NCBI GenBank assembly: GCA_031278075.1 | Contig: JAITLE010000216.1 | Span: 1 to 49,429, forward strand | Reading direction: 5' to 3' | Length of the DNA stretch: 49,429 nt | Source: Bifidobacteriaceae bacterium | GTDB lineage: Bacteria; Actinomycetota; Actinomycetes; Actinomycetales; WQXJ01 | Shown: positions 1 to 49,429 of the stretch, piece after piece | Position numbering within the stretch: the stretch's first letter is position 1 | Layout: each line of letters starts with the position of its first letter | The notes under the pieces: generated by a model | Database searches by the model: none | The model's input: only the letters and a program-made list of their open reading frames with translations | What the model was told of the DNA's origin: nothing | Made by a program: the position numbers and the translations under genes

Positions 1-78
1 AGACCCCTCACCCTCAACCCAACAAAACCCAACGGTGAACGCCAACACCCGGGAGGAGACCCGTCCCACCACGCGGCA

Positions 79-726
79 TCAGTAGGGCTCCAACGGGATC
101 TCCTCCGGCCAAAGCAGCCTGTGGCTGTCCATGCACTCAAGGGCATGGTTCTGCGCGGGATCGTAGCCCGGTCGGTGCGCCATCATGCCGTAGGCCTGCA
201 TGATCTCCAGGCTCGGGGTGCCAGGCGTGAAACCCGGCAAACCATTCTCAGCCAGACACTGGATCAGGCTCTCCCACATCGCGTCACGCTCGGCGCCCTC
301 AGGCACATTATCCAACAACCACTGCCTCTGAACCTGAGACAAGTGCTCCCTGGCGCATTCATCGATCGCGAGCGACGCTTCCTCGGGCAACGCTGTCGAC
401 CCCTCCGGGATGTCCACGAGAAAATACTTGGACAAACCGTCGGTGCTCACCGCATTGCCGCCAGAGACGAACCCCCTGTCCTCAATGCACCTCTGAGCCG
501 CCGCAAACGCCGCGTCATACTCCGCCTGAGTCACAACCCCATCATCCAACGGATCATCCACCTGCTCCTCCCCCTCCCCAGAGCAACCAGACACCAACAC
601 CACCACCGCGACGGTCCCCCAACAAAACAACCCAAGCCTGCTGACGCGACCAACCAAACGGGACGCCCCCGAACCCAGCCGACGCTCACGCCGACCTCCC
701 CAACCAGCACGTCCGAGGATCAACAC
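79..726 (-). CDS. hypothetical secreted lipoprotein
   Basis: 215-aa ORF with a GTG start. Basic N-terminus, hydrophobic stretch and lipobox-like LVSGC, then an acidic domain with four further Cys. No family recognised. Confidence 0.5.
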   Translation of the reverse strand: MLILGRAGWGGRRERRLGSGASRLVGRVSRLGLFCWGTVAVVVLVSGCSGEGEEQVDDPLDDGVVTQAEYDAAFAAAQRCIEDRGFVSGGNAVSTDGLSKYFLVDIPEGSTALPEEASLAIDECAREHLSQVQRQWLLDNVPEGAERDAMWESLIQCLAENGLPGFTPGTPSLEIMQAYGMMAHRPGYDPAQNHALECMDSHRLLWPEEIPLEPY

Positions 727-1015
727 GTCAGGGGTACTCCACTTGTGTAGCCGGCCAAATTAGACCCTGCAGAAGTGTGCCCTTGGCCAGTGGTCCGATA
801 GGTCCTGGTCCCCGAACCGTGGCGATCATCCTTCCCCTCAAGAAACCTTTGACTCGCATAGCGCACGCCCTTTCTTGACGCCGGAACCGCGTCTGGGGCG
901 GTCGCCGCGGCTCTTCAGAGCGTACCAGGTGAACGCTAACATTCACAAGCCTCCATACGCGGCGGCCGGACATTCCTCACCCACGAGAGCCCAAGATTCT
1001 TTGCACCAGAAAGGA

Positions 1016-1066
1016 GCAGAAAAAGATGGAGGGCCGTCCCTCGGGGTGGGGGCGGGACGGCCCTCC
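1016..1066 (-). terminator. intrinsic terminator downstream of glpK
   Basis: Perfect 13-bp GC-rich stem (GGAGGGCCGTCCC at 1028-1040, GGGACGGCCCTCC at 1054-1066). On the minus strand it is followed by AUCUUUUUCU. It lies 44 nt after the glpK stop. Confidence 0.75.
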
Positions 1067-1109
1067 GGCTATCGCGTCTCAGCCCACAGAGCTGCCACGC
1101 GGGTGGTGA

Positions 1110-2624
1110 TCAGACGACGTCGTCGTCGACCCAGGCGAACGACTTGCTGACCGCCTTCTTCCAGGAGCGGTAGAGCCGATCCTTCTCCGTGACAGGCATG
1201 TCCGGGGTCCAGCGCCTGGACTCGGCCCAGTTGGCCCGCAAGTCGTCGAGGTTGGACCAGAAGCCCACGGCCAGGCCGGCGGCATAGGCGGCGCCCAACG
1301 CTGTCGTCTCGGCGACGACCGGACGCACCACGGGCACGCCCAGGATGTCGGCCTGGAACTGCATCAGCAGCTCGTTGGCGACCATGCCGCCGTCGACCTT
1401 CAGCTCGGTTAGGGGAACGCCCGAATCGGCGTTGACGGCATCGAGCACCTCGCGTGTCTGGTAGGCGGTGGCCTCCAGGGCGGCGCGGGCCAGGTGACCC
1501 TTGTTGACGTAGCGGGTGAGGCCGGTGAAGACACCCCGGGCGTCCGTGCGCCAATACGGCGCGAACAGACCCGAGAACGCCGGCACGATGTACGCGCCAC
1601 CGTTGTCCTCGACGGTGTTGGCGAGCGCTTCGATCTCGGGGGCGCTCGCCACCAGACCGATGTTGTCGCGCAGCCACTGGATCAACGAGCCGGTCACCGC
1701 GATCGATCCCTCCAGGGCGTAGACCGGCGCTTGGTCGCCGATCTTGTACGCGAGCGTCGTGAGCAAGCCGTTCTTCGACATGACGATGTCGTGGCCGGTG
1801 TTGAAGATCAAGAAGCAACCCGTGCCGTAGGTGTTCTTGGCCTCGCCGGGGCCGAACGCGGCCTGGCCGAACGTCGCCGCTTGCTGATCGCCCAGGATGC
1901 CAGCGACGGGCGTCTCCCGGAGGAGCGAGTCGCTCGAGGCGACGCCGTAGACCTCAGAGGAGGACTTGATCGCCGGCAGCAGGGAACGAGGCACCTTGAA
2001 GATGTCCAGAATGCCTTGATCCCAATCCAGAGTCCGCAGGTCCATGAACAGTGTGCGGGAGGCGTTCGTCACGTCCGTGACATGGACGCCGCCGTTGACG
2101 CCGCCGGTCAGGTTCCAGGTCACCCAAGAGTCCGTGTTGCCGAACAGCAAGTCGCCGGCCTCCGCGCGCTCGCGGACGCCGGGCACGTTCTCCAGGATCC
2201 AGATCACCTTGGTGCCCGAGAAATACGGGTTGAGGGGGAGGCCAACGGTCTCCCGGAAACGGTCCACGCCGCCTTCAGCGGCAAGACGGTCCACGATCGG
2301 CTGGGTCCGCACGTCCTGCCAGACGATGGCGTTGTAGACCGGCTCGCCGGTGCGCTTGTCCCAGATCACTGTGGTCTCGCGCTGGTTCGTGATTCCGACC
2401 GCCGCCACATCGTGCCGGGTGATGTTGGCCTGGCCCAGAGCTGAACCGATCACCTCACGGGTGTTGGCCCAGATCTCCATCGGGTCGTGCTCAACCCAGC
2501 CGGCCTGCGGGAAGATCTGCTTGTGCTCCATCTGGCCCGTCGAGACGATGGCGCCAGAGTGGTCGAACACGATCGCCCTGGTAGAAGTTGTGCCTTGGTC
2601 GATTGCGACTACGTATTTAGTCAT
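1110..2624 (-). CDS. glpK: glycerol kinase
   Basis: 504 aa. N-terminus [21 protein letters not shown] and full-length FGGY-kinase/GlpK-like sequence ([27 protein letters not shown]). Confidence 0.97.
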
Positions 2625-2681
2625 TGAACACTGAGTCCTTTCTCAGTCGTCTGCTTATGCGAGGTCGAGTGCCGGGCCGCG

Positions 2682-3455
2682 TCAGCCGACCACGGGCACG
2701 CCGACCAGCTGGGCCAGCAAGCCGGCGATCACGCCGCCGACGATTGGACCGGCCACGGGAACCCAGGAGTAGCCCCAGTCGGAGCTGCCCTTGCCCTTGA
2801 TCGGCAGCACGAAGTGGGCGATGCGGGGGCCCAGGTCGCGAGCCGGGTTGATGGCGTACCCAGTCGGGCCGCCCAGAGAGGCGCCGATGCCGACGATCAG
2901 CACCGCGACCGCCAGCGGACCCAGCCCCGAGGGCGAGCCCGCAGCCATGATCACCCAGTAGACCAGCACGAAGGTGGCGATGACCTCTGTCACGAAGTTC
3001 CAGGTGTACGAGCGGACCGCCGGGCCGGTGGAGAAGGTGCCGAGCTTGCTGCCCGGGTCCGGTTCGTCGTCATAGTGCTGCTTGTAGGCGGCCCAGGCGA
3101 TGACAGCGCCGAGGAACGCCCCAAGGAACTGCGCGCCGATGTAGGCCGCGGTCGACGCGAAGTCGATGTCGATCCCGGAAGACCAGGTGTCGGCGCCTGA
3201 CGCGATGATCCCGAACGTCACGGCGGGGTTGAGGTGGCCGCCCGACTTATAGGCGGCGTAGACGCCGGCGAAGACGCCGAAGCCCCACCCGAAGTTGATC
3301 ATCAGCCAGCCGCCGCCGAAGCCCTTGGTCTTCGTCAGGATCGCGTTGGCCACGACCCCGACGCCAAGGACCAGCAGCGTTGCCGTTCCGATCAGCTCAG
3401 GGATGAAGATGTCAGTCATGATGGTGGGTTGTTCGCCAACTGCGAGTAGCTCCAC
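2682..3455 (-). CDS. glpF: glycerol uptake facilitator (MIP/aquaporin family)
   Basis: 257 aa, multi-pass hydrophobic protein with two NPA boxes (HLNPAVTF, INPARDLGPR). Directly upstream of glpK. GTG start preceded by AAAGGGG; an alternative ATG lies at 3419. Confidence 0.92.
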   Translation of the reverse strand: MELLAVGEQPTIMTDIFIPELIGTATLLVLGVGVVANAILTKTKGFGGGWLMINFGWGFGVFAGVYAAYKSGGHLNPAVTFGIIASGADTWSSGIDIDFASTAAYIGAQFLGAFLGAVIAWAAYKQHYDDEPDPGSKLGTFSTGPAVRSYTWNFVTEVIATFVLVYWVIMAAGSPSGLGPLAVAVLIVGIGASLGGPTGYAINPARDLGPRIAHFVLPIKGKGSSDWGYSWVPVAGPIVGGVIAGLLAQLVGVPVVG

Positions 3456-3589
3456 AGTCTGCCCCTTTCGACTAGATGGATGGGTGAAATGAGCGGCCGT
3501 CTTTGGCCGTCAAATGCGGCGCCGACAGCAGATTCCCTTGAAGTGCTCACTTAGGGCAACCACGATGCACAAACGTGCAACAATTGGAT
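3456..3589. promoter_or_regulatory. divergent glpFK / regulator control region
   Basis: Intergenic between divergent genes. Direct repeat GGCCGTC-TTT-GGCCGTC (3495-3511) and palindrome TGCAC-AAAC-GTGCA (3566-3579). No promoter hexamers assigned. Confidence 0.35.
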
Positions 3590-4543
3590 ATGCCCACCAG
3601 CCGCGCGGAAGACCTGTTCATCGCCGCCTCCCTGTATTACAGCCAAGGCCAGACCATGGAGGCTGTCGCCCGCCGGCTCGGCACCTCCCGTTCCACGGTC
3701 TCGCGGCTCCTCAAAGCCGCCCGCGAACAGGGCATAGTCTCAATCACGCTGAACGATCCGTCCAGGGATCTCGAGGGAGTCGCCGCCCTGGTCCGGGGCC
3801 GGTTCGGCGTCAACGTCACGGTTGTTCCCCTGCCCCGCGAAACAGACGAGATGGAGCGGCTCAAGATGGTCGCCTCAGAGGCGGCCGGAGTGTTGGGCCG
3901 CTGGATGGGACCCTCGATGGTCTTGGCCGTCGCTTGGGGCAACACGACAGCGGCGATCTCTCAGGAGCTGCGCCCCAAGGCCATCCGCGGCGCGGCCGTC
4001 GTCCAACTCAACGGCGCCGCCAACACGCGCACCTCCGGTGTCTCATACACGGCCGCGCTACTCTCAGGCTTCGCCCGGGCCTTCAACGCCTCGATCATGG
4101 ATTTCCCCGTGCCGACGTTCTTCGACTCTCCAGCCACCAAGGAGATGATGTGGCGGGAACGGTCGATCACCCGCGTCCTGGAGGCGCAGGCCAAAGCCGA
4201 TATCGCGCTGATGTCCGTCGGCTCCCTAGACGGCACGCTGCCCAGCCACGTCTACGCCGCCGGCTATCTCGACAGCCGCGACATGAAGATGCTGAAACAC
4301 GAGCGGGTGGTCGGCGACGTGTGCACAGTCTTCATCCGCGGAGACGGCTCGTACGAGGACATCGCCATCAACCGCCGCGCGTCCGGCCCCACGCCCGCGC
4401 AGCTCCGCGCCATCCCCCGGCGCCTCATGGTGGTGGCGGGGGACGCGAAGGTCGACGGCTTGCTCGGAGCGCTGCGCGCCGGGGTGGCCACGGACCTCGT
4501 GGTGGACGACAGAACCGCAGGGCTCCTCGCCCAGCGCATGTGA
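3590..4543 (+). CDS. SorC/DeoR-type sugar-binding transcriptional regulator
   Basis: N-terminal HTH (LYYSQGQTMEAVARRLGTSRSTVSRLLKAAREQGIV) followed by a SorC-type sugar-binding domain. Start set at the ATG at 3590 (MPTSRAEDLF); the track start is a GTG at 3575. Divergent from glpFK. Confidence 0.85.
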   Translation: MPTSRAEDLFIAASLYYSQGQTMEAVARRLGTSRSTVSRLLKAAREQGIVSITLNDPSRDLEGVAALVRGRFGVNVTVVPLPRETDEMERLKMVASEAAGVLGRWMGPSMVLAVAWGNTTAAISQELRPKAIRGAAVVQLNGAANTRTSGVSYTAALLSGFARAFNASIMDFPVPTFFDSPATKEMMWRERSITRVLEAQAKADIALMSVGSLDGTLPSHVYAAGYLDSRDMKMLKHERVVGDVCTVFIRGDGSYEDIAINRRASGPTPAQLRAIPRRLMVVAGDAKVDGLLGALRAGVATDLVVDDRTAGLLAQRM

Positions 4544-4554
4544 CCGCCACGCCG

Positions 4555-4712
4555 CCCCCAGCGCCCGATGCCGTCCCGCCAGGCCAGCAGGGCCCCTCAC
4601 GCGGGCAGCCACAACGTCACCACACGCCCGACGCCGTCCCGCCACGCCCCCTGAGCCCCTCACGCGGGCAGCCACAACGTCACCACACGCCCGACGCCGT
4701 CCCGCCAGGCCC
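4555..4712. repeat. 63-bp tandem repeat, about 2.5 copies, intergenic
   Basis: CGCCCGA(T/C)GCCGTCCCGCCA recurs at 4562, 4625 and 4688. GCCCCTCACGCGGGCAGCCACAACGTCACCACA recurs at 4592 and 4655. Lies between the convergent stops of the regulator (4543) and map (4727). Confidence 0.8.
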
Positions 4713-4726
4713 CGCCCACCGGCCGC

Positions 4727-5548
4727 TCAGAGCGGGGCCACCACCACGCCGCGCTCGGCCAACTCCGTGGCGCCGCCGTCCTCGGCGGTCAGAACCCACA
4801 CACCGGCCGCGGTGCGGGCCACAGTGTGCTCCCAGTGGGCCGCGAGGCCGCCATCCACCGTCCGCACAGTCCAGCCGTCCGTGTCCACGGAGGCGGCGAT
4901 CTCACGCTCCACCACCATCGGCTCGATCGCCAGCACCATGCCAGGCCGCACCCGCGGTCCCCGCTCCCGGGCCGCGTAATTGAGCACATCCGGGTCCATA
5001 TGCATAGCCGTGCCGATGCCGTGCCCGCCGTAGTCCCGGATCACCCCGAAGGACGGCGCAGCCTGACGCACGGACGCCTCCACCGCGGCGCCTATCTCAC
5101 CCACCCGGGCGGCTGAGGCGAACGCCGCGACACCATCCCACAGCGCCCGCCGAGTGACCTCGACCAACGCCTCGGCGTGCGCCTGCGCCTCGCCGACACA
5201 GACCGTGACCGCCGCATCCGAATGCCAACCGTCCAGCACCGCGCCGCAGTCGACCGAGACGACATCGCCCTCCCGCAACACCTGGCCCTGAGGTATGCCG
5301 TGGACCACCACGTCGTTGATCGAAAGGCAGATCGAGGCGGGATAACCGTCGTAGCCCAAGAAGTTCGGGCGCGCGCCCGCGTCCCGGATGACACTCTCCG
5401 CCAAAGCGTCGACATCCCGCGCGACCGCACCTGGCGTCAGCGCCTCACGCACCGCGGCCAAAGCCCGAGCCGTCACCAGCCCGGATGCGCGCATCGCCCT
5501 GATCTGAGCCGGCGTCTTCAGCTCGACACGCTCACGCCGCAGAATCAC
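4727..5548 (-). CDS. map: methionine aminopeptidase, type I
   Basis: 273 aa with a pita-bread fold signature (VVHGIP, DVVSVDCGAVLDGWHSDAA, GHGIGTAMH, LAIEPM). Follows adk as in the spc-secY-adk-map arrangement. Confidence 0.95.
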   Translation of the reverse strand: MILRRERVELKTPAQIRAMRASGLVTARALAAVREALTPGAVARDVDALAESVIRDAGARPNFLGYDGYPASICLSINDVVVHGIPQGQVLREGDVVSVDCGAVLDGWHSDAAVTVCVGEAQAHAEALVEVTRRALWDGVAAFASAARVGEIGAAVEASVRQAAPSFGVIRDYGGHGIGTAMHMDPDVLNYAARERGPRVRPGMVLAIEPMVVEREIAASVDTDGWTVRTVDGGLAAHWEHTVARTAAGVWVLTAEDGGATELAERGVVVAPL

Positions 5549-5573
5549 TTCGGCGCCACCGTCAGGGCCTGCA

Positions 5574-6149
5574 TCAGACCGCCACGCCCAAGGCGAGGCA
5601 GACCCGCGCGGTCACATCCTCAACGGTCCCGGCCGCGTCCACGCGCTTCAGCAGCCCCCGCTCCCGGTAGACCCGCGCGATCGGCTCGGTCTGCGCGTGG
5701 TAGACGGCCAGGCGCTCGCGGATCACATCCTCGGAATCGTCCGCGCGGCCCTCCAACGCCGCCCGGCGGGTCAGCCGCTCCACGACAAGGTTCTCGGCGA
5801 GGCTGAACTCCAACGCGGCCGAAAGGCGCCACCCCAACTCGTCGAGCATCTGGTCCAGGACTCCCACCTGGGGGACGTTACGCGGGTAACCGTCCAGGAT
5901 GAAGCCGCGGACGGCGTCGTCCGCCCCAAGGCGGTCCCGCACCATGGCGTTGACCACGGCGTCAGGCACCAGGTGGCCCTGCGCGATGTACGTCCGCGCC
6001 TCGACGCCCAAGGCGGAGCCGCGGGCCATCTGGTCGCGTAACAGAGCCCCCGTCGAGATCTCCGGAATGGCCAGCGCGGCCGCCAACAACGTCCCCTGGG
6101 TGCCCTTGCCGGAGCCAGGCGGCCCCAACAGGACCAACCGCTGACTCAC
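5574..6149 (-). CDS. adk: adenylate kinase (short-LID type)
   Basis: 191 aa. P-loop LLGPPGSGKGTQ and ILDGYPRN. 4-nt overlap with the secY stop. Confidence 0.95.
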   Translation of the reverse strand: MSQRLVLLGPPGSGKGTQGTLLAAALAIPEISTGALLRDQMARGSALGVEARTYIAQGHLVPDAVVNAMVRDRLGADDAVRGFILDGYPRNVPQVGVLDQMLDELGWRLSAALEFSLAENLVVERLTRRAALEGRADDSEDVIRERLAVYHAQTEPIARVYRERGLLKRVDAAGTVEDVTARVCLALGVAV

Positions 6150-7447
6150 CGGAGGAAGCCGCCGTAGTGACGTTGCTCGAGCTGGGCCTCGATCTGTTTG
6201 ACCGTGTCAAGGCCCACACCCACGATGATCAGCAACGTGGTGCCGCCGAACGGCAGGTTCTGGGTGATCCCCAACAAACCGAACAGCACCTGTGGCACCA
6301 AGGCGACCACCGCCAAGTAAATCGACCCGGGCGTGGTGATGCGCGTGATCACATAGTTGAGATACTCCGCCGTGGGGCGGCCCGCCCGGATACCAGGGAT
6401 GAAGCCGCCGTACTTCATCATGTTGTCTGCGACTTCTTGCGGGTTGAACGTGATGGCCGTGTAGAAGAAGCAGAAGAAGATCGTCAACGCGCCGTAGAGC
6501 ACCATGTACAGCGGGTCGGTCGACGAGAAATTCCGCTGGATCCAGACCACGAAGGCGTTCGAGGGGTCCGCCGAGAACTGCGTGAACATGGTCGGCAGCG
6601 ACAACAACGAGGACGCGAAGATGATCGGGATGACGCCGGCGGTGTTGATCTTCATCGGAATGTAGTTGGTGCCGCCGCCCAACGTGCGCCCGCCCACCAT
6701 CCGCTTGGCGTATTGCACGCGGATGCGGCGCTGGCTCTGCTCGACGAAGACGATCGCGCCGATCACGGCCACGAACACGATCAGCACCACGATCAGGTTC
6801 GTCACACCGTTGGTGCTCCCCCAAATCTGGCCCAACGACGCGGGGAAACCGGCCACGATCGAAGTGAAGATGAGCAACGACATGCCGTTGCCGACGCCCT
6901 TCTCGGTGATGAGTTCGCCCAGCCACATGATCAGGCCGGTGCCGGCGGTCATCACGATGATCATCAGGGTCAGCGTCCAAGGCGTGTCCGGGTCGATCAC
7001 CTGGATGTCGCTGCTCACAGTCCCGAACAGCGCCCCGGTCCGCGCCGTGGTGATCACCACGGTCGATTGGAGGACCGCCAACGCGATCGTGAGGTAGCGG
7101 GTGTACTGGGTGAGCTTGGTCTGGCCGGACTGGCCCTCCTTGTGCAGGGTCTCGAACCGTGGGATCACGACGCGCAAGAGCTGCACGATGATGCTCGCCG
7201 TGATGTACGGCATGATCCCCAGCGCGAACACCGACAACTGCAACAACCCGCCGCCGGAGAACAGATTGATCAAGCCCAACAGGTCGCTCGACTGCGACTG
7301 TTCCTGGATCGCGTCGATGGCGGCCGGGTCCACACCAGGCGTCGGCACAAACGAGCCGACCCTGAACAGCACCATGATGCTGATCGTGAACAGCAGTTTG
7401 CGCCGCAGGTCCGGCGTCCGGAACGCCTTGGCAAAAGTCCCTAGCAC
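6146..7447 (-). CDS. secY: preprotein translocase subunit SecY
   Basis: 433 aa, 10-TM-like hydrophobic profile, SecY-type sequence (LGIMPYITASIIVQLL, GGFIPGIRAGRPTAEYL). Follows rplO. Confidence 0.97.
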   Translation of the reverse strand: MLGTFAKAFRTPDLRRKLLFTISIMVLFRVGSFVPTPGVDPAAIDAIQEQSQSSDLLGLINLFSGGGLLQLSVFALGIMPYITASIIVQLLRVVIPRFETLHKEGQSGQTKLTQYTRYLTIALAVLQSTVVITTARTGALFGTVSSDIQVIDPDTPWTLTLMIIVMTAGTGLIMWLGELITEKGVGNGMSLLIFTSIVAGFPASLGQIWGSTNGVTNLIVVLIVFVAVIGAIVFVEQSQRRIRVQYAKRMVGGRTLGGGTNYIPMKINTAGVIPIIFASSLLSLPTMFTQFSADPSNAFVVWIQRNFSSTDPLYMVLYGALTIFFCFFYTAITFNPQEVADNMMKYGGFIPGIRAGRPTAEYLNYVITRITTPGSIYLAVVALVPQVLFGLLGITQNLPFGGTTLLIIVGVGLDTVKQIEAQLEQRHYGGFLR

Positions 7448-7515
7448 GGGGGATCCTTTCTGGACGAATGGGGCTGCCGGGCCGAACCGCTGGTCGCGAG
7501 TGGCCTAGGCCGTTA

Positions 7516-8109
7516 TCACTGTAACGGTTGGGGCTCCACCGTGCCCCCGGCGGCGATGATCTTGACCCGAGCGGCGGCGGATGCCGCCTGCACCCTGACC
7601 TCCAGCCGGACCGCCACAGCGCCGTCTCCCAGCACCTTGACCGGGCGGCGCGGCCGCACCACGCCCCGCGCCGCGAGGTCCTGAGCGGTCACCACGCCGC
7701 CGCCTGGGTAGAGTTCCTCAAGCCTGTCAAGGTTGACGACCTGATACTCCACGCGGAAGCGGTTCTTGAAGCCGCGCAGCTTCGGCAACCGCATGTGCAA
7801 CGGCATCTGCCCGCCTTCCAGCCGCGCGGGCACCTGCGAACGCGCCTTTGTGCCCTTGGTGCCCCGGCCGGCGGTCTTGCCCTTCGACCCCTCGCCGCGG
7901 CCCACGCGGGTGCGCGCCGTCTTGGCGCCCGGCGCGGGCTTGAGGTGGTGCGCCTTCAACACGTGGGACTTGGCGACCTTGGCGGACGATGCCGACCGGT
8001 CGGGATCGTCCACAACCGTCGCGGCGCCGACCACCGCCTCAGGTGGCGTCGCGGCGCTCTCCAACGGCTCCGCCGCCTGGGCGGGGACCTCGTCTTTCTT
8101 CTTGGCCAT
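7516..8109 (-). CDS. rplO: 50S ribosomal protein uL15 with about 49-aa N-terminal extension
   Basis: Core [36 protein letters not shown]. The ATG at 8109 lies 2 nt after the rpmD stop with GAGGAG 11 nt upstream. A canonical-length start would be the GTG at 7962, which has no SD. Confidence 0.88.
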
Positions 8110-8111
8110 CG

Positions 8112-8297
8112 TCAGTCGATCTCCTCAACGGTCACGAGATGGGCGACTGTGCGAACCATGCCGCGCACCACTGAACTGTCTTCCTTTTCCACGGTCTGGC
8201 CGATCTTCCGCAACCCGAGCGACCGCAGCGTCTCCCGCTGGTTGCGCTGGCCGCCGATTCCGGACTTGACCTGTTTGATTCTGAGCGTGGCCATCAC
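8112..8297 (-). CDS. rpmD: 50S ribosomal protein uL30
   Basis: 61 aa: [36 protein letters not shown]. Overlaps the rpsE stop. Confidence 0.93.
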
Positions 8298-8944
8298 TTC
8301 TCCTCACCGTCGCGGGTCGCCACGACCACGGCTTGGGCCTGGCGCTTGAGCAACGCGGCGGGCGCCACGCGCTCCAGCGGCAGGCCACGGCGCACCGCCA
8401 CAGCCGCCGGCTCCTCCAAAGCGCGCAGAGCGGCGACCGTCGCGTGGGCGATGTTGATCGCGTTGGACGATCCCAACGACTTGGACAGGACGTCGTGGAT
8501 GCCAGCGCACTCGAGGACCGCGCGGACGGGGCCGCCGGCGATCACACCTGTGCCGGGGGCGGCTGGGCGCAAGAAGACCACGCCTGCGGCCGCCTCGCCC
8601 TGGACCGGGTGCGGGATGGTCTGAAGGATGCGCGGCACCTTGAAGAAAGACTTCTTCGCCACCTCGACACCCTTCGCGATCGCCGCCGGCACCTCCTTCG
8701 CTTTGCCGTAGCCGACACCGACTGTCCCGTCGCCGTCGCCCACGACCACCAAGGCCGTGAAAGAGAACCGCCGCCCGCCTTTGACGACCTTGGCGACGCG
8801 GTTGATGGCGACCACGCGCTCGAGGTATTGGCTCCTGTCGTCGTCAGCGCGTGAGCCGCGCCGACCGTCCCGGCGGCCGGAGTCGCGCCGGGCGCCGCCG
8901 CCGTCACGGCCCGCCTGCTCAGGACCTCGCTGCTCTGCAGCCAT
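8294..8944 (-). CDS. rpsE: 30S ribosomal protein uS5 (Arg/Gly/Asp-rich N-terminal extension)
   Basis: 216 aa. Core [45 protein letters not shown]. Confidence 0.95.
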
Positions 8945-8984
8945 CAGATGCTCTGCCTTCCGTTGTGCTTCGACATGCGTGCTC

Positions 8985-9350
8985 CTAGAGGGTCAGCCCG
9001 CCGCCGCGGGCCCCTTCAGCGACAGCGGCCACCCGGCCGTGGTACTTGTTTCCGCCGCGGTCGAACACCACGGCCTCGATGCCTTTGGCGCGAGCGCGTT
9101 CGGCCACCAACTCGCCGACCCGCCGGGCCTTGGCCGTCTTGTCGGCCGTGGCCGCACGCAACTCCGTCTCCATGGTGGAGGCGGACGCCAGCGTGTGGCC
9201 CACCGTGTCGTCGATCACCTGAGCCACCATGTGGCGCGCCGACCGAGTGACCACGAGGCGCGGCCGTGCCGCGGTGCCCGCGACGCTCTTGCGCAACCGG
9301 CGGTGCCGTTTGGCCCGCTGCGCCGCCCTTGAAACCGTCGCCATAGTCAC
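8985..9350 (-). CDS. rplR: 50S ribosomal protein uL18
   Basis: 121 aa: [34 protein letters not shown] ... [25 protein letters not shown]. Confidence 0.95.
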
Positions 9351-9889
9351 TTACCAGCCTTTCCAACCTTGCGCCGGACCGCTTCGCCTTGGTAGCGCAC
9401 GCCTTTGCCCTTATACGGCTCGGGTTTGCGGATCTTGCGGATGTTCGCCGCGACCTCGCCGACCAGTTCCTTGTCGATCCCGCTGACCGTGAACCGCGTC
9501 GCCGTCTCCACCGCGAACGTGATCCCCGGGGGGGCTTTGACCGGCACCGGGTGAGAGAAGCCCAGAGCGAACTCCAAGTCGCCCTCCCTGGGCACGACTC
9601 GGTAGCCGGTGCCGACGATCTCCATGACCTTGGTGTACCCGGCGGTCACCCCCGTCACCATGTTGGCGACCAGGGTGCGGGAAAGCCCGTGCATGGAGCG
9701 GGAGCGCCGCTCGTCGTTCGGGACGGTGACGACGATGGCGCCGTCCTCGTCGCGGGCGACGGACACGGGCTCGGGGAGCACGCGGCTCAGGGTCCCCTTG
9801 GGACCGTTGACCGTCACTGCGCGGCCGTCGATTGTCACATCCACCCCCGCGGGCACGGGGATGGGCAGCTTGCCGATGCGCGATGCCAT
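9347..9889 (-). CDS. rplF: 50S ribosomal protein uL6
   Basis: 180 aa: [22 protein letters not shown] ... [16 protein letters not shown]. Confidence 0.95.
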
Positions 9890-9902
9890 TTCCGGTTCCC
9901 TC

Positions 9903-10301
9903 CTACCAGATGTAGGCGAGGACTTCCCCGCCCACTCCTCGTTTGGCCGCCTGCCGGTCCGTCATCAACCCCGAAGAGGTCGACAAGATGGCGATGCCTA
10001 GACCGCCGAGCACCCGCGGCAGGTTGGTCGACTTGGCGTAGACGCGCAGGCCCGGCTTCGAGATGCGCTTCAAACCGGCGAGCGCCCGTTGGCGGCCCGC
10101 CCCATATTTCAACACCACCCGCAGGGTCGCGCCGACCGGCGCCTCCTCCTTGGAGTGGGCCGTGATGTAGCCCTCACGCTGCAGGATCTCGGCGATGGCG
10201 GCCTTCATCTTCGAATACGGCATGGCCACGGACTCGTGGTGCGCCGCGTTCGCGTTGCGGATCCGCGTCAGCATGTCCGCGATCGGATCGGTCATTGTCA
10301 T
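9903..10301 (-). CDS. rpsH: 30S ribosomal protein uS8
   Basis: 132 aa: [20 protein letters not shown] ... [11 protein letters not shown]. Confidence 0.95.
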
Positions 10302-10371
10302 GTGGGCGATCCCACCTTCCTCGCCACGGTTTCGCCGGCCAAAGCGGCCCGGCGACCTGCGGCGTAGTCGA

Positions 10372-10557
10372 TTACCAGCTGGATTTGGTCATTCCGGGCA
10401 GTTCGCCGCGGTGCGTCAGCTCACGCAGACACACCCGGCACAGCCCAAACTTGCGGTACACGCTGCGGGGCCGGCCACACCGGTTGCAGCGCGTGTAGGC
10501 CCGTACCTTGAACTTCGGCGTCCGGGCCGCCTTGACGATCAGTGACTTCTTCGCCAC
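10372..10557 (-). CDS. rpsN: 30S ribosomal protein uS14, zinc-binding type Z
   Basis: 61 aa with CxxC...CxxC (CNRCGRP...CRVC), ending SSW. Confidence 0.95.
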
Positions 10558-10558
10558 G

Positions 10559-11263
10559 TCAGTTGCCCTCCTTGAACGGGAACCCCAGACGCTTGAGCAG
10601 CGCCCGGCCCTTGTCGTCGTCGTCCGCGCTGGTCACCACGGTGATGTCCATGCCTCGGACCCTGTCGATGCGGTCTTGGTCGATCTCATGGAACATCGAC
10701 TGCTCCGTCAGACCGAAGGTGTAATTGCCGTGCCCGTCGAACTGGCGATCCGACAGCCCGCGGAAGTCGCGGATGCGCGGCAAAGCCGTGGTCAGGAGGC
10801 GGTCCAGGAACTCCCACATGCGGTCGCCCCGCAGGGTGACGTGGGCGCCGATCGGCATGCCCTCGCGCAGTTTGAACTGGGCGATCGACTTGCGCGCGCG
10901 CGTCACCGTGGCCTTCTGCCCCGTGATCAGCGCCAAATCGGCTTGGGCGCCCTCGATCAGCTTCGAGTCCCGAGCCGCGTCGCCCACGCCCATGTTGACC
11001 ACGATCTTGATCAGCTTGGGCGCCTGGTGCACGTTCCCGAGCGCGAAGTCCTTGACCAGCGTGGGCAGGATCTCCTCGCGGTAACGCACCTTCAGGCGCG
11101 GCGGGGTGGGCGCTGGGCCGCGGGCATCGGCCACACCGGACGGCGCCGCCTTCGCGTCGCCGCCCTTCGCCGGGGGCTTCCGGGGCGGCGGCGCGCCCTT
11201 GAGCGGCGGCTTTTTCGCCGGCGCCTTCTTCGCTGCGGTCTTCGCGTTGGTCTTCGCGGCCAT
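10559..11263 (-). CDS. rplE: 50S ribosomal protein uL5 with about 45-aa Lys/Ala/Pro-rich N-terminal extension
   Basis: Core [19 protein letters not shown] ... [11 protein letters not shown] ... GFPFKEGN. The ATG at 11263 is 5 nt after the rplX stop with AAGGAG 11 nt upstream. Confidence 0.92.
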
Positions 11264-11268
11264 CGGCG

Positions 11269-11610
11269 CTACAGCTCCTTACCCGATTGCTTGGCGTAAC
11301 GCACCCGCACCACGCGAGTGCGGCCATCGCGCTCGACGGTCTCCTCGCGGTGGCCCACCCGGGTGGGCTTGCGGGTCTGGGGGTCCACCACCATCACATT
11401 CGACACGTGGATCGGCGCCTCGATGGTCTCGATCCCGCCGGTCTTGCCGCCTCGCTGGCTCTGACCCACCTTGCGGTGCTTGGTGACGCGCTGGACGCCC
11501 TCCACAATCAACCGGTCCTTTTCCTTGATCACGGCGAGGACGCGGCCCTGCTTGCCGCGGTCCCGACCAGAGATCACCTGGACCAGGTCGCCCTTCTTGA
11601 TATTCGCCAT
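11269..11610 (-). CDS. rplX: 50S ribosomal protein uL24
   Basis: 113 aa: [27 protein letters not shown] (KOW motif). Confidence 0.95.
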
Positions 11611-11614
11611 GTCG

Positions 11615-11983
11615 CTACAGCACCTCCGGCGCCAATGAGATGATCTTCATGAACTTCTTCTCCCGCAGCTCACGGCCCACAGGGCCGAAGATGCGCGTGC
11701 CGCGGGGCTCGCCGTCGTTCTTCAGGATCACAGCGGCGTTCTCGTCGAACCGGATGTAACTGCCGTCGGGCCGGCGGCGCTCCTTGGTGGTGCGCACCAC
11801 GACGGCCTTGACGACATCGCCCTTCTTCACGCCCCCGCCGGGGATCGCGTCCTTGACGGTCGCGACGATCGTGTCGCCGATCGACGCGTAGCGTCGCCCG
11901 GAGCCGCCCAGCACACGGATGCACAAGATCTCCTTGGCGCCGGTGTTGTCGGCCACCCTCAGGCGGGTCTCCTGCTGAATCAT
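11615..11983 (-). CDS. rplN: 50S ribosomal protein uL14
   Basis: Track ORF trimmed to the ATG at 11983 ([18 protein letters not shown], 122 aa), which is preceded by GTGAGGA. Confidence 0.95.
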
Positions 11984-11993
11984 GTCCTCACCC

Positions 11994-12272
11994 CTACTTG
12001 GCCTTCTCGAGGATCTCCACCACACGCCAGCGCTTCGTGGCGCTGAGCGGACGGGTCTCCATGATCAGCACCAGGTCGCCGACGCCGGCGGTCTCGTGCT
12101 CGTCGTGGGCCTTGACCTTGGTCACGCGGGTCATGACCTTGCCGTACAGCGGGTGCTTGACGCGTTCCTCCAGCCGGACCACCACGGTTTTCATCATCTT
12201 GTCGCTGACGACCAGGCCGCGCCGCGTCTTGCGGCGCGAGGTGCGCTGGGGCGCCGGGGCGGCGGTGCTCAC
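11994..12272 (-). CDS. rpsQ: 30S ribosomal protein uS17
   Basis: 92 aa: [29 protein letters not shown] ... [15 protein letters not shown]. Confidence 0.95.
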
Positions 12273-12535
12273 TTCTTCTCAGCCTCCACGTTCGAGGTGG
12301 GCGCGGTGCGGATGCCAAGCTCCCGCTCCCGCAGTACGGTGTAAATTCGCGCGATGTCGCGTTTGACCGCCTTCAGGCGGCCGTGCGACTCCAAGTCGCC
12401 GGTGGCGCTCGCGAAACGCAAGTTGAACAGCTCTTCCTTCGAGCGGGCGAGTGCCGCCACCAGCCGCTCGTCGTCCAGCAGGTCGAGTTGATCGGGCGTC
12501 AGATCCTTCGAGCCGACAGGCATCTCACTCACCAC
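12269..12535 (-). CDS. rpmC: 50S ribosomal protein uL29
   Basis: 88 aa: [38 protein letters not shown]. An alternative ATG at 12523 would remove the overlap with rplP. Confidence 0.9.
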
Positions 12536-12941
12536 CCTCTCGTCTGATGAAGCGACACTTCATGGGCAGCTTGTGCATCGCGCGAGTCATCGCCTCGCGC
12601 GCCAGCGGCTCCGGCACACCCGACAACTCGAACACCACCCGGCCCGGCTTGATGTTCGCGATCCACCACTCCGGTGAGCCCTTGCCGGAGCCCATCCGGG
12701 TCTCGGCGGGCTTCTTGGTGAGCGGCCGGTCGGGGAAGACGTTGATCCACACCTTGCCGCCACGCTTGACGTGGCGGGTCATCGCGATACGAGCCGCCTC
12801 GATCTGGCGGTTCGTCAAATAGGCGGGTTCCAGCGCCTGGATGCCGTAGTCGCCGAACGCGATCTGGGTGCCGCCCTTCGCGGCGCCCGACCGTTTCGGG
12901 TGGTGCTGCTTGCGGTGTTTGACGCGGCGGGGAATGAGCAT
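12525..12941 (-). CDS. rplP: 50S ribosomal protein uL16
   Basis: 138 aa: [19 protein letters not shown] ... [21 protein letters not shown]. Confidence 0.96.
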
Positions 12942-12944
12942 GGC

Positions 12945-13751
12945 TCAGGCCTCCGTTCCTGTGGCGGCGCCCACCGGCGCCTGGTCATACGATTGCCGGC
13001 CACCGTCACGGCCGCCGTCACGGCCGCCGTCACGCCTGGGGCGCGACCGTTCGCGGTCCGGACGGCCGCGCGCCGGCCGGGGCGCGGCCGCCTGTCGGCG
13101 GGCGAACTCCTTCTCCGTCAGGTCGCCCTTGTAGATCCACACCTTCACGCCGATCCGGCCGAACGTGGTGCGGGCCTCGAAGAAGCCATAGTCGATGTTC
13201 GCCCGCAGTGTGTGGAGCGGCACCCGCCCCTCGCGGTAGAACTCCGAGCGGGACATCTCGGCCCCGCCCAAGCGGCCCGAACACTGCACCCTGACACCTT
13301 TGGCCCCGGCCCGTTGCGCGGACTGCAATCCCTTGCGCATCGCCCGGCGGAACGAGACCCGGCTCGCCAGCTGCTCGGCTATGCCCTGCGCCACCAACTG
13401 GGCGTTGATCTCCGGGTTCTTCACCTCGAGGATGTTCAGTTGGACCTGTTTGCCTGTCAGCTTCTCGAGTTCGCCCCGGATCCGATCCGCCTCGGCGCCG
13501 CGCCGGCCGATCACAATCCCGGGCCGGGCGGTGTGGATGTCGATCCGCACCCTGTCGCGGCTCCGCTCGATCTCCACCTTGGCGACGCCGGCCCGCTCAA
13601 GGCCGGTGGCCATGAGCCGACGGATCTCCACGTCCTCTTTCACGTAATCCCGGTAGCGCTGACCCGGCTTGGTGGAGTCGGCGAACCACCGAGAACGATG
13701 GTCGGTCGTGATCCCGAGCCTGAACCCAAGCGGGTTGACCTTCTGTCCCAC
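12945..13751 (-). CDS. rpsC: 30S ribosomal protein uS3 with Arg/Asp/Gly-repeat C-terminal tail
   Basis: 268 aa: [24 protein letters not shown]. The tail contains [12 protein letters not shown], encoded by a 12-nt tandem repeat at 12999-13034. Confidence 0.95.
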
Positions 13752-14239
13752 TAGCGAGCCCTCTCCTTCTGCTGGTTCGCGGGCCGATCTGCCTGGCCGC
13801 GCCGTCCGCTCCTAGAGCGGCTGACACCTGTGGCCGCCTCGCGCCGGGCGACCACCTCGGCGCGCTCGCGGACCACGAACGTGATGTGGCACGAACGCTT
13901 CAGAATCCGCCCTGCGCGGCCCTTGGCGCGCGGCCTGAAGCGTTTCATCGTGGGCCCCTCATCCACGTAGGCCTCGGCGACATACAGCGCCGTGGCGTCG
14001 GTGGCGAGCCCGTTGCGTTCCCGCTTCGTCAGGATCGAATCCCGCGCGGACTCCAGCACCTTGCGCGCTGGCAGGCTCGCCGCCTGCGGGGCGAACAAGA
14101 GCGTGCTCACGGCCTCGTCGACGCTCTTGCCGCGCACCAGGTCGACGACCCGGCGGGCCTTCATCGGCGTCATGCGGATCCTCCGGCCGGTCGCCCGGCC
14201 CGCCGCGAGGTCCACCACCTTCCTGGATTCCTTGCTCAT
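13751..14239 (-). CDS. rplV: 50S ribosomal protein uL22 (basic C-terminal extension)
   Basis: 162 aa: [36 protein letters not shown] ... [20 protein letters not shown]. Confidence 0.93.
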
Positions 14240-14520
14240 CAGCGGCGACGTCCCTTCTTGTCGTCCTTCTCGTGGCCGCGGAACGTCCGCGTGGGCGCGA
14301 ACTCGCCCAGCTTGTGTCCCACCATCGACTCTGTGATGAACACCGGAACGTGTTTGCGGCCGTCATGCACCGCGAAGGTGTGGCCGAGGAAGTCTGGGGT
14401 GATCATGGACCGCCTAGACCAGGTCTTGATCACGGTCTTCAGGCCCTTCGCGTTGTGCTCGTCGACCTTCTTCTGGAGGTGGTCGTCGACGAACGGGCCC
14501 TTCTTCAAGCTGCGAGGCAT
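14239..14520 (-). CDS. rpsS: 30S ribosomal protein uS19
   Basis: 93 aa: [19 protein letters not shown] ... [16 protein letters not shown]. Confidence 0.96.
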
Positions 14521-14539
14521 TGTCTATCGGTCTCCTAGA

Positions 14540-15376
14540 TCAGCGCTTCTTGCCGGTGCGCCGGCGGCGGACGATCAACTTGTCGCTGGCCTTGCCCGGT
14601 TTGCGGGTCCGGCCCTCCGGTTTGCCCCACGGGCTGACCGGGTGGCGGCCACCGGACGTCTTGCCCTCGCCGCCGCCGTGCGGATGGTCTACGGGGTTCA
14701 TGGCGACGCCACGGACGTGGGGACGGCGTCCCTTCCAGCGCATCCGGCCCGCTTTGCCCCAGTTGATGTTCGACTGCTCCGCGTTGCCGACCTCTCCGAT
14801 CGTGGCGCGGCACTGCAGGTCGACGTTCCTGATCTCGCCGGACGGCAGCCTAAGCTGCGCGAATCGGCCCTCTTTGGCGACCAACTGGATCGACGAGCCG
14901 GCGCTGCGCGCCAACTTGGCCCCGGCGCCCGGGTTCAACTCGACCGCATGGATCACCGTGCCCAACGGGATGTTGCGCAGCGGCAAGTTGTTGCCCGGCT
15001 TGATGTCAGCGTTCGGCCCGGATTCGATCCGGTCGCCCTGGGAAAGCCGCGCGGGCGCCAGGATGTAACGCTTGGAACCGTCCACGAAGTGCAGCAACGC
15101 GATCCGCGCTGTCCGGTTCGGGTCGTATTCGATGTGCGCCACCTTGGCCGGCACGCCGTCTTTGTCATTCCGTTTGAAGTCGATGACGCGGTAGGCCCGT
15201 TTGTGGCCGCCGCCGCGGTGCCGCGCGGTGATCTTGCCGGACGAGTTCCGCCCGCCGGTCTTGGTCAGCGGCCGAACGAGCGACTTCTCGGGCTTGGAGC
15301 GCGTGATCTCGGCGAAGTCCGAGACCGACGAGCCGCGCCTGCCCGGCGTGGTCGGCGAGTACTTCCTGATAGCCAT
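14540..15376 (-). CDS. rplB: 50S ribosomal protein uL2
   Basis: 278 aa: [17 protein letters not shown] ... [29 protein letters not shown]. Confidence 0.97.
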
Positions 15377-15397
15377 AGCGGTCTTCCAGCCCTTCTG

Positions 15398-15706
15398 CTA
15401 ACCGACTTGCGCGCCGAAGACGTCGATGGAGCCCTCCGCGAGCGTCACAATGGCCCGTTTGGTGGACTTCCGCCGGCCGATCCCCTGGCGGGTCCGTGTG
15501 GTCTTGCCTTGGCGGTTGATCGTGTTGACCGCGGCGACCTTCACTCCGAAGATCTTCTCCACGGCGATCCGGATCTCGGTCTTGTTGGCGCCGGGCGCCA
15601 CGATGAACGTGTACTTGCCCAGCTCGATCATCCCGTAGCTCTTCTCGGAGACCACCGGGCGGATGATCACGTCCCGGGGGTTCTTGGGCAACGCTATCTT
15701 GCTCAT
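15398..15706 (-). CDS. rplW: 50S ribosomal protein uL23
   Basis: 102 aa: [46 protein letters not shown]. Confidence 0.95.
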
Positions 15707-16650
15707 CTCGCCTCCTCGATGTCTGTGGACGCCGCGTCAGCGCCCGATGCCGTGCCCTCAGCCTCGGCATCATCCAAGGTGTCGTCGTCGGTCGCGTCGT
15801 CGGCTGCCTCCGTGACGCCATCCTCCGTCTCTTCCACGGCGTCCGCCTCGTCAGCGGCGGCGTCAGCGGCCGCATCGTCAGCGGCGGCGTCAGCGGCCGC
15901 ATCCTCAGCGGCTGCGTCAGCGGCCGCATCGTCAGCGCCGGCTTGGGCGACTGCGGCGTCTTCAGCGGCCTTGGCGGCGCCGGCCCGGGCGGCCAGGACC
16001 GCCTCACCCAAGGGATCGAGGCCGGACTTCGGGCTGGCCAAGAAGTCGGCCAGCGCGGCCCACGTGAAGATCACGTCGTCCGAGACCACCACGTCATAGG
16101 TGTTGAGCTGGTCCGGGGTCAAGAGGTGCACCTGCGGGAGGTTGCGCACCGACAGGAGGCCCACCTCCTGGTCACGGTTGATCACCACGAGCACCCTGGG
16201 GCGCTCGGTGAGCTGGGCCACAAACCGCGCCGCGGCGCGCGTGGCGGGCGTCGCGCCGGCCACGAAATCGCGCACCACATGGATTCGCCCGTGACGGGCC
16301 CGGTCGGAGAGAGCGCCGCGCAGCGCCGCCGCCTTCATCTTCTTGGGCGTGCGCTGCGAGTAGTCCCGCGGCTGCGGCCCATGCACCACGCCGCCGCCCT
16401 TGAACTGAGGCGCACGGGTCGAGCCCTGTCGGGCCCGCCCGGTGCCCTTCTGGCGATAAGGTTTGCGGCCACCGCCGCGCACCATGCCGCGGGTCCTCGT
16501 GGCGTGCGTCCCCTGCCGGGCCGCGGCCAACTGGGCGACGACCACCTGGTGCAACAACGGGATGTTCGCTGGGACGCCGAAGACGGCGTCGGGCAGCTCG
16601 GCCGTGCCGATCTTGCCGGCCGCCGGGTCCCACACATCGACTGTGCTCAT
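15703..16650 (-). CDS. rplD: 50S ribosomal protein uL4 with about 100-aa acidic Ala/Asp-repeat C-terminal tail
   Basis: Track ORF trimmed to the ATG at 16650 ([20 protein letters not shown]). This start overlaps the rplC stop as ATGA. Core [33 protein letters not shown]. The tail runs to an ATGA overlap with rplW. Confidence 0.9.
15849..15942. repeat. 27-nt tandem repeat (about 3.5 copies) inside the rplD tail
   Basis: CGTCAGCGGCGGCGTCAGCGGCCGCAT at 15849 and 15876, a variant at 15903 and a partial copy at 15930. It encodes the (D/E)AAADAAAD-type 9-aa repeat. Confidence 0.75.
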
Positions 16651-17318
16651 GCCCTCGGCTCTCCCTTCACCGCGTCCCTGACCAACACCAAGCCGCCGTT
16701 CGGACCCGGCACGGCGCCCTTCACCAGCAGCAGCCCGTTCTCGACGTCGATCGCGTGCAGACGCAGATTCAACGTGGTGTGGCGCGCGTTGCCCATCCGG
16801 CCGGCCATGCGCATGCCCTTGAGGACCCGGGCGGGGGTGGCGCACGCGCCGATCGAACCCGGCTTGCGGTGGTTGCGGTGCGCGCCGTGCGAGGCGCCGA
16901 CGCCGGCGAAGCCGTGCCTCTTCATCACGCCGGCGGTTCCCTTGCCTTTGGTGGTCCCCGTCACGTCCACCAACTGGCCGGCCTCGAACACGTCCGCTTT
17001 GAGTTCGGTCCCGACCGTGTACGACTCGGAGTCCCGGAGCTTGACCTCCGCCAGGTGACGGCGGGGGGTGACACCGGCTTTCGCGAAGTGCCCGGTCTCC
17101 GGCTTGTTGACCCTGGTCGGCTTGATCGCGCCGTACCCCAGTTGGACAGCGCTGTAGCCGTCGACTTCCTGGGTGCGCACCTGCGTGACGACATTCACGC
17201 CCACCGCGATCACGGTGAGCGGAACAACGCGTCCCGCCGAGTCCCAGAGCTGGGTCATCCCCAGCTTGGCGCCCAGCAGGGCCGCTTTGGGCCGTGCTTC
17301 CAATGCAACGCTACTCAT
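16647..17318 (-). CDS. rplC: 50S ribosomal protein uL3
   Basis: 223 aa: [23 protein letters not shown] ... [33 protein letters not shown]. Confidence 0.95.
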
Positions 17319-17373
17319 CTTCTTCGTGGTCCTCTTGGGTCCGTGGGTTGTCCTGTATGGCCCTGGGGCGCGC

Positions 17374-17682
17374 CTAGAGCTTGATCTCGATGTTCACGTC
17401 CGGCGGCAGATCCAGCCGCATCAGGCTGTCCACCGCCTTCGGCGTCGGGTCGATGATGTCGATCAGACGCTTATGGGTGCGCATCTCGAAGTGTTCCCGG
17501 CTGTCCTTGTATTTGTGGGGAGAGCGGATGACACAGTACACGTTCTTCTCGGTCGGGAGCGGCACCGGACCCACCACGGTGGCGCCAGCCCGAGTCACCG
17601 TCTCCACGATCTTCCGCGCCGACGAGTCGATGACCTGGTGGTCATACGACTTCAGCCGTATCCGGATCTTCTGCACAGCCAT
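17374..17682 (-). CDS. rpsJ: 30S ribosomal protein uS10
   Basis: 102 aa: [29 protein letters not shown] ... [31 protein letters not shown]. Confidence 0.97.
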
Positions 17683-17932
17683 GGCGTGGGCATCTCCCTT
17701 GGGTCATAGGAAAGTCGTCGGTTGGACCGCCCCCCGCGCTCGGGCGTGTCGCGGGCCGACCGACGGATCGGCCCGCGTCGCTGGATCGAAAGGGGGTGGG
17801 CCGCGGCTCTCGCCGCCCACGGCGGGGCAGGCTCAAACCGCGTCGCCTGGCACTGGGCCGAGGCGACCGCTACATGTTGCCAGATTTGAGCCCCGATTGG
17901 AAATCGGCGGGCGAGTCGGCGCCGCGGCCGCC
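17683..17932 (-). promoter_or_regulatory. structured S10-operon upstream/leader region
   Basis: 250-nt non-coding gap. Hairpins: GCGGGCCGA/TCGGCCCGC (17751-17776, 9 bp), GTGGGC/GCCCAC (17796-17820) and GTCGCC/GGCGAC (17842-17867). No promoter hexamers assigned. Confidence 0.35.
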
Positions 17933-18682
17933 TCACCCGACGAGCAGACAGACCACCGCCACCCCGATGAACACCATGACCAGGCGATCGAAAACGCCCT
18001 GGTCGAGCCGCGCCACAAACCGGCGGCCCAGAACCGCGCCGACCAACACGACGGGCGCGAACGCCAAGCCGAACAGCGCCACCGGCGGACGCATCACCCC
18101 CAAGACGATCGACACCGGCAGTTTCGCCACGTTGATCGCGAAGTAGAACCAGGCCGAGGTGCCCAAGAAGCGCAGCTTGTCGAACCGCGCGGCCAACAGG
18201 TACAGGCTGAAGGCCGGCCCGCCCGCGTTGGCCACCATGGTGGTGAAACCCGCCAATCCGCCGTAGGCCGCTGCGACCGGCCGACGCTCCGCCTCGAGCT
18301 TGCCCGGTCTTAGGCCGACCACCAGCAGCGCCAACAGGATCACTCCGATGGTGCGCTTCAGCGCCCAGTCGCTCACCCAGTTCAAGAAGACGGCGCCCAC
18401 GGCGATCCCAGCCGCCACCGGCGGCATCATGCGGCCGATCAACCGCCACGCGACGTGCCGGCGATAAACCCAGATCGCCACCAGATCAGCCACCAGGTAC
18501 ATGGTCAGGATCGCGCCGGTCGACTCCTTGGTCGGCAGCAACGCCGCGCAGGCCGCCACCGACAACATGGCGACGTTCGCGATCGCGGTCTTCGAGAATC
18601 CGACCAGGAGCGCCGCCAGGCCGACGACCAAATAGCCCCACCCCGGCAGCTGCTGCCAGACCTGGGAGAAATCCGTCACCAT
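17933..18682 (-). CDS. TauE/SafE (TSUP) family anion permease
   Basis: 249 aa, about 8 hydrophobic segments, DUF81/TauE-like sequence (GLAALLVGFSKTAIA ... GGLAGFTTMVANAGGPAFSLYLL). 7-nt overlap with the upstream gene. Confidence 0.75.
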   Translation of the reverse strand: MVTDFSQVWQQLPGWGYLVVGLAALLVGFSKTAIANVAMLSVAACAALLPTKESTGAILTMYLVADLVAIWVYRRHVAWRLIGRMMPPVAAGIAVGAVFLNWVSDWALKRTIGVILLALLVVGLRPGKLEAERRPVAAAYGGLAGFTTMVANAGGPAFSLYLLAARFDKLRFLGTSAWFYFAINVAKLPVSIVLGVMRPPVALFGLAFAPVVLVGAVLGRRFVARLDQGVFDRLVMVFIGVAVVCLLVG

Positions 18683-19902
18683 CCCGTCAGGGACCGCAAG
18701 GCCGGGGCTACCCGGTCGACTCCGGCCCGATACGCCACGCGTGCCGCGCGGCGCAACACACGGCGCCCGGCGCCCGGCGCCCGGCTGCGCCGCGCCAGCC
18801 CCCGCAGGTAGGCGGGCGCGAACGACTCGTTGTAGAGGGGCTCGATCGGTCCCCGGTCGGCCGCGACCAAAGCGGCCAGGCGATCGGCCAGGCTGGGCGG
18901 CGGCGGCGGCGCGTCAGGCGCCAGGCCTTGGGCGACGCGCCACTCGGGACGCGCGGCAGGCGACGCGCCAGCGTCGATCTGGTCCATCGACACCACACAG
19001 CCGGAGTCGATGTAGAACGCGACGCCGGTGTTCTCCACCAGGCCGAAGTCCGCCAGGATCCCGGTCGGGATGCCAGCGTGGATCGCCTCGACCGCCGCGG
19101 TCGAAGACACCGTCAGCAGCAGATCGGCGCGAGCCAACATCTCCCGCATCGGGCCCGCCACGACCTTGAAGTTCGGCGTCTGGTCAGCGCCGGCATCACG
19201 CGCCAAGCGGTGGTACGGATGCGGCTCCACATGCGTCAACCGCTCCCCCGGCAACCCTCTGACCTTGAGGATCACCTCGCGGTCGGGATGGCTGCGAGCG
19301 TGGGCGACCAGGCGGCGGACCAGATAGAGGCGGTCCTCCCGGCCCGCGGGGATACCCGGTTGGGCCGCGAACACCACGGTGAAGGGCAGGTCGGCAGGCC
19401 TCGGCTCGCGGGGCGCCAAGAACGGCAGACGCGTCTCGACGAGGCAAGCCGGGTCGCGCCCGAGCGCGGTGAGGACGCCACGGAACCAGTCGGCATCGTG
19501 CGGCGAATTCGCCAAGATCATGTCCGCGCCCACCCGCTCCGCGAGGCCCGCGATCGCGCCCCGCAAGATCACGCCGACCCAACCGGCGACGACGACCGGG
19601 CGGACGGCGCCGAACGTGTGGCGCGCCATCAGTTGCAACGCGACCTGGCAAGTGTCGCCCGGCAACGCGAGCACCACCGCGTCGAAACCGCCGCGGTCGA
19701 GCTCGGCGGCGAGCCGCGGCAGCTCCAGCGGCTGGACGGTCGCGACGTCGACGCCCGCCTCCGCGACTTGGCGGGCTGTCGGCGCGCCCAGCGAGGAGAT
19801 CAGGAAACTGCGGGCCGGCGCCGCCGCCCCCAACGCCGCCACGGTCGCGGCGCCCCACTTCCAACGCGAGTCCGAGTCTGCGATCAAGGCGACGCTTGGC
19901 AC
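18676..19902 (-). CDS. hypothetical protein, putative glycan/ulosonic-acid transferase (GT-B-like, contains an HP motif)
   Basis: 408 aa. Rossmann-like N-half (VALIADSDSRWKW). C-half FTVVFAAQPGIP ... THVEPHPYH ... LLLTVSSTAAVEAIHAGIP resembles capsule/teichoic-type polymerising transferases. The call rests on locus context, so function is low confidence. Confidence 0.4.
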   Translation of the reverse strand: MPSVALIADSDSRWKWGAATVAALGAAAPARSFLISSLGAPTARQVAEAGVDVATVQPLELPRLAAELDRGGFDAVVLALPGDTCQVALQLMARHTFGAVRPVVVAGWVGVILRGAIAGLAERVGADMILANSPHDADWFRGVLTALGRDPACLVETRLPFLAPREPRPADLPFTVVFAAQPGIPAGREDRLYLVRRLVAHARSHPDREVILKVRGLPGERLTHVEPHPYHRLARDAGADQTPNFKVVAGPMREMLARADLLLTVSSTAAVEAIHAGIPTGILADFGLVENTGVAFYIDSGCVVSMDQIDAGASPAARPEWRVAQGLAPDAPPPPPSLADRLAALVAADRGPIEPLYNESFAPAYLRGLARRSRAPGAGRRVLRRAARVAYRAGVDRVAPALRSLTGW

Positions 19903-19923
19903 TTGCCCATCTCCCCGGGACCG

Positions 19924-20835
19924 TCAAACGTGCCGACGCAACCGGGCCGCGGCGGCCAGCTCCGACGGATACACCCGCTTGACGCCGTCGCCCATCGACT
20001 GCTCGACGGCGCGGATGTCCCGCACCAGCCGAGCCATCCCGCCCGGCTCGACCGACGCCGCCTGGTCCGAGCCCCACATGGAGCGATCCAGCGTGAAATG
20101 CCGCTCGACCATGCAGGCGCCCAGGGCGACAGCGGCGACCGATGTCGACAAGCCCACCTCGTGGCCCGAATAACCGACCGGGACACCCGGGAACGCGGCC
20201 GCCAAAGTGCGGATGACGCGAAGGTTCAGCTGGTCCGGTGGCGCGGGATAGGTGCTGGTCGCATGGCACAGGATGAGGCGGCCCCGGTCCAGTTGGGCGA
20301 CCGCCCGCTCGATCTGCTCCCAGCTCGACATGCCCGTGGACAAGATCACCGCGGGCCCGGCGGCCTTCGCGGCGGCCAACAGCTCGGCGTCGGTCAGGCA
20401 GGCGGAGGCGATCTTGACCGCCGGCGGGTCGAACTGCGCCAAGAACTCGAGGCTGGGCACATCCCACGGCGAGGCGAACCAGTCCAGACCCAGCTCCCGG
20501 CAGCGGCGGTCGATCGCCTGGTACTCCGCCTCGCCGAACTCCACCCTGCGGCGGTAGTCGATATAGGTCATCTCGCCCCATGGGGTTTCGCGCAACTTGT
20601 CCCACTGGTCGCGGGGAGTGGCGATCTCGGGCGTCCGCTTTTGGAACTTGACCGCGTCGACGCCGGCGGCGTGCGCCCGCTGCACCATCTCCAACGCGAG
20701 CTCGAGCGACCCGTTGTGGTTGATCCCGATCTCCGCGATCACATAGGTCGGCTCACCTGCGCCAACGGCCCGGCCGCCCACCTGGACCACCGCCGGCGCC
20801 TCCGGCGCCGCTTTCACATCGTCTGCCATGGTCAA
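19924..20835 (-). CDS. neuB: NeuB-family nonulosonic acid (sialic-acid-like) synthase, apparently lacking the C-terminal SAF domain
   Basis: 303 aa: YVIAEIGINHNGSLELALEMVQRAHAAGVDAVKFQKR ... VILSTGMS ... YSGHEVG ... VERHFTLD. The protein ends shortly after the TIM-barrel part. Confidence 0.85.
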   Translation of the reverse strand: MTMADDVKAAPEAPAVVQVGGRAVGAGEPTYVIAEIGINHNGSLELALEMVQRAHAAGVDAVKFQKRTPEIATPRDQWDKLRETPWGEMTYIDYRRRVEFGEAEYQAIDRRCRELGLDWFASPWDVPSLEFLAQFDPPAVKIASACLTDAELLAAAKAAGPAVILSTGMSSWEQIERAVAQLDRGRLILCHATSTYPAPPDQLNLRVIRTLAAAFPGVPVGYSGHEVGLSTSVAAVALGACMVERHFTLDRSMWGSDQAASVEPGGMARLVRDIRAVEQSMGDGVKRVYPSELAAAARLRRHV

Positions 20836-20847
20836 TCCTTATCTCTC

Positions 20848-22095
20848 TCAAAGATCCTGAGGATCCTGTGCGCCGCCGTCGTCAGGCGCGGCGCGCCACC
20901 TGGCCCACCAAGACTCACCCAAGAGCCGGTCGGCGATCTCACGGGCGACTCCTTCGCCGCCCGCCGCGCGCGTGCGCAAGCGGGCGCCTTGGGCCGCTTC
21001 AGGCCACGCCGAGGCCACAGCCACCGGCCAACCCGCGACGCGGAACGCGGGCAAGTCGTTGACATCGTTGCCCACGAACATGACGCGTTCCGGCGCGATC
21101 CCGCGCCCGCGGCACCAGGCCGTCAAGGCCGCGGCCTTGTCGGCCACCCCGGCCAAGCACTCCAAGCGCAGCTTCGCGGCCCGCGCCCGCACCACATCAT
21201 TCTCCTCGCCGGACAGGATGGCGAGCGCCAAGCCGGCGCGCCGCAACGCGCCAAGCGCCAGCCCATCGGACCGGTTGACGACGACGCACTCGGCGCCGTC
21301 GGCGGCGACCAGCGCCGTGTTCGGCGTCAGGACGCCATCGAAATCGAACACGACCGCGTCCACGTCAGTCCGGGTCGGCCATGGCGCGCCATCGGGGCCG
21401 TCAAGGAGCGGAGCGAGGCGGCGCGCCCAAGCCAACTGGTCGGCATCGTCCACCTCTAGCAGCCGCTCTGGTGGTGTGGCGACCGCCGCGACCGTCCCGA
21501 AGAATCGGTTCCCCACCGCCAAGAACTGTTCGGTGCGCACCGCGTACGCGGCCCCGGTCTCCAAATGGCGGGGCGCCAGCTCTTGCCGACGGCGCCGGCC
21601 GGCCAAGTGGTCGTGGTCCACGCCGACGACGCCCGGGCCGTCCTCGCGCCACACGAAGCCGTGGAACGGGACCGCGGTGAACGCGCAGTCGGCGCCGCCG
21701 GCGACCGCTTCCACCACACCGTCGATCTCGGCGGATGTCACAAACGGGCTGGTGGCCTGGATCATGACCGTGACCTCGGGCGTCTCGCCCCTGGCGGCGG
21801 CGCGCTCCAGGATGGCGTGGCGCAGGGCGTCCTCGGAGGCGGACGCGTCAGTGGCGAGTTCGGCGGGCCGGTCGACGACTTGGGCCCCAGCCGCGCGCGC
21901 GGCCTGGGCGATCAACGGATCGTCCGTGGAGACGGCCACCTCGGTCACGCGGGACGCCGCCCGGGCCGCCGCCACCGCGCGCGCCACAAGAGGCTGGCCT
22001 GCGACCAACGCCACGTTCTTACCCGGAACCCCCTTGGACCCGCCACGAGCGGGCACCACTGCTAACACATACACGTCGGGCGCGGTTCTCCTCAA
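20848..22095 (-). CDS. neuA: bifunctional CMP-nonulosonate synthetase (NeuA-type cytidylyltransferase) / KdsC-like HAD phosphatase
   Basis: N-half AVVPARGGSKGVPGKNV ... MIQATSPF. C-half HAD motifs VVFDFDGVLT ... LSGE ... FVGNDVNDLPAF. The track start is a TTG at 22095; a GTG at 22074 is an alternative. Confidence 0.85.
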   Translation of the reverse strand: MRRTAPDVYVLAVVPARGGSKGVPGKNVALVAGQPLVARAVAAARAASRVTEVAVSTDDPLIAQAARAAGAQVVDRPAELATDASASEDALRHAILERAAARGETPEVTVMIQATSPFVTSAEIDGVVEAVAGGADCAFTAVPFHGFVWREDGPGVVGVDHDHLAGRRRRQELAPRHLETGAAYAVRTEQFLAVGNRFFGTVAAVATPPERLLEVDDADQLAWARRLAPLLDGPDGAPWPTRTDVDAVVFDFDGVLTPNTALVAADGAECVVVNRSDGLALGALRRAGLALAILSGEENDVVRARAAKLRLECLAGVADKAAALTAWCRGRGIAPERVMFVGNDVNDLPAFRVAGWPVAVASAWPEAAQGARLRTRAAGGEGVAREIADRLLGESWWARWRAAPDDGGAQDPQDL

Positions 22096-22200
22096 TCGAG
22101 TGGGGGGTCAGGCTCCAGAATCACAGCAAACGTACCTGGCGGCCGCGCGACGGGTCAAACCGGGCGGCGGCCAACCGGCCACCGTGAGCCGAAGCCGCCG

Positions 22201-22830
22201 CTAGGCTGGCAAGACTGCACGCGACAGCGCGGAATCGCTATGGATCGTGACCTCGACACCCATCTGGCGGACGGTCTCGATTCCTCTCAAGGTCACCGAC
22301 ACCTGGTCCGAGGCGCGGTGGAGATCGACATCTGATCCCCGTTTGGCTTGATCGAATCGAGTGTTGGTCGACCAGTAGAGCAGCGGCACACCCCAGAGCT
22401 GGACGCTGCGCACGCGGGCCCAGGCAAGAATCTGCAAGATGCCGTGAACGGCGTTGTAGCCGTGGAACACGCCGATTCGCGGATCGCGTGAAAAGCCCAC
22501 ATAGCCGAGCATCCGCACTCCAATCGCGCGGCGGCCGACGTTGGGCGGCAGCTGGGGGATGATCCGTTCGTTGACCACGAGTGCCCCGGCGCGGGCGATG
22601 TGCGGCAGCAAGGTGCTAGACCGGCGGCGGAGGAAGCGTTCGTCCTGGATCCACGTCAGATGGGCTTGCCTGTCCATGCGCGCTAACAGGGACAAGCCCG
22701 CGTTGACAGTCGCCACCGCCTGTCCAGCGCCGACGGTCCCGTCCCAATCGGTGACTGTGGGGCCGTTGCCGAGCAGGATGATCTCGCGCCCTTCGACCAC
22801 CCGGGCCAGATCCGCTAGCGTCTGGGCCAT
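22201..22830 (-). CDS. hypothetical protein, GT42/MAF(DUF115)-like candidate nonulosonate transferase
   Basis: 209 aa. N-terminal REIILLGNGPTV matches the (I/V)IAGNGPSL start of CstII-type sialyltransferases and Maf proteins. Later YNAVHGILQILAWARVRSVQLWGVPL and DVDLHRAS parallel the CstII SGVYMCAVAIALGYKEIYLSGIDF and catalytic-His segments. Confidence 0.4.
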   Translation of the reverse strand: MAQTLADLARVVEGREIILLGNGPTVTDWDGTVGAGQAVATVNAGLSLLARMDRQAHLTWIQDERFLRRRSSTLLPHIARAGALVVNERIIPQLPPNVGRRAIGVRMLGYVGFSRDPRIGVFHGYNAVHGILQILAWARVRSVQLWGVPLLYWSTNTRFDQAKRGSDVDLHRASDQVSVTLRGIETVRQMGVEVTIHSDSALSRAVLPA

Positions 22831-23864
22831 GTGGCTTCACTCCCGTTCAGTTCGATCTTTCCCCCACGGGCGAGCAAGTCCTGGAGTATCCGCGCCACTT
22901 GACCATCTCGAATCCACGATTCGTAGCCGTAGACGGCGGCGGATCGAATCCCGATGTAGTTCGCGGAGCTGATCAAAGACTCGAGGCGGTCCCAGTAAGT
23001 CGCTTCACCCGTCAGCAAGTCGGGGGCGATCGATGTGGCGGCTTCGATGACGATGTCGGCTCCGGACCAACTGCTCGGCCCAGCGCCGGCTTCACCCCGG
23101 AGTCTGAACAGATACTCGCCCGCCGGTCGGGACGTGGACGCGATGAAGTTGCGGACAGCCGCGCCCACCTCGTCAAGAGCGCCGATGGCGCTGCGGAAGG
23201 GGACAGCATCGTCTTGGAGGGCCGCCGCGGCCTCCGCGGTGGCCAAGACGACCGACGCGCCGGCTAAGTCGACGCCCCCTGCGAGAGGGCGAGTCAGCAC
23301 GACGACGACGCGGGTGTGCGGCCAGAAGTGAGCCAGCAGCACCGGCAGCTGGTCCTGTGGGTCGACCGCGACGATCACTTTAGGGGTGCTCACCGCCAGC
23401 GAGGCGCCGGGGAGACGGACTGGCCGCAGCGTGAGCAGCTCGCTCAACGTGGGGACCGCCAACCGGAACGGGTTGATGACTTGAACGCGGGCGATCATGA
23501 CTCTGCCGAAATCGACGCTCGTCAGCGACTCGGTCACCGAGTCCGCGTTGCGCCCGGCAAGGCCGCCCCACACCAGCACCAATCCGACGCGGGCTTGCAC
23601 GGGTCCCAGGCCGCCCGGCGCGAAGGCCGCCCGGCCGAGGAGAGCCCCAATCCCAGGAATCATGTGCATCGACTGGCCTGTCATATGCAACCGGAGAGCG
23701 ACCGGCAACGCGGTCAAGCGACGCCTCGGGCGGGCGCCGAAAGCGGCCTTGGCGCGCAGCGCCATAGTCTGGGCAAGCGGACTGGCCTTGACGCGCCGTG
23801 TCAGACCCTTCCACGCCCGCGCGCGGACTCGTCTCATCTTCGCTCTACAGGATGCCATGCGCAC
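22815..23864 (-). CDS. hypothetical protein (basic N-terminus), member of the glycan operon
   Basis: 349-aa ORF, 4 nt after the upstream GT and overlapping the downstream gene by 16 nt. No family recognised. Confidence 0.5.
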   Translation of the reverse strand: MRMASCRAKMRRVRARAWKGLTRRVKASPLAQTMALRAKAAFGARPRRRLTALPVALRLHMTGQSMHMIPGIGALLGRAAFAPGGLGPVQARVGLVLVWGGLAGRNADSVTESLTSVDFGRVMIARVQVINPFRLAVPTLSELLTLRPVRLPGASLAVSTPKVIVAVDPQDQLPVLLAHFWPHTRVVVVLTRPLAGGVDLAGASVVLATAEAAAALQDDAVPFRSAIGALDEVGAAVRNFIASTSRPAGEYLFRLRGEAGAGPSSWSGADIVIEAATSIAPDLLTGEATYWDRLESLISSANYIGIRSAAVYGYESWIRDGQVARILQDLLARGGKIELNGSEATWPRR

Positions 23865-23868
23865 GATC

Positions 23869-24906
23869 CTATGCCAGCTGGTCCGCGGCTAAGCCGTCGG
23901 GCGCGTCAGGGGCCTGAGAGGAATCGGGAAGACCGACCTCGCGGTACAGCTCGTCGTACAAGACGACGACCCGACTAGGCCTGAGGTGCGTCCAAAAATA
24001 GGCGTGCGAGGCGCGGCGGGCCGCGGCGAGCGCGGACGAGTCGTGAGCGAGTTCCCGCATGCGGTCGACGAACTCTTGCTCGTTTGTGATCAGCCACGGC
24101 GGAGCCTCGGCTGTCCTCGCCCCCATCTGGAGAGCAGCGACAGCCTCCGAGTCTGCGGCGTTGACGACGACGCCACCGCACGCCATCGTCTCGTAGGTGA
24201 CCAAGTGGAATCCTCCCGTCACGACTTCGTCGATCCCGAATTCGGCAATCCGGCGCAACGCGATGAGCTTCTCCGGGGGCCAGTCCGAGGCGGTCACCAC
24301 TTGCGCCCACCGGGCGTGGCGGAGCGCTCCGAGATTGGCGGAGAACGTTGGAGAACTCTTGCGCGCCCAACGGTTCGACGAGTCTGTGGACGGCGAGTAG
24401 ACCACCCGAACCGGATCGTTGGGTTCTTCCCAAGGGCGCACGTCTTCGCTCAGGCCATCTCGGAACAGGCAGTTCGGAAGGATCCGAAAGCTGGGGAACA
24501 TCCTCGGATGCGCTTGCGCCACCGCGAGCTTGGCGGCCCAGTCGATCCCATGGTCCGAAGACAGGTCCTGGTAGATCGGGCGTTCGCCTATCGGAGAATG
24601 CGCCTGGTAGACGATCGGGACTCGCGCGGTCACCCCAAGTTCTGCAAGCCACTCCAAGGCGAACCTCGGCACGAAGTTATGCACGTGGATCAGATCAGCT
24701 TGGACCACGCGGTCGACGAAGATGGCCCGATCGACATCGGACTCAGCGATCGGCACAGAGCCGGCGGCGATAGCGTCCCTGGCCCTGGCGTAGTCGCCGC
24801 AGCGCAGGTGTACGGCCTCGTGCCCAAGGAAGACCCGCTGCGCCGTCGCGAGCATGGATGGCGCGCCAGCCAGCGTAGAAGGTGAGATATGGACGATCCT
24901 GCTCAT
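23869..24906 (-). CDS. GT-B fold (GT4-like) glycosyltransferase
   Basis: 345 aa. C-terminal GFHLVTYETMACGGVVV resembles the EX7E region (EGFGLxxLEAMAxGxPVV) of GT4 enzymes. Confidence 0.6.
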   Translation of the reverse strand: MSRIVHISPSTLAGAPSMLATAQRVFLGHEAVHLRCGDYARARDAIAAGSVPIAESDVDRAIFVDRVVQADLIHVHNFVPRFALEWLAELGVTARVPIVYQAHSPIGERPIYQDLSSDHGIDWAAKLAVAQAHPRMFPSFRILPNCLFRDGLSEDVRPWEEPNDPVRVVYSPSTDSSNRWARKSSPTFSANLGALRHARWAQVVTASDWPPEKLIALRRIAEFGIDEVVTGGFHLVTYETMACGGVVVNAADSEAVAALQMGARTAEAPPWLITNEQEFVDRMRELAHDSSALAAARRASHAYFWTHLRPSRVVVLYDELYREVGLPDSSQAPDAPDGLAADQLA

Positions 24907-25288
24907 TGAGTGGTTCCCTTTCGATCATTGGCCGCGCCGCGCCCAGAATACCCTCGACGACGCCCGCGCTCGGCCCGCGGGGTTGTCCATGTCGCGGCCG
25001 GGGCCGGCCTGGTTTGGCTCGGTGGGGCGGCGCCGGGGCGCGCACGGGCCCGCTTGTGGGGGCTTCGCGCCGATCTGGGCGGCCACCTCGCCACCGACTG
25101 ACGGAAACGGTTGGGGCGCATCCGCCGGTGTGCCCAGATGCGGGCCGCGGCGCGCCGAGTCACGGCGCCGACGAAGACAGCCCGTCGGCGCGGGCCGTGG
25201 GTTCACCAGTGGCTGAGTTAGAATCGCCCAATGCCTGCGATGCGCCCGCCACGCCCCTGCCGATCCACAGCCGCGGCCGTGCCACGCC

Positions 25289-26335
25289 TTGATCGCCGCT
25301 GACCGCGGCGAGGCTCTGGCCCTCGTCGAAAGCCCCGCGCAGCTCCTGCACGCCTTGGAGTACTGGTGGGACGCTTACGGCGCCGGGGCGCCCGCGCGCT
25401 TCAAGATCGCGATCCTGGCCCCGGACAGGGGACCCGACGCGCGTCAACTCGCCGCGCTGTTCCGCATGGCCGAGACCGAGGGTGTCGCCGCGCGCTGGTT
25501 CGGGGCGCGGCGGTCACGGACGCGCTGGGTTCACGCGGCGGCGAGTTTGGCGCGGCGGACGGCGCGCCCGCTGGTGGTGGGCGACCCGTTCTCGGGGCTT
25601 ATCCAGGCGATCATGGCGATCCGGCGCCCGCACGGCGTGGTCGTGGTCGACGACGGCGCCGCGACCCTCGAGTTCGTCCGGCGGCTCGCCGCGGCCAAGC
25701 CGCTGACGCGGCCCGCCGACCAGCGCGACGGTTTGGGCGCGCGGCTGGGCGGCCGCCTAGCCCGCCACACGGTCGCCACGCTGCGTTCCCTCGACCACCT
25801 CGAAGTCTTCACCACGATGCCGGTGGATCGGCTAGCCGCGGCCGCGAGCCTCGGGCACGCTCACTTCACCACCCATTCCTACGCCTGGCTGAAACACCGT
25901 TTCCCGCACCCGCCCGCGTGGCCCGGGACTGACATCGTCGGCTCGTCGCTGGCGGCCACGGGCGTGTTGGACGGCGCCGCCTACCTCGAGGCGATCAGCG
26001 CTCAGGCGGCCCGCGGCGACGGGCCGGTGCGCTACTGGGCGCACCGCCGCGAGTCGGAAGAAGGCTTGGCCCAAGTGGCCCGGCGCGCCGGCGCCCTGAT
26101 CATCCGCTCCGACTGGCCGCTGGAGTTGGCGCTGCGCCGCCGTGGCGTGGGCGACCGCGTCGTCGCCCTGCCCACATCCGCCGTCTTCACACTGCCTAGG
26201 GCGCTGGCTGATCTGTCCGTCAGCTTCGAGGTGATCGCGCCCGAGCCGGATTGGTTCGCCCCGACCGCCAGCGCCCGTTCGGTCGCCCAGCTCAGGCGCC
26301 TGACCGCGTTGGCCCGCGGCGCCACGGCTGAGTGA
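25289..26335 (+). CDS. hypothetical protein, candidate sialyl/polysialyl-transferase-like enzyme (GT38/GT52-type motifs)
   Basis: 348 aa with a TTG start. N-terminal LALVESPAQLLHALEYW, VVVVDDGAATLEF (D/E-D/E-G-type motif) and RYWAHRRESEE...PLELAL in place of the HP-motif segment. A TAGAAT at 25219-25224 is a possible -10. Confidence 0.4.
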   Translation: MIAADRGEALALVESPAQLLHALEYWWDAYGAGAPARFKIAILAPDRGPDARQLAALFRMAETEGVAARWFGARRSRTRWVHAAASLARRTARPLVVGDPFSGLIQAIMAIRRPHGVVVVDDGAATLEFVRRLAAAKPLTRPADQRDGLGARLGGRLARHTVATLRSLDHLEVFTTMPVDRLAAAASLGHAHFTTHSYAWLKHRFPHPPAWPGTDIVGSSLAATGVLDGAAYLEAISAQAARGDGPVRYWAHRRESEEGLAQVARRAGALIIRSDWPLELALRRRGVGDRVVALPTSAVFTLPRALADLSVSFEVIAPEPDWFAPTASARSVAQLRRLTALARGATAE

Positions 26336-26350
26336 CCGAGTCCCCAACCA

Positions 26351-26391
26351 GGGCGGACCACCAGGGCTTCGGGCCCGGCCGCGGTCCGCCC
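26351..26391. terminator. hairpin between convergent genes (possible bidirectional terminator)
   Basis: GGGCGGACC (26351-26359) pairs with GGTCCGCCC (26383-26391). Located between the stops at 26335 (+) and 26400 (-). No U-tract. Confidence 0.4.
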
Positions 26392-26399
26392 CGAGCGGC

Positions 26400-26744
26400 T
26401 CAGACGCCGACCCGCGAGTGTTCGCGCGGCATCCGCGCGCGCAACTCCTTGTGACGTTCGCCGCCGGCGTGTGTGGCGAGCATCCCCGGGCCGATGTGGC
26501 CCGCGGTCAAGTCCGTCACCAAGAGGGTGCAGACATGCCCTGGCTCGACGCCCTCAACCCGGTCCCCGCCCACCACTATGGCCTCGATCAGACCGTGGCG
26601 TTTGGAGTGCAGTCCGTGTATGTCGACTGCCTGACCAGGGGTTATTCGACCCAGTTCGACTAGTCCCGAGATCGCCGTGCCGCCCTCGACGAGGAAGACC
26701 TGTTCGATCTCGAACTGGAATTCTGAGGGCTGTGACTCTTCCAC
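26400..26744 (-). CDS. stand-alone EF-Tu domain II-like (translation-factor beta-barrel) protein
   Basis: Track ORF trimmed to the GTG at 26744, which is preceded by GAGAGGAG with a 7-nt spacer. 114 aa. FQFEIEQVFLVEGGTAISGLVELGRITPGQAVDIHGL...VEGVEPGHVCTLLVTDLTAGHIGPGMLA aligns with tuf domain [40 protein letters not shown]...[29 protein letters not shown]. Confidence 0.65.
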   Translation of the reverse strand: MEESQPSEFQFEIEQVFLVEGGTAISGLVELGRITPGQAVDIHGLHSKRHGLIEAIVVGGDRVEGVEPGHVCTLLVTDLTAGHIGPGMLATHAGGERHKELRARMPREHSRVGV

Positions 26745-26853
26745 TATGGAGCTCCTCTCTGAGCTGAGACAGGATGACTCCCATCCTAACGGGCCTACCT
26801 GGCAATGGCGCGACTGCCGACCGGGCACGCGCGCGCCCACCGCGCCGACGCGA

Positions 26854-26884
26854 CGATGCCGCCCGGCGGAACCGGACGGCATCG
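26854..26884 (-). terminator. hairpin downstream of tuf (terminator/attenuator candidate)
   Basis: 13-bp stem CGAUGCCGUCCGG/CCGGGCGGCAUCG with one U-G pair and a 5-nt loop, 23 nt after the tuf stop. No clear U-tract. Confidence 0.45.
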
Positions 26885-26906
26885 TGCACGGGCGAACTGC
26901 GCGGAG

Positions 26907-28094
<1,188 letters not shown>

Positions 28095-28136
28095 TGTGTC
28101 CCTCCTAAGGACTTGGGTAGTTGAGCCTTCCGGCGC

Positions 28137-28169
28137 CTATTGAACACTTGACCGCCCGGCCCTTGTCAA
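28137..28169 (-). promoter_or_regulatory. candidate tuf-proximal promoter (-35 TTGACA)
   Basis: Minus strand reads TTGACA (28164-28169), then 19-20 nt, then TTCAATA. The -35 is perfect but the -10 is poor, so the call is weak. Confidence 0.25.
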
Positions 28170-28255
28170 ATCGGCCGGTCGGCCACGTGCCCACTAGGCG
28201 ACGCGCTGGTCTTCTACGGGTCGTTACCTACTTATTCTCTACTACTCGTGGCAAG

Positions 28256-30358
28256 TCACTCGCCCCGGGTCTTCTTGACGATCTCCTCAGCAACGCTTCG
28301 GGGAACTTCAGCATAGCTATCGAACTGCATCGTGTAGACCGCACGCCCCTGAGTCTTGGAACGCAGATCCCCGACGTAGCCGAACATTGTGGACAGCGGC
28401 ACGCGGGCGCGCACCACCTTGACCCCGCCGGCGTCCTCCATCGACTGGATGTGGCCCCGCCGCGCGTTCAGGTCGCCGATCACCTCTCCCATGTGACGCT
28501 CGGGGGTCCGCACCTCCACGTCCATGATCGGTTCCAGCAGAGCCGGGTCGGCTTTCCGGACAGCCTCGCGGAAGACCATCGAACCGGCCGTCTTGAAGGC
28601 GAGCTCCGAAGAGTCGACCTCATGGTACTGGCCGTCCAGCAGGGTCGCTTTGACGCCCACCACGGGATAGCCCGCCAACGGTCCCGTGGACATCGCGTCC
28701 AAGATGCCGGCCTCGACGGACGGGACGTACTCCCTCGGGACCCGGCCGCCGACCACCTTGTTGGCGAACTCGAAGATCGCCTCGCCGTCCAACGGCAAGG
28801 GCGCCAACGCGATCTGCACCTTGGCGTACTGGCCGGAGCCACCGGTCTGCTTCTTGTGGGTGTACTCGACCTTCTCGACCGGCCGCCGGATCGTCTCACG
28901 GTAGGCGACCTGGGGCCTCCCGATGTTCGCGACCACCTTGAACTCCCGCCGCATGCGGTCCACCAAGATGTCGAGGTGGAGTTCGCCCATCCCCGCGATG
29001 ATCGTCTGTCCGGTGTCCGGGTTGAGGGACACGCGGAACGTCGGGTCCTCCTCCGCGAGCTTTTGGATGGCGGTCGACAGCTTCTCCTGGTCGGAGCGCG
29101 AGTTCGGCTCGATCGCCACCTGGATGACAGGTTCCGGGAACGTCATCGACTCGAGCAGCACCGGATGGGCCGGGTCGCACAACGTGTCGCCAGTGGTGGT
29201 GTCCTTCAGCCCGACCACGGCGTAGATGTGGCCGGCGGTGATGTCCGGGACCGGGTTCTCCTTGTTCGAGTGCATCTGGAACAGTTTGCCGATCCGCTCC
29301 TTGCGGCCCTTGGCGGAGTTCAACACCGCCGACCCCTGCGCCACATGCCCCGAATACACCCGAACATAAGTCAGCTTGCCATAGAACGGGTGGGCGACCA
29401 CCTTGAACGCCAGCGCCGCGAACGGCTCGGCTGCCGAAGGCAGCCGGATGATCTCGTGAGACGCGTCCTTCGGGTCGAAGCCGAGCATCGGCGGCACGTC
29501 CAGCGGCGACGGGAGGTAGGCGATGACGGCGTCCAGCATCGGCTGCACACCCTTGTTCTTGAAGGCGGAACCACAAAACACCGGGAAGACCTCGCCCGCC
29601 AAGGTCATGGCGCGAACGCCCGCCATGATCTCTTCGGAGGACAGCGACCCGGTCTCGAGGTACTTCTCCAGGAGCTCCTCAGATCCCTCGGCGGCGGTCT
29701 CCATCAGGGCGGCGCGGTATTCGGCCGCTAGACCAGCTAGATCCTCGGGGATCGGCTCGACCTTGTAATCCTCGCCCTTCTTGACCTCGCCCGCCCAGGT
29801 CAACGCACGCATCTCCAGCAGGTCGACCACGCCCCGGAAGGAGTTCTCCGAACCGATCGGCAACTGCATCACGACAGGCCGGGCGCCCAACCGGTCCACG
29901 ATCGTCTTGACCGTGAAGAAGAAATCCGCCCCGAGTTTGTCCATCTTGTTGATGAAGCAGATCCGCGGCACGTTGTACTTGTCAGCCTGCCGCCAGACGG
30001 TCTCCGACTGGGGCTCGACGCCCTCCTTGCCGTCGAAGACGGCCACCGCCCCGTCCAACACCCTGAGGGACCGCTCCACCTCGACCGTGAAATCCACGTG
30101 GCCCGGAGTGTCGATGATGTTGACCTGGTGATCCTTCCAGAAGCAAGTGGTCGCGGCGGATGTGATCGTGATGCCGCGTTCCTGCTCCTGCTCCATCCAG
30201 TCCATCGTCGAAGCCCCGTCGTGGGTCTCCCCGATCTTGTAGTTGATGCCCGTGTAAAACAAGATGCGCTCGGTGACGGTGGTCTTACCGGCGTCGATGT
30301 GCGCCATGATGCCGATGTTGCGGACCTGCTTCAGGTCGGTCAGCACGTCCAGTGCCAA
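28256..30358 (-). CDS. fusA: elongation factor G
   Basis: 700 aa: [26 protein letters not shown] ... [10 protein letters not shown] ... full-length EF-G-like sequence. Confidence 0.98.
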
Positions 30359-30418
30359 GGGGTTTTCCTCACTCTTCTTCCGTCCGGCCCGCCGCCGGTC
30401 CGACCCACCGCCCGGCTG

Positions 30419-30889
30419 TCACCAGCGGTAGTGGGCGAACGCGCGGTTGGCCTCAGCCATCTTGTGGGTGTCCTCGCGGCGTTTGACCGCCGCGCCCAAG
30501 CCGTTTGAGGCGTCGATGATCTCGTTCATCAGACGCAAGGTCATGGTCTTCTCGCGCCGGGCCCGGCTGTAGCCCACCAGCCAGCGCAGCGAGAGGGTGG
30601 TGGCGCGGCCGGGCTTGACCTCGACCGGCACCTGGTAGGTGGCGCCGCCGACGCGACGCGACTTGACTTCCAGCGAGGGGCGGATGTTGTCCAGGGCGCG
30701 TTTGAGCAACGTCACGGCGTCACTCCCCGTCTTCTCGGCCGCGCCGTCCAGCGCGCCGTAGACGATCGACTCGGCGATGGTCTTCTTCCCGTCCAGCAGG
30801 ATCTTGTTGACCAACTGAGTGACCAGGGCGCTGCCGTAAACCGGGTCTTGCACCAGAGGGCGTTTGGGCGCCGGCCCCTTGCGCGGCAT
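30419..30889 (-). CDS. rpsG: 30S ribosomal protein uS7
   Basis: Track ORF trimmed to the ATG at 30889 ([20 protein letters not shown], 156 aa). TGATG overlap with the rpsL stop. Confidence 0.96.
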
Positions 30890-31263
30890 CAGCTCTTCTC
30901 CTTCTTGGCACCGTAGCGGGAGCGGGCTTGCTGGCGGCCGCGCACACCCTGCGCGTCGAGCGCGCCGCGCACAATCTTGTACCGGACCCCAGGCAGATCG
31001 CGCACGCGCCCGCCGCGGACCAGCACAATCGAGTGCTCTTGCAGGTTGTGGCCCACCCCGGGGATATAGGCGGTCACCTCGACACCATTCGACAACCGCA
31101 CCCGCGCCACCTTCCGCAGCGCCGAGTTCGGCTTCTTCGGAGTGGTGGTGTACACACGCGTGCAGACACCGCGACGCTGCGGGGATCCCTTCAAAGCAGG
31201 GGTCTTGGTCTTCCCCGCTTTGGCGGTCCGGCCTTTGCGGACCAGCTGCTGGATAGTGGGCAC
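30889..31263 (-). CDS. rpsL: 30S ribosomal protein uS12
   Basis: 124 aa: [55 protein letters not shown]. Confidence 0.97.
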
Positions 31264-31546
31264 TGGCTCTCCATCTTGGGTTGGTTGCGGAAGTGATCGG
31301 CTCAGGCGCGCGTGAGCGCGCCGCGCTAGCCCGCCAAGGCAGGCACACGAGCGATTAGGCTACCGCGGCGCCCGACGGCGCGTCAAAGCGAGGGGTCATC
31401 CATGCCCTGGCCATGTCGGCGCCGTGACCCGCCCCGCCGCTGACACCTCAGGGCCAAGCCCAGCCGCAGCGGCGACATGGACGACCCCTGGACAATCCCG
31501 TCAAGGCGCGCGGCGGCGGACCAAGGAGCCGACGGAGCCGCCAGCG

Positions 31547-32776
31547 TCACTCCACCAGGGTCCCCAACTCCCCCAACGCCGCCGTGATCTCGTGGATCGA
31601 CTCCTCGAAGGCCGCCCGGTCCACCGGCGCCACCCCGTTCAGGCAGCGCAGCGCCAACTCCCGCCAACTGGCGATCTGGTCGAGCCCTTGAGCCAGTTGC
31701 CGGTCGATCGGCTCGACCAGCCCCTCCAGCTCGCGCGACAGCCCCAGCCGGGGAACCTGCAGCCGCCACGCGGTCAACAGCTTCTGGAATTGCCCGAACT
31801 GCGCGGAACACCGCGTCACGCCCTCGGAAGTCCAGCGCAGCGCAGCCGACGACTTGGCGACTTGTTCCGCGAGCCGCCCCACGTCATCGTTCATCGCCTC
31901 GCAGAGCGCCGCGATGTGAGCCGAGCCGCCTGCCGGCGCGGCGCCCTCGTGCACCTCCCGGCTGAAACGGATCACCATATCGGTGTGCAGCCGCGCCAGC
32001 GCGATCCCGAAACGCAGCCGCAGCACAGTGGCGCGCACGGCCGCCAAACATTCGGCGAGCGCCGCGACTATCCCGTGCAGGTCGCATCCCAACGCCGTCA
32101 TCGCCTGCGCGGTGGACGCCAGGACCGGCGCCCGCTCCGCGACGCCCGCTGATGCCCGGCACGCGGCCCCGGTCACCTCGCCGAGCGAGTCGATCGTGGC
32201 GGCCAGCTCCTGCGAGGCGATGAGCAACAACTCGGCCAGCGTCTGCAGCGAGCCCAAGCGCCCCAGGACCCCGTCCAGGCGTCGTTGCGAAGCGACGGCC
32301 GCCCGCAGGATGCGTCCCGCCACGCCGCCGATCACCGCGGTCTCGGCCCACTGCGCGGCGGCGGCCACCCGCGCTGCCGTCTCAGCGGGCAACGCCGCCA
32401 GCAAGAACTCCTCGTAACACGCGAAATCCGCTAAGGCCAGCGGCCGTTCCAAGGCGGCGTCCCCGCTGCCAGCCGCCCGATGCCGACCGGCCCCAGCCTC
32501 CCCGCCAGCTCGCTCCACCGACCCGGCGCCGTCGCGCGTCCACCGGCCCGCTTCCCAGGTGGGTTTCGCGCGCGGCGCAGAATGAGCCGGCGGCAGACCC
32601 GCCGGCCCGCCGCCAGCCGAAGCCCAAAAGAAAGCCAACTCGTCCGCGGTCAGCACCCGGGGCGCGCCGCTCAACTCCGTCGGTTCCAGATCTGCCCGCC
32701 ACATGATGGGCCAGCCGTCCGAACTGCGGGTTTGCCGTGTGGCGCCCCGCGTGCGGCTGATCGTCACAACAGCCAT
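31547..32776 (-). CDS. hypothetical protein: low-complexity N-terminus plus uncharacterised helical domain paralogous to the C-terminal domain of the PAS protein at 44714-46135
   Basis: 409 aa. Long colinear similarity to the other copy (LRFGIALARLHTDMVIRF vs LRFRIALAQLHNDMVINF; FQKLLTAWRLQVPRLGLS vs FQKFLTTWRIQVPRFGVS). A possible -10 TATTAT lies at 32881-32886. Confidence 0.6.
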   Translation of the reverse strand: MAVVTISRTRGATRQTRSSDGWPIMWRADLEPTELSGAPRVLTADELAFFWASAGGGPAGLPPAHSAPRAKPTWEAGRWTRDGAGSVERAGGEAGAGRHRAAGSGDAALERPLALADFACYEEFLLAALPAETAARVAAAAQWAETAVIGGVAGRILRAAVASQRRLDGVLGRLGSLQTLAELLLIASQELAATIDSLGEVTGAACRASAGVAERAPVLASTAQAMTALGCDLHGIVAALAECLAAVRATVLRLRFGIALARLHTDMVIRFSREVHEGAAPAGGSAHIAALCEAMNDDVGRLAEQVAKSSAALRWTSEGVTRCSAQFGQFQKLLTAWRLQVPRLGLSRELEGLVEPIDRQLAQGLDQIASWRELALRCLNGVAPVDRAAFEESIHEITAALGELGTLVE

Positions 32777-33026
32777 CTCGCCCTGCCTTCCCTACGCCCG
32801 CCGGATCGGCGCGGCGCCATCCGGTTGCGGCCGACGGACCGGGAAGTCTGGTGCTGGGGGCCTGCCCTGAAAGACCGCGGATAATATTTCTCTTACCGTA
32901 CCGTGTGCCCGGCCGACAGACCTCGCCCTAGGGCCATTCGAGCGGCGCCGATTAGGTGACCTTGCTCACACTCTCCGCACGGGACCCACGACTCGTGGGC
33001 GGCGGGGGCGGCGTGGGCGGCCCAGA

Positions 33027-33053
33027 CCGCGCGCGGGGCGGCCCCGCGCGCGG
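33027..33053 (-). terminator. GC-rich hairpin downstream of rpoC
   Basis: 12-bp perfect stem CCGCGCGCGGGG/CCCCGCGCGCGG with a 3-nt loop, 11 nt after the rpoC stop. A second small hairpin CCCACG/CGTGGG lies at 32985-32999. No U-tract. Confidence 0.5.
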
Positions 33054-33063
33054 CCGGCCAACT

Positions 33064-36000
33064 TCAGTCCACGTAGTCGTCGTAGGGCAGCGGCGGCAGA
33101 TCGCCCAGGATGATGCCGTCCTCGCCGAGCGTCGGATAGTCGACGATCTCCTCGTAGCCGAAGGCGGGATACAACTCAGCCTTCGCCTCGTCGGTGGGCT
33201 CGACCACGACGTGGCGGTACCGCGGCAGACCCGTGCCGGCGGGGATCAGCTTGCCGATGATCACGTTCTCCTTCAAGCCCAGCAGCGAGTCCTGTCGGCC
33301 CGAGATAGCCGCCTCGGTCAGCACCCTGGTGGTCTCTTGGAACGACGCGGCCGAGAGCCACGAGTCCGTCGCCAGGGACGCCTTCGTGATCCCCATCAGC
33401 TCGGAACGGCCCTGCGCGCCTTGCCCGCCCTCAGCGAGGACACGCCGGTTCTCGTCCTCGAACTTGTCGCGCGCGACCAACTCGCCCGGAAGCAGAGTCG
33501 TGTCGTTCGGCTCCAGGACGGTGACCCGCCGCAGCATCTGGCGGACGATCACCTCGATGTGCTTGTCGTGGATGTCCACACCCTGCGACCGGTAGACCGC
33601 CTGGACCTCATGCACCAGGTGCTCCTGGGCTTTGCGCGGGCCCTGGACGCGCAACACCTTCTTCGGGTCCACAGCGCCCACTGTCAACGGCTGGCCCACT
33701 TCGACCGTCTCGCCCTCGGACACCTTCAAGCGCTGCCGCTTCGAGACGATGTACGGGTGCTCTTGGCCGTCGTCGGAGACGATCACGATCTGCCGCAGAC
33801 GCTCCGAATCGTCGATCGAGACCTTGCCGGCGGCCTCCGCGATCGGCGCCTCGCCCTTGGGCGTGCGCGCCTCGAACAGCTCCTGCACGCGGGGCAGACC
33901 CTGTGTGATGTCATCCGCCGCCGCGACGCCGCCCGTGTGGAACGTGCGCATCGTCAGCTGCGTGCCCGGTTCGCCGATCGACTGCGCCGCGATGATCCCG
34001 ACCGCCTCGCCTATGTCGACCAGCTTGCCCGTCGCGAGCGACCGGCCATAGCACTTCGCACACGTCCCCACCCGCGACTCACAGGTCAGCACGGAGCGCA
34101 CCTTGACGCTCTCCACGCCATGCGCGATCAGGTTGTCGATCATCACATCGCCCGCGTCCGCGCCGACCGGCGCCAGGATGCGGCCGTCGGGGCCGACCAC
34201 ATCCGTGGCCAGCGTCCGGGCGAACACCGAGGTCTCCACCTTCGGGTGGCGGAGCGGTTTGCCGTTCGGCCCAGCCTCCGCGATCGGCAGCGTCAGTCCG
34301 CGTTCCGTCCCGCAGTCTTCTTCGCGCACGATCACGTCCTGGGACACATCGACCAACCGCCGGGTCAAATACCCCGAGTCCGCGGTCCGCAACGCGGTGT
34401 CCGCCAAACCCTTGCGGGCGCCGTGGGTGGCGATGAAGTACTCCACCACGGACGGGCCCTCGCGGTAGTTCGACTTGATCGGCCGGGGGATGATCTCGCC
34501 CTTCGGGTCCGCCACCAAACCGCGCATCCCCGCGATCTGCCGGACCTGCATCCAGTTGCCGGCCGCGCCGGAGGAGACCATCCGGTAGACGGTGTTGCGC
34601 TCGGGGAAGTTCTGGCGCATCGCCGCGTCGACCTCGTCGGTCGCTTTGGTCCAGATCTCGATCAGCTCATGGCGCCGCTCGTCGTCGGTGACCAGGCCTT
34701 CGTCGTACTGTTCCTGGATCGCCTCGGCCAACGCCTCGTACCGGTTCAAGATCTCCTGCTTGGACGCCGGCGCCACCACGTCGGAGAAGCTGATCGTCAC
34801 CCCGGAACGGGTCGCCCAGTGGAAACCGGCCTCCTTCAGCGCGTCGAGCGCCGCCGCCACCTCCACCTTCGGGTACTTCTCTGCGAGGTCGTTGACGATG
34901 CCGCTCAGCCGCTTCTTGTCGACCATCTCGTTGACGTAGGGATAGTCGACCGGCAACGCTTCGTTGAACAGCGCGCGCCCGAGAGTCGTCTCCAGATCGA
35001 CTGTCTCCAATTCGGAGCTGGCCACCTCTTCGCCCGGGGCCTGGGGGCGCATGTAGTCGGTCATGCGAATCGTGACATTCGCGCCCAAAGCCAGCTCGTC
35101 GGCATCGTACGCCATGATGGCCTCCGCCACGGAGGAGAACTTCCGGCCCTCGCCCTTCGCCCCGTCGAGCTGGGTCGTCAAGTGGTTGATGCCGATGATC
35201 ATGTCCTGAGTGGGGATGGTCACCGGGCGGCCGTCGGACGGCTTCAGAATGTTGTTGGAGGACAACATCAAGATGCGGGCCTCCGCCTGGGCTTCCGCCG
35301 AGAGCGGCAGGTGGACCGCCATCTGATCGCCGTCGAAGTCCGCGTTGAACGCGCCGCAGACCAACGGGTGCAGGTGGATCGCCTTGCCTTCGACTAGCTG
35401 CGGCTCGAACGCCTGAATGCCGAGCCGGTGCAAGGTCGGAGCACGGTTGAGCAACACCGGGTGTTCGGTGATGACCTCCTCCAACACGTCCCACACCACC
35501 GACTGCTGGCGCTCCACCATCTTCTTGGCGTTCTTGATGTTCTGCGAGTGCTGCAGCTCCACCAGGCGCTTCATGACGAACGGTTTGAACAGCTCCAACG
35601 CCATCGCCTTCGGCAGGCCGCACTGATGCAGCTTCAAGGTCGGCCCCACCACGATCACGCTACGGCCGGAGTAGTCGACCCGCTTGCCCAACAGGTTCTG
35701 GCGGAAACGGCCCTGCTTGCCCTTCAGCATGTCGCTGATGGACTTGAGCGGCCGGTTGCCCGGGCCGGTCACCGGCCGGCCACGCCGCCCGTTGTCGAAC
35801 AGCGAGTCCACGGCCTCCTGGAGCATCCGCTTCTCGTTGTTCACGATGATCTCCGGGGCGCCCAAGTCGATCAAGCGCTTGAGCCGGTTGTTCCGGTTGA
35901 TGACCCGGCGGTACAGGTCGTTCAGGTCGGATGTCGCGAACCGGCCGCCATCTAGCTGAACCATGGGCCGCAGGTCCGGCGGGATCACCGGGATGCAATC

Positions 36001-36942
36001 CAGCACCATGGCCTCCGGCCGGTTGTCGGTCTGCAGGAAGGCGTTGACGACACGCAACCGCTTCAGGGCGCGGATCTTGCGCTGGCCCTTGCCGTTCTTG
36101 ATGATCTCCCTCAGGGTGACCGACTCGCCCTCCAAGTCGAACGTCTCAAGGCGGCGCTGGATCGCGGCGGCGCCCATCGCGCCCTTGAAATAGGACCCGA
36201 ACCGGTCCTGCATCGAGCGGTACAGCAGCTCGTCGCCTTCGAGGTCGGCGACTTTCAGGTTCGCGAAACGATCCCAGATCGCCTCCAGGCGTTCGACTTC
36301 CTTGCGGGCGCGCTCGCGGATCGCGGCCAGCTCACGGCTGGCCGAGGCCTCGACTTTGCGGCCCACGGCCGCCTTGGCGCCCGCGGCCTCCAGGTCCCTC
36401 AAATCAGCGCGGAGCTTGTTCAGCCGCGCGTCCTGGGCCGCCTCGGCGTCACGTTCGATCCTCGCCTGGTCCAGCTCGATCTCGGCCCTGAGCGAGTCCA
36501 GATCGGCGGCGCGGGCCTCCGTGTCCACATCGGTGATCATGTAGGCCGCGAAGTAGATGACCTTCTCCAGGTCCTTCGGCGCCAGGTCCAGCAGGTAGCC
36601 GAGACGCGACGGGACGCCCTTGAAGTACCAGATGTGGGTCACCGGAGCGGCCAGCTCGATGTGCCCCATGCGCTCGCGGCGCACCTTGGACCGGGTCACC
36701 TCGACGCCGCAGCGTTCACAGATGATGCCCTTGAACCGCACCCGCTTGTATTTGCCGCAAGAGCACTCCCAGTCCCGGGTCGGCCCGAAGATCCGTTCGC
36801 AGAACAGCCCTTCCTTCTCGGGCTTCAAAGTGCGGTAGTTGATCGTCTCGGGCTTCTTGACCTCGCCGTGGGACCAGCTGCGGATCTCGTCCGCCGTGGC
36901 CAGCCCAATCTTGATTCCGTCGAAGGTGTTGACGTCCAGCAA
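33064..36942 (-). CDS. rpoC: DNA-directed RNA polymerase subunit beta'
   Basis: 1292 aa: [38 protein letters not shown] ... [12 protein letters not shown]. Confidence 0.98.
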
Positions 36943-36993
36943 GTCAGTCCCTGCTTCCTCGTTCTTTGCGCTTTCGTTAAGTTATGCCTGCCG

Positions 36994-40533
<3,540 letters not shown>

Positions 40534-40665
40534 AGTCCCTCCCGTATAGAAAAAAGCACGCGGCGCAGCACTGAGGCTCAAACATTGAGTGGGCAAGAGG
40601 CACAGGACAGCGCAGGGAGCTAGCCTAGCCTCGAATTCGCGCCTTGTCCAGCGCCGTACGCCCTC

Positions 40666-41880
40666 CTAGTCGACTGCGGTGGTCAACTCGAAGATCGGGA
40701 GGTACAGACAGATCAGGATGGCGCCGACGATCGAGCCCACCATGACGATCAGCACCGGCTCGATGATCGAGGTGATGGCGGTCGTGGCCTGCTGCACCTC
40801 GTCGTCGTAGAACTCGGCGACCTTCTCCAGCATCGAGTCGAGGGCGCCCGCCTCCTCGCCGACCGAGACCATGCGGGAGATCATCGGGCCGAAGATCGGC
40901 TCAGCCGCGATCGCCTTGCCGAGCGAGCTGCCGACGGTGACCTGTTCCTTGACGCGGGCGACGGCATCGGTCACCACCACGTTGCCGGCCGTCTCCCCCG
41001 TGATCTCAAGCGTTTGGACGATCGGCACGCCGACCCGGCTCATGGTGGCGATGGACCGGGACAGCCGGGCCAGGGAGACCTTGAGCAACAAACCGCCTAT
41101 GATCGGCAGCTTCAACTTGATCGGGTCAAGCTTCTCGCGCACCGCGAGATCGTTCTTGTGGTTGCTCCACCACCAGCCCATGAGCAGCAGCAACACGAGG
41201 AGCGGCGCCCCGGCGATCTTCAACAGACCGGACAGGCCGACCAGCACCTTCGTCGGCACCGGCAACTCCTTGCCGAGGTCGGCGAAGATGCCTTCGAAGA
41301 CGGGCACGATGAACAGCAGCATCGCGACGACCACGATCGCGGCGAAGATCAGCACCACGATCGGGTAGACCATCGCGGACTTGACCGCTCGCCGCAGCCG
41401 CAACTCCGCCTCCAGTTGCTCTGCCACCGACGAGAGCACCTGGTCGAGGTAGCCACCGGCCTCGCCCGCGCGGACCATCGCCAGGATCACCGGCGAGAAG
41501 TCCTTCGGGTGTTTGGCCAGCGCGTCCGCCAGGGTGGACCCGGTCTCGACGTCCGAGGCGACTTGGCGGAGCACCTTCTGCAACGCGGTGGAGCCGGTCT
41601 GGTCCGCGATCGCGTTGAGCGACTGGAGCAACGAGAGGCCCGCGTTGACCATCGTGGCGAGCTGGCGGATCGTCACCGCCACGTCCTTCGGCTTGGCGGT
41701 GGAGCTGCCGAAATTGATCTCGGTGTGCAGGCCGCCGCTCGCGGCCTCGCGGATGTCGATCGGGGTGAGACCCGCCTCACGCAGGTGGCGGGCCACCGCC
41801 CGCTGGTCGGGGCCCTCGATCTTGCCGGACTGCGTGGAGCCCCCGGCGATCACTGTGTATTCGAAGGTCTTGGTCGCCAT
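40666..41880 (-). CDS. pilC: type IV pilus platform protein PilC (T2SS-F family)
   Basis: 404 aa. Two T2SSF-type repeats and three hydrophobic segments, with a typical PilC/GspF layout. Confidence 0.9.
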   Translation of the reverse strand: MATKTFEYTVIAGGSTQSGKIEGPDQRAVARHLREAGLTPIDIREAASGGLHTEINFGSSTAKPKDVAVTIRQLATMVNAGLSLLQSLNAIADQTGSTALQKVLRQVASDVETGSTLADALAKHPKDFSPVILAMVRAGEAGGYLDQVLSSVAEQLEAELRLRRAVKSAMVYPIVVLIFAAIVVVAMLLFIVPVFEGIFADLGKELPVPTKVLVGLSGLLKIAGAPLLVLLLLMGWWWSNHKNDLAVREKLDPIKLKLPIIGGLLLKVSLARLSRSIATMSRVGVPIVQTLEITGETAGNVVVTDAVARVKEQVTVGSSLGKAIAAEPIFGPMISRMVSVGEEAGALDSMLEKVAEFYDDEVQQATTAITSIIEPVLIVMVGSIVGAILICLYLPIFELTTAVD

Positions 41881-41886
41881 GGCGGA

Positions 41887-43038
41887 TCACATCCTTCCGA
41901 ATGGATTGTTGAGCCCCGACGCGCCCTGCTGCACCCGGGCGGAACGGCCCAGCATGCGGGCGAACTCATCCGGCATGCGGGCGTTCTCGAGGCCTTCCTC
42001 AAAGGTGATGTCGCCCTGGCGCACCAAGTCGGCCAGCGACTGGTCCAGGGTGTGCATGCCCTCTTCTCCGCCGGAGTGCAGCACGGAGTAGATCTGGTGC
42101 AGCTTGTTCTCGCGGATCATCGCGCGGATCGCGGGAGTCGCCCGCATCAGCTCGGTCGCCACGACCCGGCCACGGCCGTCGGCCCGGCGGCACAAGGTCT
42201 GCGACAGCACCGCCTGAAGGGTGATCGCCAGCTGAGAGCGGATCTGATCCTGGTGGGTCGACTCGAATTGGTCCACCAAGCGGTTGATGGACTGCGCCAC
42301 ACCCTGCGTGTGCAGCGTGGCGAACACGAGGTGGCCGGTCTCGGCGGCGCGCAGCGCGGTCTCCATGGTCTCTTTGTCGCGCAACTCGCCGACCAAGATG
42401 ATGTCCGGGTCTTGGCGCAGCGCGTGCTTCAACGCTTCCGCGAAGGAAAGCGTGTCCACGCCGATCTCGCGTTGAGCCACGAGGCACCGGTTGGAGTTGT
42501 GCTGGTATTCGATCGGATCCTCAATCGTCAAGATGTGCCCCGAGCGAGTCCGGTTCGCCAGGTCGATCACCGCCGCGAGCGTGGTGGACTTGCCGGAGCC
42601 GGTCGGCCCGCAGACCAGCACCAGACCGCGCGGCAGGCCGGCGAACGTCTTGACCACCGCGGGGATGCGCAACTCCTCCAACGGCCGGATGACGTCTGGG
42701 ATGACGCGGAACGCCGCCGCGATCGAGCCGCGGTCCCAGAACAGGTTGGCGCGGAACATGCGCCCGGAGGGCACCTGGCAGGAGTAGTCGAGCTCCAGGT
42801 TGTCGTCGAACTTTTGGCGCTGGGTGCGCGTCAGCATGCCCAAGAGCTGCTCGTAGAGCGCGTCCTCGCCGGGCGCGTCGAAGCCCGGCAGCGGGGTCAG
42901 CTCCCCCGACATCCGCACGATCGGGGGCAGCAGCGCAGTCAAGTGGAGGTCTGACGCGCCCATCGCCGCGGACTCTTCCAAGGCTTGCACCAAGTCAAGC
43001 GTTTGCTCATCGCCGTACACTTCGGCCGCAGCGTTCAT
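41887..43038 (-). CDS. pilT: type IV pilus retraction ATPase PilT
   Basis: 383 aa: GASDLHL ... GPTGSGKSTTLAA ... ILVGELRD ... ATLHT ... AIRAMIRENK (AIRNLIRE-type motif). Confidence 0.92.
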   Translation of the reverse strand: MNAAAEVYGDEQTLDLVQALEESAAMGASDLHLTALLPPIVRMSGELTPLPGFDAPGEDALYEQLLGMLTRTQRQKFDDNLELDYSCQVPSGRMFRANLFWDRGSIAAAFRVIPDVIRPLEELRIPAVVKTFAGLPRGLVLVCGPTGSGKSTTLAAVIDLANRTRSGHILTIEDPIEYQHNSNRCLVAQREIGVDTLSFAEALKHALRQDPDIILVGELRDKETMETALRAAETGHLVFATLHTQGVAQSINRLVDQFESTHQDQIRSQLAITLQAVLSQTLCRRADGRGRVVATELMRATPAIRAMIRENKLHQIYSVLHSGGEEGMHTLDQSLADLVRQGDITFEEGLENARMPDEFARMLGRSARVQQGASGLNNPFGRM

Positions 43039-44717
43039 GCCACCACCCTCAACAGTTCCTCGACGGACGTCTGTCCCTGCGCGACTTTCGCCCAGCCGTC
43101 TTGTCGCAACGTGATCATGCCTTGTTCGCGCGCGAGTTCGCCCAGTTCACGGGTCGACTTGCGCAAAGCCGTGAGGTGTTCCAGCTCCCTGGTCACCGGC
43201 ATCACCTCATGCACCGCGAGCCGGCCCTTGAAGCCGGTGTTGGCGCACGCGGAACAGCCCTTCGGCCGGTACAGGTTGGGCGGCGGCGGCTCCCGGAAAA
43301 TCCAGTCCGCGCGCAGCATCTCCTGCTCCGGCTCGCTCGGCGGGTACGGTTCGCGGCAGCGCTCGCACAGCCGGCGCGCCAGGCGCTGCGCCACCACGCA
43401 GTCCAACGCCGACGCCACGAGGAACGGCTCGATCCCCATCTCCGTCAGGCGGGTCACAGCCGACGGAGCGTCGTTCGTGTGGAGGGTGGACAGCACCAGG
43501 TGGCCGGTCAGGGCCGCCTCGACCGCGATCTGCGCGGTCTCGCCGTCGCGGATCTCGCCGACCAGCACCACATCCGGGTCCGCCCGCAGGATCGACCGGA
43601 GCGCGGCGGCGAACGTCAAGCCCGCCTTCGGGTTGACCTGGACCTGGTTGACCCCAGCCATGCGATACTCCACCGGGTCCTCGATGGTGATCACGTTCAC
43701 CTCGGGCCGCGAGATCTCGCGCAGCGTGGCGTAAAGCGTGGTCGACTTGCCGGAGCCGGTCGGGCCCGTGGCGAGGATCATCCCGTACGGCTTGGTGTAA
43801 GACTTCTTGTATAGCTGGAAAGAGGCCTCCGAGAACGACAACTTGCGGAGGTCGACCTGCACCGCGGAGGTGTTCAGGATACGCATGACGACCTTCTCGC
43901 CCCACACCGTCGGCAAGGTGGCGACGCGCAAGTCCACATCGTTGCCATCCACGTTGACGGAGATGCGGCCGTCCTGCGGCTTGCGCCGCTCGGCGATGTC
44001 GATGTCCGCCATGATCTTGATGCGCGAGATGACTTGCGACTGGATCGACTTCGGCGCGCTTTGCATCTCATGGAGCACACCGTCGATCCGGTAGCGCACG
44101 CGCAGGTCCAATTCCTCCGGCTCCAAGTGGATGTCGGAGCATCCGTCATGGATCGCCTGCGAGATCAGCAGATGCGCCCAGCGGACGACAGGCGAATCCT
44201 CTTGGACGATGTCGGCCACGGAGACGCTGACCTGCTGCCGCTCTTCCTCCCGCGCCGAGGAGTCGAGGGACTGGCCGATCGAGTCGATCTCCGAATCGGA
44301 CCGCACGTGGCGGCCGATCGCGCGTTCCAGGGCGCCGCGTTCGGCGACCGTCGGGATCACCGCGGCGCGCAGATAGGACCGCACGTCATCGATCGCCACC
44401 AGGTTGCCCGGCTCGGCCATCGCCACGACCACCGCGTCGCCCTCGCGGGCGATCGGCAGCAGCAGATGGCGCCGGCAGATCCCGCCGGGCACGGAACCGG
44501 CGACCCTGGGGTCGATCGCGAACGCGTCGAGGTCGACAAACCTCAGACCGGCGGCCTCCGCGAGGATCGGGATGAGGTCCTCCTCGCGCAGGGCGCCACT
44601 GGTGACGAGGGCTTGGCTGAGCGTGATGCCCTCCATCGCCTGGGCGCGGGTCGCCTGATCCAGCTGCGCCTGGGAGACCAGGCCACGGGACAGCAGGGTC
44701 TGCTCAAGGGCGCTCAT
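43035..44717 (-). CDS. pilB: type IV pilus assembly ATPase PilB (GspE family)
   Basis: Track ORF trimmed to the ATG at 44717 (MSALEQTLLSRGLV, 560 aa), an ATGA overlap with the upstream stop. T2SSE N-domain, GPTGSGKSTTLYA, VLVGEIRD, and tetracysteine CERC...CSAC. Confidence 0.92.
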   Translation of the reverse strand: MSALEQTLLSRGLVSQAQLDQATRAQAMEGITLSQALVTSGALREEDLIPILAEAAGLRFVDLDAFAIDPRVAGSVPGGICRRHLLLPIAREGDAVVVAMAEPGNLVAIDDVRSYLRAAVIPTVAERGALERAIGRHVRSDSEIDSIGQSLDSSAREEERQQVSVSVADIVQEDSPVVRWAHLLISQAIHDGCSDIHLEPEELDLRVRYRIDGVLHEMQSAPKSIQSQVISRIKIMADIDIAERRKPQDGRISVNVDGNDVDLRVATLPTVWGEKVVMRILNTSAVQVDLRKLSFSEASFQLYKKSYTKPYGMILATGPTGSGKSTTLYATLREISRPEVNVITIEDPVEYRMAGVNQVQVNPKAGLTFAAALRSILRADPDVVLVGEIRDGETAQIAVEAALTGHLVLSTLHTNDAPSAVTRLTEMGIEPFLVASALDCVVAQRLARRLCERCREPYPPSEPEQEMLRADWIFREPPPPNLYRPKGCSACANTGFKGRLAVHEVMPVTRELEHLTALRKSTRELGELAREQGMITLRQDGWAKVAQGQTSVEELLRVVA

Positions 44718-46135
44718 CGCACACCTCGGGGCATCGCGAGGCCCATCGAGTTGAACACGGCCTGGGTGTGCTCGTAATTGTCGCGGATCACATTGCGCGA
44801 TGCCGCGTTGATTCGACTGAGGATCTCCTCCATCGGGATGCGGTCGAACGGCCGCGCCTCCGCGACGCACGCCCGCGCCAGGTGGCGTAGGGCGTTCAGC
44901 TCTTCGTGGGTGCGGTTGAGCTGCGCGTCGATCGGTCCGACGAGCGGTCCGAGCTGCGCCGACACGCCGAAGCGCGGCACCTGGATGCGCCAGGTGGTGA
45001 GGAACTTCTGGAACTGGGTGAGATGGGCGCCAGCGGATTCGACCTGGGCGCCCACATCGCCGAGCACCCGATGGGCGCTCTCCAAGCCGGATCCGACGGC
45101 TTCGACGTCATCGGCCAGCGCATAGCACAGCAGCGGCACGTACAGGAAGCCCTCCGGCGGCGCGAAGCCGTCCAGGGTCTCGAGGGCGAAGTTGATCACC
45201 ATGTCGTTGTGGAGTTGCGCCAAGGCGATCCTGAAGCGTAGCTCCATCACCCCGAGGCGGATCTGGGAAAGCCGCTCCGGCAAGGGGGCGATGACCTGCT
45301 CCGCCCCCGCGCCGACCTGGGTCATCGCGTTCGCGGTGCTGGCCAAGATGGGAGCGTGGGACGCGACCCGCTGGGAGGCGTTGAGCGAGATCTGCGTGAC
45401 CTCCGCCAGCTGCGCCACGGTGCCGCCGAGCTGCTTCGAGCCGGCCTGCAAAGCTTCCGCCAACTGCTGGAGCGAGTCGAGGCGGCCCAGCAGATCGCCG
45501 ATCAGCTCATCCATCGCGACGGCGTTGTTCAGGATGTCGGCGATGTCGCCGTGCGCCTCGGGCCGGTAGGTCCTCCGCGCCGAGAGCGACACGCGGGTCT
45601 GGGTCTCGGCGGGCAACGCCGTGTACATGAACTCGTCATAGGAGGGGAAGCCCGCGTCGGACAGCATCCCCGCCAGGGAGGTCAAGCCGATCGTGGCGGT
45701 CTTGGACCGGTTGGCGCCTTTCGCCTTCCCGTCCTCCTCGATCGGCAGCGCCTGGCCGTAGAGCCCAAGCGCCGCGTTCCACAGCGGCTCGAATCTTGGC
45801 GAGGAACGGACCGACAAGAAGCCGCTGCCCATTGGCGTGACGGTGGCGAACACCTGATAGTCGAACCCGTCTTTGGCCAGATTCTTGACGTAGGCCGCGA
45901 ACGGTTTCCCGCCCAGCAGGGTGTCCCACATCAGCTTGAAGGCGCCCGCCGGCATCAGCGGGTTGCGAATCAGGTTGTGGGGCGCGCCCATCAACTCGTC
46001 CCGCGGGAACGCGGACAGCCGAGCGAACACGCTGTTGGCCGCGGTTATGACGCCCTTCCTGTCGGTGCAAGAGAAGAACAGCTCGTCGACACCGACCCGC
46101 CGTTCTTGCCCTATGCGGGATTTGCGATCAAGCAT
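44714..46135 (-). CDS. Aer-type PAS domain protein with uncharacterised C-terminal helical domain
   Basis: 473 aa. Residues about 15-115 (ITAANSVFARLSAFPRDELMGAPHNLIRNPLMPAGAFKLMWDTLLGGKPF) match the E. coli Aer FAD-PAS core ([30 protein letters not shown]). The rest is helical, with no canonical MCP hairpin motif and no TM segment. Confidence 0.75.
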   Translation of the reverse strand: MLDRKSRIGQERRVGVDELFFSCTDRKGVITAANSVFARLSAFPRDELMGAPHNLIRNPLMPAGAFKLMWDTLLGGKPFAAYVKNLAKDGFDYQVFATVTPMGSGFLSVRSSPRFEPLWNAALGLYGQALPIEEDGKAKGANRSKTATIGLTSLAGMLSDAGFPSYDEFMYTALPAETQTRVSLSARRTYRPEAHGDIADILNNAVAMDELIGDLLGRLDSLQQLAEALQAGSKQLGGTVAQLAEVTQISLNASQRVASHAPILASTANAMTQVGAGAEQVIAPLPERLSQIRLGVMELRFRIALAQLHNDMVINFALETLDGFAPPEGFLYVPLLCYALADDVEAVGSGLESAHRVLGDVGAQVESAGAHLTQFQKFLTTWRIQVPRFGVSAQLGPLVGPIDAQLNRTHEELNALRHLARACVAEARPFDRIPMEEILSRINAASRNVIRDNYEHTQAVFNSMGLAMPRGVR

Positions 46136-46733
46136 TGCGCAACCTATCCATAGCGACTCGGACCACCGCCACCAAGGCTTGCTTGGCCGCCTCCTTGGAG
46201 CGGGCGTCGGAATACATGATCGGGATGTCGGGGCCGACCGCCAACGCGTCGCGGACGTCCTCGAGGGTGTGCCGCGCTATCCCGTCGAAGCAGTTGATCA
46301 CCACGACGAACGGGATGTTGCGGGACTCGAAATAGTCCACCGCGGTGAACCCTTGGTCCAGGCGGTCGGTGTCGACCAGCACGACGGCGCCGATCGCGCC
46401 GCGCACCAAGTCGTCCCACATGAACAAGAAGCGTTCCTGCCCCGGTGTGCCGAACAGATAGAGCCAGAGCGACTCGCCCAACGCGATCCTGCCGAAGTCC
46501 ATGGCGACCGTCGTGGTGTCCTTCTGCGCGGCCCGCCGGCCGGCATCGTCCACCCCGAGGGAGTGTTCCGTCATGTCGGCTTCTGTGTTGAGCGGCTCGA
46601 TATCTGACACCGCGCCGATAAACGTCGTCTTGCCCACGGCGAAGCCACCCGCGACCACGATCTTGACGACCGTCGGGGGCTTGGTCCTGGTCACTGCGCC
46701 GCTGCGGGCTTGCTCATAGCTCGGATATTGCAT
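46128..46733 (-). CDS. cvnD: conservon-type small Ras-like GTPase (CvnD-like ATP/GTP-binding protein)
   Basis: 201 aa: KIVVAGGFAVGKTTF (P-loop), LYLFGTPGQERF (switch II), VVINCFDG. Confidence 0.85.
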   Translation of the reverse strand: MQYPSYEQARSGAVTRTKPPTVVKIVVAGGFAVGKTTFIGAVSDIEPLNTEADMTEHSLGVDDAGRRAAQKDTTTVAMDFGRIALGESLWLYLFGTPGQERFLFMWDDLVRGAIGAVVLVDTDRLDQGFTAVDYFESRNIPFVVVINCFDGIARHTLEDVRDALAVGPDIPIMYSDARSKEAAKQALVAVVRVAMDRLRNA

Positions 46734-47526
46734 TCAGAACACTCTCCAGTAACTCCAGGGTTTGCTCGCGGCTGACCGCGCCGGCGGTGAGGCCGCCTGC
46801 TCCGGCGACCGTGTCATGAACTAACAGGACGCCCGACTCGGCCAAGTCCGACACCAGGACCTTGACCACCCCGACCGGCAACTTCAAGTGGGCTGAGACT
46901 TCCGCGACCGTCAAATATGTGGTCGCGATCTGCCGGACGATCGCCAACTCCTCGGGCGACAAGCCCTTCCCCTTGTCGGCCAGCCACTGCTGGTTGGCCA
47001 CCTCCAAGATGGACTCGAGCCGGGTGTCGGTGGTGGCCTGGGTGCGGCCCCGTGTCACGACAAACGGCCGGACGGAGGACACGTCATGGTCTTCATTCGG
47101 GGAACCTTCGGGACGTTTGTCCGCCGCGGGCCGCGACCCGGCCGCCTGCGGCGGCAACGAGCCGGTGTGCGTCGGCAGCGAGCCGGTGTGATGCGGCGCC
47201 GTGTTCGTGCCCGCCGCCGGCTCGGGGCCGCGAGCCGGCGGAGTCGGCGGCGAAGCCGAATCGACCGCTTCGGCCTGCGCCGCCCGAGCCGCCCTGGTCC
47301 GCTCCGCCTCACGCGCCGCCGAAGTCAGGGGCCTGCGCCGCTCCACCTGGACAGCCCGCCCGCCGCGCGGCGCTGAAGGCCGCCGCGGCTCGGCCGTGAC
47401 CGGTGGCTCGCCAGGCGCCGGCACCCGGATGTTCGCCGGGTTCGTCAGCGAGTCGAAGGACCGCTCGGCGAGGCGCCCGTCGGGGCGTCCGGCGCGGAGG
47501 CGGGCCTGGGTTTGATCGGGCGTCAC
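46714..47526 (-). CDS. cvnC: DUF742 protein (CvnC-like) with about 150-aa disordered Pro/Ala/Arg-rich N-terminus
   Basis: 270 aa. C-terminal VRPFVVTRGRT ... SPEELAIVRQIATTYLTVAEVSAHLKLPVGVVKVLVSDLAESGVLLV. Confidence 0.8.
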   Translation of the reverse strand: MTPDQTQARLRAGRPDGRLAERSFDSLTNPANIRVPAPGEPPVTAEPRRPSAPRGGRAVQVERRRPLTSAAREAERTRAARAAQAEAVDSASPPTPPARGPEPAAGTNTAPHHTGSLPTHTGSLPPQAAGSRPAADKRPEGSPNEDHDVSSVRPFVVTRGRTQATTDTRLESILEVANQQWLADKGKGLSPEELAIVRQIATTYLTVAEVSAHLKLPVGVVKVLVSDLAESGVLLVHDTVAGAGGLTAGAVSREQTLELLESVLNAISEL

Positions 47527-47978
47527 AGGCCACCTCGCACAGTGCCTGTCGTGGGCAGCGAATCACGCATCTGGGCGATCAGGGCAGGGGTGAGGAACGT
47601 CTCGGCTTTGCCGACCAGGGTGGCCATCTCGTAGCCGACCAGGCCGACATCCGAGTCGGGTTCGCACAGGACTGCCAAGACCGATCCGTTCGAGATCGAC
47701 ATCAGCATCACGAACCCCTCCTCGTATTCGATCACGGACTGGCGGTCACGGCCGATCCCGAGTTCGCGCCCCGCCCCGCGAGCTAGCGAGGACATTCCCG
47801 AGCAGATCGCTGCCATGATGTCGCCGACGGTACGGTCGGCGCCGCCTGACATGGTCATAAGCAGCCCGTCCGCGCTGACGACCACTCCCAGCCTGGCGCC
47901 GGGGGTGGAGCGGACGAACGAGTCGAGGAGCCAGGTCAGGTCCTGCCTGTTCTCCCCGTGCTGGTAGCTGGTGGTCAT
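47523..47978 (-). CDS. cvnB: roadblock/LC7 domain protein (CvnB-like, MglB-type fold)
   Basis: 151 aa: LTWLLDSFVRSTPGARLGVVVSADGLLM ... SVIEYEEGFVMLMSISNGSVLAVL. The ATG is preceded by AAGGAGGAATC. Confidence 0.85.
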   Translation of the reverse strand: MTTSYQHGENRQDLTWLLDSFVRSTPGARLGVVVSADGLLMTMSGGADRTVGDIMAAICSGMSSLARGAGRELGIGRDRQSVIEYEEGFVMLMSISNGSVLAVLCEPDSDVGLVGYEMATLVGKAETFLTPALIAQMRDSLPTTGTVRGGL

Positions 47979-48043
47979 GAGATTCCTCCTTGAATGGGCG
48001 AGCTGGTGATCCCTTGCGGCGTTGCGGGGTTGGCGTTCATGCC

Positions 48044-49429
48044 TTACCCCTTACCGGCCGGCGCGCGGGATCCGCTGCGGCCACGCCTGGTGCCGAGTTG
48101 GAAAGCAGAGAGCGCCGACCGGATCTTGTCGGCGTCGCGGGCCTTGGGCGGCACTTTGGCGGGTTCCGCCACAGCAGGCACGGATGAGGCGCCCGATTGC
48201 CGCCGCGCCAAGCTGGAGGCGGGCCTCGACTCGGTCTTCTCTGGCTTGTAGGTGTTCAGCCCCGCCAATTCAGCGAGGGCCTCCTCCTGGATTGTGGCTC
48301 TCAGCGCGATCGCCGAACCGGCGATCGACGAGTTGAGATCCGGGATCGCCAGCGCCGCGTCGCCCCCGCCGCCTGGTTGCATGGTTCCGCCCGGTGAGAA
48401 GCCGCCCGTGGGCCGCCCGGTGGACGATGCCGTCCGGCCGTCCCCCGACATCGGCAACGGTCCCGTCGGGCCGACCGGGGCACGGGTCGGCAGCACGGGG
48501 CCGCTGGGGCCGCTTCGGACATCTTGGACACCGGGGGCGGCGCCGGGGCCGCCGCCCGGGAAGCCGGGCGCTGCGCCGAGATCCCCGGGAATCGGCGGGA
48601 GGCCGAGCGCGGGTCCCGGTGTGATGATCGCCGGCGCGGCGAATCCCGTCCGACCGCTTGGGCCGGGGCTCGCGCCGTCCGGGCTCGCGGCGCCGGGGCT
48701 CGGCTGACCGGGCGGAATGCCCGGTCCGGGGATGGAGCCTGGCGCGGGGAAGGCTGGCGCGCCACCGGGCGTGAAGGTCGGGGAGCCGGGCGGCGCCGCG
48801 GGCCCGCTCGGCGGCTGCGCGGGCGCGAAGCCGCCCACGGGGGCGGCCGGCCCCGCCGCTGGGCCGACTGCGACCGCAGGCGCCGGCTGGGCGGTCCGGT
48901 GTGCCGCCTGGGGCACACCGGGCCGGCTGAGCGGCGGGGCGGCGCCAATCGGCGGGATCAAGCCGGGTGGCACGGTGACATTCGGCGCGATGGCGCCGGG
49001 CGCGCTCGGCACCGGCGGGAAGGCCTCCAGCGGCCGGGCGACAAGGGGCCGGCGGGCCGTCGCCGGGCGGCGCGCCATCGGCGCGTCGGACCCGATGGGC
49101 CGCTCGCCGGTGGCTAGGGCTTCGGACAAGGCGGGCAGGTCTCCCGCCGGCGGCGCCGCAGCCCCGGGGCGGGCGGTCGGCCGCGCCCTATGCCCCGCCG
49201 GCTGGGCTGGTCCCGCCGGGGCGCCTCCGAAAGGGAACTGAGTTCCGGGGCCCGCGGGTCCCGGCGGCCTGATGACCGGTGGCGCCGTGGCGCCAGTCCT
49301 GTCGTGGAGAGCCTGCCCGTCCGCGGAATGGCGGGGCAAGACGGAACTCGGGTTCGCGCCCTCGCCCAGCGGCGTGAAACGCGCCCCGAGCGGCACTATC
49401 CCCATCCCGCCGGGCCGGTCCGTCGGGTC
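48044..49429 (-). CDS. partial CDS (5' end outside the window): Pro/Gly/Ala-rich C-terminal tail, probably of a CvnA-like sensor-kinase-like protein
   Basis: The reading frame is open to the window edge. More than 450 aa of low complexity, ending ...KIRSALSAFQLGTRRGR.... Assignment rests only on the conservon gene order cvnA-B-C-D; no catalytic domain is visible. Confidence 0.4.
   Translation of the reverse strand, partial: DPTDRPGGMGIVPLGARFTPLGEGANPSSVLPRHSADGQALHDRTGATAPPVIRPPGPAGPGTQFPFGGAPAGPAQPAGHRARPTARPGAAAPPAGDLPALSEALATGERPIGSDAPMARRPATARRPLVARPLEAFPPVPSAPGAIAPNVTVPPGLIPPIGAAPPLSRPGVPQAAHRTAQPAPAVAVGPAAGPAAPVGGFAPAQPPSGPAAPPGSPTFTPGGAPAFPAPGSIPGPGIPPGQPSPGAASPDGASPGPSGRTGFAAPAIITPGPALGLPPIPGDLGAAPGFPGGGPGAAPGVQDVRSGPSGPVLPTRAPVGPTGPLPMSGDGRTASSTGRPTGGFSPGGTMQPGGGGDAALAIPDLNSSIAGSAIALRATIQEEALAELAGLNTYKPEKTESRPASSLARRQSGASSVPAVAEPAKVPPKARDADKIRSALSAFQLGTRRGRSGSRAPAGKG

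Follow-up and report, generated by a model that had tools for sequence, protein, structure and literature searches.

A sensor-deleted paralogue of an actinobacterial PAS and helical-bundle family in the rpoC-rpsL slot of a termite-gut bacterium

We identified a 409-residue open reading frame (ORF A), located between rpoC and rpsL in a termite-gut member of the Bifidobacteriaceae, as a derivative of an unnamed actinobacterial protein family in which an Aer-type PAS sensor precedes a long helical bundle. The PAS core of ORF A has been removed or has decayed, and ~65 disordered residues are left before an intact linker and bundle. Full-length PAS-bearing genes occupy the same slot in sister species, and ORF A is their positional orthologue. 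Taken as a whole, our account is that of a real gene that lost its sensor, kept linker and bundle under selection and may act as an input-blind output module; we regard this account as reasonably probable.

The locus and the loss of the sensor in ORF A

The window, by which we mean the whole stretch of DNA analyzed (49,429 nt; GCA_031278075.1 JAITLE010000216.1:1-49429), has a GC content of 68% and is contig C190 of a termite-gut MAG (2.6 Mb, 286 contigs, 96% complete). The following genes of the window are relevant here:

30889-31263, rpsL (Pfam)
31547..32776, minus strand, ORF A, 409 aa with ATG start, slot paralogue with deleted sensor, belonging to the family of Aer-type PAS plus helical-bundle proteins
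33064-36942, rpoC (Pfam)
36994-40596, rpoB (Pfam)
40666-41880, PilC (T2SSF) (Pfam)
41887-43038, PilT (Pfam)
43035-44717, PilB (Pfam)
44714..46135, minus strand, ORF B, 473 aa, paralogue that retains the sensor (Aer-type PAS followed by bundle), with a conservon GTPase gene before it and pilB after it
46128-46733, GTPase (ATP_bind_1) (Pfam)
46714-47526, DUF742 (Pfam)
47523-47978, Roadblock (Pfam)

ORF A was found as described in the initial annotation of this DNA, on the minus strand and with 409 aa. Gene order around ORF B is Roadblock, DUF742, small GTPase, B, pilB, pilT, pilC and rpoB, and the Pfam check of the neighbors agrees with the earlier statement that ORFs A and B flank rpoB-rpoC. 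An ORF at 48044-49405 (minus strand) precedes the Roadblock gene, in the place of a CvnA gene, and reaches the region of the window edge; it matched no Pfam family at E <= 1e-5, HATPase included. An assembly artefact as the origin of ORF A was ruled out by a Logan contig of the source run, an independent assembly that spans 31300-33200 without an indel. The sole difference in 1.9 kb is at window position 31545 (C in the window, T in the Logan contig), 2 nt past the stop of ORF A. The database gene call for ORF A (P0001) is shorter, with 301 aa.

ORFs A and B are true paralogues that share a helical domain of ~300 aa. The initial annotation had aligned them by inspection, and all four peptide pairs that it quoted are present in the two translations; BLASTP with composition-based statistics gave 144/380 identities (38%) with one gap and an E-value of 2e-72. 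Low-complexity composition, the concern attached to that alignment, cannot account for it, since the Smith-Waterman score was 572 compared with 40.4 +/- 6.1 for shuffles of B (n=300; z 88) and the helical part by itself reached z 76. Similarity peaks at the helix turns (APVL, VPRxGxS), with 62-67% identity versus 35-50% in the helices.

The sensor region was assessed with a family alignment of 118 sequences, in which 87 columns were conserved at 90% or above (41 helical and 46 PAS). Only 9 of the 46 PAS columns are kept by ORF A, whereas every other member keeps at least 38, and the PHN..RHP..MP block is absent; the family PAS (PAS_3) is marked by the motifs PHNxxRHPxMP and MW. No PAS match to ORF A was detected in Pfam or NCBIfam. 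A family HMM built from 117 members, with A left out, placed residues 66-403 on profile positions 112-449 (E 2e-91); for residues 1-70 taken separately, the same HMM gave an E-value of 0.3-0.7. ORF A is thus divided as follows:

32582..32776, minus strand, residues 1-65, vestigial N-terminus and former PAS region, with no supported PAS homology
32327..32581, minus strand, residues 66-150, linker helices common to the family, including the ALPAE motif
31550..32326, minus strand, residues 151-409, single-chain four-helix bundle with helices of ~60 residues (AlphaFold2 model)

Residues 1-65 are predicted to be unstructured (AlphaFold2 pLDDT 25-34), no homologue of them was found, and the AlphaFold2 model of ORF A contains no strand and hence no PAS fold (a five-stranded sheet with flanking helices). 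It had been proposed that the PAS is replaced by a region of ~115 aa. The non-homologous N-terminus is however ~65 aa long, because the family profile aligns from residue 66 and residues 71-115 are confidently predicted linker helices common to the family; no new 115-aa replacement is present. We also considered a frameshifted PAS upstream of the ATG. A tblastn comparison of four PAS-bearing relatives with positions 31400-33100 returned only an in-frame match beginning near residue 22-24, and the N-terminal half of the PAS was not found in any frame of this interval.

What the remnant corresponds to is less certain. Residues 22-65 could be placed on the C-terminal half of the PAS through MW, L..D and S.P (BLAST and MAFFT; not significant), and residues 34-49 could instead be placed weakly on the family N-terminal cap (profile; not significant). 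Since these two weak registers are mutually exclusive, the end points of the deletion are uncertain. Direct comparison with the N-terminus of the slot copy of sister genome G003 gave an E-value of 4.3.

The rpoC-rpsL slot in sister genomes

Genomes of 10 other species of the genus were surveyed, and slot status was scored in all of them except G006 and G007. A B-type copy was present in 10/10 genomes with 82-92% identity; the value of 82% is from G001, in which two frames share the B-type gene. Slot copies were detected in five (G001, G002, G003, G008 and G010), that is, in six species together with the genome of ORF A. In the sister MAGs the slot gene is full length (477-491 aa) and contains PAS_3 (e.g., P0017 and P0003), and it lies ~13 kb from the B-type copy where both share one contig, as in the window. 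In three genomes (G004, G005 and G009), rpoC is followed directly by rpsL at a distance of 141-368 nt, and the slot gene is missing; a further family member did not turn up at any other position in G005 or G009, and the two matches in G004 are both B-type. A search with the ORF A protein itself returned three matches, namely its own 301-aa call and two PAS-bearing proteins (48% and 44% identity).

A maximum-likelihood tree was built from the alignment columns between B residues 113 and 450, which cover linker and helical domain. It separated a slot clade (SH-aLRT 97) from a cvn clade (SH-aLRT 100), and placed A with the G003 slot copy and P0002 (99) and B with the B-type copies of G003 and G004 (99). 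At the sites that distinguish the two clades (n=25), A is slot-type at 9 and cvn-type at 2. ORF A is therefore the positional orthologue of the full-length, PAS-bearing slot genes. Because a gene of this kind occupies the same slot in five sister species, loss of the sensor in ORF A is, as judged from the sequences, specific to its lineage. Species with and without a slot copy are found in both halves of the cvn tree, suggesting that the ancestor of the genus probably already had this copy and that three or more losses followed.

The evolutionary rate of the slot copy exceeds that of copy B 4- to 16-fold. On the G010-G002 path, the distance was 0.55 for slot copies versus 0.14 for B-type copies, and on the G000-G003 path it was 2.24 versus 0.14. 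The end branch of ORF A (0.89 per site) is the second-longest among the copies of the genus, after that of the G003 slot copy (1.35). The latter gene (L020, G003:C27; ATG at 3437-3435, minus strand) has an N-terminal extension of ~24 aa; its PAS region is full length, has lost the flavin-pocket block PHNxxRHP and keeps 32/50 conserved columns. Together with the gene loss in G004, this decay of the G003 PAS suggests that relaxation of the sensor dates back to the ancestor shared by the subclade.

The surroundings of ORF A contain several candidate expression signals:

31354..31386, minus strand, promoter-like TTGACG-17 nt-TAGCCT site for rpsL, located ~90 nt upstream of that gene and downstream of ORF A
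32782..32789, minus strand, Shine-Dalgarno-like AAGGCAGG, 5 nt before the ATG at 32776, common to the G003 slot gene
32875..32897, minus strand, AT-rich box AAATATTAT, ~110 nt upstream of the ATG, conserved with G003, candidate promoter -10 region
33027..33053, no strand assigned, perfect GC-rich inverted repeat of 13 bp (spacer of 1 nt, no T tract), immediately behind the rpoC stop

The 143 nt 5' of the ATG of ORF A align colinearly with the corresponding region of the G003 slot gene, AAGGCAGG, the ATG and the AT-rich box included. The ancestral start was therefore kept, and the lesion is internal to the reading frame, which it has left unbroken. The inverted repeat is likely a factor-independent terminator of the actinobacterial type, and the TTGACG-17 nt-TAGCCT block was also found between rpoC and rpsL in the slot-less G004, G005 and G009. 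A consensus scan of 31200-33200 called neither a sigma-70 promoter nor a T-tract terminator, and the AT-rich box was among the elements not called. With a 5' box of its own for ORF A, a hairpin after rpoC and a separate site for rpsL, the slot gene appears as an insert between two housekeeping units.

The initial annotation had left open whether placement around the RNA polymerase genes was due to chance or to co-expression. The position is indeed conserved in the genus. Co-expression by design does not hold, because ORF A has its own 5' region after the hairpin, rpsL has its own site and the slot gene is missing in three species. We therefore view the slot paralogue as a fast-evolving, repeatedly lost accessory copy, which calls for caution in inferring any coupling to the RNA polymerase genes.

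The same data bear on the idea that ORF A has taken on a new role outside the pathway of B, through its Arg-rich disordered N-terminus, in the manner of the basic nucleoid-binding tail of FrzCD (see below), or through its position beside RNA polymerase and ribosomal genes. The slot position has been kept in six species, the N-terminus is new in sequence and predicted to be disordered, and no copy except that of G003 evolves faster. However, the sites that ORF A conserves are the ancestral conserved sites of the family, with no new ones among them, the N-terminal 65 residues lack both a homologue and any indication of constraint, and the slot gene carries transcription signals of its own and has frequently been lost. 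We consider such a role highly improbable.

The PAS plus helical-bundle family and its fold

A word-indexed search with B yielded 216 relatives, most of them ~451 aa long and annotated as 'PAS domain-containing protein' (NCBI) or 'aerotaxis receptor' (JGI). Their hosts include Cellulomonas, Xylanimonas, Cellulosimicrobium, Streptosporangium, Amycolatopsis, Kineosporiaceae and others. An exhaustive search with a profile of the helical domain detected 734 representative clusters (50% identity) at E <= 0.001, and in nearly all full-length matches the domain begins near residue 150, after the PAS. The 301-aa database call of ORF A matched this profile at E 6.7e-100. The initial annotation had asked whether the domain is a named DUF: no Pfam or NCBIfam family covers it, and just scattered weak coiled-coil-type matches were obtained. 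An Aer-type family sensor, probably flavin-binding, is indicated by the PAS of B, which resembles that of E. coli Aer (structure 8DIK, E 1.1e-19) as well as the FAD-PAS domains of MmoS and NifL.

Both PAS and bundle are present in 221 of the 266 family proteins collected. A regular PAS-less branch was considered and rejected: the 31 short members begin inside the family alignment, and the two with readable contigs start 16-22 nt away from a contig end. No verified PAS-less member other than ORF A was found among the 266 proteins, so there is no independent precedent in the family for a bundle working alone. The initial annotation's picture of a family with sensor-bearing and sensor-less members is thus retained insofar as ORF A lacks a working PAS; the sensor-less branch is not, and ORF A represents a lineage-specific loss rather than a designed sensor-less member. 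Two distant members from the representative search appear to have unusual ends. P0266 (446 aa) opens with 51 non-matching residues, and the alignment of its PAS begins only at profile position 60; P0263 (512 aa) starts with the final strand of the PAS and is extended by ~156 aa at its C-terminus.

No conserved gene context was seen outside the genus in Streptosporangium, Cellulomonas or Actinomycetaceae. In one Actinomycetaceae locus (L028), a family member and an upstream 450-aa gene overlap by 4 nt (6652-8004 and 8001-9389), and the pair adjoins a HisKA_3/GerE two-component pair. The 450-aa gene has no Pfam match; it was rejected as a tandem paralogue partner as it has no similarity to the family.

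In the AlphaFold2 model of ORF A (pTM 0.78), pLDDT exceeds ~85 over residues ~70-409 and is mostly >90. Linker helices are predicted at residues 71-93, 98-115 and 121-146 (pLDDT 84-94), and the bundle is formed by helices 151-211, 217-276, 284-343 and 347-408. Conserved turns of the bundle carry APVL, EVxxGxAP and VPRxGxS, in addition to a PIDxQL motif, and ORF A retains the family motifs ALPAE, APVL, LRFxIALxxLH, WRxxVPRxGxS and PIDxQL. By analogy with receptor bundles, these conserved turns would be the likeliest partner-binding surfaces.

A specific solved fold could not be assigned. Foldseek of the model against the PDB returned nothing at E <= 0.001, and VIA-align recovered generic four-helix bundles, with Z 18 for the comparison of the ORF A bundle with a designed four-helix bundle. 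Neighbors in AlphaFold DB clusters were a PAS protein, methyl-accepting transducer proteins and a 'Chemotaxis protein', for which the TM-score normalized by the hit was 0.87. No match to Pfam MCPsignal (PF00015) was detected in 27 family members at E up to 1, and the best PDB sequence for the helical-domain profile was T. maritima 2CH7, a weak match (E 4e-4).

These results place ORF A relative to known proteins. It shares the profile match described above with the unnamed ~451-aa actinobacterial family (B and the slot copies P0017, P0003 and P0016) and the rpoC-rpsL slot with P0017 and P0003, and differs from them by the absence of PAS. Like E. coli Aer, the family has a PAS matching 8DIK that is followed by a long helical output region; unlike Aer, it lacks Pfam HAMP or MCPsignal matches, and ORF A lacks any PAS. 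A long antiparallel helical bundle is shared with the MCP cytoplasmic domain (TM1143, 2CH7), but the predicted bundle of ORF A consists of four helices of one chain, whereas that of MCPs consists of two hairpins of a dimer.

The fold is also relevant to the proposal that A and B form a mixed dimer or oligomer in which one PAS controls the mixed assembly. Their helical domains are homologous (41% identical in the bundle), the two genes lie in one genome at a distance of 13 kb, and chemoreceptor-like bundles form mixed arrays. However, AlphaFold2 closes a full four-helix bundle within one chain with high confidence, so a second chain is unnecessary for the fold. Moreover, three sister species keep B without a slot copy, implying that B is independent of it, and A and B differ at most clade-specific sites. 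A mixed assembly therefore appears quite unlikely.

Constraint on the bundle and possible function

The conserved bundle columns were largely kept by ORF A (38/41, compared with a family median of 40 and a minimum of 27), as were 97 of the 124 columns conserved in both clades of the genus. If change were uniform at the branch mean of 0.89 per site, ~17/41 bundle sites would be expected to persist (P ~5e-12 for the 38 observed). Nei-Gojobori dN/dS values relative to G003 were ~0.3 for the bundle and ~0.5 for the remnant (overall 0.3-0.6) and are rough, since synonymous sites are saturated (pS 0.5-0.7). Bundle dN of A is ~10x that of copy B for the same species pair. We read this as relaxed but real constraint on the bundle, as far as sequence comparison can tell. 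In frame, GC3 of ORF A is 0.86 overall and 0.85-1.0 across the helical part, and over ~32500-32700 the codon-position GC signal is weak, periodicity is flat and GC3 is lower.

These observations should be weighed against the possibility that ORF A is a slowly decaying pseudogene, a useless slot copy that stays open because stops are rare in 68% GC DNA. Several features fit this explanation: the PAS is destroyed, codon signals are poor over ~32500-32700, the end branches of A and of the G003 slot copy are long, and the window contains many long spurious ORFs. In addition, absence of the slot gene in G004, G005 and G009, the first being a close relative, implies that the slot copy is dispensable, and the decay of the G003 PAS fits a subclade in which the slot gene is on its way out; both count against a live gene. 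On the other hand, 38 conserved bundle positions persist where about 17 would be expected at a uniform rate, family homology is colinear over residues 66-403 without a frameshift, GC3 remains 0.85-1.0 across the bundle, and the ribosome-binding site and ATG are conserved with G003. Furthermore, the N-terminal remnant has decayed to noise beside a bundle that was kept, which requires selection on the bundle long after sensor loss and indicates that the difference in constraint is old and not recent. A pseudogene is accordingly unlikely in our view, and ORF A most likely represents a genuine derivative that is blind to input, as opposed to a recent pseudogene.

If ORF A is such a derivative, its history may be outlined. 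The slot copy would stem from a duplication of B, the conservon-linked copy, or of the ancestor of B, and would have become a transcription unit of its own between rpoC and rpsL in the genus. In the lineage of ORF A, the PAS core would then have been removed or have decayed while the frame, ribosome-binding site and start codon stayed, leaving ~65 unstructured residues before an intact linker and bundle (residues 66-409), with purifying selection acting on the latter.

The product is most likely an input-blind form of the output module. With no PAS, ORF A could not report redox state and would present its bundle in a fixed state, which may either titrate a partner of the sensor-bearing copy or signal constitutively. 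ORF A would thus engage the signaling target of the family constitutively or competitively, without a redox response. In its genome, this target is presumably the conservon G-protein module and the pilus ATPases beside B. We infer that ORF A is expressed and binds a partner, with an effect that could be that of a decoy or constitutive.

These candidate partners are suggested by analogy. The conservon accessory sensors CvnE (P450) and CvnF (GAF) bind and modulate the CvnA kinase (PMC13343842). B directly follows a cvnD-like GTPase gene, in the manner of an accessory fifth gene, and has a cytosolic sensor domain, although its family fold is PAS plus bundle instead of GAF or P450. Because B occupies an operon position equivalent to that of the accessory sensors, CvnA-D and the pilus ATPases are the first candidate partners of A and B. 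ORF A departs further from CvnE and CvnF, being sensor-less, outside the operon, 13 kb from the cvn genes across rpoBC and equipped with its own 5' region. The more specific proposal, that the bundle is an autonomous signaling module and that ORF A regulates, constitutively or as a dominant negative, a pathway of the conservon G-protein and type IV pili that the sensor-bearing copy would control, is possible but remains tentative.

A receptor-type helical bundle without a sensor domain of its own is also known from FrzCD of Myxococcus xanthus, a cytoplasmic chemoreceptor that lacks a ligand-binding domain and has a basic, unstructured N-terminal tail that binds the nucleoid. FrzCD, however, is a genuine MCP that has methylation sites and works with Che partners.

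The family is widespread in Actinobacteria, and ORF A is a useful natural variant of it, not a new kind of system. ORF A, B and a PAS-bearing slot copy could be compared directly for flavin binding and for partners (CvnA-D, PilB/PilT). If the proposed role is true, part of the output would be uncoupled from redox state in this termite-gut actinobacterium. ORF A can be viewed as a natural experiment in which the sensor is long gone and the conserved turns of the bundle are still kept, suggesting that the bundle carries the essential interaction surface of the family and is selectable alone.

Follow-up and report, generated by a model that had tools for sequence, protein, structure and literature searches.

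Actinomycetota are rich in conservons, also called actinobacterial G-protein systems (AGPS); Streptomyces coelicolor has 13. Those that have been characterised act on gene expression or gyrase and not on a motor, and to our knowledge the 2026 literature still describes conservon effectors as unknown. Where a sensor is missing from the kinase-like subunit CvnA it is accompanied by an accessory CvnE or CvnF protein, as with cvnF8 (SCO6939), which lies directly after cvnD8, and H183 of CvnA8 is needed for autophosphorylation (PMC13343842). In mycobacteria the gene for MfpA comes immediately after a conservon, and its product is bound by that conservon's GTPase, MfpB; in Myxococcus MglA and SofG control the pilus motor ATPases PilB and PilT (PMC4316618). 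Full-text literature searches turned up no publication that connects pil genes with conservons or DUF742. At the locus described here a conservon-type module overlaps the genes of a type IV pilus motor. The window analysed is an entire contig of 49,429 bp, and the eight minus-strand open reading frames that the initial annotation placed at 40666-49429 are all present:

48044..49429, minus strand: 3' part of cvnA (truncated by the contig end), probable Pro/Ala-rich C-terminal tail of the conservon kinase-like protein
47523..47978, minus strand: cvnB, Roadblock/LC7 (MglB-like) protein of 151 aa; Robl_LC7 (PF03259) E = 2.8e-17
46714..47526, minus strand: cvnC, DUF742 protein of 270 aa; DUF742 (PF05331) E = 6.6e-23
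46128..46733, minus strand: cvnD, predicted Group-2 MglA-family small GTPase of 201 aa; ATP_bind_1 E = 7.5e-26
44714..46135, minus strand: putative PAS accessory sensor gene, 473 aa; Aer-type PAS domain (16-114) and helical bundle (116-463)
43035..44717, minus strand: pilB, predicted type IVa pilus extension ATPase of 560 aa; MshEN and T2SSE
41887..43038, minus strand: pilT, predicted pilus retraction ATPase of 383 aa; TIGR01420
40666..41880, minus strand: pilC, predicted inner-membrane platform protein of 404 aa; two T2SSF domains

The recomputed junctions agree with those first annotated. A gap of 65 nt separates the cvnA tail from cvnB, whose ATG is preceded at 7 nt by the Shine-Dalgarno sequence AAGGAGG; cvnB/cvnC, cvnC/cvnD and cvnD/PAS then overlap by 4, 20 and 8 nt, PAS/pilB and pilB/pilT by 4 nt each, and 6 nt separate pilT from pilC. 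Scanning the locus for terminators revealed no intergenic terminator-like site, and terminator-like matches overall were at chance level. The proposal of one translationally coupled operon is strengthened by the recurrence of the same overlaps in nine species-level relatives, in Cellulomonas sp. IC4_254 and in a related metagenome contig.

The four-gene order is that of the conservons (cvnA-D of S. coelicolor; mycobacterial Mfp), and HMM searches bore out the proposed domains, with Robl_LC7, DUF742, ATP_bind_1, T2SSE and T2SSF all matched. CvnB is expected to act as the GAP and CvnC as the GEF for CvnD. In CvnC the DUF742 domain occupies residues 150-265 behind a low-complexity N-terminal extension, and the protein varies from 208 to 280 aa across the termite-gut clade to which the window belongs; the cvnC start overlaps the cvnB stop by 4 nt in 8 of 10 clade loci (window included), the start call being ambiguous in loci L004 and L007. 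CvnD carries the motifs GGFAVGKT, GTPGQ, INCFD (G4, without Lys) and SDAR (G5 DAR), and a G4 without Lys together with a G5 DAR defines the Group-2 MglA GTPases (PMC4316618), the family to which CvnD is assigned on these motifs. With the A-B-C-D order and family matches for CvnB, CvnC and CvnD, this upholds the initial identification of a conservon. Group-1 MglA, the Myxococcus/Thermus type, was ruled out for CvnD as its G4 is INCFD and not the canonical [NT]KxD. Both CvnB (94-97% identity) and CvnD (92-98%) are more conserved across the termite clade than RpoB (87-90%). Compared with CvnD of ordinary conservons, CvnD is 53-74% identical, and no pilus-linked clade was resolved in a CvnD tree.

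MglA/MglB and SofG of Myxococcus xanthus and MglAB of Thermus thermophilus likewise join a Ras-like GTPase to a Roadblock GAP. They govern type IV pilus function and the placement of PilB and PilT, a role that is proposed for the present locus. Unlike the module of the locus, they are encoded away from their pilus targets; with a Group-1 GTPase in place of Group-2, they lack CvnA and CvnC and take their input from Frz/RomR and not from a PAS protein. They occur in diderm bacteria.

The initial annotation listed a Pro-rich frame running off the window edge. This frame is open through base 49429, the contig end, and the kinase core lies beyond it. The tail has no Pfam match. Over its final 125 aa it shares 70% identity with the corresponding end of an 859-aa orthologue (L004) that has one N-terminal transmembrane helix and a HATPase_c domain (E = 1.9e-11), and this identifies the frame as the probable C-terminal tail of a CvnA-type kinase-like protein. 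Because the core is absent from the window, the properties of its CvnA are taken from orthologues. Those at L004, L170 and L090 have HATPase_c or N/G1/G2 boxes within the same gene order, and pilus-linked orthologues contain a single transmembrane helix and lack NIT and HAMP sensor domains. In a neighbour-joining tree of the CvnA core the nine pilus-linked loci form an exclusive clade. At a conserved His position (LDH motif, DHp) Asn is found in 9/9 pilus-linked proteins and His in 67/67 other CvnA proteins, a count of orthologues only, the corresponding residue of the window being past the end of the contig. We infer that this His corresponds to H183 of CvnA8. The pilus-linked CvnA would be atypical both in lacking a sensor and in replacing the phospho-accepting His with Asn, in contrast to conservons in which the CvnA His is autophosphorylated. 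The LPxR motif of the conservon CvnA C-terminal extension appears in L004 as LPRR directly after the kinase core, a stretch that the window lacks; the Pro-rich tail of the window contains an LPTR, which could be a chance occurrence.

The fifth gene had been called an Aer-type PAS protein, a description that holds for its PAS domain and not for an Aer receptor. Residues 16-114 match the E. coli Aer PAS structure 8dik (E = 1.3e-18), the family profile matches the Aer PAS domain at E = 8e-34, and in an AF2 model of the protein (pLDDT 93) the PAS part superimposes on 8dik with a TM score of 0.80-0.84; scores against Pfam PAS models were below threshold. The Aer flavin contacts H53, R57, M69, W70, N85 and R110 (Aer R115) are kept in this homologous domain. 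The termite-clade proteins differ from Aer by H58N and D60L, with His at position 58 in 72 of 80 aligned family members, and these changes could weaken flavin binding. Aer itself has a transmembrane segment, HAMP and an MCP signalling tip, whereas the locus protein is predicted to be soluble, with a private helical domain: we found no transmembrane segment, no Pfam HAMP or MCPsignal match and no MCP fold in the C-terminal model, and so rejected its identity as an Aer receptor. The helical bundle (residues 116-463) matched no PDB fold (best E = 1.8e-3, TM ≤0.43), and the profile search gave only weak coiled-coil-type matches to 2ch7 (E = 5.6e-4).

The PAS gene starts within cvnD, overlapping its stop, and abuts pilB with an ATGA overlap in 10/10 termite-clade loci as well as in the Cellulomonas sp. 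IC4_254 and related contig cassettes. It follows cvnD and accompanies a CvnA without a sensor, as the CvnE/CvnF rule for accessory genes has it, both features being common to the locus and to such conservons, and the gene is best seen as a putative third type of conservon accessory gene, an Aer-type PAS protein taking the place of the P450 (CvnE) or GAF protein (CvnF). Family members elsewhere stand alone with no conservon nearby, and none of four sampled outside the subclade is pilus-linked.

Downstream of the PAS gene the locus departs from other conservons in encoding a pilus motor, in the position where, as with MfpA, a likely effector would be found. PilB matches T2SSE (E = 2e-138) with an N-terminal MshEN (E = 7e-19), and its best NCBIfam model is TIGR02538 PilB (615 bits, under the equivalog cut-off of 675); PilT matches TIGR01420 PilT/PilU at 443.8 bits against a cut-off of 319; the two T2SSF domains of PilC reach E = 7e-63, and its best NCBIfam models are type IV PilC (E = 1e-106, under the equivalog cut-off). 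These proteins are thus predicted to be the extension ATPase, retraction ATPase and platform of a type IVa pilus. Prepilin peptidase, PilM/N/O and type IV pilins are all absent from the window; at the orthologous loci L004, L008 and L013 pilD and pilMNO are found upstream, and in L170, L171 and L090 pilC is followed by pilins bearing G|FSLVELL signals. No pilin gene was seen in the captured termite-clade loci.

Nine related termite-gut MAG loci show the same gene order and overlaps; in them the module sits inside a pilus cluster, between pilD-pilM-pilN-pilO-RCC1-like and pilBTC, that adjoins rpoB. Cultured Cellulomonas sp. IC4_254 carries, at another place in its genome, cvnA-B-C-D-PAS-pilB-T-C with pilins behind it, and a JGI contig carries the same cassette with pilins; both have unrelated flanks, and the neighbours in this second setting are Aldedh/PTS genes instead of rpoB. 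Across these settings order and overlaps are kept at 51-73% protein identity. The linkage is thus not peculiar to one genome, being found in at least three lineages and two genomic settings; none of 71 loci with the next-closest CvnD homologues has the cassette. The canonical conservons of Pengzhenrongella and Actinotalea have a NIT+HAMP CvnA and neither PAS nor pil genes. Variants occur: on the environmental contig L090 cvnABCD ends in an ATGA overlap with pilB and the PAS gene is absent, and at L089 degenerate CvnA-like and PAS-like genes occur without cvnBCD, the PAS-like gene overlapping pilB. The GTPase module is an optional add-on to pilB loci, as it is missing at 35/46 environmental pilB loci and in Cellulomonas biazotea. 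At 10/46 environmental loci related to the window's, a Roadblock-PATAN-GTPase triad lies upstream of pilB.

On balance we lean towards reading the locus as the promoter-distal half of a type IVa pilus cluster, with a built-in, specialised conservon as dedicated regulator of the pilus motor. This function is read from gene linkage only; what is observed is which genes are present, in what order and with what overlaps, how conserved they are and which residues they carry. In such a model the cytoplasmic PAS protein would bind flavin as Aer does, sense redox or energy state, and act on the membrane-anchored, sensor-less CvnA as CvnF8 acts on CvnA8. As Asn replaces the phospho-accepting His and the ATP-binding motifs are kept, CvnA may signal by conformation or as an ATP-dependent scaffold, and not by autophosphorylating that His. 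It would tip the balance between CvnB and CvnC and so set the nucleotide state of CvnD, and CvnD-GTP would act on the co-translated PilB/PilT/PilC, either as an on/off switch or by positioning extension versus retraction. A Gram-positive bacterium would in this way control its pilus activity in an energy-taxis-like manner. More tentatively, the locus may represent an AGPS subfamily without CvnA-His phosphorylation and with a flavin-PAS accessory, whose GTPase binds PilB/PilT and gates or positions them directly.

An alternative that we regard as unlikely is that the conservon controls transcription or translation of the pilus genes and not the motor proteins, with CvnC itself or an effector of CvnD setting the output of the pil operon. 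Cvn8 acts as a repressor of a lanthipeptide cluster next to it and mfpA is under translational control by MfpC (PMC13343842), regulators inside the operons they govern are common, and DUF742 is winged-helix-like, the PATAN+wHTH protein of the pilB-linked triads giving a weak DUF742/MarR-type match. However, DNA binding by DUF742 is not established, the MglA and SofG precedents are post-translational, and a module downstream of pilMNO that overlaps pilB fits stoichiometric co-production better than a promoter-proximal regulator. Somewhat less probable still are two independent regulators in one operon, the PAS protein acting on PilB via its helical domain and the conservon acting separately. 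The constant abutment of the PAS gene on pilB, the stand-alone family members and the two variant loci all fit such an arrangement, and because PAS and cvnBCD are separable in L090 and L089 the linear pathway may be wrong; yet the PAS-like gene of L089 is still paired with a CvnA-like gene, and the position after cvnD beside a sensor-less CvnA fits the accessory rule. That the adjacency reflects synteny by descent or co-transfer, with no regulatory link, is very improbable: most copies do come from one termite-gut clade, where descent alone predicts synteny, but order and overlaps persist at 51-73% identity beside rpoB and Aldedh/PTS genes alike, the pilus-linked CvnA proteins are an exclusive clade sharing the His-to-Asn change, the constraint on CvnB and CvnD exceeds that on RpoB, and a different GTPase triad also sits at pilB in other loci.

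If the conservon is indeed dedicated to the pilus motor, its conserved translational coupling names PilB, PilT and PilC as candidate conservon effectors, the first obvious and testable target for a poorly understood signalling family, and would place type IV pili of Gram-positive bacteria under small-GTPase control, as those of Myxococcus and Thermus are. The Aer-like PAS protein would define a third accessory-protein type, and a natural CvnA variant lacking the phospho-accepting His bears on how these kinase-like proteins signal. The locus also hints at a way in which gut actinobacteria associated with wood or fibre might adjust pilus-based adhesion or motility to redox conditions. Were PilB/PilT gated or positioned directly, this would be the first physically identified conservon output, and no Gram-positive would before have shown type IV pili under control of an energy-taxis-like or polarity type. 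As the cassette is present in the cultured Cellulomonas sp. IC4_254, the hypothesis is directly testable by genetics and biochemistry.

A further parallel comes from the PATAN response regulators that bind PilB1 in Synechocystis and from PATAN-MglA/MglB neighbourhoods, in which MglA/MglB-linked regulators act directly on the extension ATPase; the window differs in having DUF742 in place of PATAN, together with a kinase-like CvnA and a PAS protein. If motor control by the GTPase is correct, the Roadblock-PATAN-GTPase triads at pilB would imply that such control is widespread in high-GC monoderm bacteria. The triad GTPase belongs to a different subfamily from CvnD, with LNRSxG and CDAT motifs.

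All eight minus-strand ORFs that the initial annotation had placed between 40666 and 49429 are present at their coordinates, and profile searches matched Roadblock/LC7, DUF742, small GTPase, PilB, PilT and PilC as it had assigned them. Downstream of a Pro-rich ORF, whose frame is open as far as the contig end, the locus reads:

47523-47978 (-), Roadblock/LC7 (cvnB), profile E = 2.8e-17
46714-47526 (-), DUF742 (cvnC), profile E = 6.6e-23
46128-46733 (-), ATP_bind_1 small GTPase (cvnD), profile E = 7.5e-26
44714-46135 (-), PAS protein of 473 aa, residues 16-114 matching the solved Aer PAS domain 8dik, E = 1.3e-18
43035-44717 (-), PilB, MshEN and T2SSE domains
41887-43038 (-), PilT, TIGR01420, 443 bits against a cut-off of 319
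40666-41880 (-), PilC, two T2SSF domains

Recomputing the junctions of the claimed operon gave the same overlaps (-4, -20, -8, -4 and -4 nt) and gaps (65 and 6 nt), and cvnB has a strong Shine-Dalgarno sequence in front of its start. The terminator scan gave no intergenic site in the locus, its matches overall being at chance level; the promoter scan found no promoter, an Rfam search of 30000-49429 gave no match, and the RNA folds of two spacers are no better than those of shuffled sequence (z = 0.42 and -0.23). On the same strand pilC is followed by rpoB, rpoC, rpsL, rpsG and fusA. The cluster adjoins rpoB across a spacer of ~150 nt (40500-40665, -), which carries a T6 run just 5' of the Shine-Dalgarno sequence and TTG start codon of rpoB; as this spacer has no convincing terminator hairpin (fold z = 0.42), read-through into rpoB would be possible.

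The arrangement is retained in close relatives. Among the matches listed in a CvnD scan (one genome per species) are at least nine loci from related MAGs, the Gsp477 MAGs, at least, being derived from Glyptotermes, a lower termite (PMC11707648). The order cvnA-B-C-D-PAS-pilB-T-C-rpoB is found in all nine of these clade loci as far as each contig extends, with the overlap lengths of the window except in L012, where the PAS gene is apparently broken, and in L004 and L007, where the cvnC start call is ambiguous. Where sequence reaches upstream the order is pilD-pilM-pilN-pilO-RCC1-like-cvnA, placing the conservon within a type IVa pilus cluster. Identity across the clade is 92-98% for CvnB and CvnD, 87-90% for RpoB and 67-79% for PilC, and the excess over RpoB indicates that the GTPase pair is under strong constraint. 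The N-terminal 140 residues of CvnC (within 46714-47526, -) are of low complexity and variable length, the clade proteins spanning 208-280 aa; this extension appears to be translated, as the start call retains the 4-nt overlap with cvnB in 8/10 loci (L004 and L007 being ambiguous), and for L004 the public annotation calls just a 131-aa product. In the termite clade the RCC1-like beta-propeller gene separates pilO from cvnA (L004:3639-5579), and it recurs in the termite metagenome contig L089 (2432-3802). RCC1 is the eukaryotic Ran GEF; the protein encoded here may simply be a pilus-associated propeller.

The adjacency is not unique to one genome or to these relatives, as the cassette is also kept in the cultured Cellulomonas sp. 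IC4_254 (GCA_011603975.1) and in a JGI contig, both in the order cvnA-cvnB-cvnC-cvnD-PAS-pilB-pilT-pilC-pilins with overlapping junctions. Their cvnA encodes 630 aa with one transmembrane helix, identity to the window is 73% for cvnD and 51% for the PAS-family gene, and the flanks are Aldedh and PTS genes, unrelated to the rpoB setting. IC4_254 was missed by the genome scan and reached only via the CvnD homologue of an environmental contig, L090. The closest CvnD homologues outside the clade are not generally pilus-linked: the next-best 71 loci among the matches listed (at most 74% identity) are ordinary cvnABCD conservons, and none has PAS or pil genes within 10 kb. Likewise, in the control Cellulomonas biazotea the pilus cluster lies at aroE and has no GTPase or conservon module, and the conservons of Pengzhenrongella sicca and an Actinotalea are of the ordinary kind, with neither PAS nor pil genes. 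The CvnA proteins of the latter two are 1300-1400 aa long; that of the Actinotalea has NIT, HAMP and HATPase_c on record and that of Pengzhenrongella no Pfam match. A neighbour-joining CvnD tree, computed without support values, does not resolve a pilus-linked clade.

In the window, which is an entire contig of 49,429 bp, CvnA is represented by its tail. Over its last 125 aa the Pro-rich ORF shares 70% identity with the tail of an orthologue of 859 aa that has one transmembrane helix and HATPase_c, which identifies the ORF, at the level of sequence, as the tail of a CvnA-type protein. An LPTR tetrapeptide in this tail was considered as the CvnA LPxR motif and dropped, as the LPRR of the orthologue maps beyond the contig end. 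We aligned 77 CvnA cores and compared the position of the conserved histidine in the motif LDHLATRMRR. It is occupied by His in 67/67 CvnA proteins without pilus linkage and by Asn in all nine that are pilus-linked, and these nine form an exclusive clade in a neighbour-joining tree (no support values). The pilus-linked proteins retain the N, G1 and G2 ATP-binding boxes and have no NIT or HAMP domain. We infer that this histidine corresponds to H183 of CvnA8, described as 'highly conserved' and needed for autophosphorylation in a 2026 study (PMC13343842). According to the same study, the accessory proteins CvnE (P450) and CvnF (GAF) occur only with sensor-less CvnA, and cvnF8 (SCO6939) is placed directly after cvnD8. 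Position and context of the PAS gene agree with this rule, although its domain is of another type.

The initial annotation had described the product of this gene as Aer-type, which is borne out for the PAS domain and not for the receptor as a whole. At the default cut-off Pfam gave only sub-threshold PAS matches in the 473-aa ORF, but superposing its AlphaFold model (pLDDT 93) and 8dik gives a TM of 0.80-0.84, and the comparison of solved structure and fold settles the prediction of an Aer-type PAS domain at residues 16-114. All six residues that contact FAD in the Aer crystal structure (H53, R57, M69, W70, N85 and R115; PMC9668731) are conserved, R110 being the equivalent of R115. Two substitutions, H58N and D60L (45956-45964, -; residues 58-60), are confined to the termite clade; position 58 is His in 72/80 aligned family members, position 60 is mostly Asp or Glu, and the Cellulomonas IC4_254 orthologue retains RHPEMP. 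In Aer, H58 and D60 presumably have a role in FAD binding. Trp94 is replaced by Gln or Asp in all known pilus-linked copies. Residues 116-463 are confidently predicted as a bundle of long helices (separate AF2 model, pLDDT 94) for which no solved fold was matched (best E = 1.8e-3, TM at most 0.43), and the profile search gave weak coiled-coil-type matches to an MCP and nothing stronger. We therefore rejected an MCP signalling domain for the C-terminal part, and with it an Aer receptor.

Few proteins have this helical domain: 237 representatives were found among 1.84 billion proteins, nearly all of them ~450 aa long with the helical domain behind a PAS domain. The family is not generally linked to pili or conservons: four sampled members (Cellulomonas KRMCY2, Amycolatopsis, an Actinomycetaceae genome and one further contig) stand alone and fall outside the 25-member subclade that contains every pilus-linked copy. 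A second family member lies in the window between rpoC and rpsL (31547-32776, -); it consists of the C-terminal helical domain only, 41% identical to protein P0014 over residues 66-445, with no recognisable PAS motif, and the related MAG L005 has an intact 477-aa copy at the same position.

Reading function from sequence, the best-supported model is a four-step pathway to the pilus motor. In such a model the PAS protein would sense redox state, membrane-anchored CvnA, having no phospho-accepting His, would serve as a scaffold, CvnB (as GAP) and CvnC (as GEF) would set the nucleotide state of CvnD, and CvnD would act on PilB, PilT or PilC. GAP and GEF roles have been shown for MfpD and MfpC (PMC13343842). 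The last step is proposed because of the conserved translational coupling and of precedent, as the gene directly after the MfpB conservon encodes the protein that MfpB binds, and PilB and PilT are under the control of MglA and SofG (PMC4316618). What speaks against a strictly linear pathway is that the PAS gene and cvnBCD can occur apart. In L090, one of at least 80 loci (58-63% identity) from a metagenome scan with PilB, cvnA-B-C-D ends in an ATGA overlap with pilB, followed by pilT, pilC, a pilin and pilM-N-O-D, with no PAS gene; in L089, degenerate CvnA-like and PAS-like genes remain before pilB and cvnBCD is absent. This separability would fit two independent regulators in one operon, a live alternative to the pathway, as is control of pil gene expression by the conservon. 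Mere hitch-hiking of the conservon with pilus genes is unlikely, since the cassette holds its order in unrelated genomic contexts (rpoB versus Aldedh/PTS).

By its CvnB, CvnC and CvnD and by the order of its genes the locus counts as a conservon, as the initial annotation had proposed, but it departs from the known systems in the conserved histidine of CvnA, which is Asn in the orthologues. It is alike in concept to MglA/MglB, although its CvnD belongs to MglA Group 2 and not Group 1. In full-text literature searches no paper was found that connects pil genes with conservons or DUF742; for pilus regulation in actinobacteria, recent work mentions WhiG and c-di-GMP and not GTPases, and type IV pili go unmentioned in a paper on the Bifidobacteriaceae of termite guts. 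The pilus motor proteins thus offer concrete candidate effectors for a conservon, testable in the cultured strain Cellulomonas sp. IC4_254.

Several further observations concern the pilus genes and their surroundings. PilB residues 6-54 (44550-44717, -) match the MshE-type c-di-GMP-binding motif NF053729 below threshold (31.9 bits, cut-off 38), which hints at a possible second, c-di-GMP input to the same motor via the PilB N-terminus. In L089 (4426-7130; PilB 62% identical), which also has pilMNO and the RCC1-like gene, the CvnA-like gene has lost its ATP-binding motifs and has Arg in place of the His, and the PAS-family-like gene, which overlaps pilB, no longer has the flavin motif; from its sequence, the locus looks like a decayed or re-purposed form of the cassette. 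In two other environmental contigs (L126 and L162) an rpoB match is followed a few kb further downstream by pilBTC, on the side opposite to that in the window, and pilus clusters may recurrently occupy the rpoB(-rpoC) neighbourhood. Finally, a different three-gene module lies 260-2000 nt 5' of pilB in 10/46 environmental loci with enough upstream sequence (L107, L108, L115, L117, L128, L135, L144, L151, L152 and L164). Its genes, for example at L151:6843-9588, encode a Roadblock protein of 281 aa, a 424-aa protein that combines PATAN/DUF4388 with a winged-helix region, and a 191-aa small GTPase bearing the motifs LNRSxG and CDAT. In L151, the sole locus whose context was checked, the surroundings are yceG-aroE. 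The module suggests that GTPase control of pilB recurs among high-GC bacteria.

Follow-up and report, generated by a model that had tools for sequence, protein, structure and literature searches.

A soluble Aer-type PAS protein with a putatively MCP-derived double-hairpin tail, encoded between conservon and type IV pilus genes

Conservons (cvnA-D) are G-protein systems of actinobacteria for which few inputs and outputs are known. Where conservons come with accessory proteins, their CvnA is of a kind that lacks sensory domains, and one such accessory protein, CvnF8, stimulates the autophosphorylation of CvnA8 (PMC13343842). Flavin-based PAS sensors are known from other settings: in the Aer PAS structure 8DIK, FAD is contacted by H53, R57, M69, W70, N85 and R115 (PMC9668731), and in Campylobacter the PAS protein CetB is a separate protein working with the membrane MCP CetA (PMC2628428). 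Here we describe a 473-aa protein that seems to bring these themes together, with an Aer-type PAS module at its N-terminus, a helical tail that appears to descend from MCP signalling tips, and a gene placed as the fifth member of a conservon.

The protein and its PAS module

The gene lies in a window of 49,429 nt (the whole stretch of DNA analysed). Full-length homologues with 83–92% identity to its product are found in MAGs labelled Bifidobacteriaceae. The gene and the N-terminal part of its product are laid out as follows:

44714..46135 (-), PAS-tail gene: 473 aa, ATG start, predicted soluble; PAS, helical linker and double-hairpin bundle
45794..46090 (-), Aer-type PAS core, residues 16-114, by phmmer and Foldseek against 8dik; putative FAD-binding
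45584..45790 (-), three short helices, residues 116-184 (AlphaFold helices 116-138, 143-160 and 166-184)

The PAS core was matched by phmmer to the PAS domain of E. coli Aer (8dik_A) at E=1.3e-18 and to full-length Aer (31cj) at E=5.9e-17, with other flavin PAS domains further down (MmoS at 1.2e-11, NifL at 2.9e-5). Foldseek, run on the AlphaFold2 model of the 473-aa protein (pLDDT 91.9, pTM 0.89), likewise placed 8dik at the top (39% identity, with TM 0.89 on the target and an rmsd of 1.3); NifL, MmoS and LOV domains came next. At the same time, the Pfam PAS models reached E~0.07 at best, and the combination of strong phmmer and Foldseek matches to Aer with weak Pfam PAS matches shows that the similarity is specifically Aer-like and far above chance. 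An earlier note, made from the letters of this DNA, had proposed that the N-terminus tracks the Aer PAS core, and the stretch that it quoted, GAPHNLIRNPLMPAGAFKLMWDTLLGGKPF, indeed falls inside the phmmer alignment to Aer.

All of the FAD contacts of 8DIK are present, as H53, R57, M69, W70, N85 and R110 (the equivalent of Aer R115); among 37 homologues H53, R57, W70 and R110 are invariant, while M69 and N85 are kept in 90% or more. Two further Aer residues, H58 and D60, are ones that we take to be tied to FAD binding by older Aer mutagenesis. The motif that holds them, RHPDMP, reads RNPLMP in the window protein, whose clade has Asn and Leu instead, which speaks against FAD binding, while the family consensus is RHPDMP, with H58 kept and position 60 variable. 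From the six conserved contact residues we infer that the PAS domain most likely binds FAD. The highest Kyte-Doolittle mean over 19 residues was 1.23, meaning no transmembrane segment, and neither HAMP nor MCPsignal was matched in the 473-aa protein by Pfam or NCBIfam even at E<=1, in line with the earlier reading that both a membrane segment and a HAMP-like linker are absent. The protein is therefore probably a soluble, FAD-binding redox sensor, as had been proposed, a reading that holds at the level of sequence, with the contact residues kept and the membrane segment absent.

The three short helices that follow carry the family motif GF.SYDEFM..ALPAE, and in tblastn comparisons stand-alone PAS proteins of ~170 aa as well as Aer-type MCPs align through residues ~170-181. 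The PAS core together with these linker helices is a CetB/Aer-F1-like module. One of the ~170-aa stand-alone PAS proteins adjoins an MCP gene (locus L076).

The helical tail and MCP signalling tips

The residues after the PAS domain, ~340 aa, are predicted by AlphaFold with high confidence to be all-helical, forming four long helices that run antiparallel and are joined by short loops at 257-261, 322-332 and 389-391:

45173..45550 (-), hairpin 1, residues 196-321; tip equivalent at residues 257-261 (45353-45367)
45140..45172 (-), inter-hairpin connector, residues 322-332, DGFAPPEGFLY; AlphaFold loop at the bundle's PAS-proximal end
44780..45139 (-), hairpin 2, residues 333-452; tip equivalent at residues 389-391 (44963-44971)

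The length of the connector varies across alignments. The composition of residues 160-473 (Ala 14%, Leu 12%, Gln 6%) agrees with the previous description of Ala/Leu/Gln-rich helices as regards helicity, Ala and Leu, while Gln is only moderately enriched. Both hairpins would pack into one single-chain four-helix bundle resembling an MCP dimer, a pseudo-dimer geometry that comes from a monomer AlphaFold model, in which intermolecular contacts may have been modelled as intramolecular.

The tail defines a family that comprises at least 811 clusters at 50% identity and whose architecture of ~450 aa is nearly constant; the longer members (570-888 aa) have no extra Pfam domain that could represent a fused output domain. 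Its members are annotated only as 'PAS domain-containing protein', and JGI labels some of them 'aerotaxis receptor'. Pfam and NCBIfam gave no match for the tail or for 16 homologues, and a tail profile compared with PDB sequences gave weak coiled-coil matches only. When the tail was compared with the PDB by Foldseek, no match reached E<1e-3 (TM at most 0.45 on the query, E at least 2.8e-3); the best matches, among them TTYH2, the haptoglobin-haemoglobin receptor and maquettes designed de novo, were generic bundles, the nearest PDB folds being single-chain four-helix bundles. We also considered a zinc-binding CZB site (H309...C338) and dropped the idea, since several aligned members have Ala in place of the Cys and HxxxH is missing after it.

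Taken by themselves, these database results would fit a tail of unrelated, new fold, whose likeness to MCP tips is coiled-coil noise. We consider this improbable, given what is seen in a less-decayed, non-actinobacterial subgroup of the family in which the MCP tip motif is still recognisable. When hairpin 1 of this MCP-like subgroup was compared by hhalign with 27 real MCPs, the two aligned tip on tip (97.6%, P=3.7e-12), with the subgroup motif LNa.i.AarLGe.G..L.vIA in register with the MCP tip; controls were weaker, reversed sequences giving P~0.05 and heptad-block shuffles a maximal score of 42 against the real 76. Moreover, of 8 single subgroup sequences, 6 are matched by Pfam MCPsignal in this segment, below threshold but down to E=2.5e-5. 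Among distant family members PF00015 scores 12-25 bits, under its gathering cut-off of 34.6.

The actinobacterial clade is in turn linked to the MCP-like subgroup by hhalign, both over hairpin 1 (98.4%, P=5e-15, with an Actinobacteria-only alignment) and over hairpin 2 (93.2%, P=3e-7), and over the whole length the window clade matches the subgroup at an HMM E~1e-30. Compared with MCPs directly, the window clade gave P~0.02, equal to reversed-sequence controls, and PF00015 did not match the window protein at E<=1; we claim the MCP link only through intermediates because this direct comparison is not significant. Within the subgroup, hairpin 1 also matches hairpin 2 (89.7%, P=1.8e-6, above 30 of 30 heptad-block shuffles), and hairpin 2 compared with MCPs directly is marginal. 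Judging by these alignments, hairpin 2 probably arose from hairpin 1 by duplication and then diverged. Shared descent of the tail with MCP tips is thus supported transitively, as a decayed and internally duplicated signalling tip rather than a new fold.

In the actinobacterial clade of the window the tip motif itself is erased, and what is left of it in the window protein is an Arg in each hairpin (R256, R388), together with small residues and Leu in place of the Phe. This agrees with the earlier note, which had found the tail to lack the invariant MCP hairpin, PF00015 being unmatched as well. The stretch RFRIALAQLHNDMV (residues 300-313), which had been put forward as closest to that hairpin, sits in the ascending arm of hairpin 1 and not at a tip; the real tip equivalents are residues 257-261 and 389-391. 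The layout is also different from the canonical one of a single long homodimerising hairpin with a methylation region: each hairpin has only ~125 aa (~9 heptads per arm), there are two per chain, and the methylation-helix region is absent. The note had left the choice between a new fold and a very degenerate MCP bundle; the latter is the one supported, through intermediates and with two tandem hairpins in place of one dimerising hairpin. In the literature searched, nothing relevant was found on a tandem or single-chain MCP tip.

Descent from an MCP tip, together with the JGI label 'aerotaxis receptor', might suggest a working soluble chemoreceptor of AerC/CetZ type, coupled to CheA/CheW elsewhere in the genome. 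This we regard as very improbable: in addition to the missing MCPsignal match and the direct comparison at the level of reversed controls, the tip consensus is gone, the arms are short and the methylation region is lacking. Moreover, tblastn found no CheW-like or MCP-like sequence in the window, which bears out the reported absence of CheW there, and no CheW-like sequence in 169 further loci (in both cases with an approximate CheW query). The family is also present in Corynebacterium glucuronolyticum, a member of a genus not known to be motile.

Gene neighbourhood, family distribution and candidate roles

The conservon and pilus genes around the PAS gene, and a second copy of the tail in the window, are:

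48044..49429 (-), cvnA-like gene for a histidine-kinase-like protein, C-terminal 461 codons, ORF running to the window edge; Pro/Ala-rich tail
47523..47978 (-), cvnB-like gene for a Roadblock/LC7 (MglB-type) protein (Pfam PF03259 E=2.8e-17)
46714..47526 (-), cvnC-like gene for a DUF742 protein (Pfam PF05331 E=6.6e-23, residues 150-265)
46128..46733 (-), cvnD-like gene for a small GTPase (Pfam PF03029 E=7.5e-26)
43035..44717 (-), pilB, type IV pilus extension ATPase (Pfam T2SSE E=1.7e-138, MshEN E=6.4e-19)
41887..43038 (-), pilT-like gene for a retraction ATPase (Pfam T2SSE E=1.3e-45)
40666..41880 (-), pilC, platform protein (Pfam T2SSF E=7.3e-63)
31547..32776 (-), second double-hairpin copy, between rpoC and rpsL (tblastn, 38% identity over residues 66-445)

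The PAS gene is the fifth conservon gene, directly downstream of cvnD and inside a type IV pilus cluster. The cvnD stop overlaps its start by 8 nt (ATGCTTGA) and the pilB ATG overlaps its stop (ATGA); the cvnC start codon is uncertain, the sister contig calling a 131-aa product. The order cvnA-B-C-D-PAS-pilB recurs in a sister MAG (L083) and in a MAG with a 49%-identical protein (L087), and cvnA-B-C-D-PAS is found at 46% identity on a contig that ends there (L086). In an Actinomycetaceae genome (L089) the PAS gene overlaps at its start with a CvnA-like gene. The N-terminus of CvnA falls outside the window, and its sensor-less status is read from the sister-contig orthologue (L083), a protein of 859 aa with one N-terminal transmembrane helix at ~27-46, HATPase_c at 287-392 (E=1.9e-11), and neither NIT nor HAMP. 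The operon-linked CvnA proteins are without NIT, and those of L083, L087 and L089 have a single N-terminal transmembrane helix.

Outside these lineages the family looks different. Members are stand-alone at 25 reference-genome loci and 80 metagenome loci, as are P0022, P0032 and P0042; the reference-genome loci have no neighbours in common, and, the lineages above apart, tblastn around 80 genome and 80 metagenome loci detected no same-strand cvn or pil genes. Since most members are stand-alone, the core function of the family cannot depend on cvn or pil genes. In the window itself, the second copy has no PAS-like sequence in any frame, and its DNA similarity to the sister copy covers the helical part only; at the same rpoC-rpsL position the sister MAG carries a copy whose PAS is intact. 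Separately, at 5 loci a convergent NIT-type conservon lies 1-2 kb away, an association that we take to be weak or coincidental, since the CvnA of that conservon comes with a sensor of its own and, in one case, a TetR gene lies between.

That the large majority of sampled members stand alone with no conserved neighbours, and that the same genome holds a second copy in an unrelated position, could mean that the protein is a stand-alone cytoplasmic redox sensor, with partners elsewhere or acting by self-association, whose place among cvn and pil genes is an accident of lineage. We find this unlikely: the overlapping stop and start codons indicate co-translation with cvnD and pilB, the arrangement is kept down to 46-49% identity, and a deep-branching member has an independent CvnA-like adjacency.

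The same position between cvnD and pilB, with overlaps on both sides and the order kept at 49% identity, could also be read in terms of output, with the protein as an adaptor that is bound by GTP-loaded CvnD and acts on PilB, the flavin PAS serving as a gate. Precedents exist, as the conservon GTPase MfpB of mycobacteria binds MfpA (PMC4316618), and MglA-type GTPases of Myxococcus promote type IV pilus formation via adaptors (work cited in PMC13343842; PMC11580455). At the same time, PAS-type sensor domains are typical of inputs, the Actinomycetaceae gene follows a CvnA-like gene with neither cvnB-D nor pilB nearby, and the operon-linked CvnA is of the sensor-less type predicted by the accessory-sensor rule, so that we regard an adaptor role as rather unlikely. 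By analogy with known conservon accessory proteins, the sensor-less CvnA kinase is indicated no less strongly than the GTPase or PilB. The earlier suggestion, of an action on the GTPase next to it or on the pilus ATPases and not on CheA/CheW, accordingly keeps the backing of the overlapping codons and conserved order, and is weakened by the many stand-alone relatives and by CvnA being at least equally indicated.

As the best explanation overall we favour, at about even chances, a flavin redox sensor with an MCP-derived bundle that feeds conservon control of type IV pili. In this scheme, the redox state of the flavin would alter the conformation of the PAS domain, and the change would pass to the bundle much as the Aer PAS signals to its HAMP/kinase-control module. 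The two tandem tip-derived hairpins would form a covalent mimic of an MCP dimer, which in actinobacteria has lost the tip consensus for binding CheA/CheW. The bundle would then modulate the sensor-less, membrane-anchored, kinase-like CvnA, as CvnF does in Streptomyces; CvnA, via CvnB and CvnC, would set CvnD, the MglA-like GTPase, in one or the other nucleotide state, and this state might govern pilus extension and retraction driven by PilB and PilT.

The gene thus probably ties pilus activity to the energy state of the cell, and by analogy the protein may be a third class of conservon accessory sensor, leading from redox to GTPase control of pili. Only PAS was detected in it, with neither a GAF (CvnF) nor a cytochrome P450 (CvnE) domain, so if it is an accessory protein it is of a new class. 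Only tentatively, and with more doubt than confidence, do we propose all of this together: a Che-independent energy-taxis circuit for actinobacterial type IV pili, a third conservon accessory class and a new MCP-derived family. The literature searched held nothing relevant on conservon-pilus links. For a conservon, the locus points to redox or energy state as a concrete input and to type IV pili as the output. More broadly, the comparison suggests an evolutionary identity for a widespread, unannotated domain of ~340 aa found in several phyla, in which an MCP tip was apparently duplicated into one chain and freed from CheA/CheW, an unusual repurposing of a signalling scaffold.

Comparison with known systems

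Aer is the closest solved relative of the PAS domain and has the same FAD-contact residues; in both proteins the order is PAS domain, helical segment, MCP-derived bundle, and both presumably sense flavin redox state. Unlike Aer, which is membrane-anchored and has a HAMP domain and a canonical, dimerising 2-helix kinase-control hairpin working with CheA/CheW, the 473-aa protein appears soluble and has no HAMP; its single chain bears two hairpins that are short and decayed, and no CheW was found around its gene in the window. Residues 1-181 resemble the stand-alone Aer-like PAS proteins of ~170 aa in length and in the end motif G..YDEF... (38-43% identity), but in contrast to the CetA/CetB pair the PAS module is here fused to its own bundle. 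AerC and CetZ (Tlp8) are likewise cytoplasmic, with FAD-type PAS and an MCP-type helical domain, but they contain two PAS domains each, and their MCP domain is complete, canonical and above the Pfam thresholds.

Among conservons, CvnF and CvnE, both accessory proteins, offer the nearest parallel: a fifth gene after cvnD, a CvnA without extracytoplasmic sensor, and a cytoplasmic sensor of small-molecule or cofactor type without catalytic output. The sensor itself differs, a flavin PAS with an MCP-derived bundle being not among the described classes, GAF in CvnF and P450 in CvnE (PMC13343842), and the window conservon lies in a type IV pilus cluster, not by secondary-metabolism genes. Finally, the set of parts recalls the Frz-MglA/MglB system of Myxococcus, where a cytoplasmic MCP-type protein, a kinase, a Roadblock protein, an MglA-type GTPase and PilB/PilT are also found together; this is an analogy only, as the parts are non-orthologous, CvnA not being a CheA and CheW not being found in the window, and here the genes are contiguous.

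An Aer-type PAS domain ahead of a helical tail

The gene singled out in the earlier note corresponds to exactly one open reading frame, 44714..46135 (-), of 473 aa, and the description of its product as an Aer-like PAS domain followed by helices, with neither a membrane anchor nor HAMP or MCP signalling domains, was borne out. Residues 16-114 matched the PAS domain of E. coli Aer in phmmer (8dik_A, E=1.3e-18; full-length Aer, 5.9e-17), with MmoS (E=1.2e-11) and NifL (E=2.9e-5) as the next-best PAS matches, while generic Pfam PAS models barely registered (E~0.07), so that the likeness is specific to the flavin-binding Aer-type PAS. An AlphaFold2 model with 37 homologues as input was confident (pLDDT 91.9, pTM 0.89) and all-helical outside the PAS domain; its top Foldseek match was again 8dik (TM 0.89 on the target, rmsd 1.3 Å, 39% identity), with NifL, MmoS and LOV domains ranking below. 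The window protein has no transmembrane segment (maximum 19-residue hydropathy 1.23), and no HAMP or MCPsignal match was seen in it even at E<=1.

The Aer PAS structure paper names N85, H53, M69, R115, R57 and W70 as FAD contacts (PMC9668731). Their equivalents in the window protein are H53, R57, M69, W70, N85 and R110 (the near-identical numbering is a coincidence), each of them either invariant across the aligned family or conserved to at least 90%. At the same time, the window clade carries RNPLMP where Aer and the clade's own family consensus have RHPDMP, a difference at two neighbouring positions that places the clade's cofactor affinity in some doubt. The N-terminal 181 residues comprise the PAS domain and three short helices ending in GF.SYDEFM..ALPAE, and share their length and end motif with stand-alone, CetB-type Aer-like PAS proteins of ~170 aa. 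Such stand-alone proteins, ending in G..YDEFV.SL, were seen in many genomes (L041, L051, L061, L078, L081 and other loci; ~8001-8500), and one (L076) adjoins an MCP gene, like CetB and CetA, which form a bipartite system (PMC2628428).

Ancestry of the tail

A word-indexed search returned more than 200 full-length relatives, with hosts in Cellulomonas, Xylanimonas, Cellulosimicrobium, Streptosporangium, Amycolatopsis, Kineosporiaceae, Actinomycetaceae and Arsenicicoccus, and ten MAGs labelled Bifidobacteriaceae carry relatives 83-92% identical. Annotation of these more than 200 proteins covers the PAS domain only, and neither Pfam nor NCBIfam holds a model for the tail. With a tail-only profile built from 16 actinobacterial sequences, the family came to 811 clusters at 50% identity (E<=1e-3), or 544 at E<=1e-10; in nearly all clusters the tail domain begins at about residue 116-127 of a ~450-aa protein, and the few longer members contained no extra Pfam domain. 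In a reference-genome scan, further full-length members turned up in Propionibacteriaceae, Demequina, Corynebacterium glucuronolyticum and Thermoleophilia, and, outside Actinomycetota, members in Verrucomicrobiota, Bdellovibrio, Planctomycetota, Dehalococcoidia, Myxococcales and Alphaproteobacteria. Tandem pairs of family members occur in an Opitutia MAG (L019 6111-9278) and a Phycisphaerales MAG (L023 6418-8984).

A tail-only model (pLDDT 90.4) retrieved only generic helical bundles in Foldseek, single-chain four-helix maquettes fitting best, and profile-to-PDB-sequence, Pfam and NCBIfam searches of the tail gave nothing meaningful. The lead to MCPs came from aligning the window protein with its distant homologues and with true Aer-type MCPs from the same scan. 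Non-actinobacterial members contain two segments resembling the MCP hairpin tip (e.g. 'VRLLALNAMIAAARLEREGDVLGAVARML' and 'LQVAQLGGRVESARLVRQDGFEAVFANIRRQI'), both coinciding with short loops of the window protein in the AlphaFold model (257-261 and 389-391), and Pfam MCPsignal matched the first of them, below threshold, in six of eight such proteins (best E=2.5e-5). When hairpin 1 (residues 196-321 in the window protein) from 21 proteins of the less-decayed, MCP-like subgroup was compared by hhalign with 27 genuine MCP signalling domains, the two aligned tip on tip (97.6%, P=3.7e-12), with P~0.05 for reversed-sequence controls and a score of 76 against a maximum of 42 among thirty heptad-block shuffles. 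Within the subgroup, hairpin 1 also matched hairpin 2 (residues 333-452; 89.7%, P=1.8e-6; score 33 against at most 24 in 30 shuffles), and hairpin 2 itself matched MCPs only marginally (P=1.4e-4 untrimmed; after trimming, a score of 21.8 against a maximum of 20.3).

An alignment of 210 sequences of the actinobacterial clade, including the window protein and kept strictly apart from the subgroup, matched the subgroup end to end (hairpin 1, 98.4%, P=5e-15; hairpin 2, 93.2%, P=3e-7) and matched MCPs directly no better than reversed controls did. Judged from these alignments, there is a strong case that hairpin 1, and with it probably the whole tail, descends from the MCP signalling tip (the strength applying to hairpin 1), and moderate support for the tail having arisen by tandem duplication of the hairpin; we conclude that actinobacterial tails have decayed beyond direct recognition as an MCP tip. 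The predicted tail consists of four consecutive antiparallel helices of ~60 residues each. Reading the bundle geometry from the secondary-structure string and loop positions rather than from coordinates, we infer that both tip equivalents would lie at one end and the connector, chain ends and PAS module at the other, a connectivity resembling an MCP dimer written in one chain. The interpretation in the earlier note is partly supported: of its two options, a degenerate MCP bundle or a new fold, the first is retained, sharpened to an MCP-derived bundle duplicated in one chain, and a new fold is considered unlikely. The protein is unlikely to be a canonical receptor coupled to CheA/CheW, because it no longer has the tip consensus, its hairpins are very short, and neither the window nor any of the fetched loci yielded a CheW.

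Gene neighbourhood in the window and in relatives

Genes around the PAS gene, and its paralogue
48044-49429 (-), cvnA-like, C-terminal part only, running off the window
47523-47978 (-), Roadblock (cvnB-like)
46714-47526 (-), DUF742 (cvnC-like)
46128-46733 (-), small GTPase (cvnD-like)
44714-46135 (-), PAS gene
43035-44717 (-), pilB
41887-43038 (-), pilT
40666-41880 (-), pilC
downstream of pilC (-), rpoB then rpoC
31547-32776 (-), double-hairpin paralogue between rpoC and rpsL, 38% identity over residues 66-445

The PAS gene follows a conservon (cvnA-D), its ATG sitting within the last cvnD codons (ATGCTTGA) and its stop overlapping the pilB start (ATGA). Taken at its longest, 43035-44870 (-) with a GTG at 44870, the pilB frame would run 157 nt into the PAS gene; its true start is likely the ATG at 44717, in agreement with the 558-aa PilB of the sister MAG contig (L083). 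PilB contains an MshEN domain (E=6.4e-19), elsewhere a c-di-GMP-binding module, and a second input by this route is possible. The cvnC-like frame encodes 270 aa, with DUF742 at residues 150-265, against 131 aa called on the sister contig, and the Pro/Ala-rich stretch that lengthens its N-terminus may be spurious, a by-product of a frame that stays open over a long distance in high-GC DNA. The CvnA homologue (48044-49429 (-); L083 5658-8237) lacks a sensor domain, has a Pro/Ala-rich C-terminal tail of ~450 aa ending in a conserved segment, and contains LPRR, in keeping with the 'LPxR' motif that has been described in kinases of conservons.

The sister contig carries the full cluster, in the order pilD, pilM, two small proteins (one weakly PilO-like), an RCC1-repeat protein, cvnA-D, PAS gene, pilB, pilT, pilC; CvnA there has one N-terminal transmembrane helix, a Pro-rich spacer, HATPase_c and a long Pro/Ala tail, with no NIT or HAMP domain. 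The RCC1-repeat (WD40_RLD) protein (646 aa, L083 3639-5579), between pilM/N/O-like genes and cvnA, lies outside the window; in eukaryotes, RCC1 is the fold of a GTPase exchange factor. The order cvnA-B-C-D-PAS-pilB, with the same overlaps, recurs in a MAG at only 49% identity between the PAS proteins, and cvnA-B-C-D-PAS recurs at 46% identity, where the contig ends. Moreover, in an Actinomycetaceae genome a family member starts inside the gene for a CvnA-like protein (450 aa, a single transmembrane segment; blastp E=1e-9), cvnB-D being absent from that locus.

A complete type IV pilus cluster with a conservon lies directly upstream of rpoB-rpoC (window 31500-49429; L083, L084). The rpoB-rpoC region is among the most conserved gene neighbourhoods in bacteria, and this block and the paralogue between rpoC and rpsL are unusual insertions into it. 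The first ~130 residues of the paralogue are low-complexity and no PAS-like sequence was found there in any frame, while the copy at the same position in the sister MAG (P0014) is intact and includes PAS; the window copy could be a gene in decay or else encode a bundle protein that lacks PAS.

The family gene stands alone in Cellulomonas, in all 25 reference loci (no conserved neighbour), in 80 metagenome loci and in the loci of two further relatives, and in a rough neighbour-joining tree the cvn-linked members fall in several sub-branches, mixed with stand-alone ones. Since most relatives lack cvn or pil neighbours, it is possible that the PAS protein is a generic stand-alone sensor. In five metagenome loci (L107, L109, L110, L111, L115) a NIT-type CvnA gene lies 1-5 kb downstream on the opposite strand, convergent with the family member, in L107 beside at least one DUF742 gene, which may reflect coincidence or a looser association with conservons.

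A candidate accessory sensor of a conservon

A 2026 study, which renamed conservons actinobacterial G-protein systems, reports that cvnD is sometimes followed by a fifth, accessory gene of GAF type (CvnF) or P450 type (CvnE), that these accompany CvnA proteins without a sensory domain, and that CvnF8 binds CvnA8 and stimulates its autophosphorylation (PMC13343842). The PAS gene occupies the same position, beside the same sensor-less type of CvnA, and differs from both classes in its domains. The most economical model is that its product represents a third class of conservon accessory sensor, one that would signal the redox state of the flavin to CvnA and from there, through CvnB/CvnC, to the MglA-like GTPase; given the location of the operon among pilus genes, PilB and PilT would be the putative final output. 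The leading alternative casts the PAS protein as an effector or adaptor that serves CvnD-GTP and acts on PilB, for which MfpA, encoded after a mycobacterial conservon and binding the GTPase, is a precedent (PMC4316618). The earlier note had argued from gene position for action on the GTPase or pilus ATPases; the synteny proved conserved and translationally coupled, and seems to point first to the sensor-less CvnA as partner.

No accessory protein of PAS type for a conservon, no pilus cluster enclosing a conservon and no MCP tip duplicated in tandem within one chain is mentioned in the paper on conservons, in a survey of prokaryotic small GTPases from 2014, in a review of aerotaxis receptors from 2026 or in the results of full-text searches. 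At the same time, we rate the system as not categorically new, because each of its parts has a known relative: the Aer PAS domain, the MCP tip, the conservon and type IV pili.
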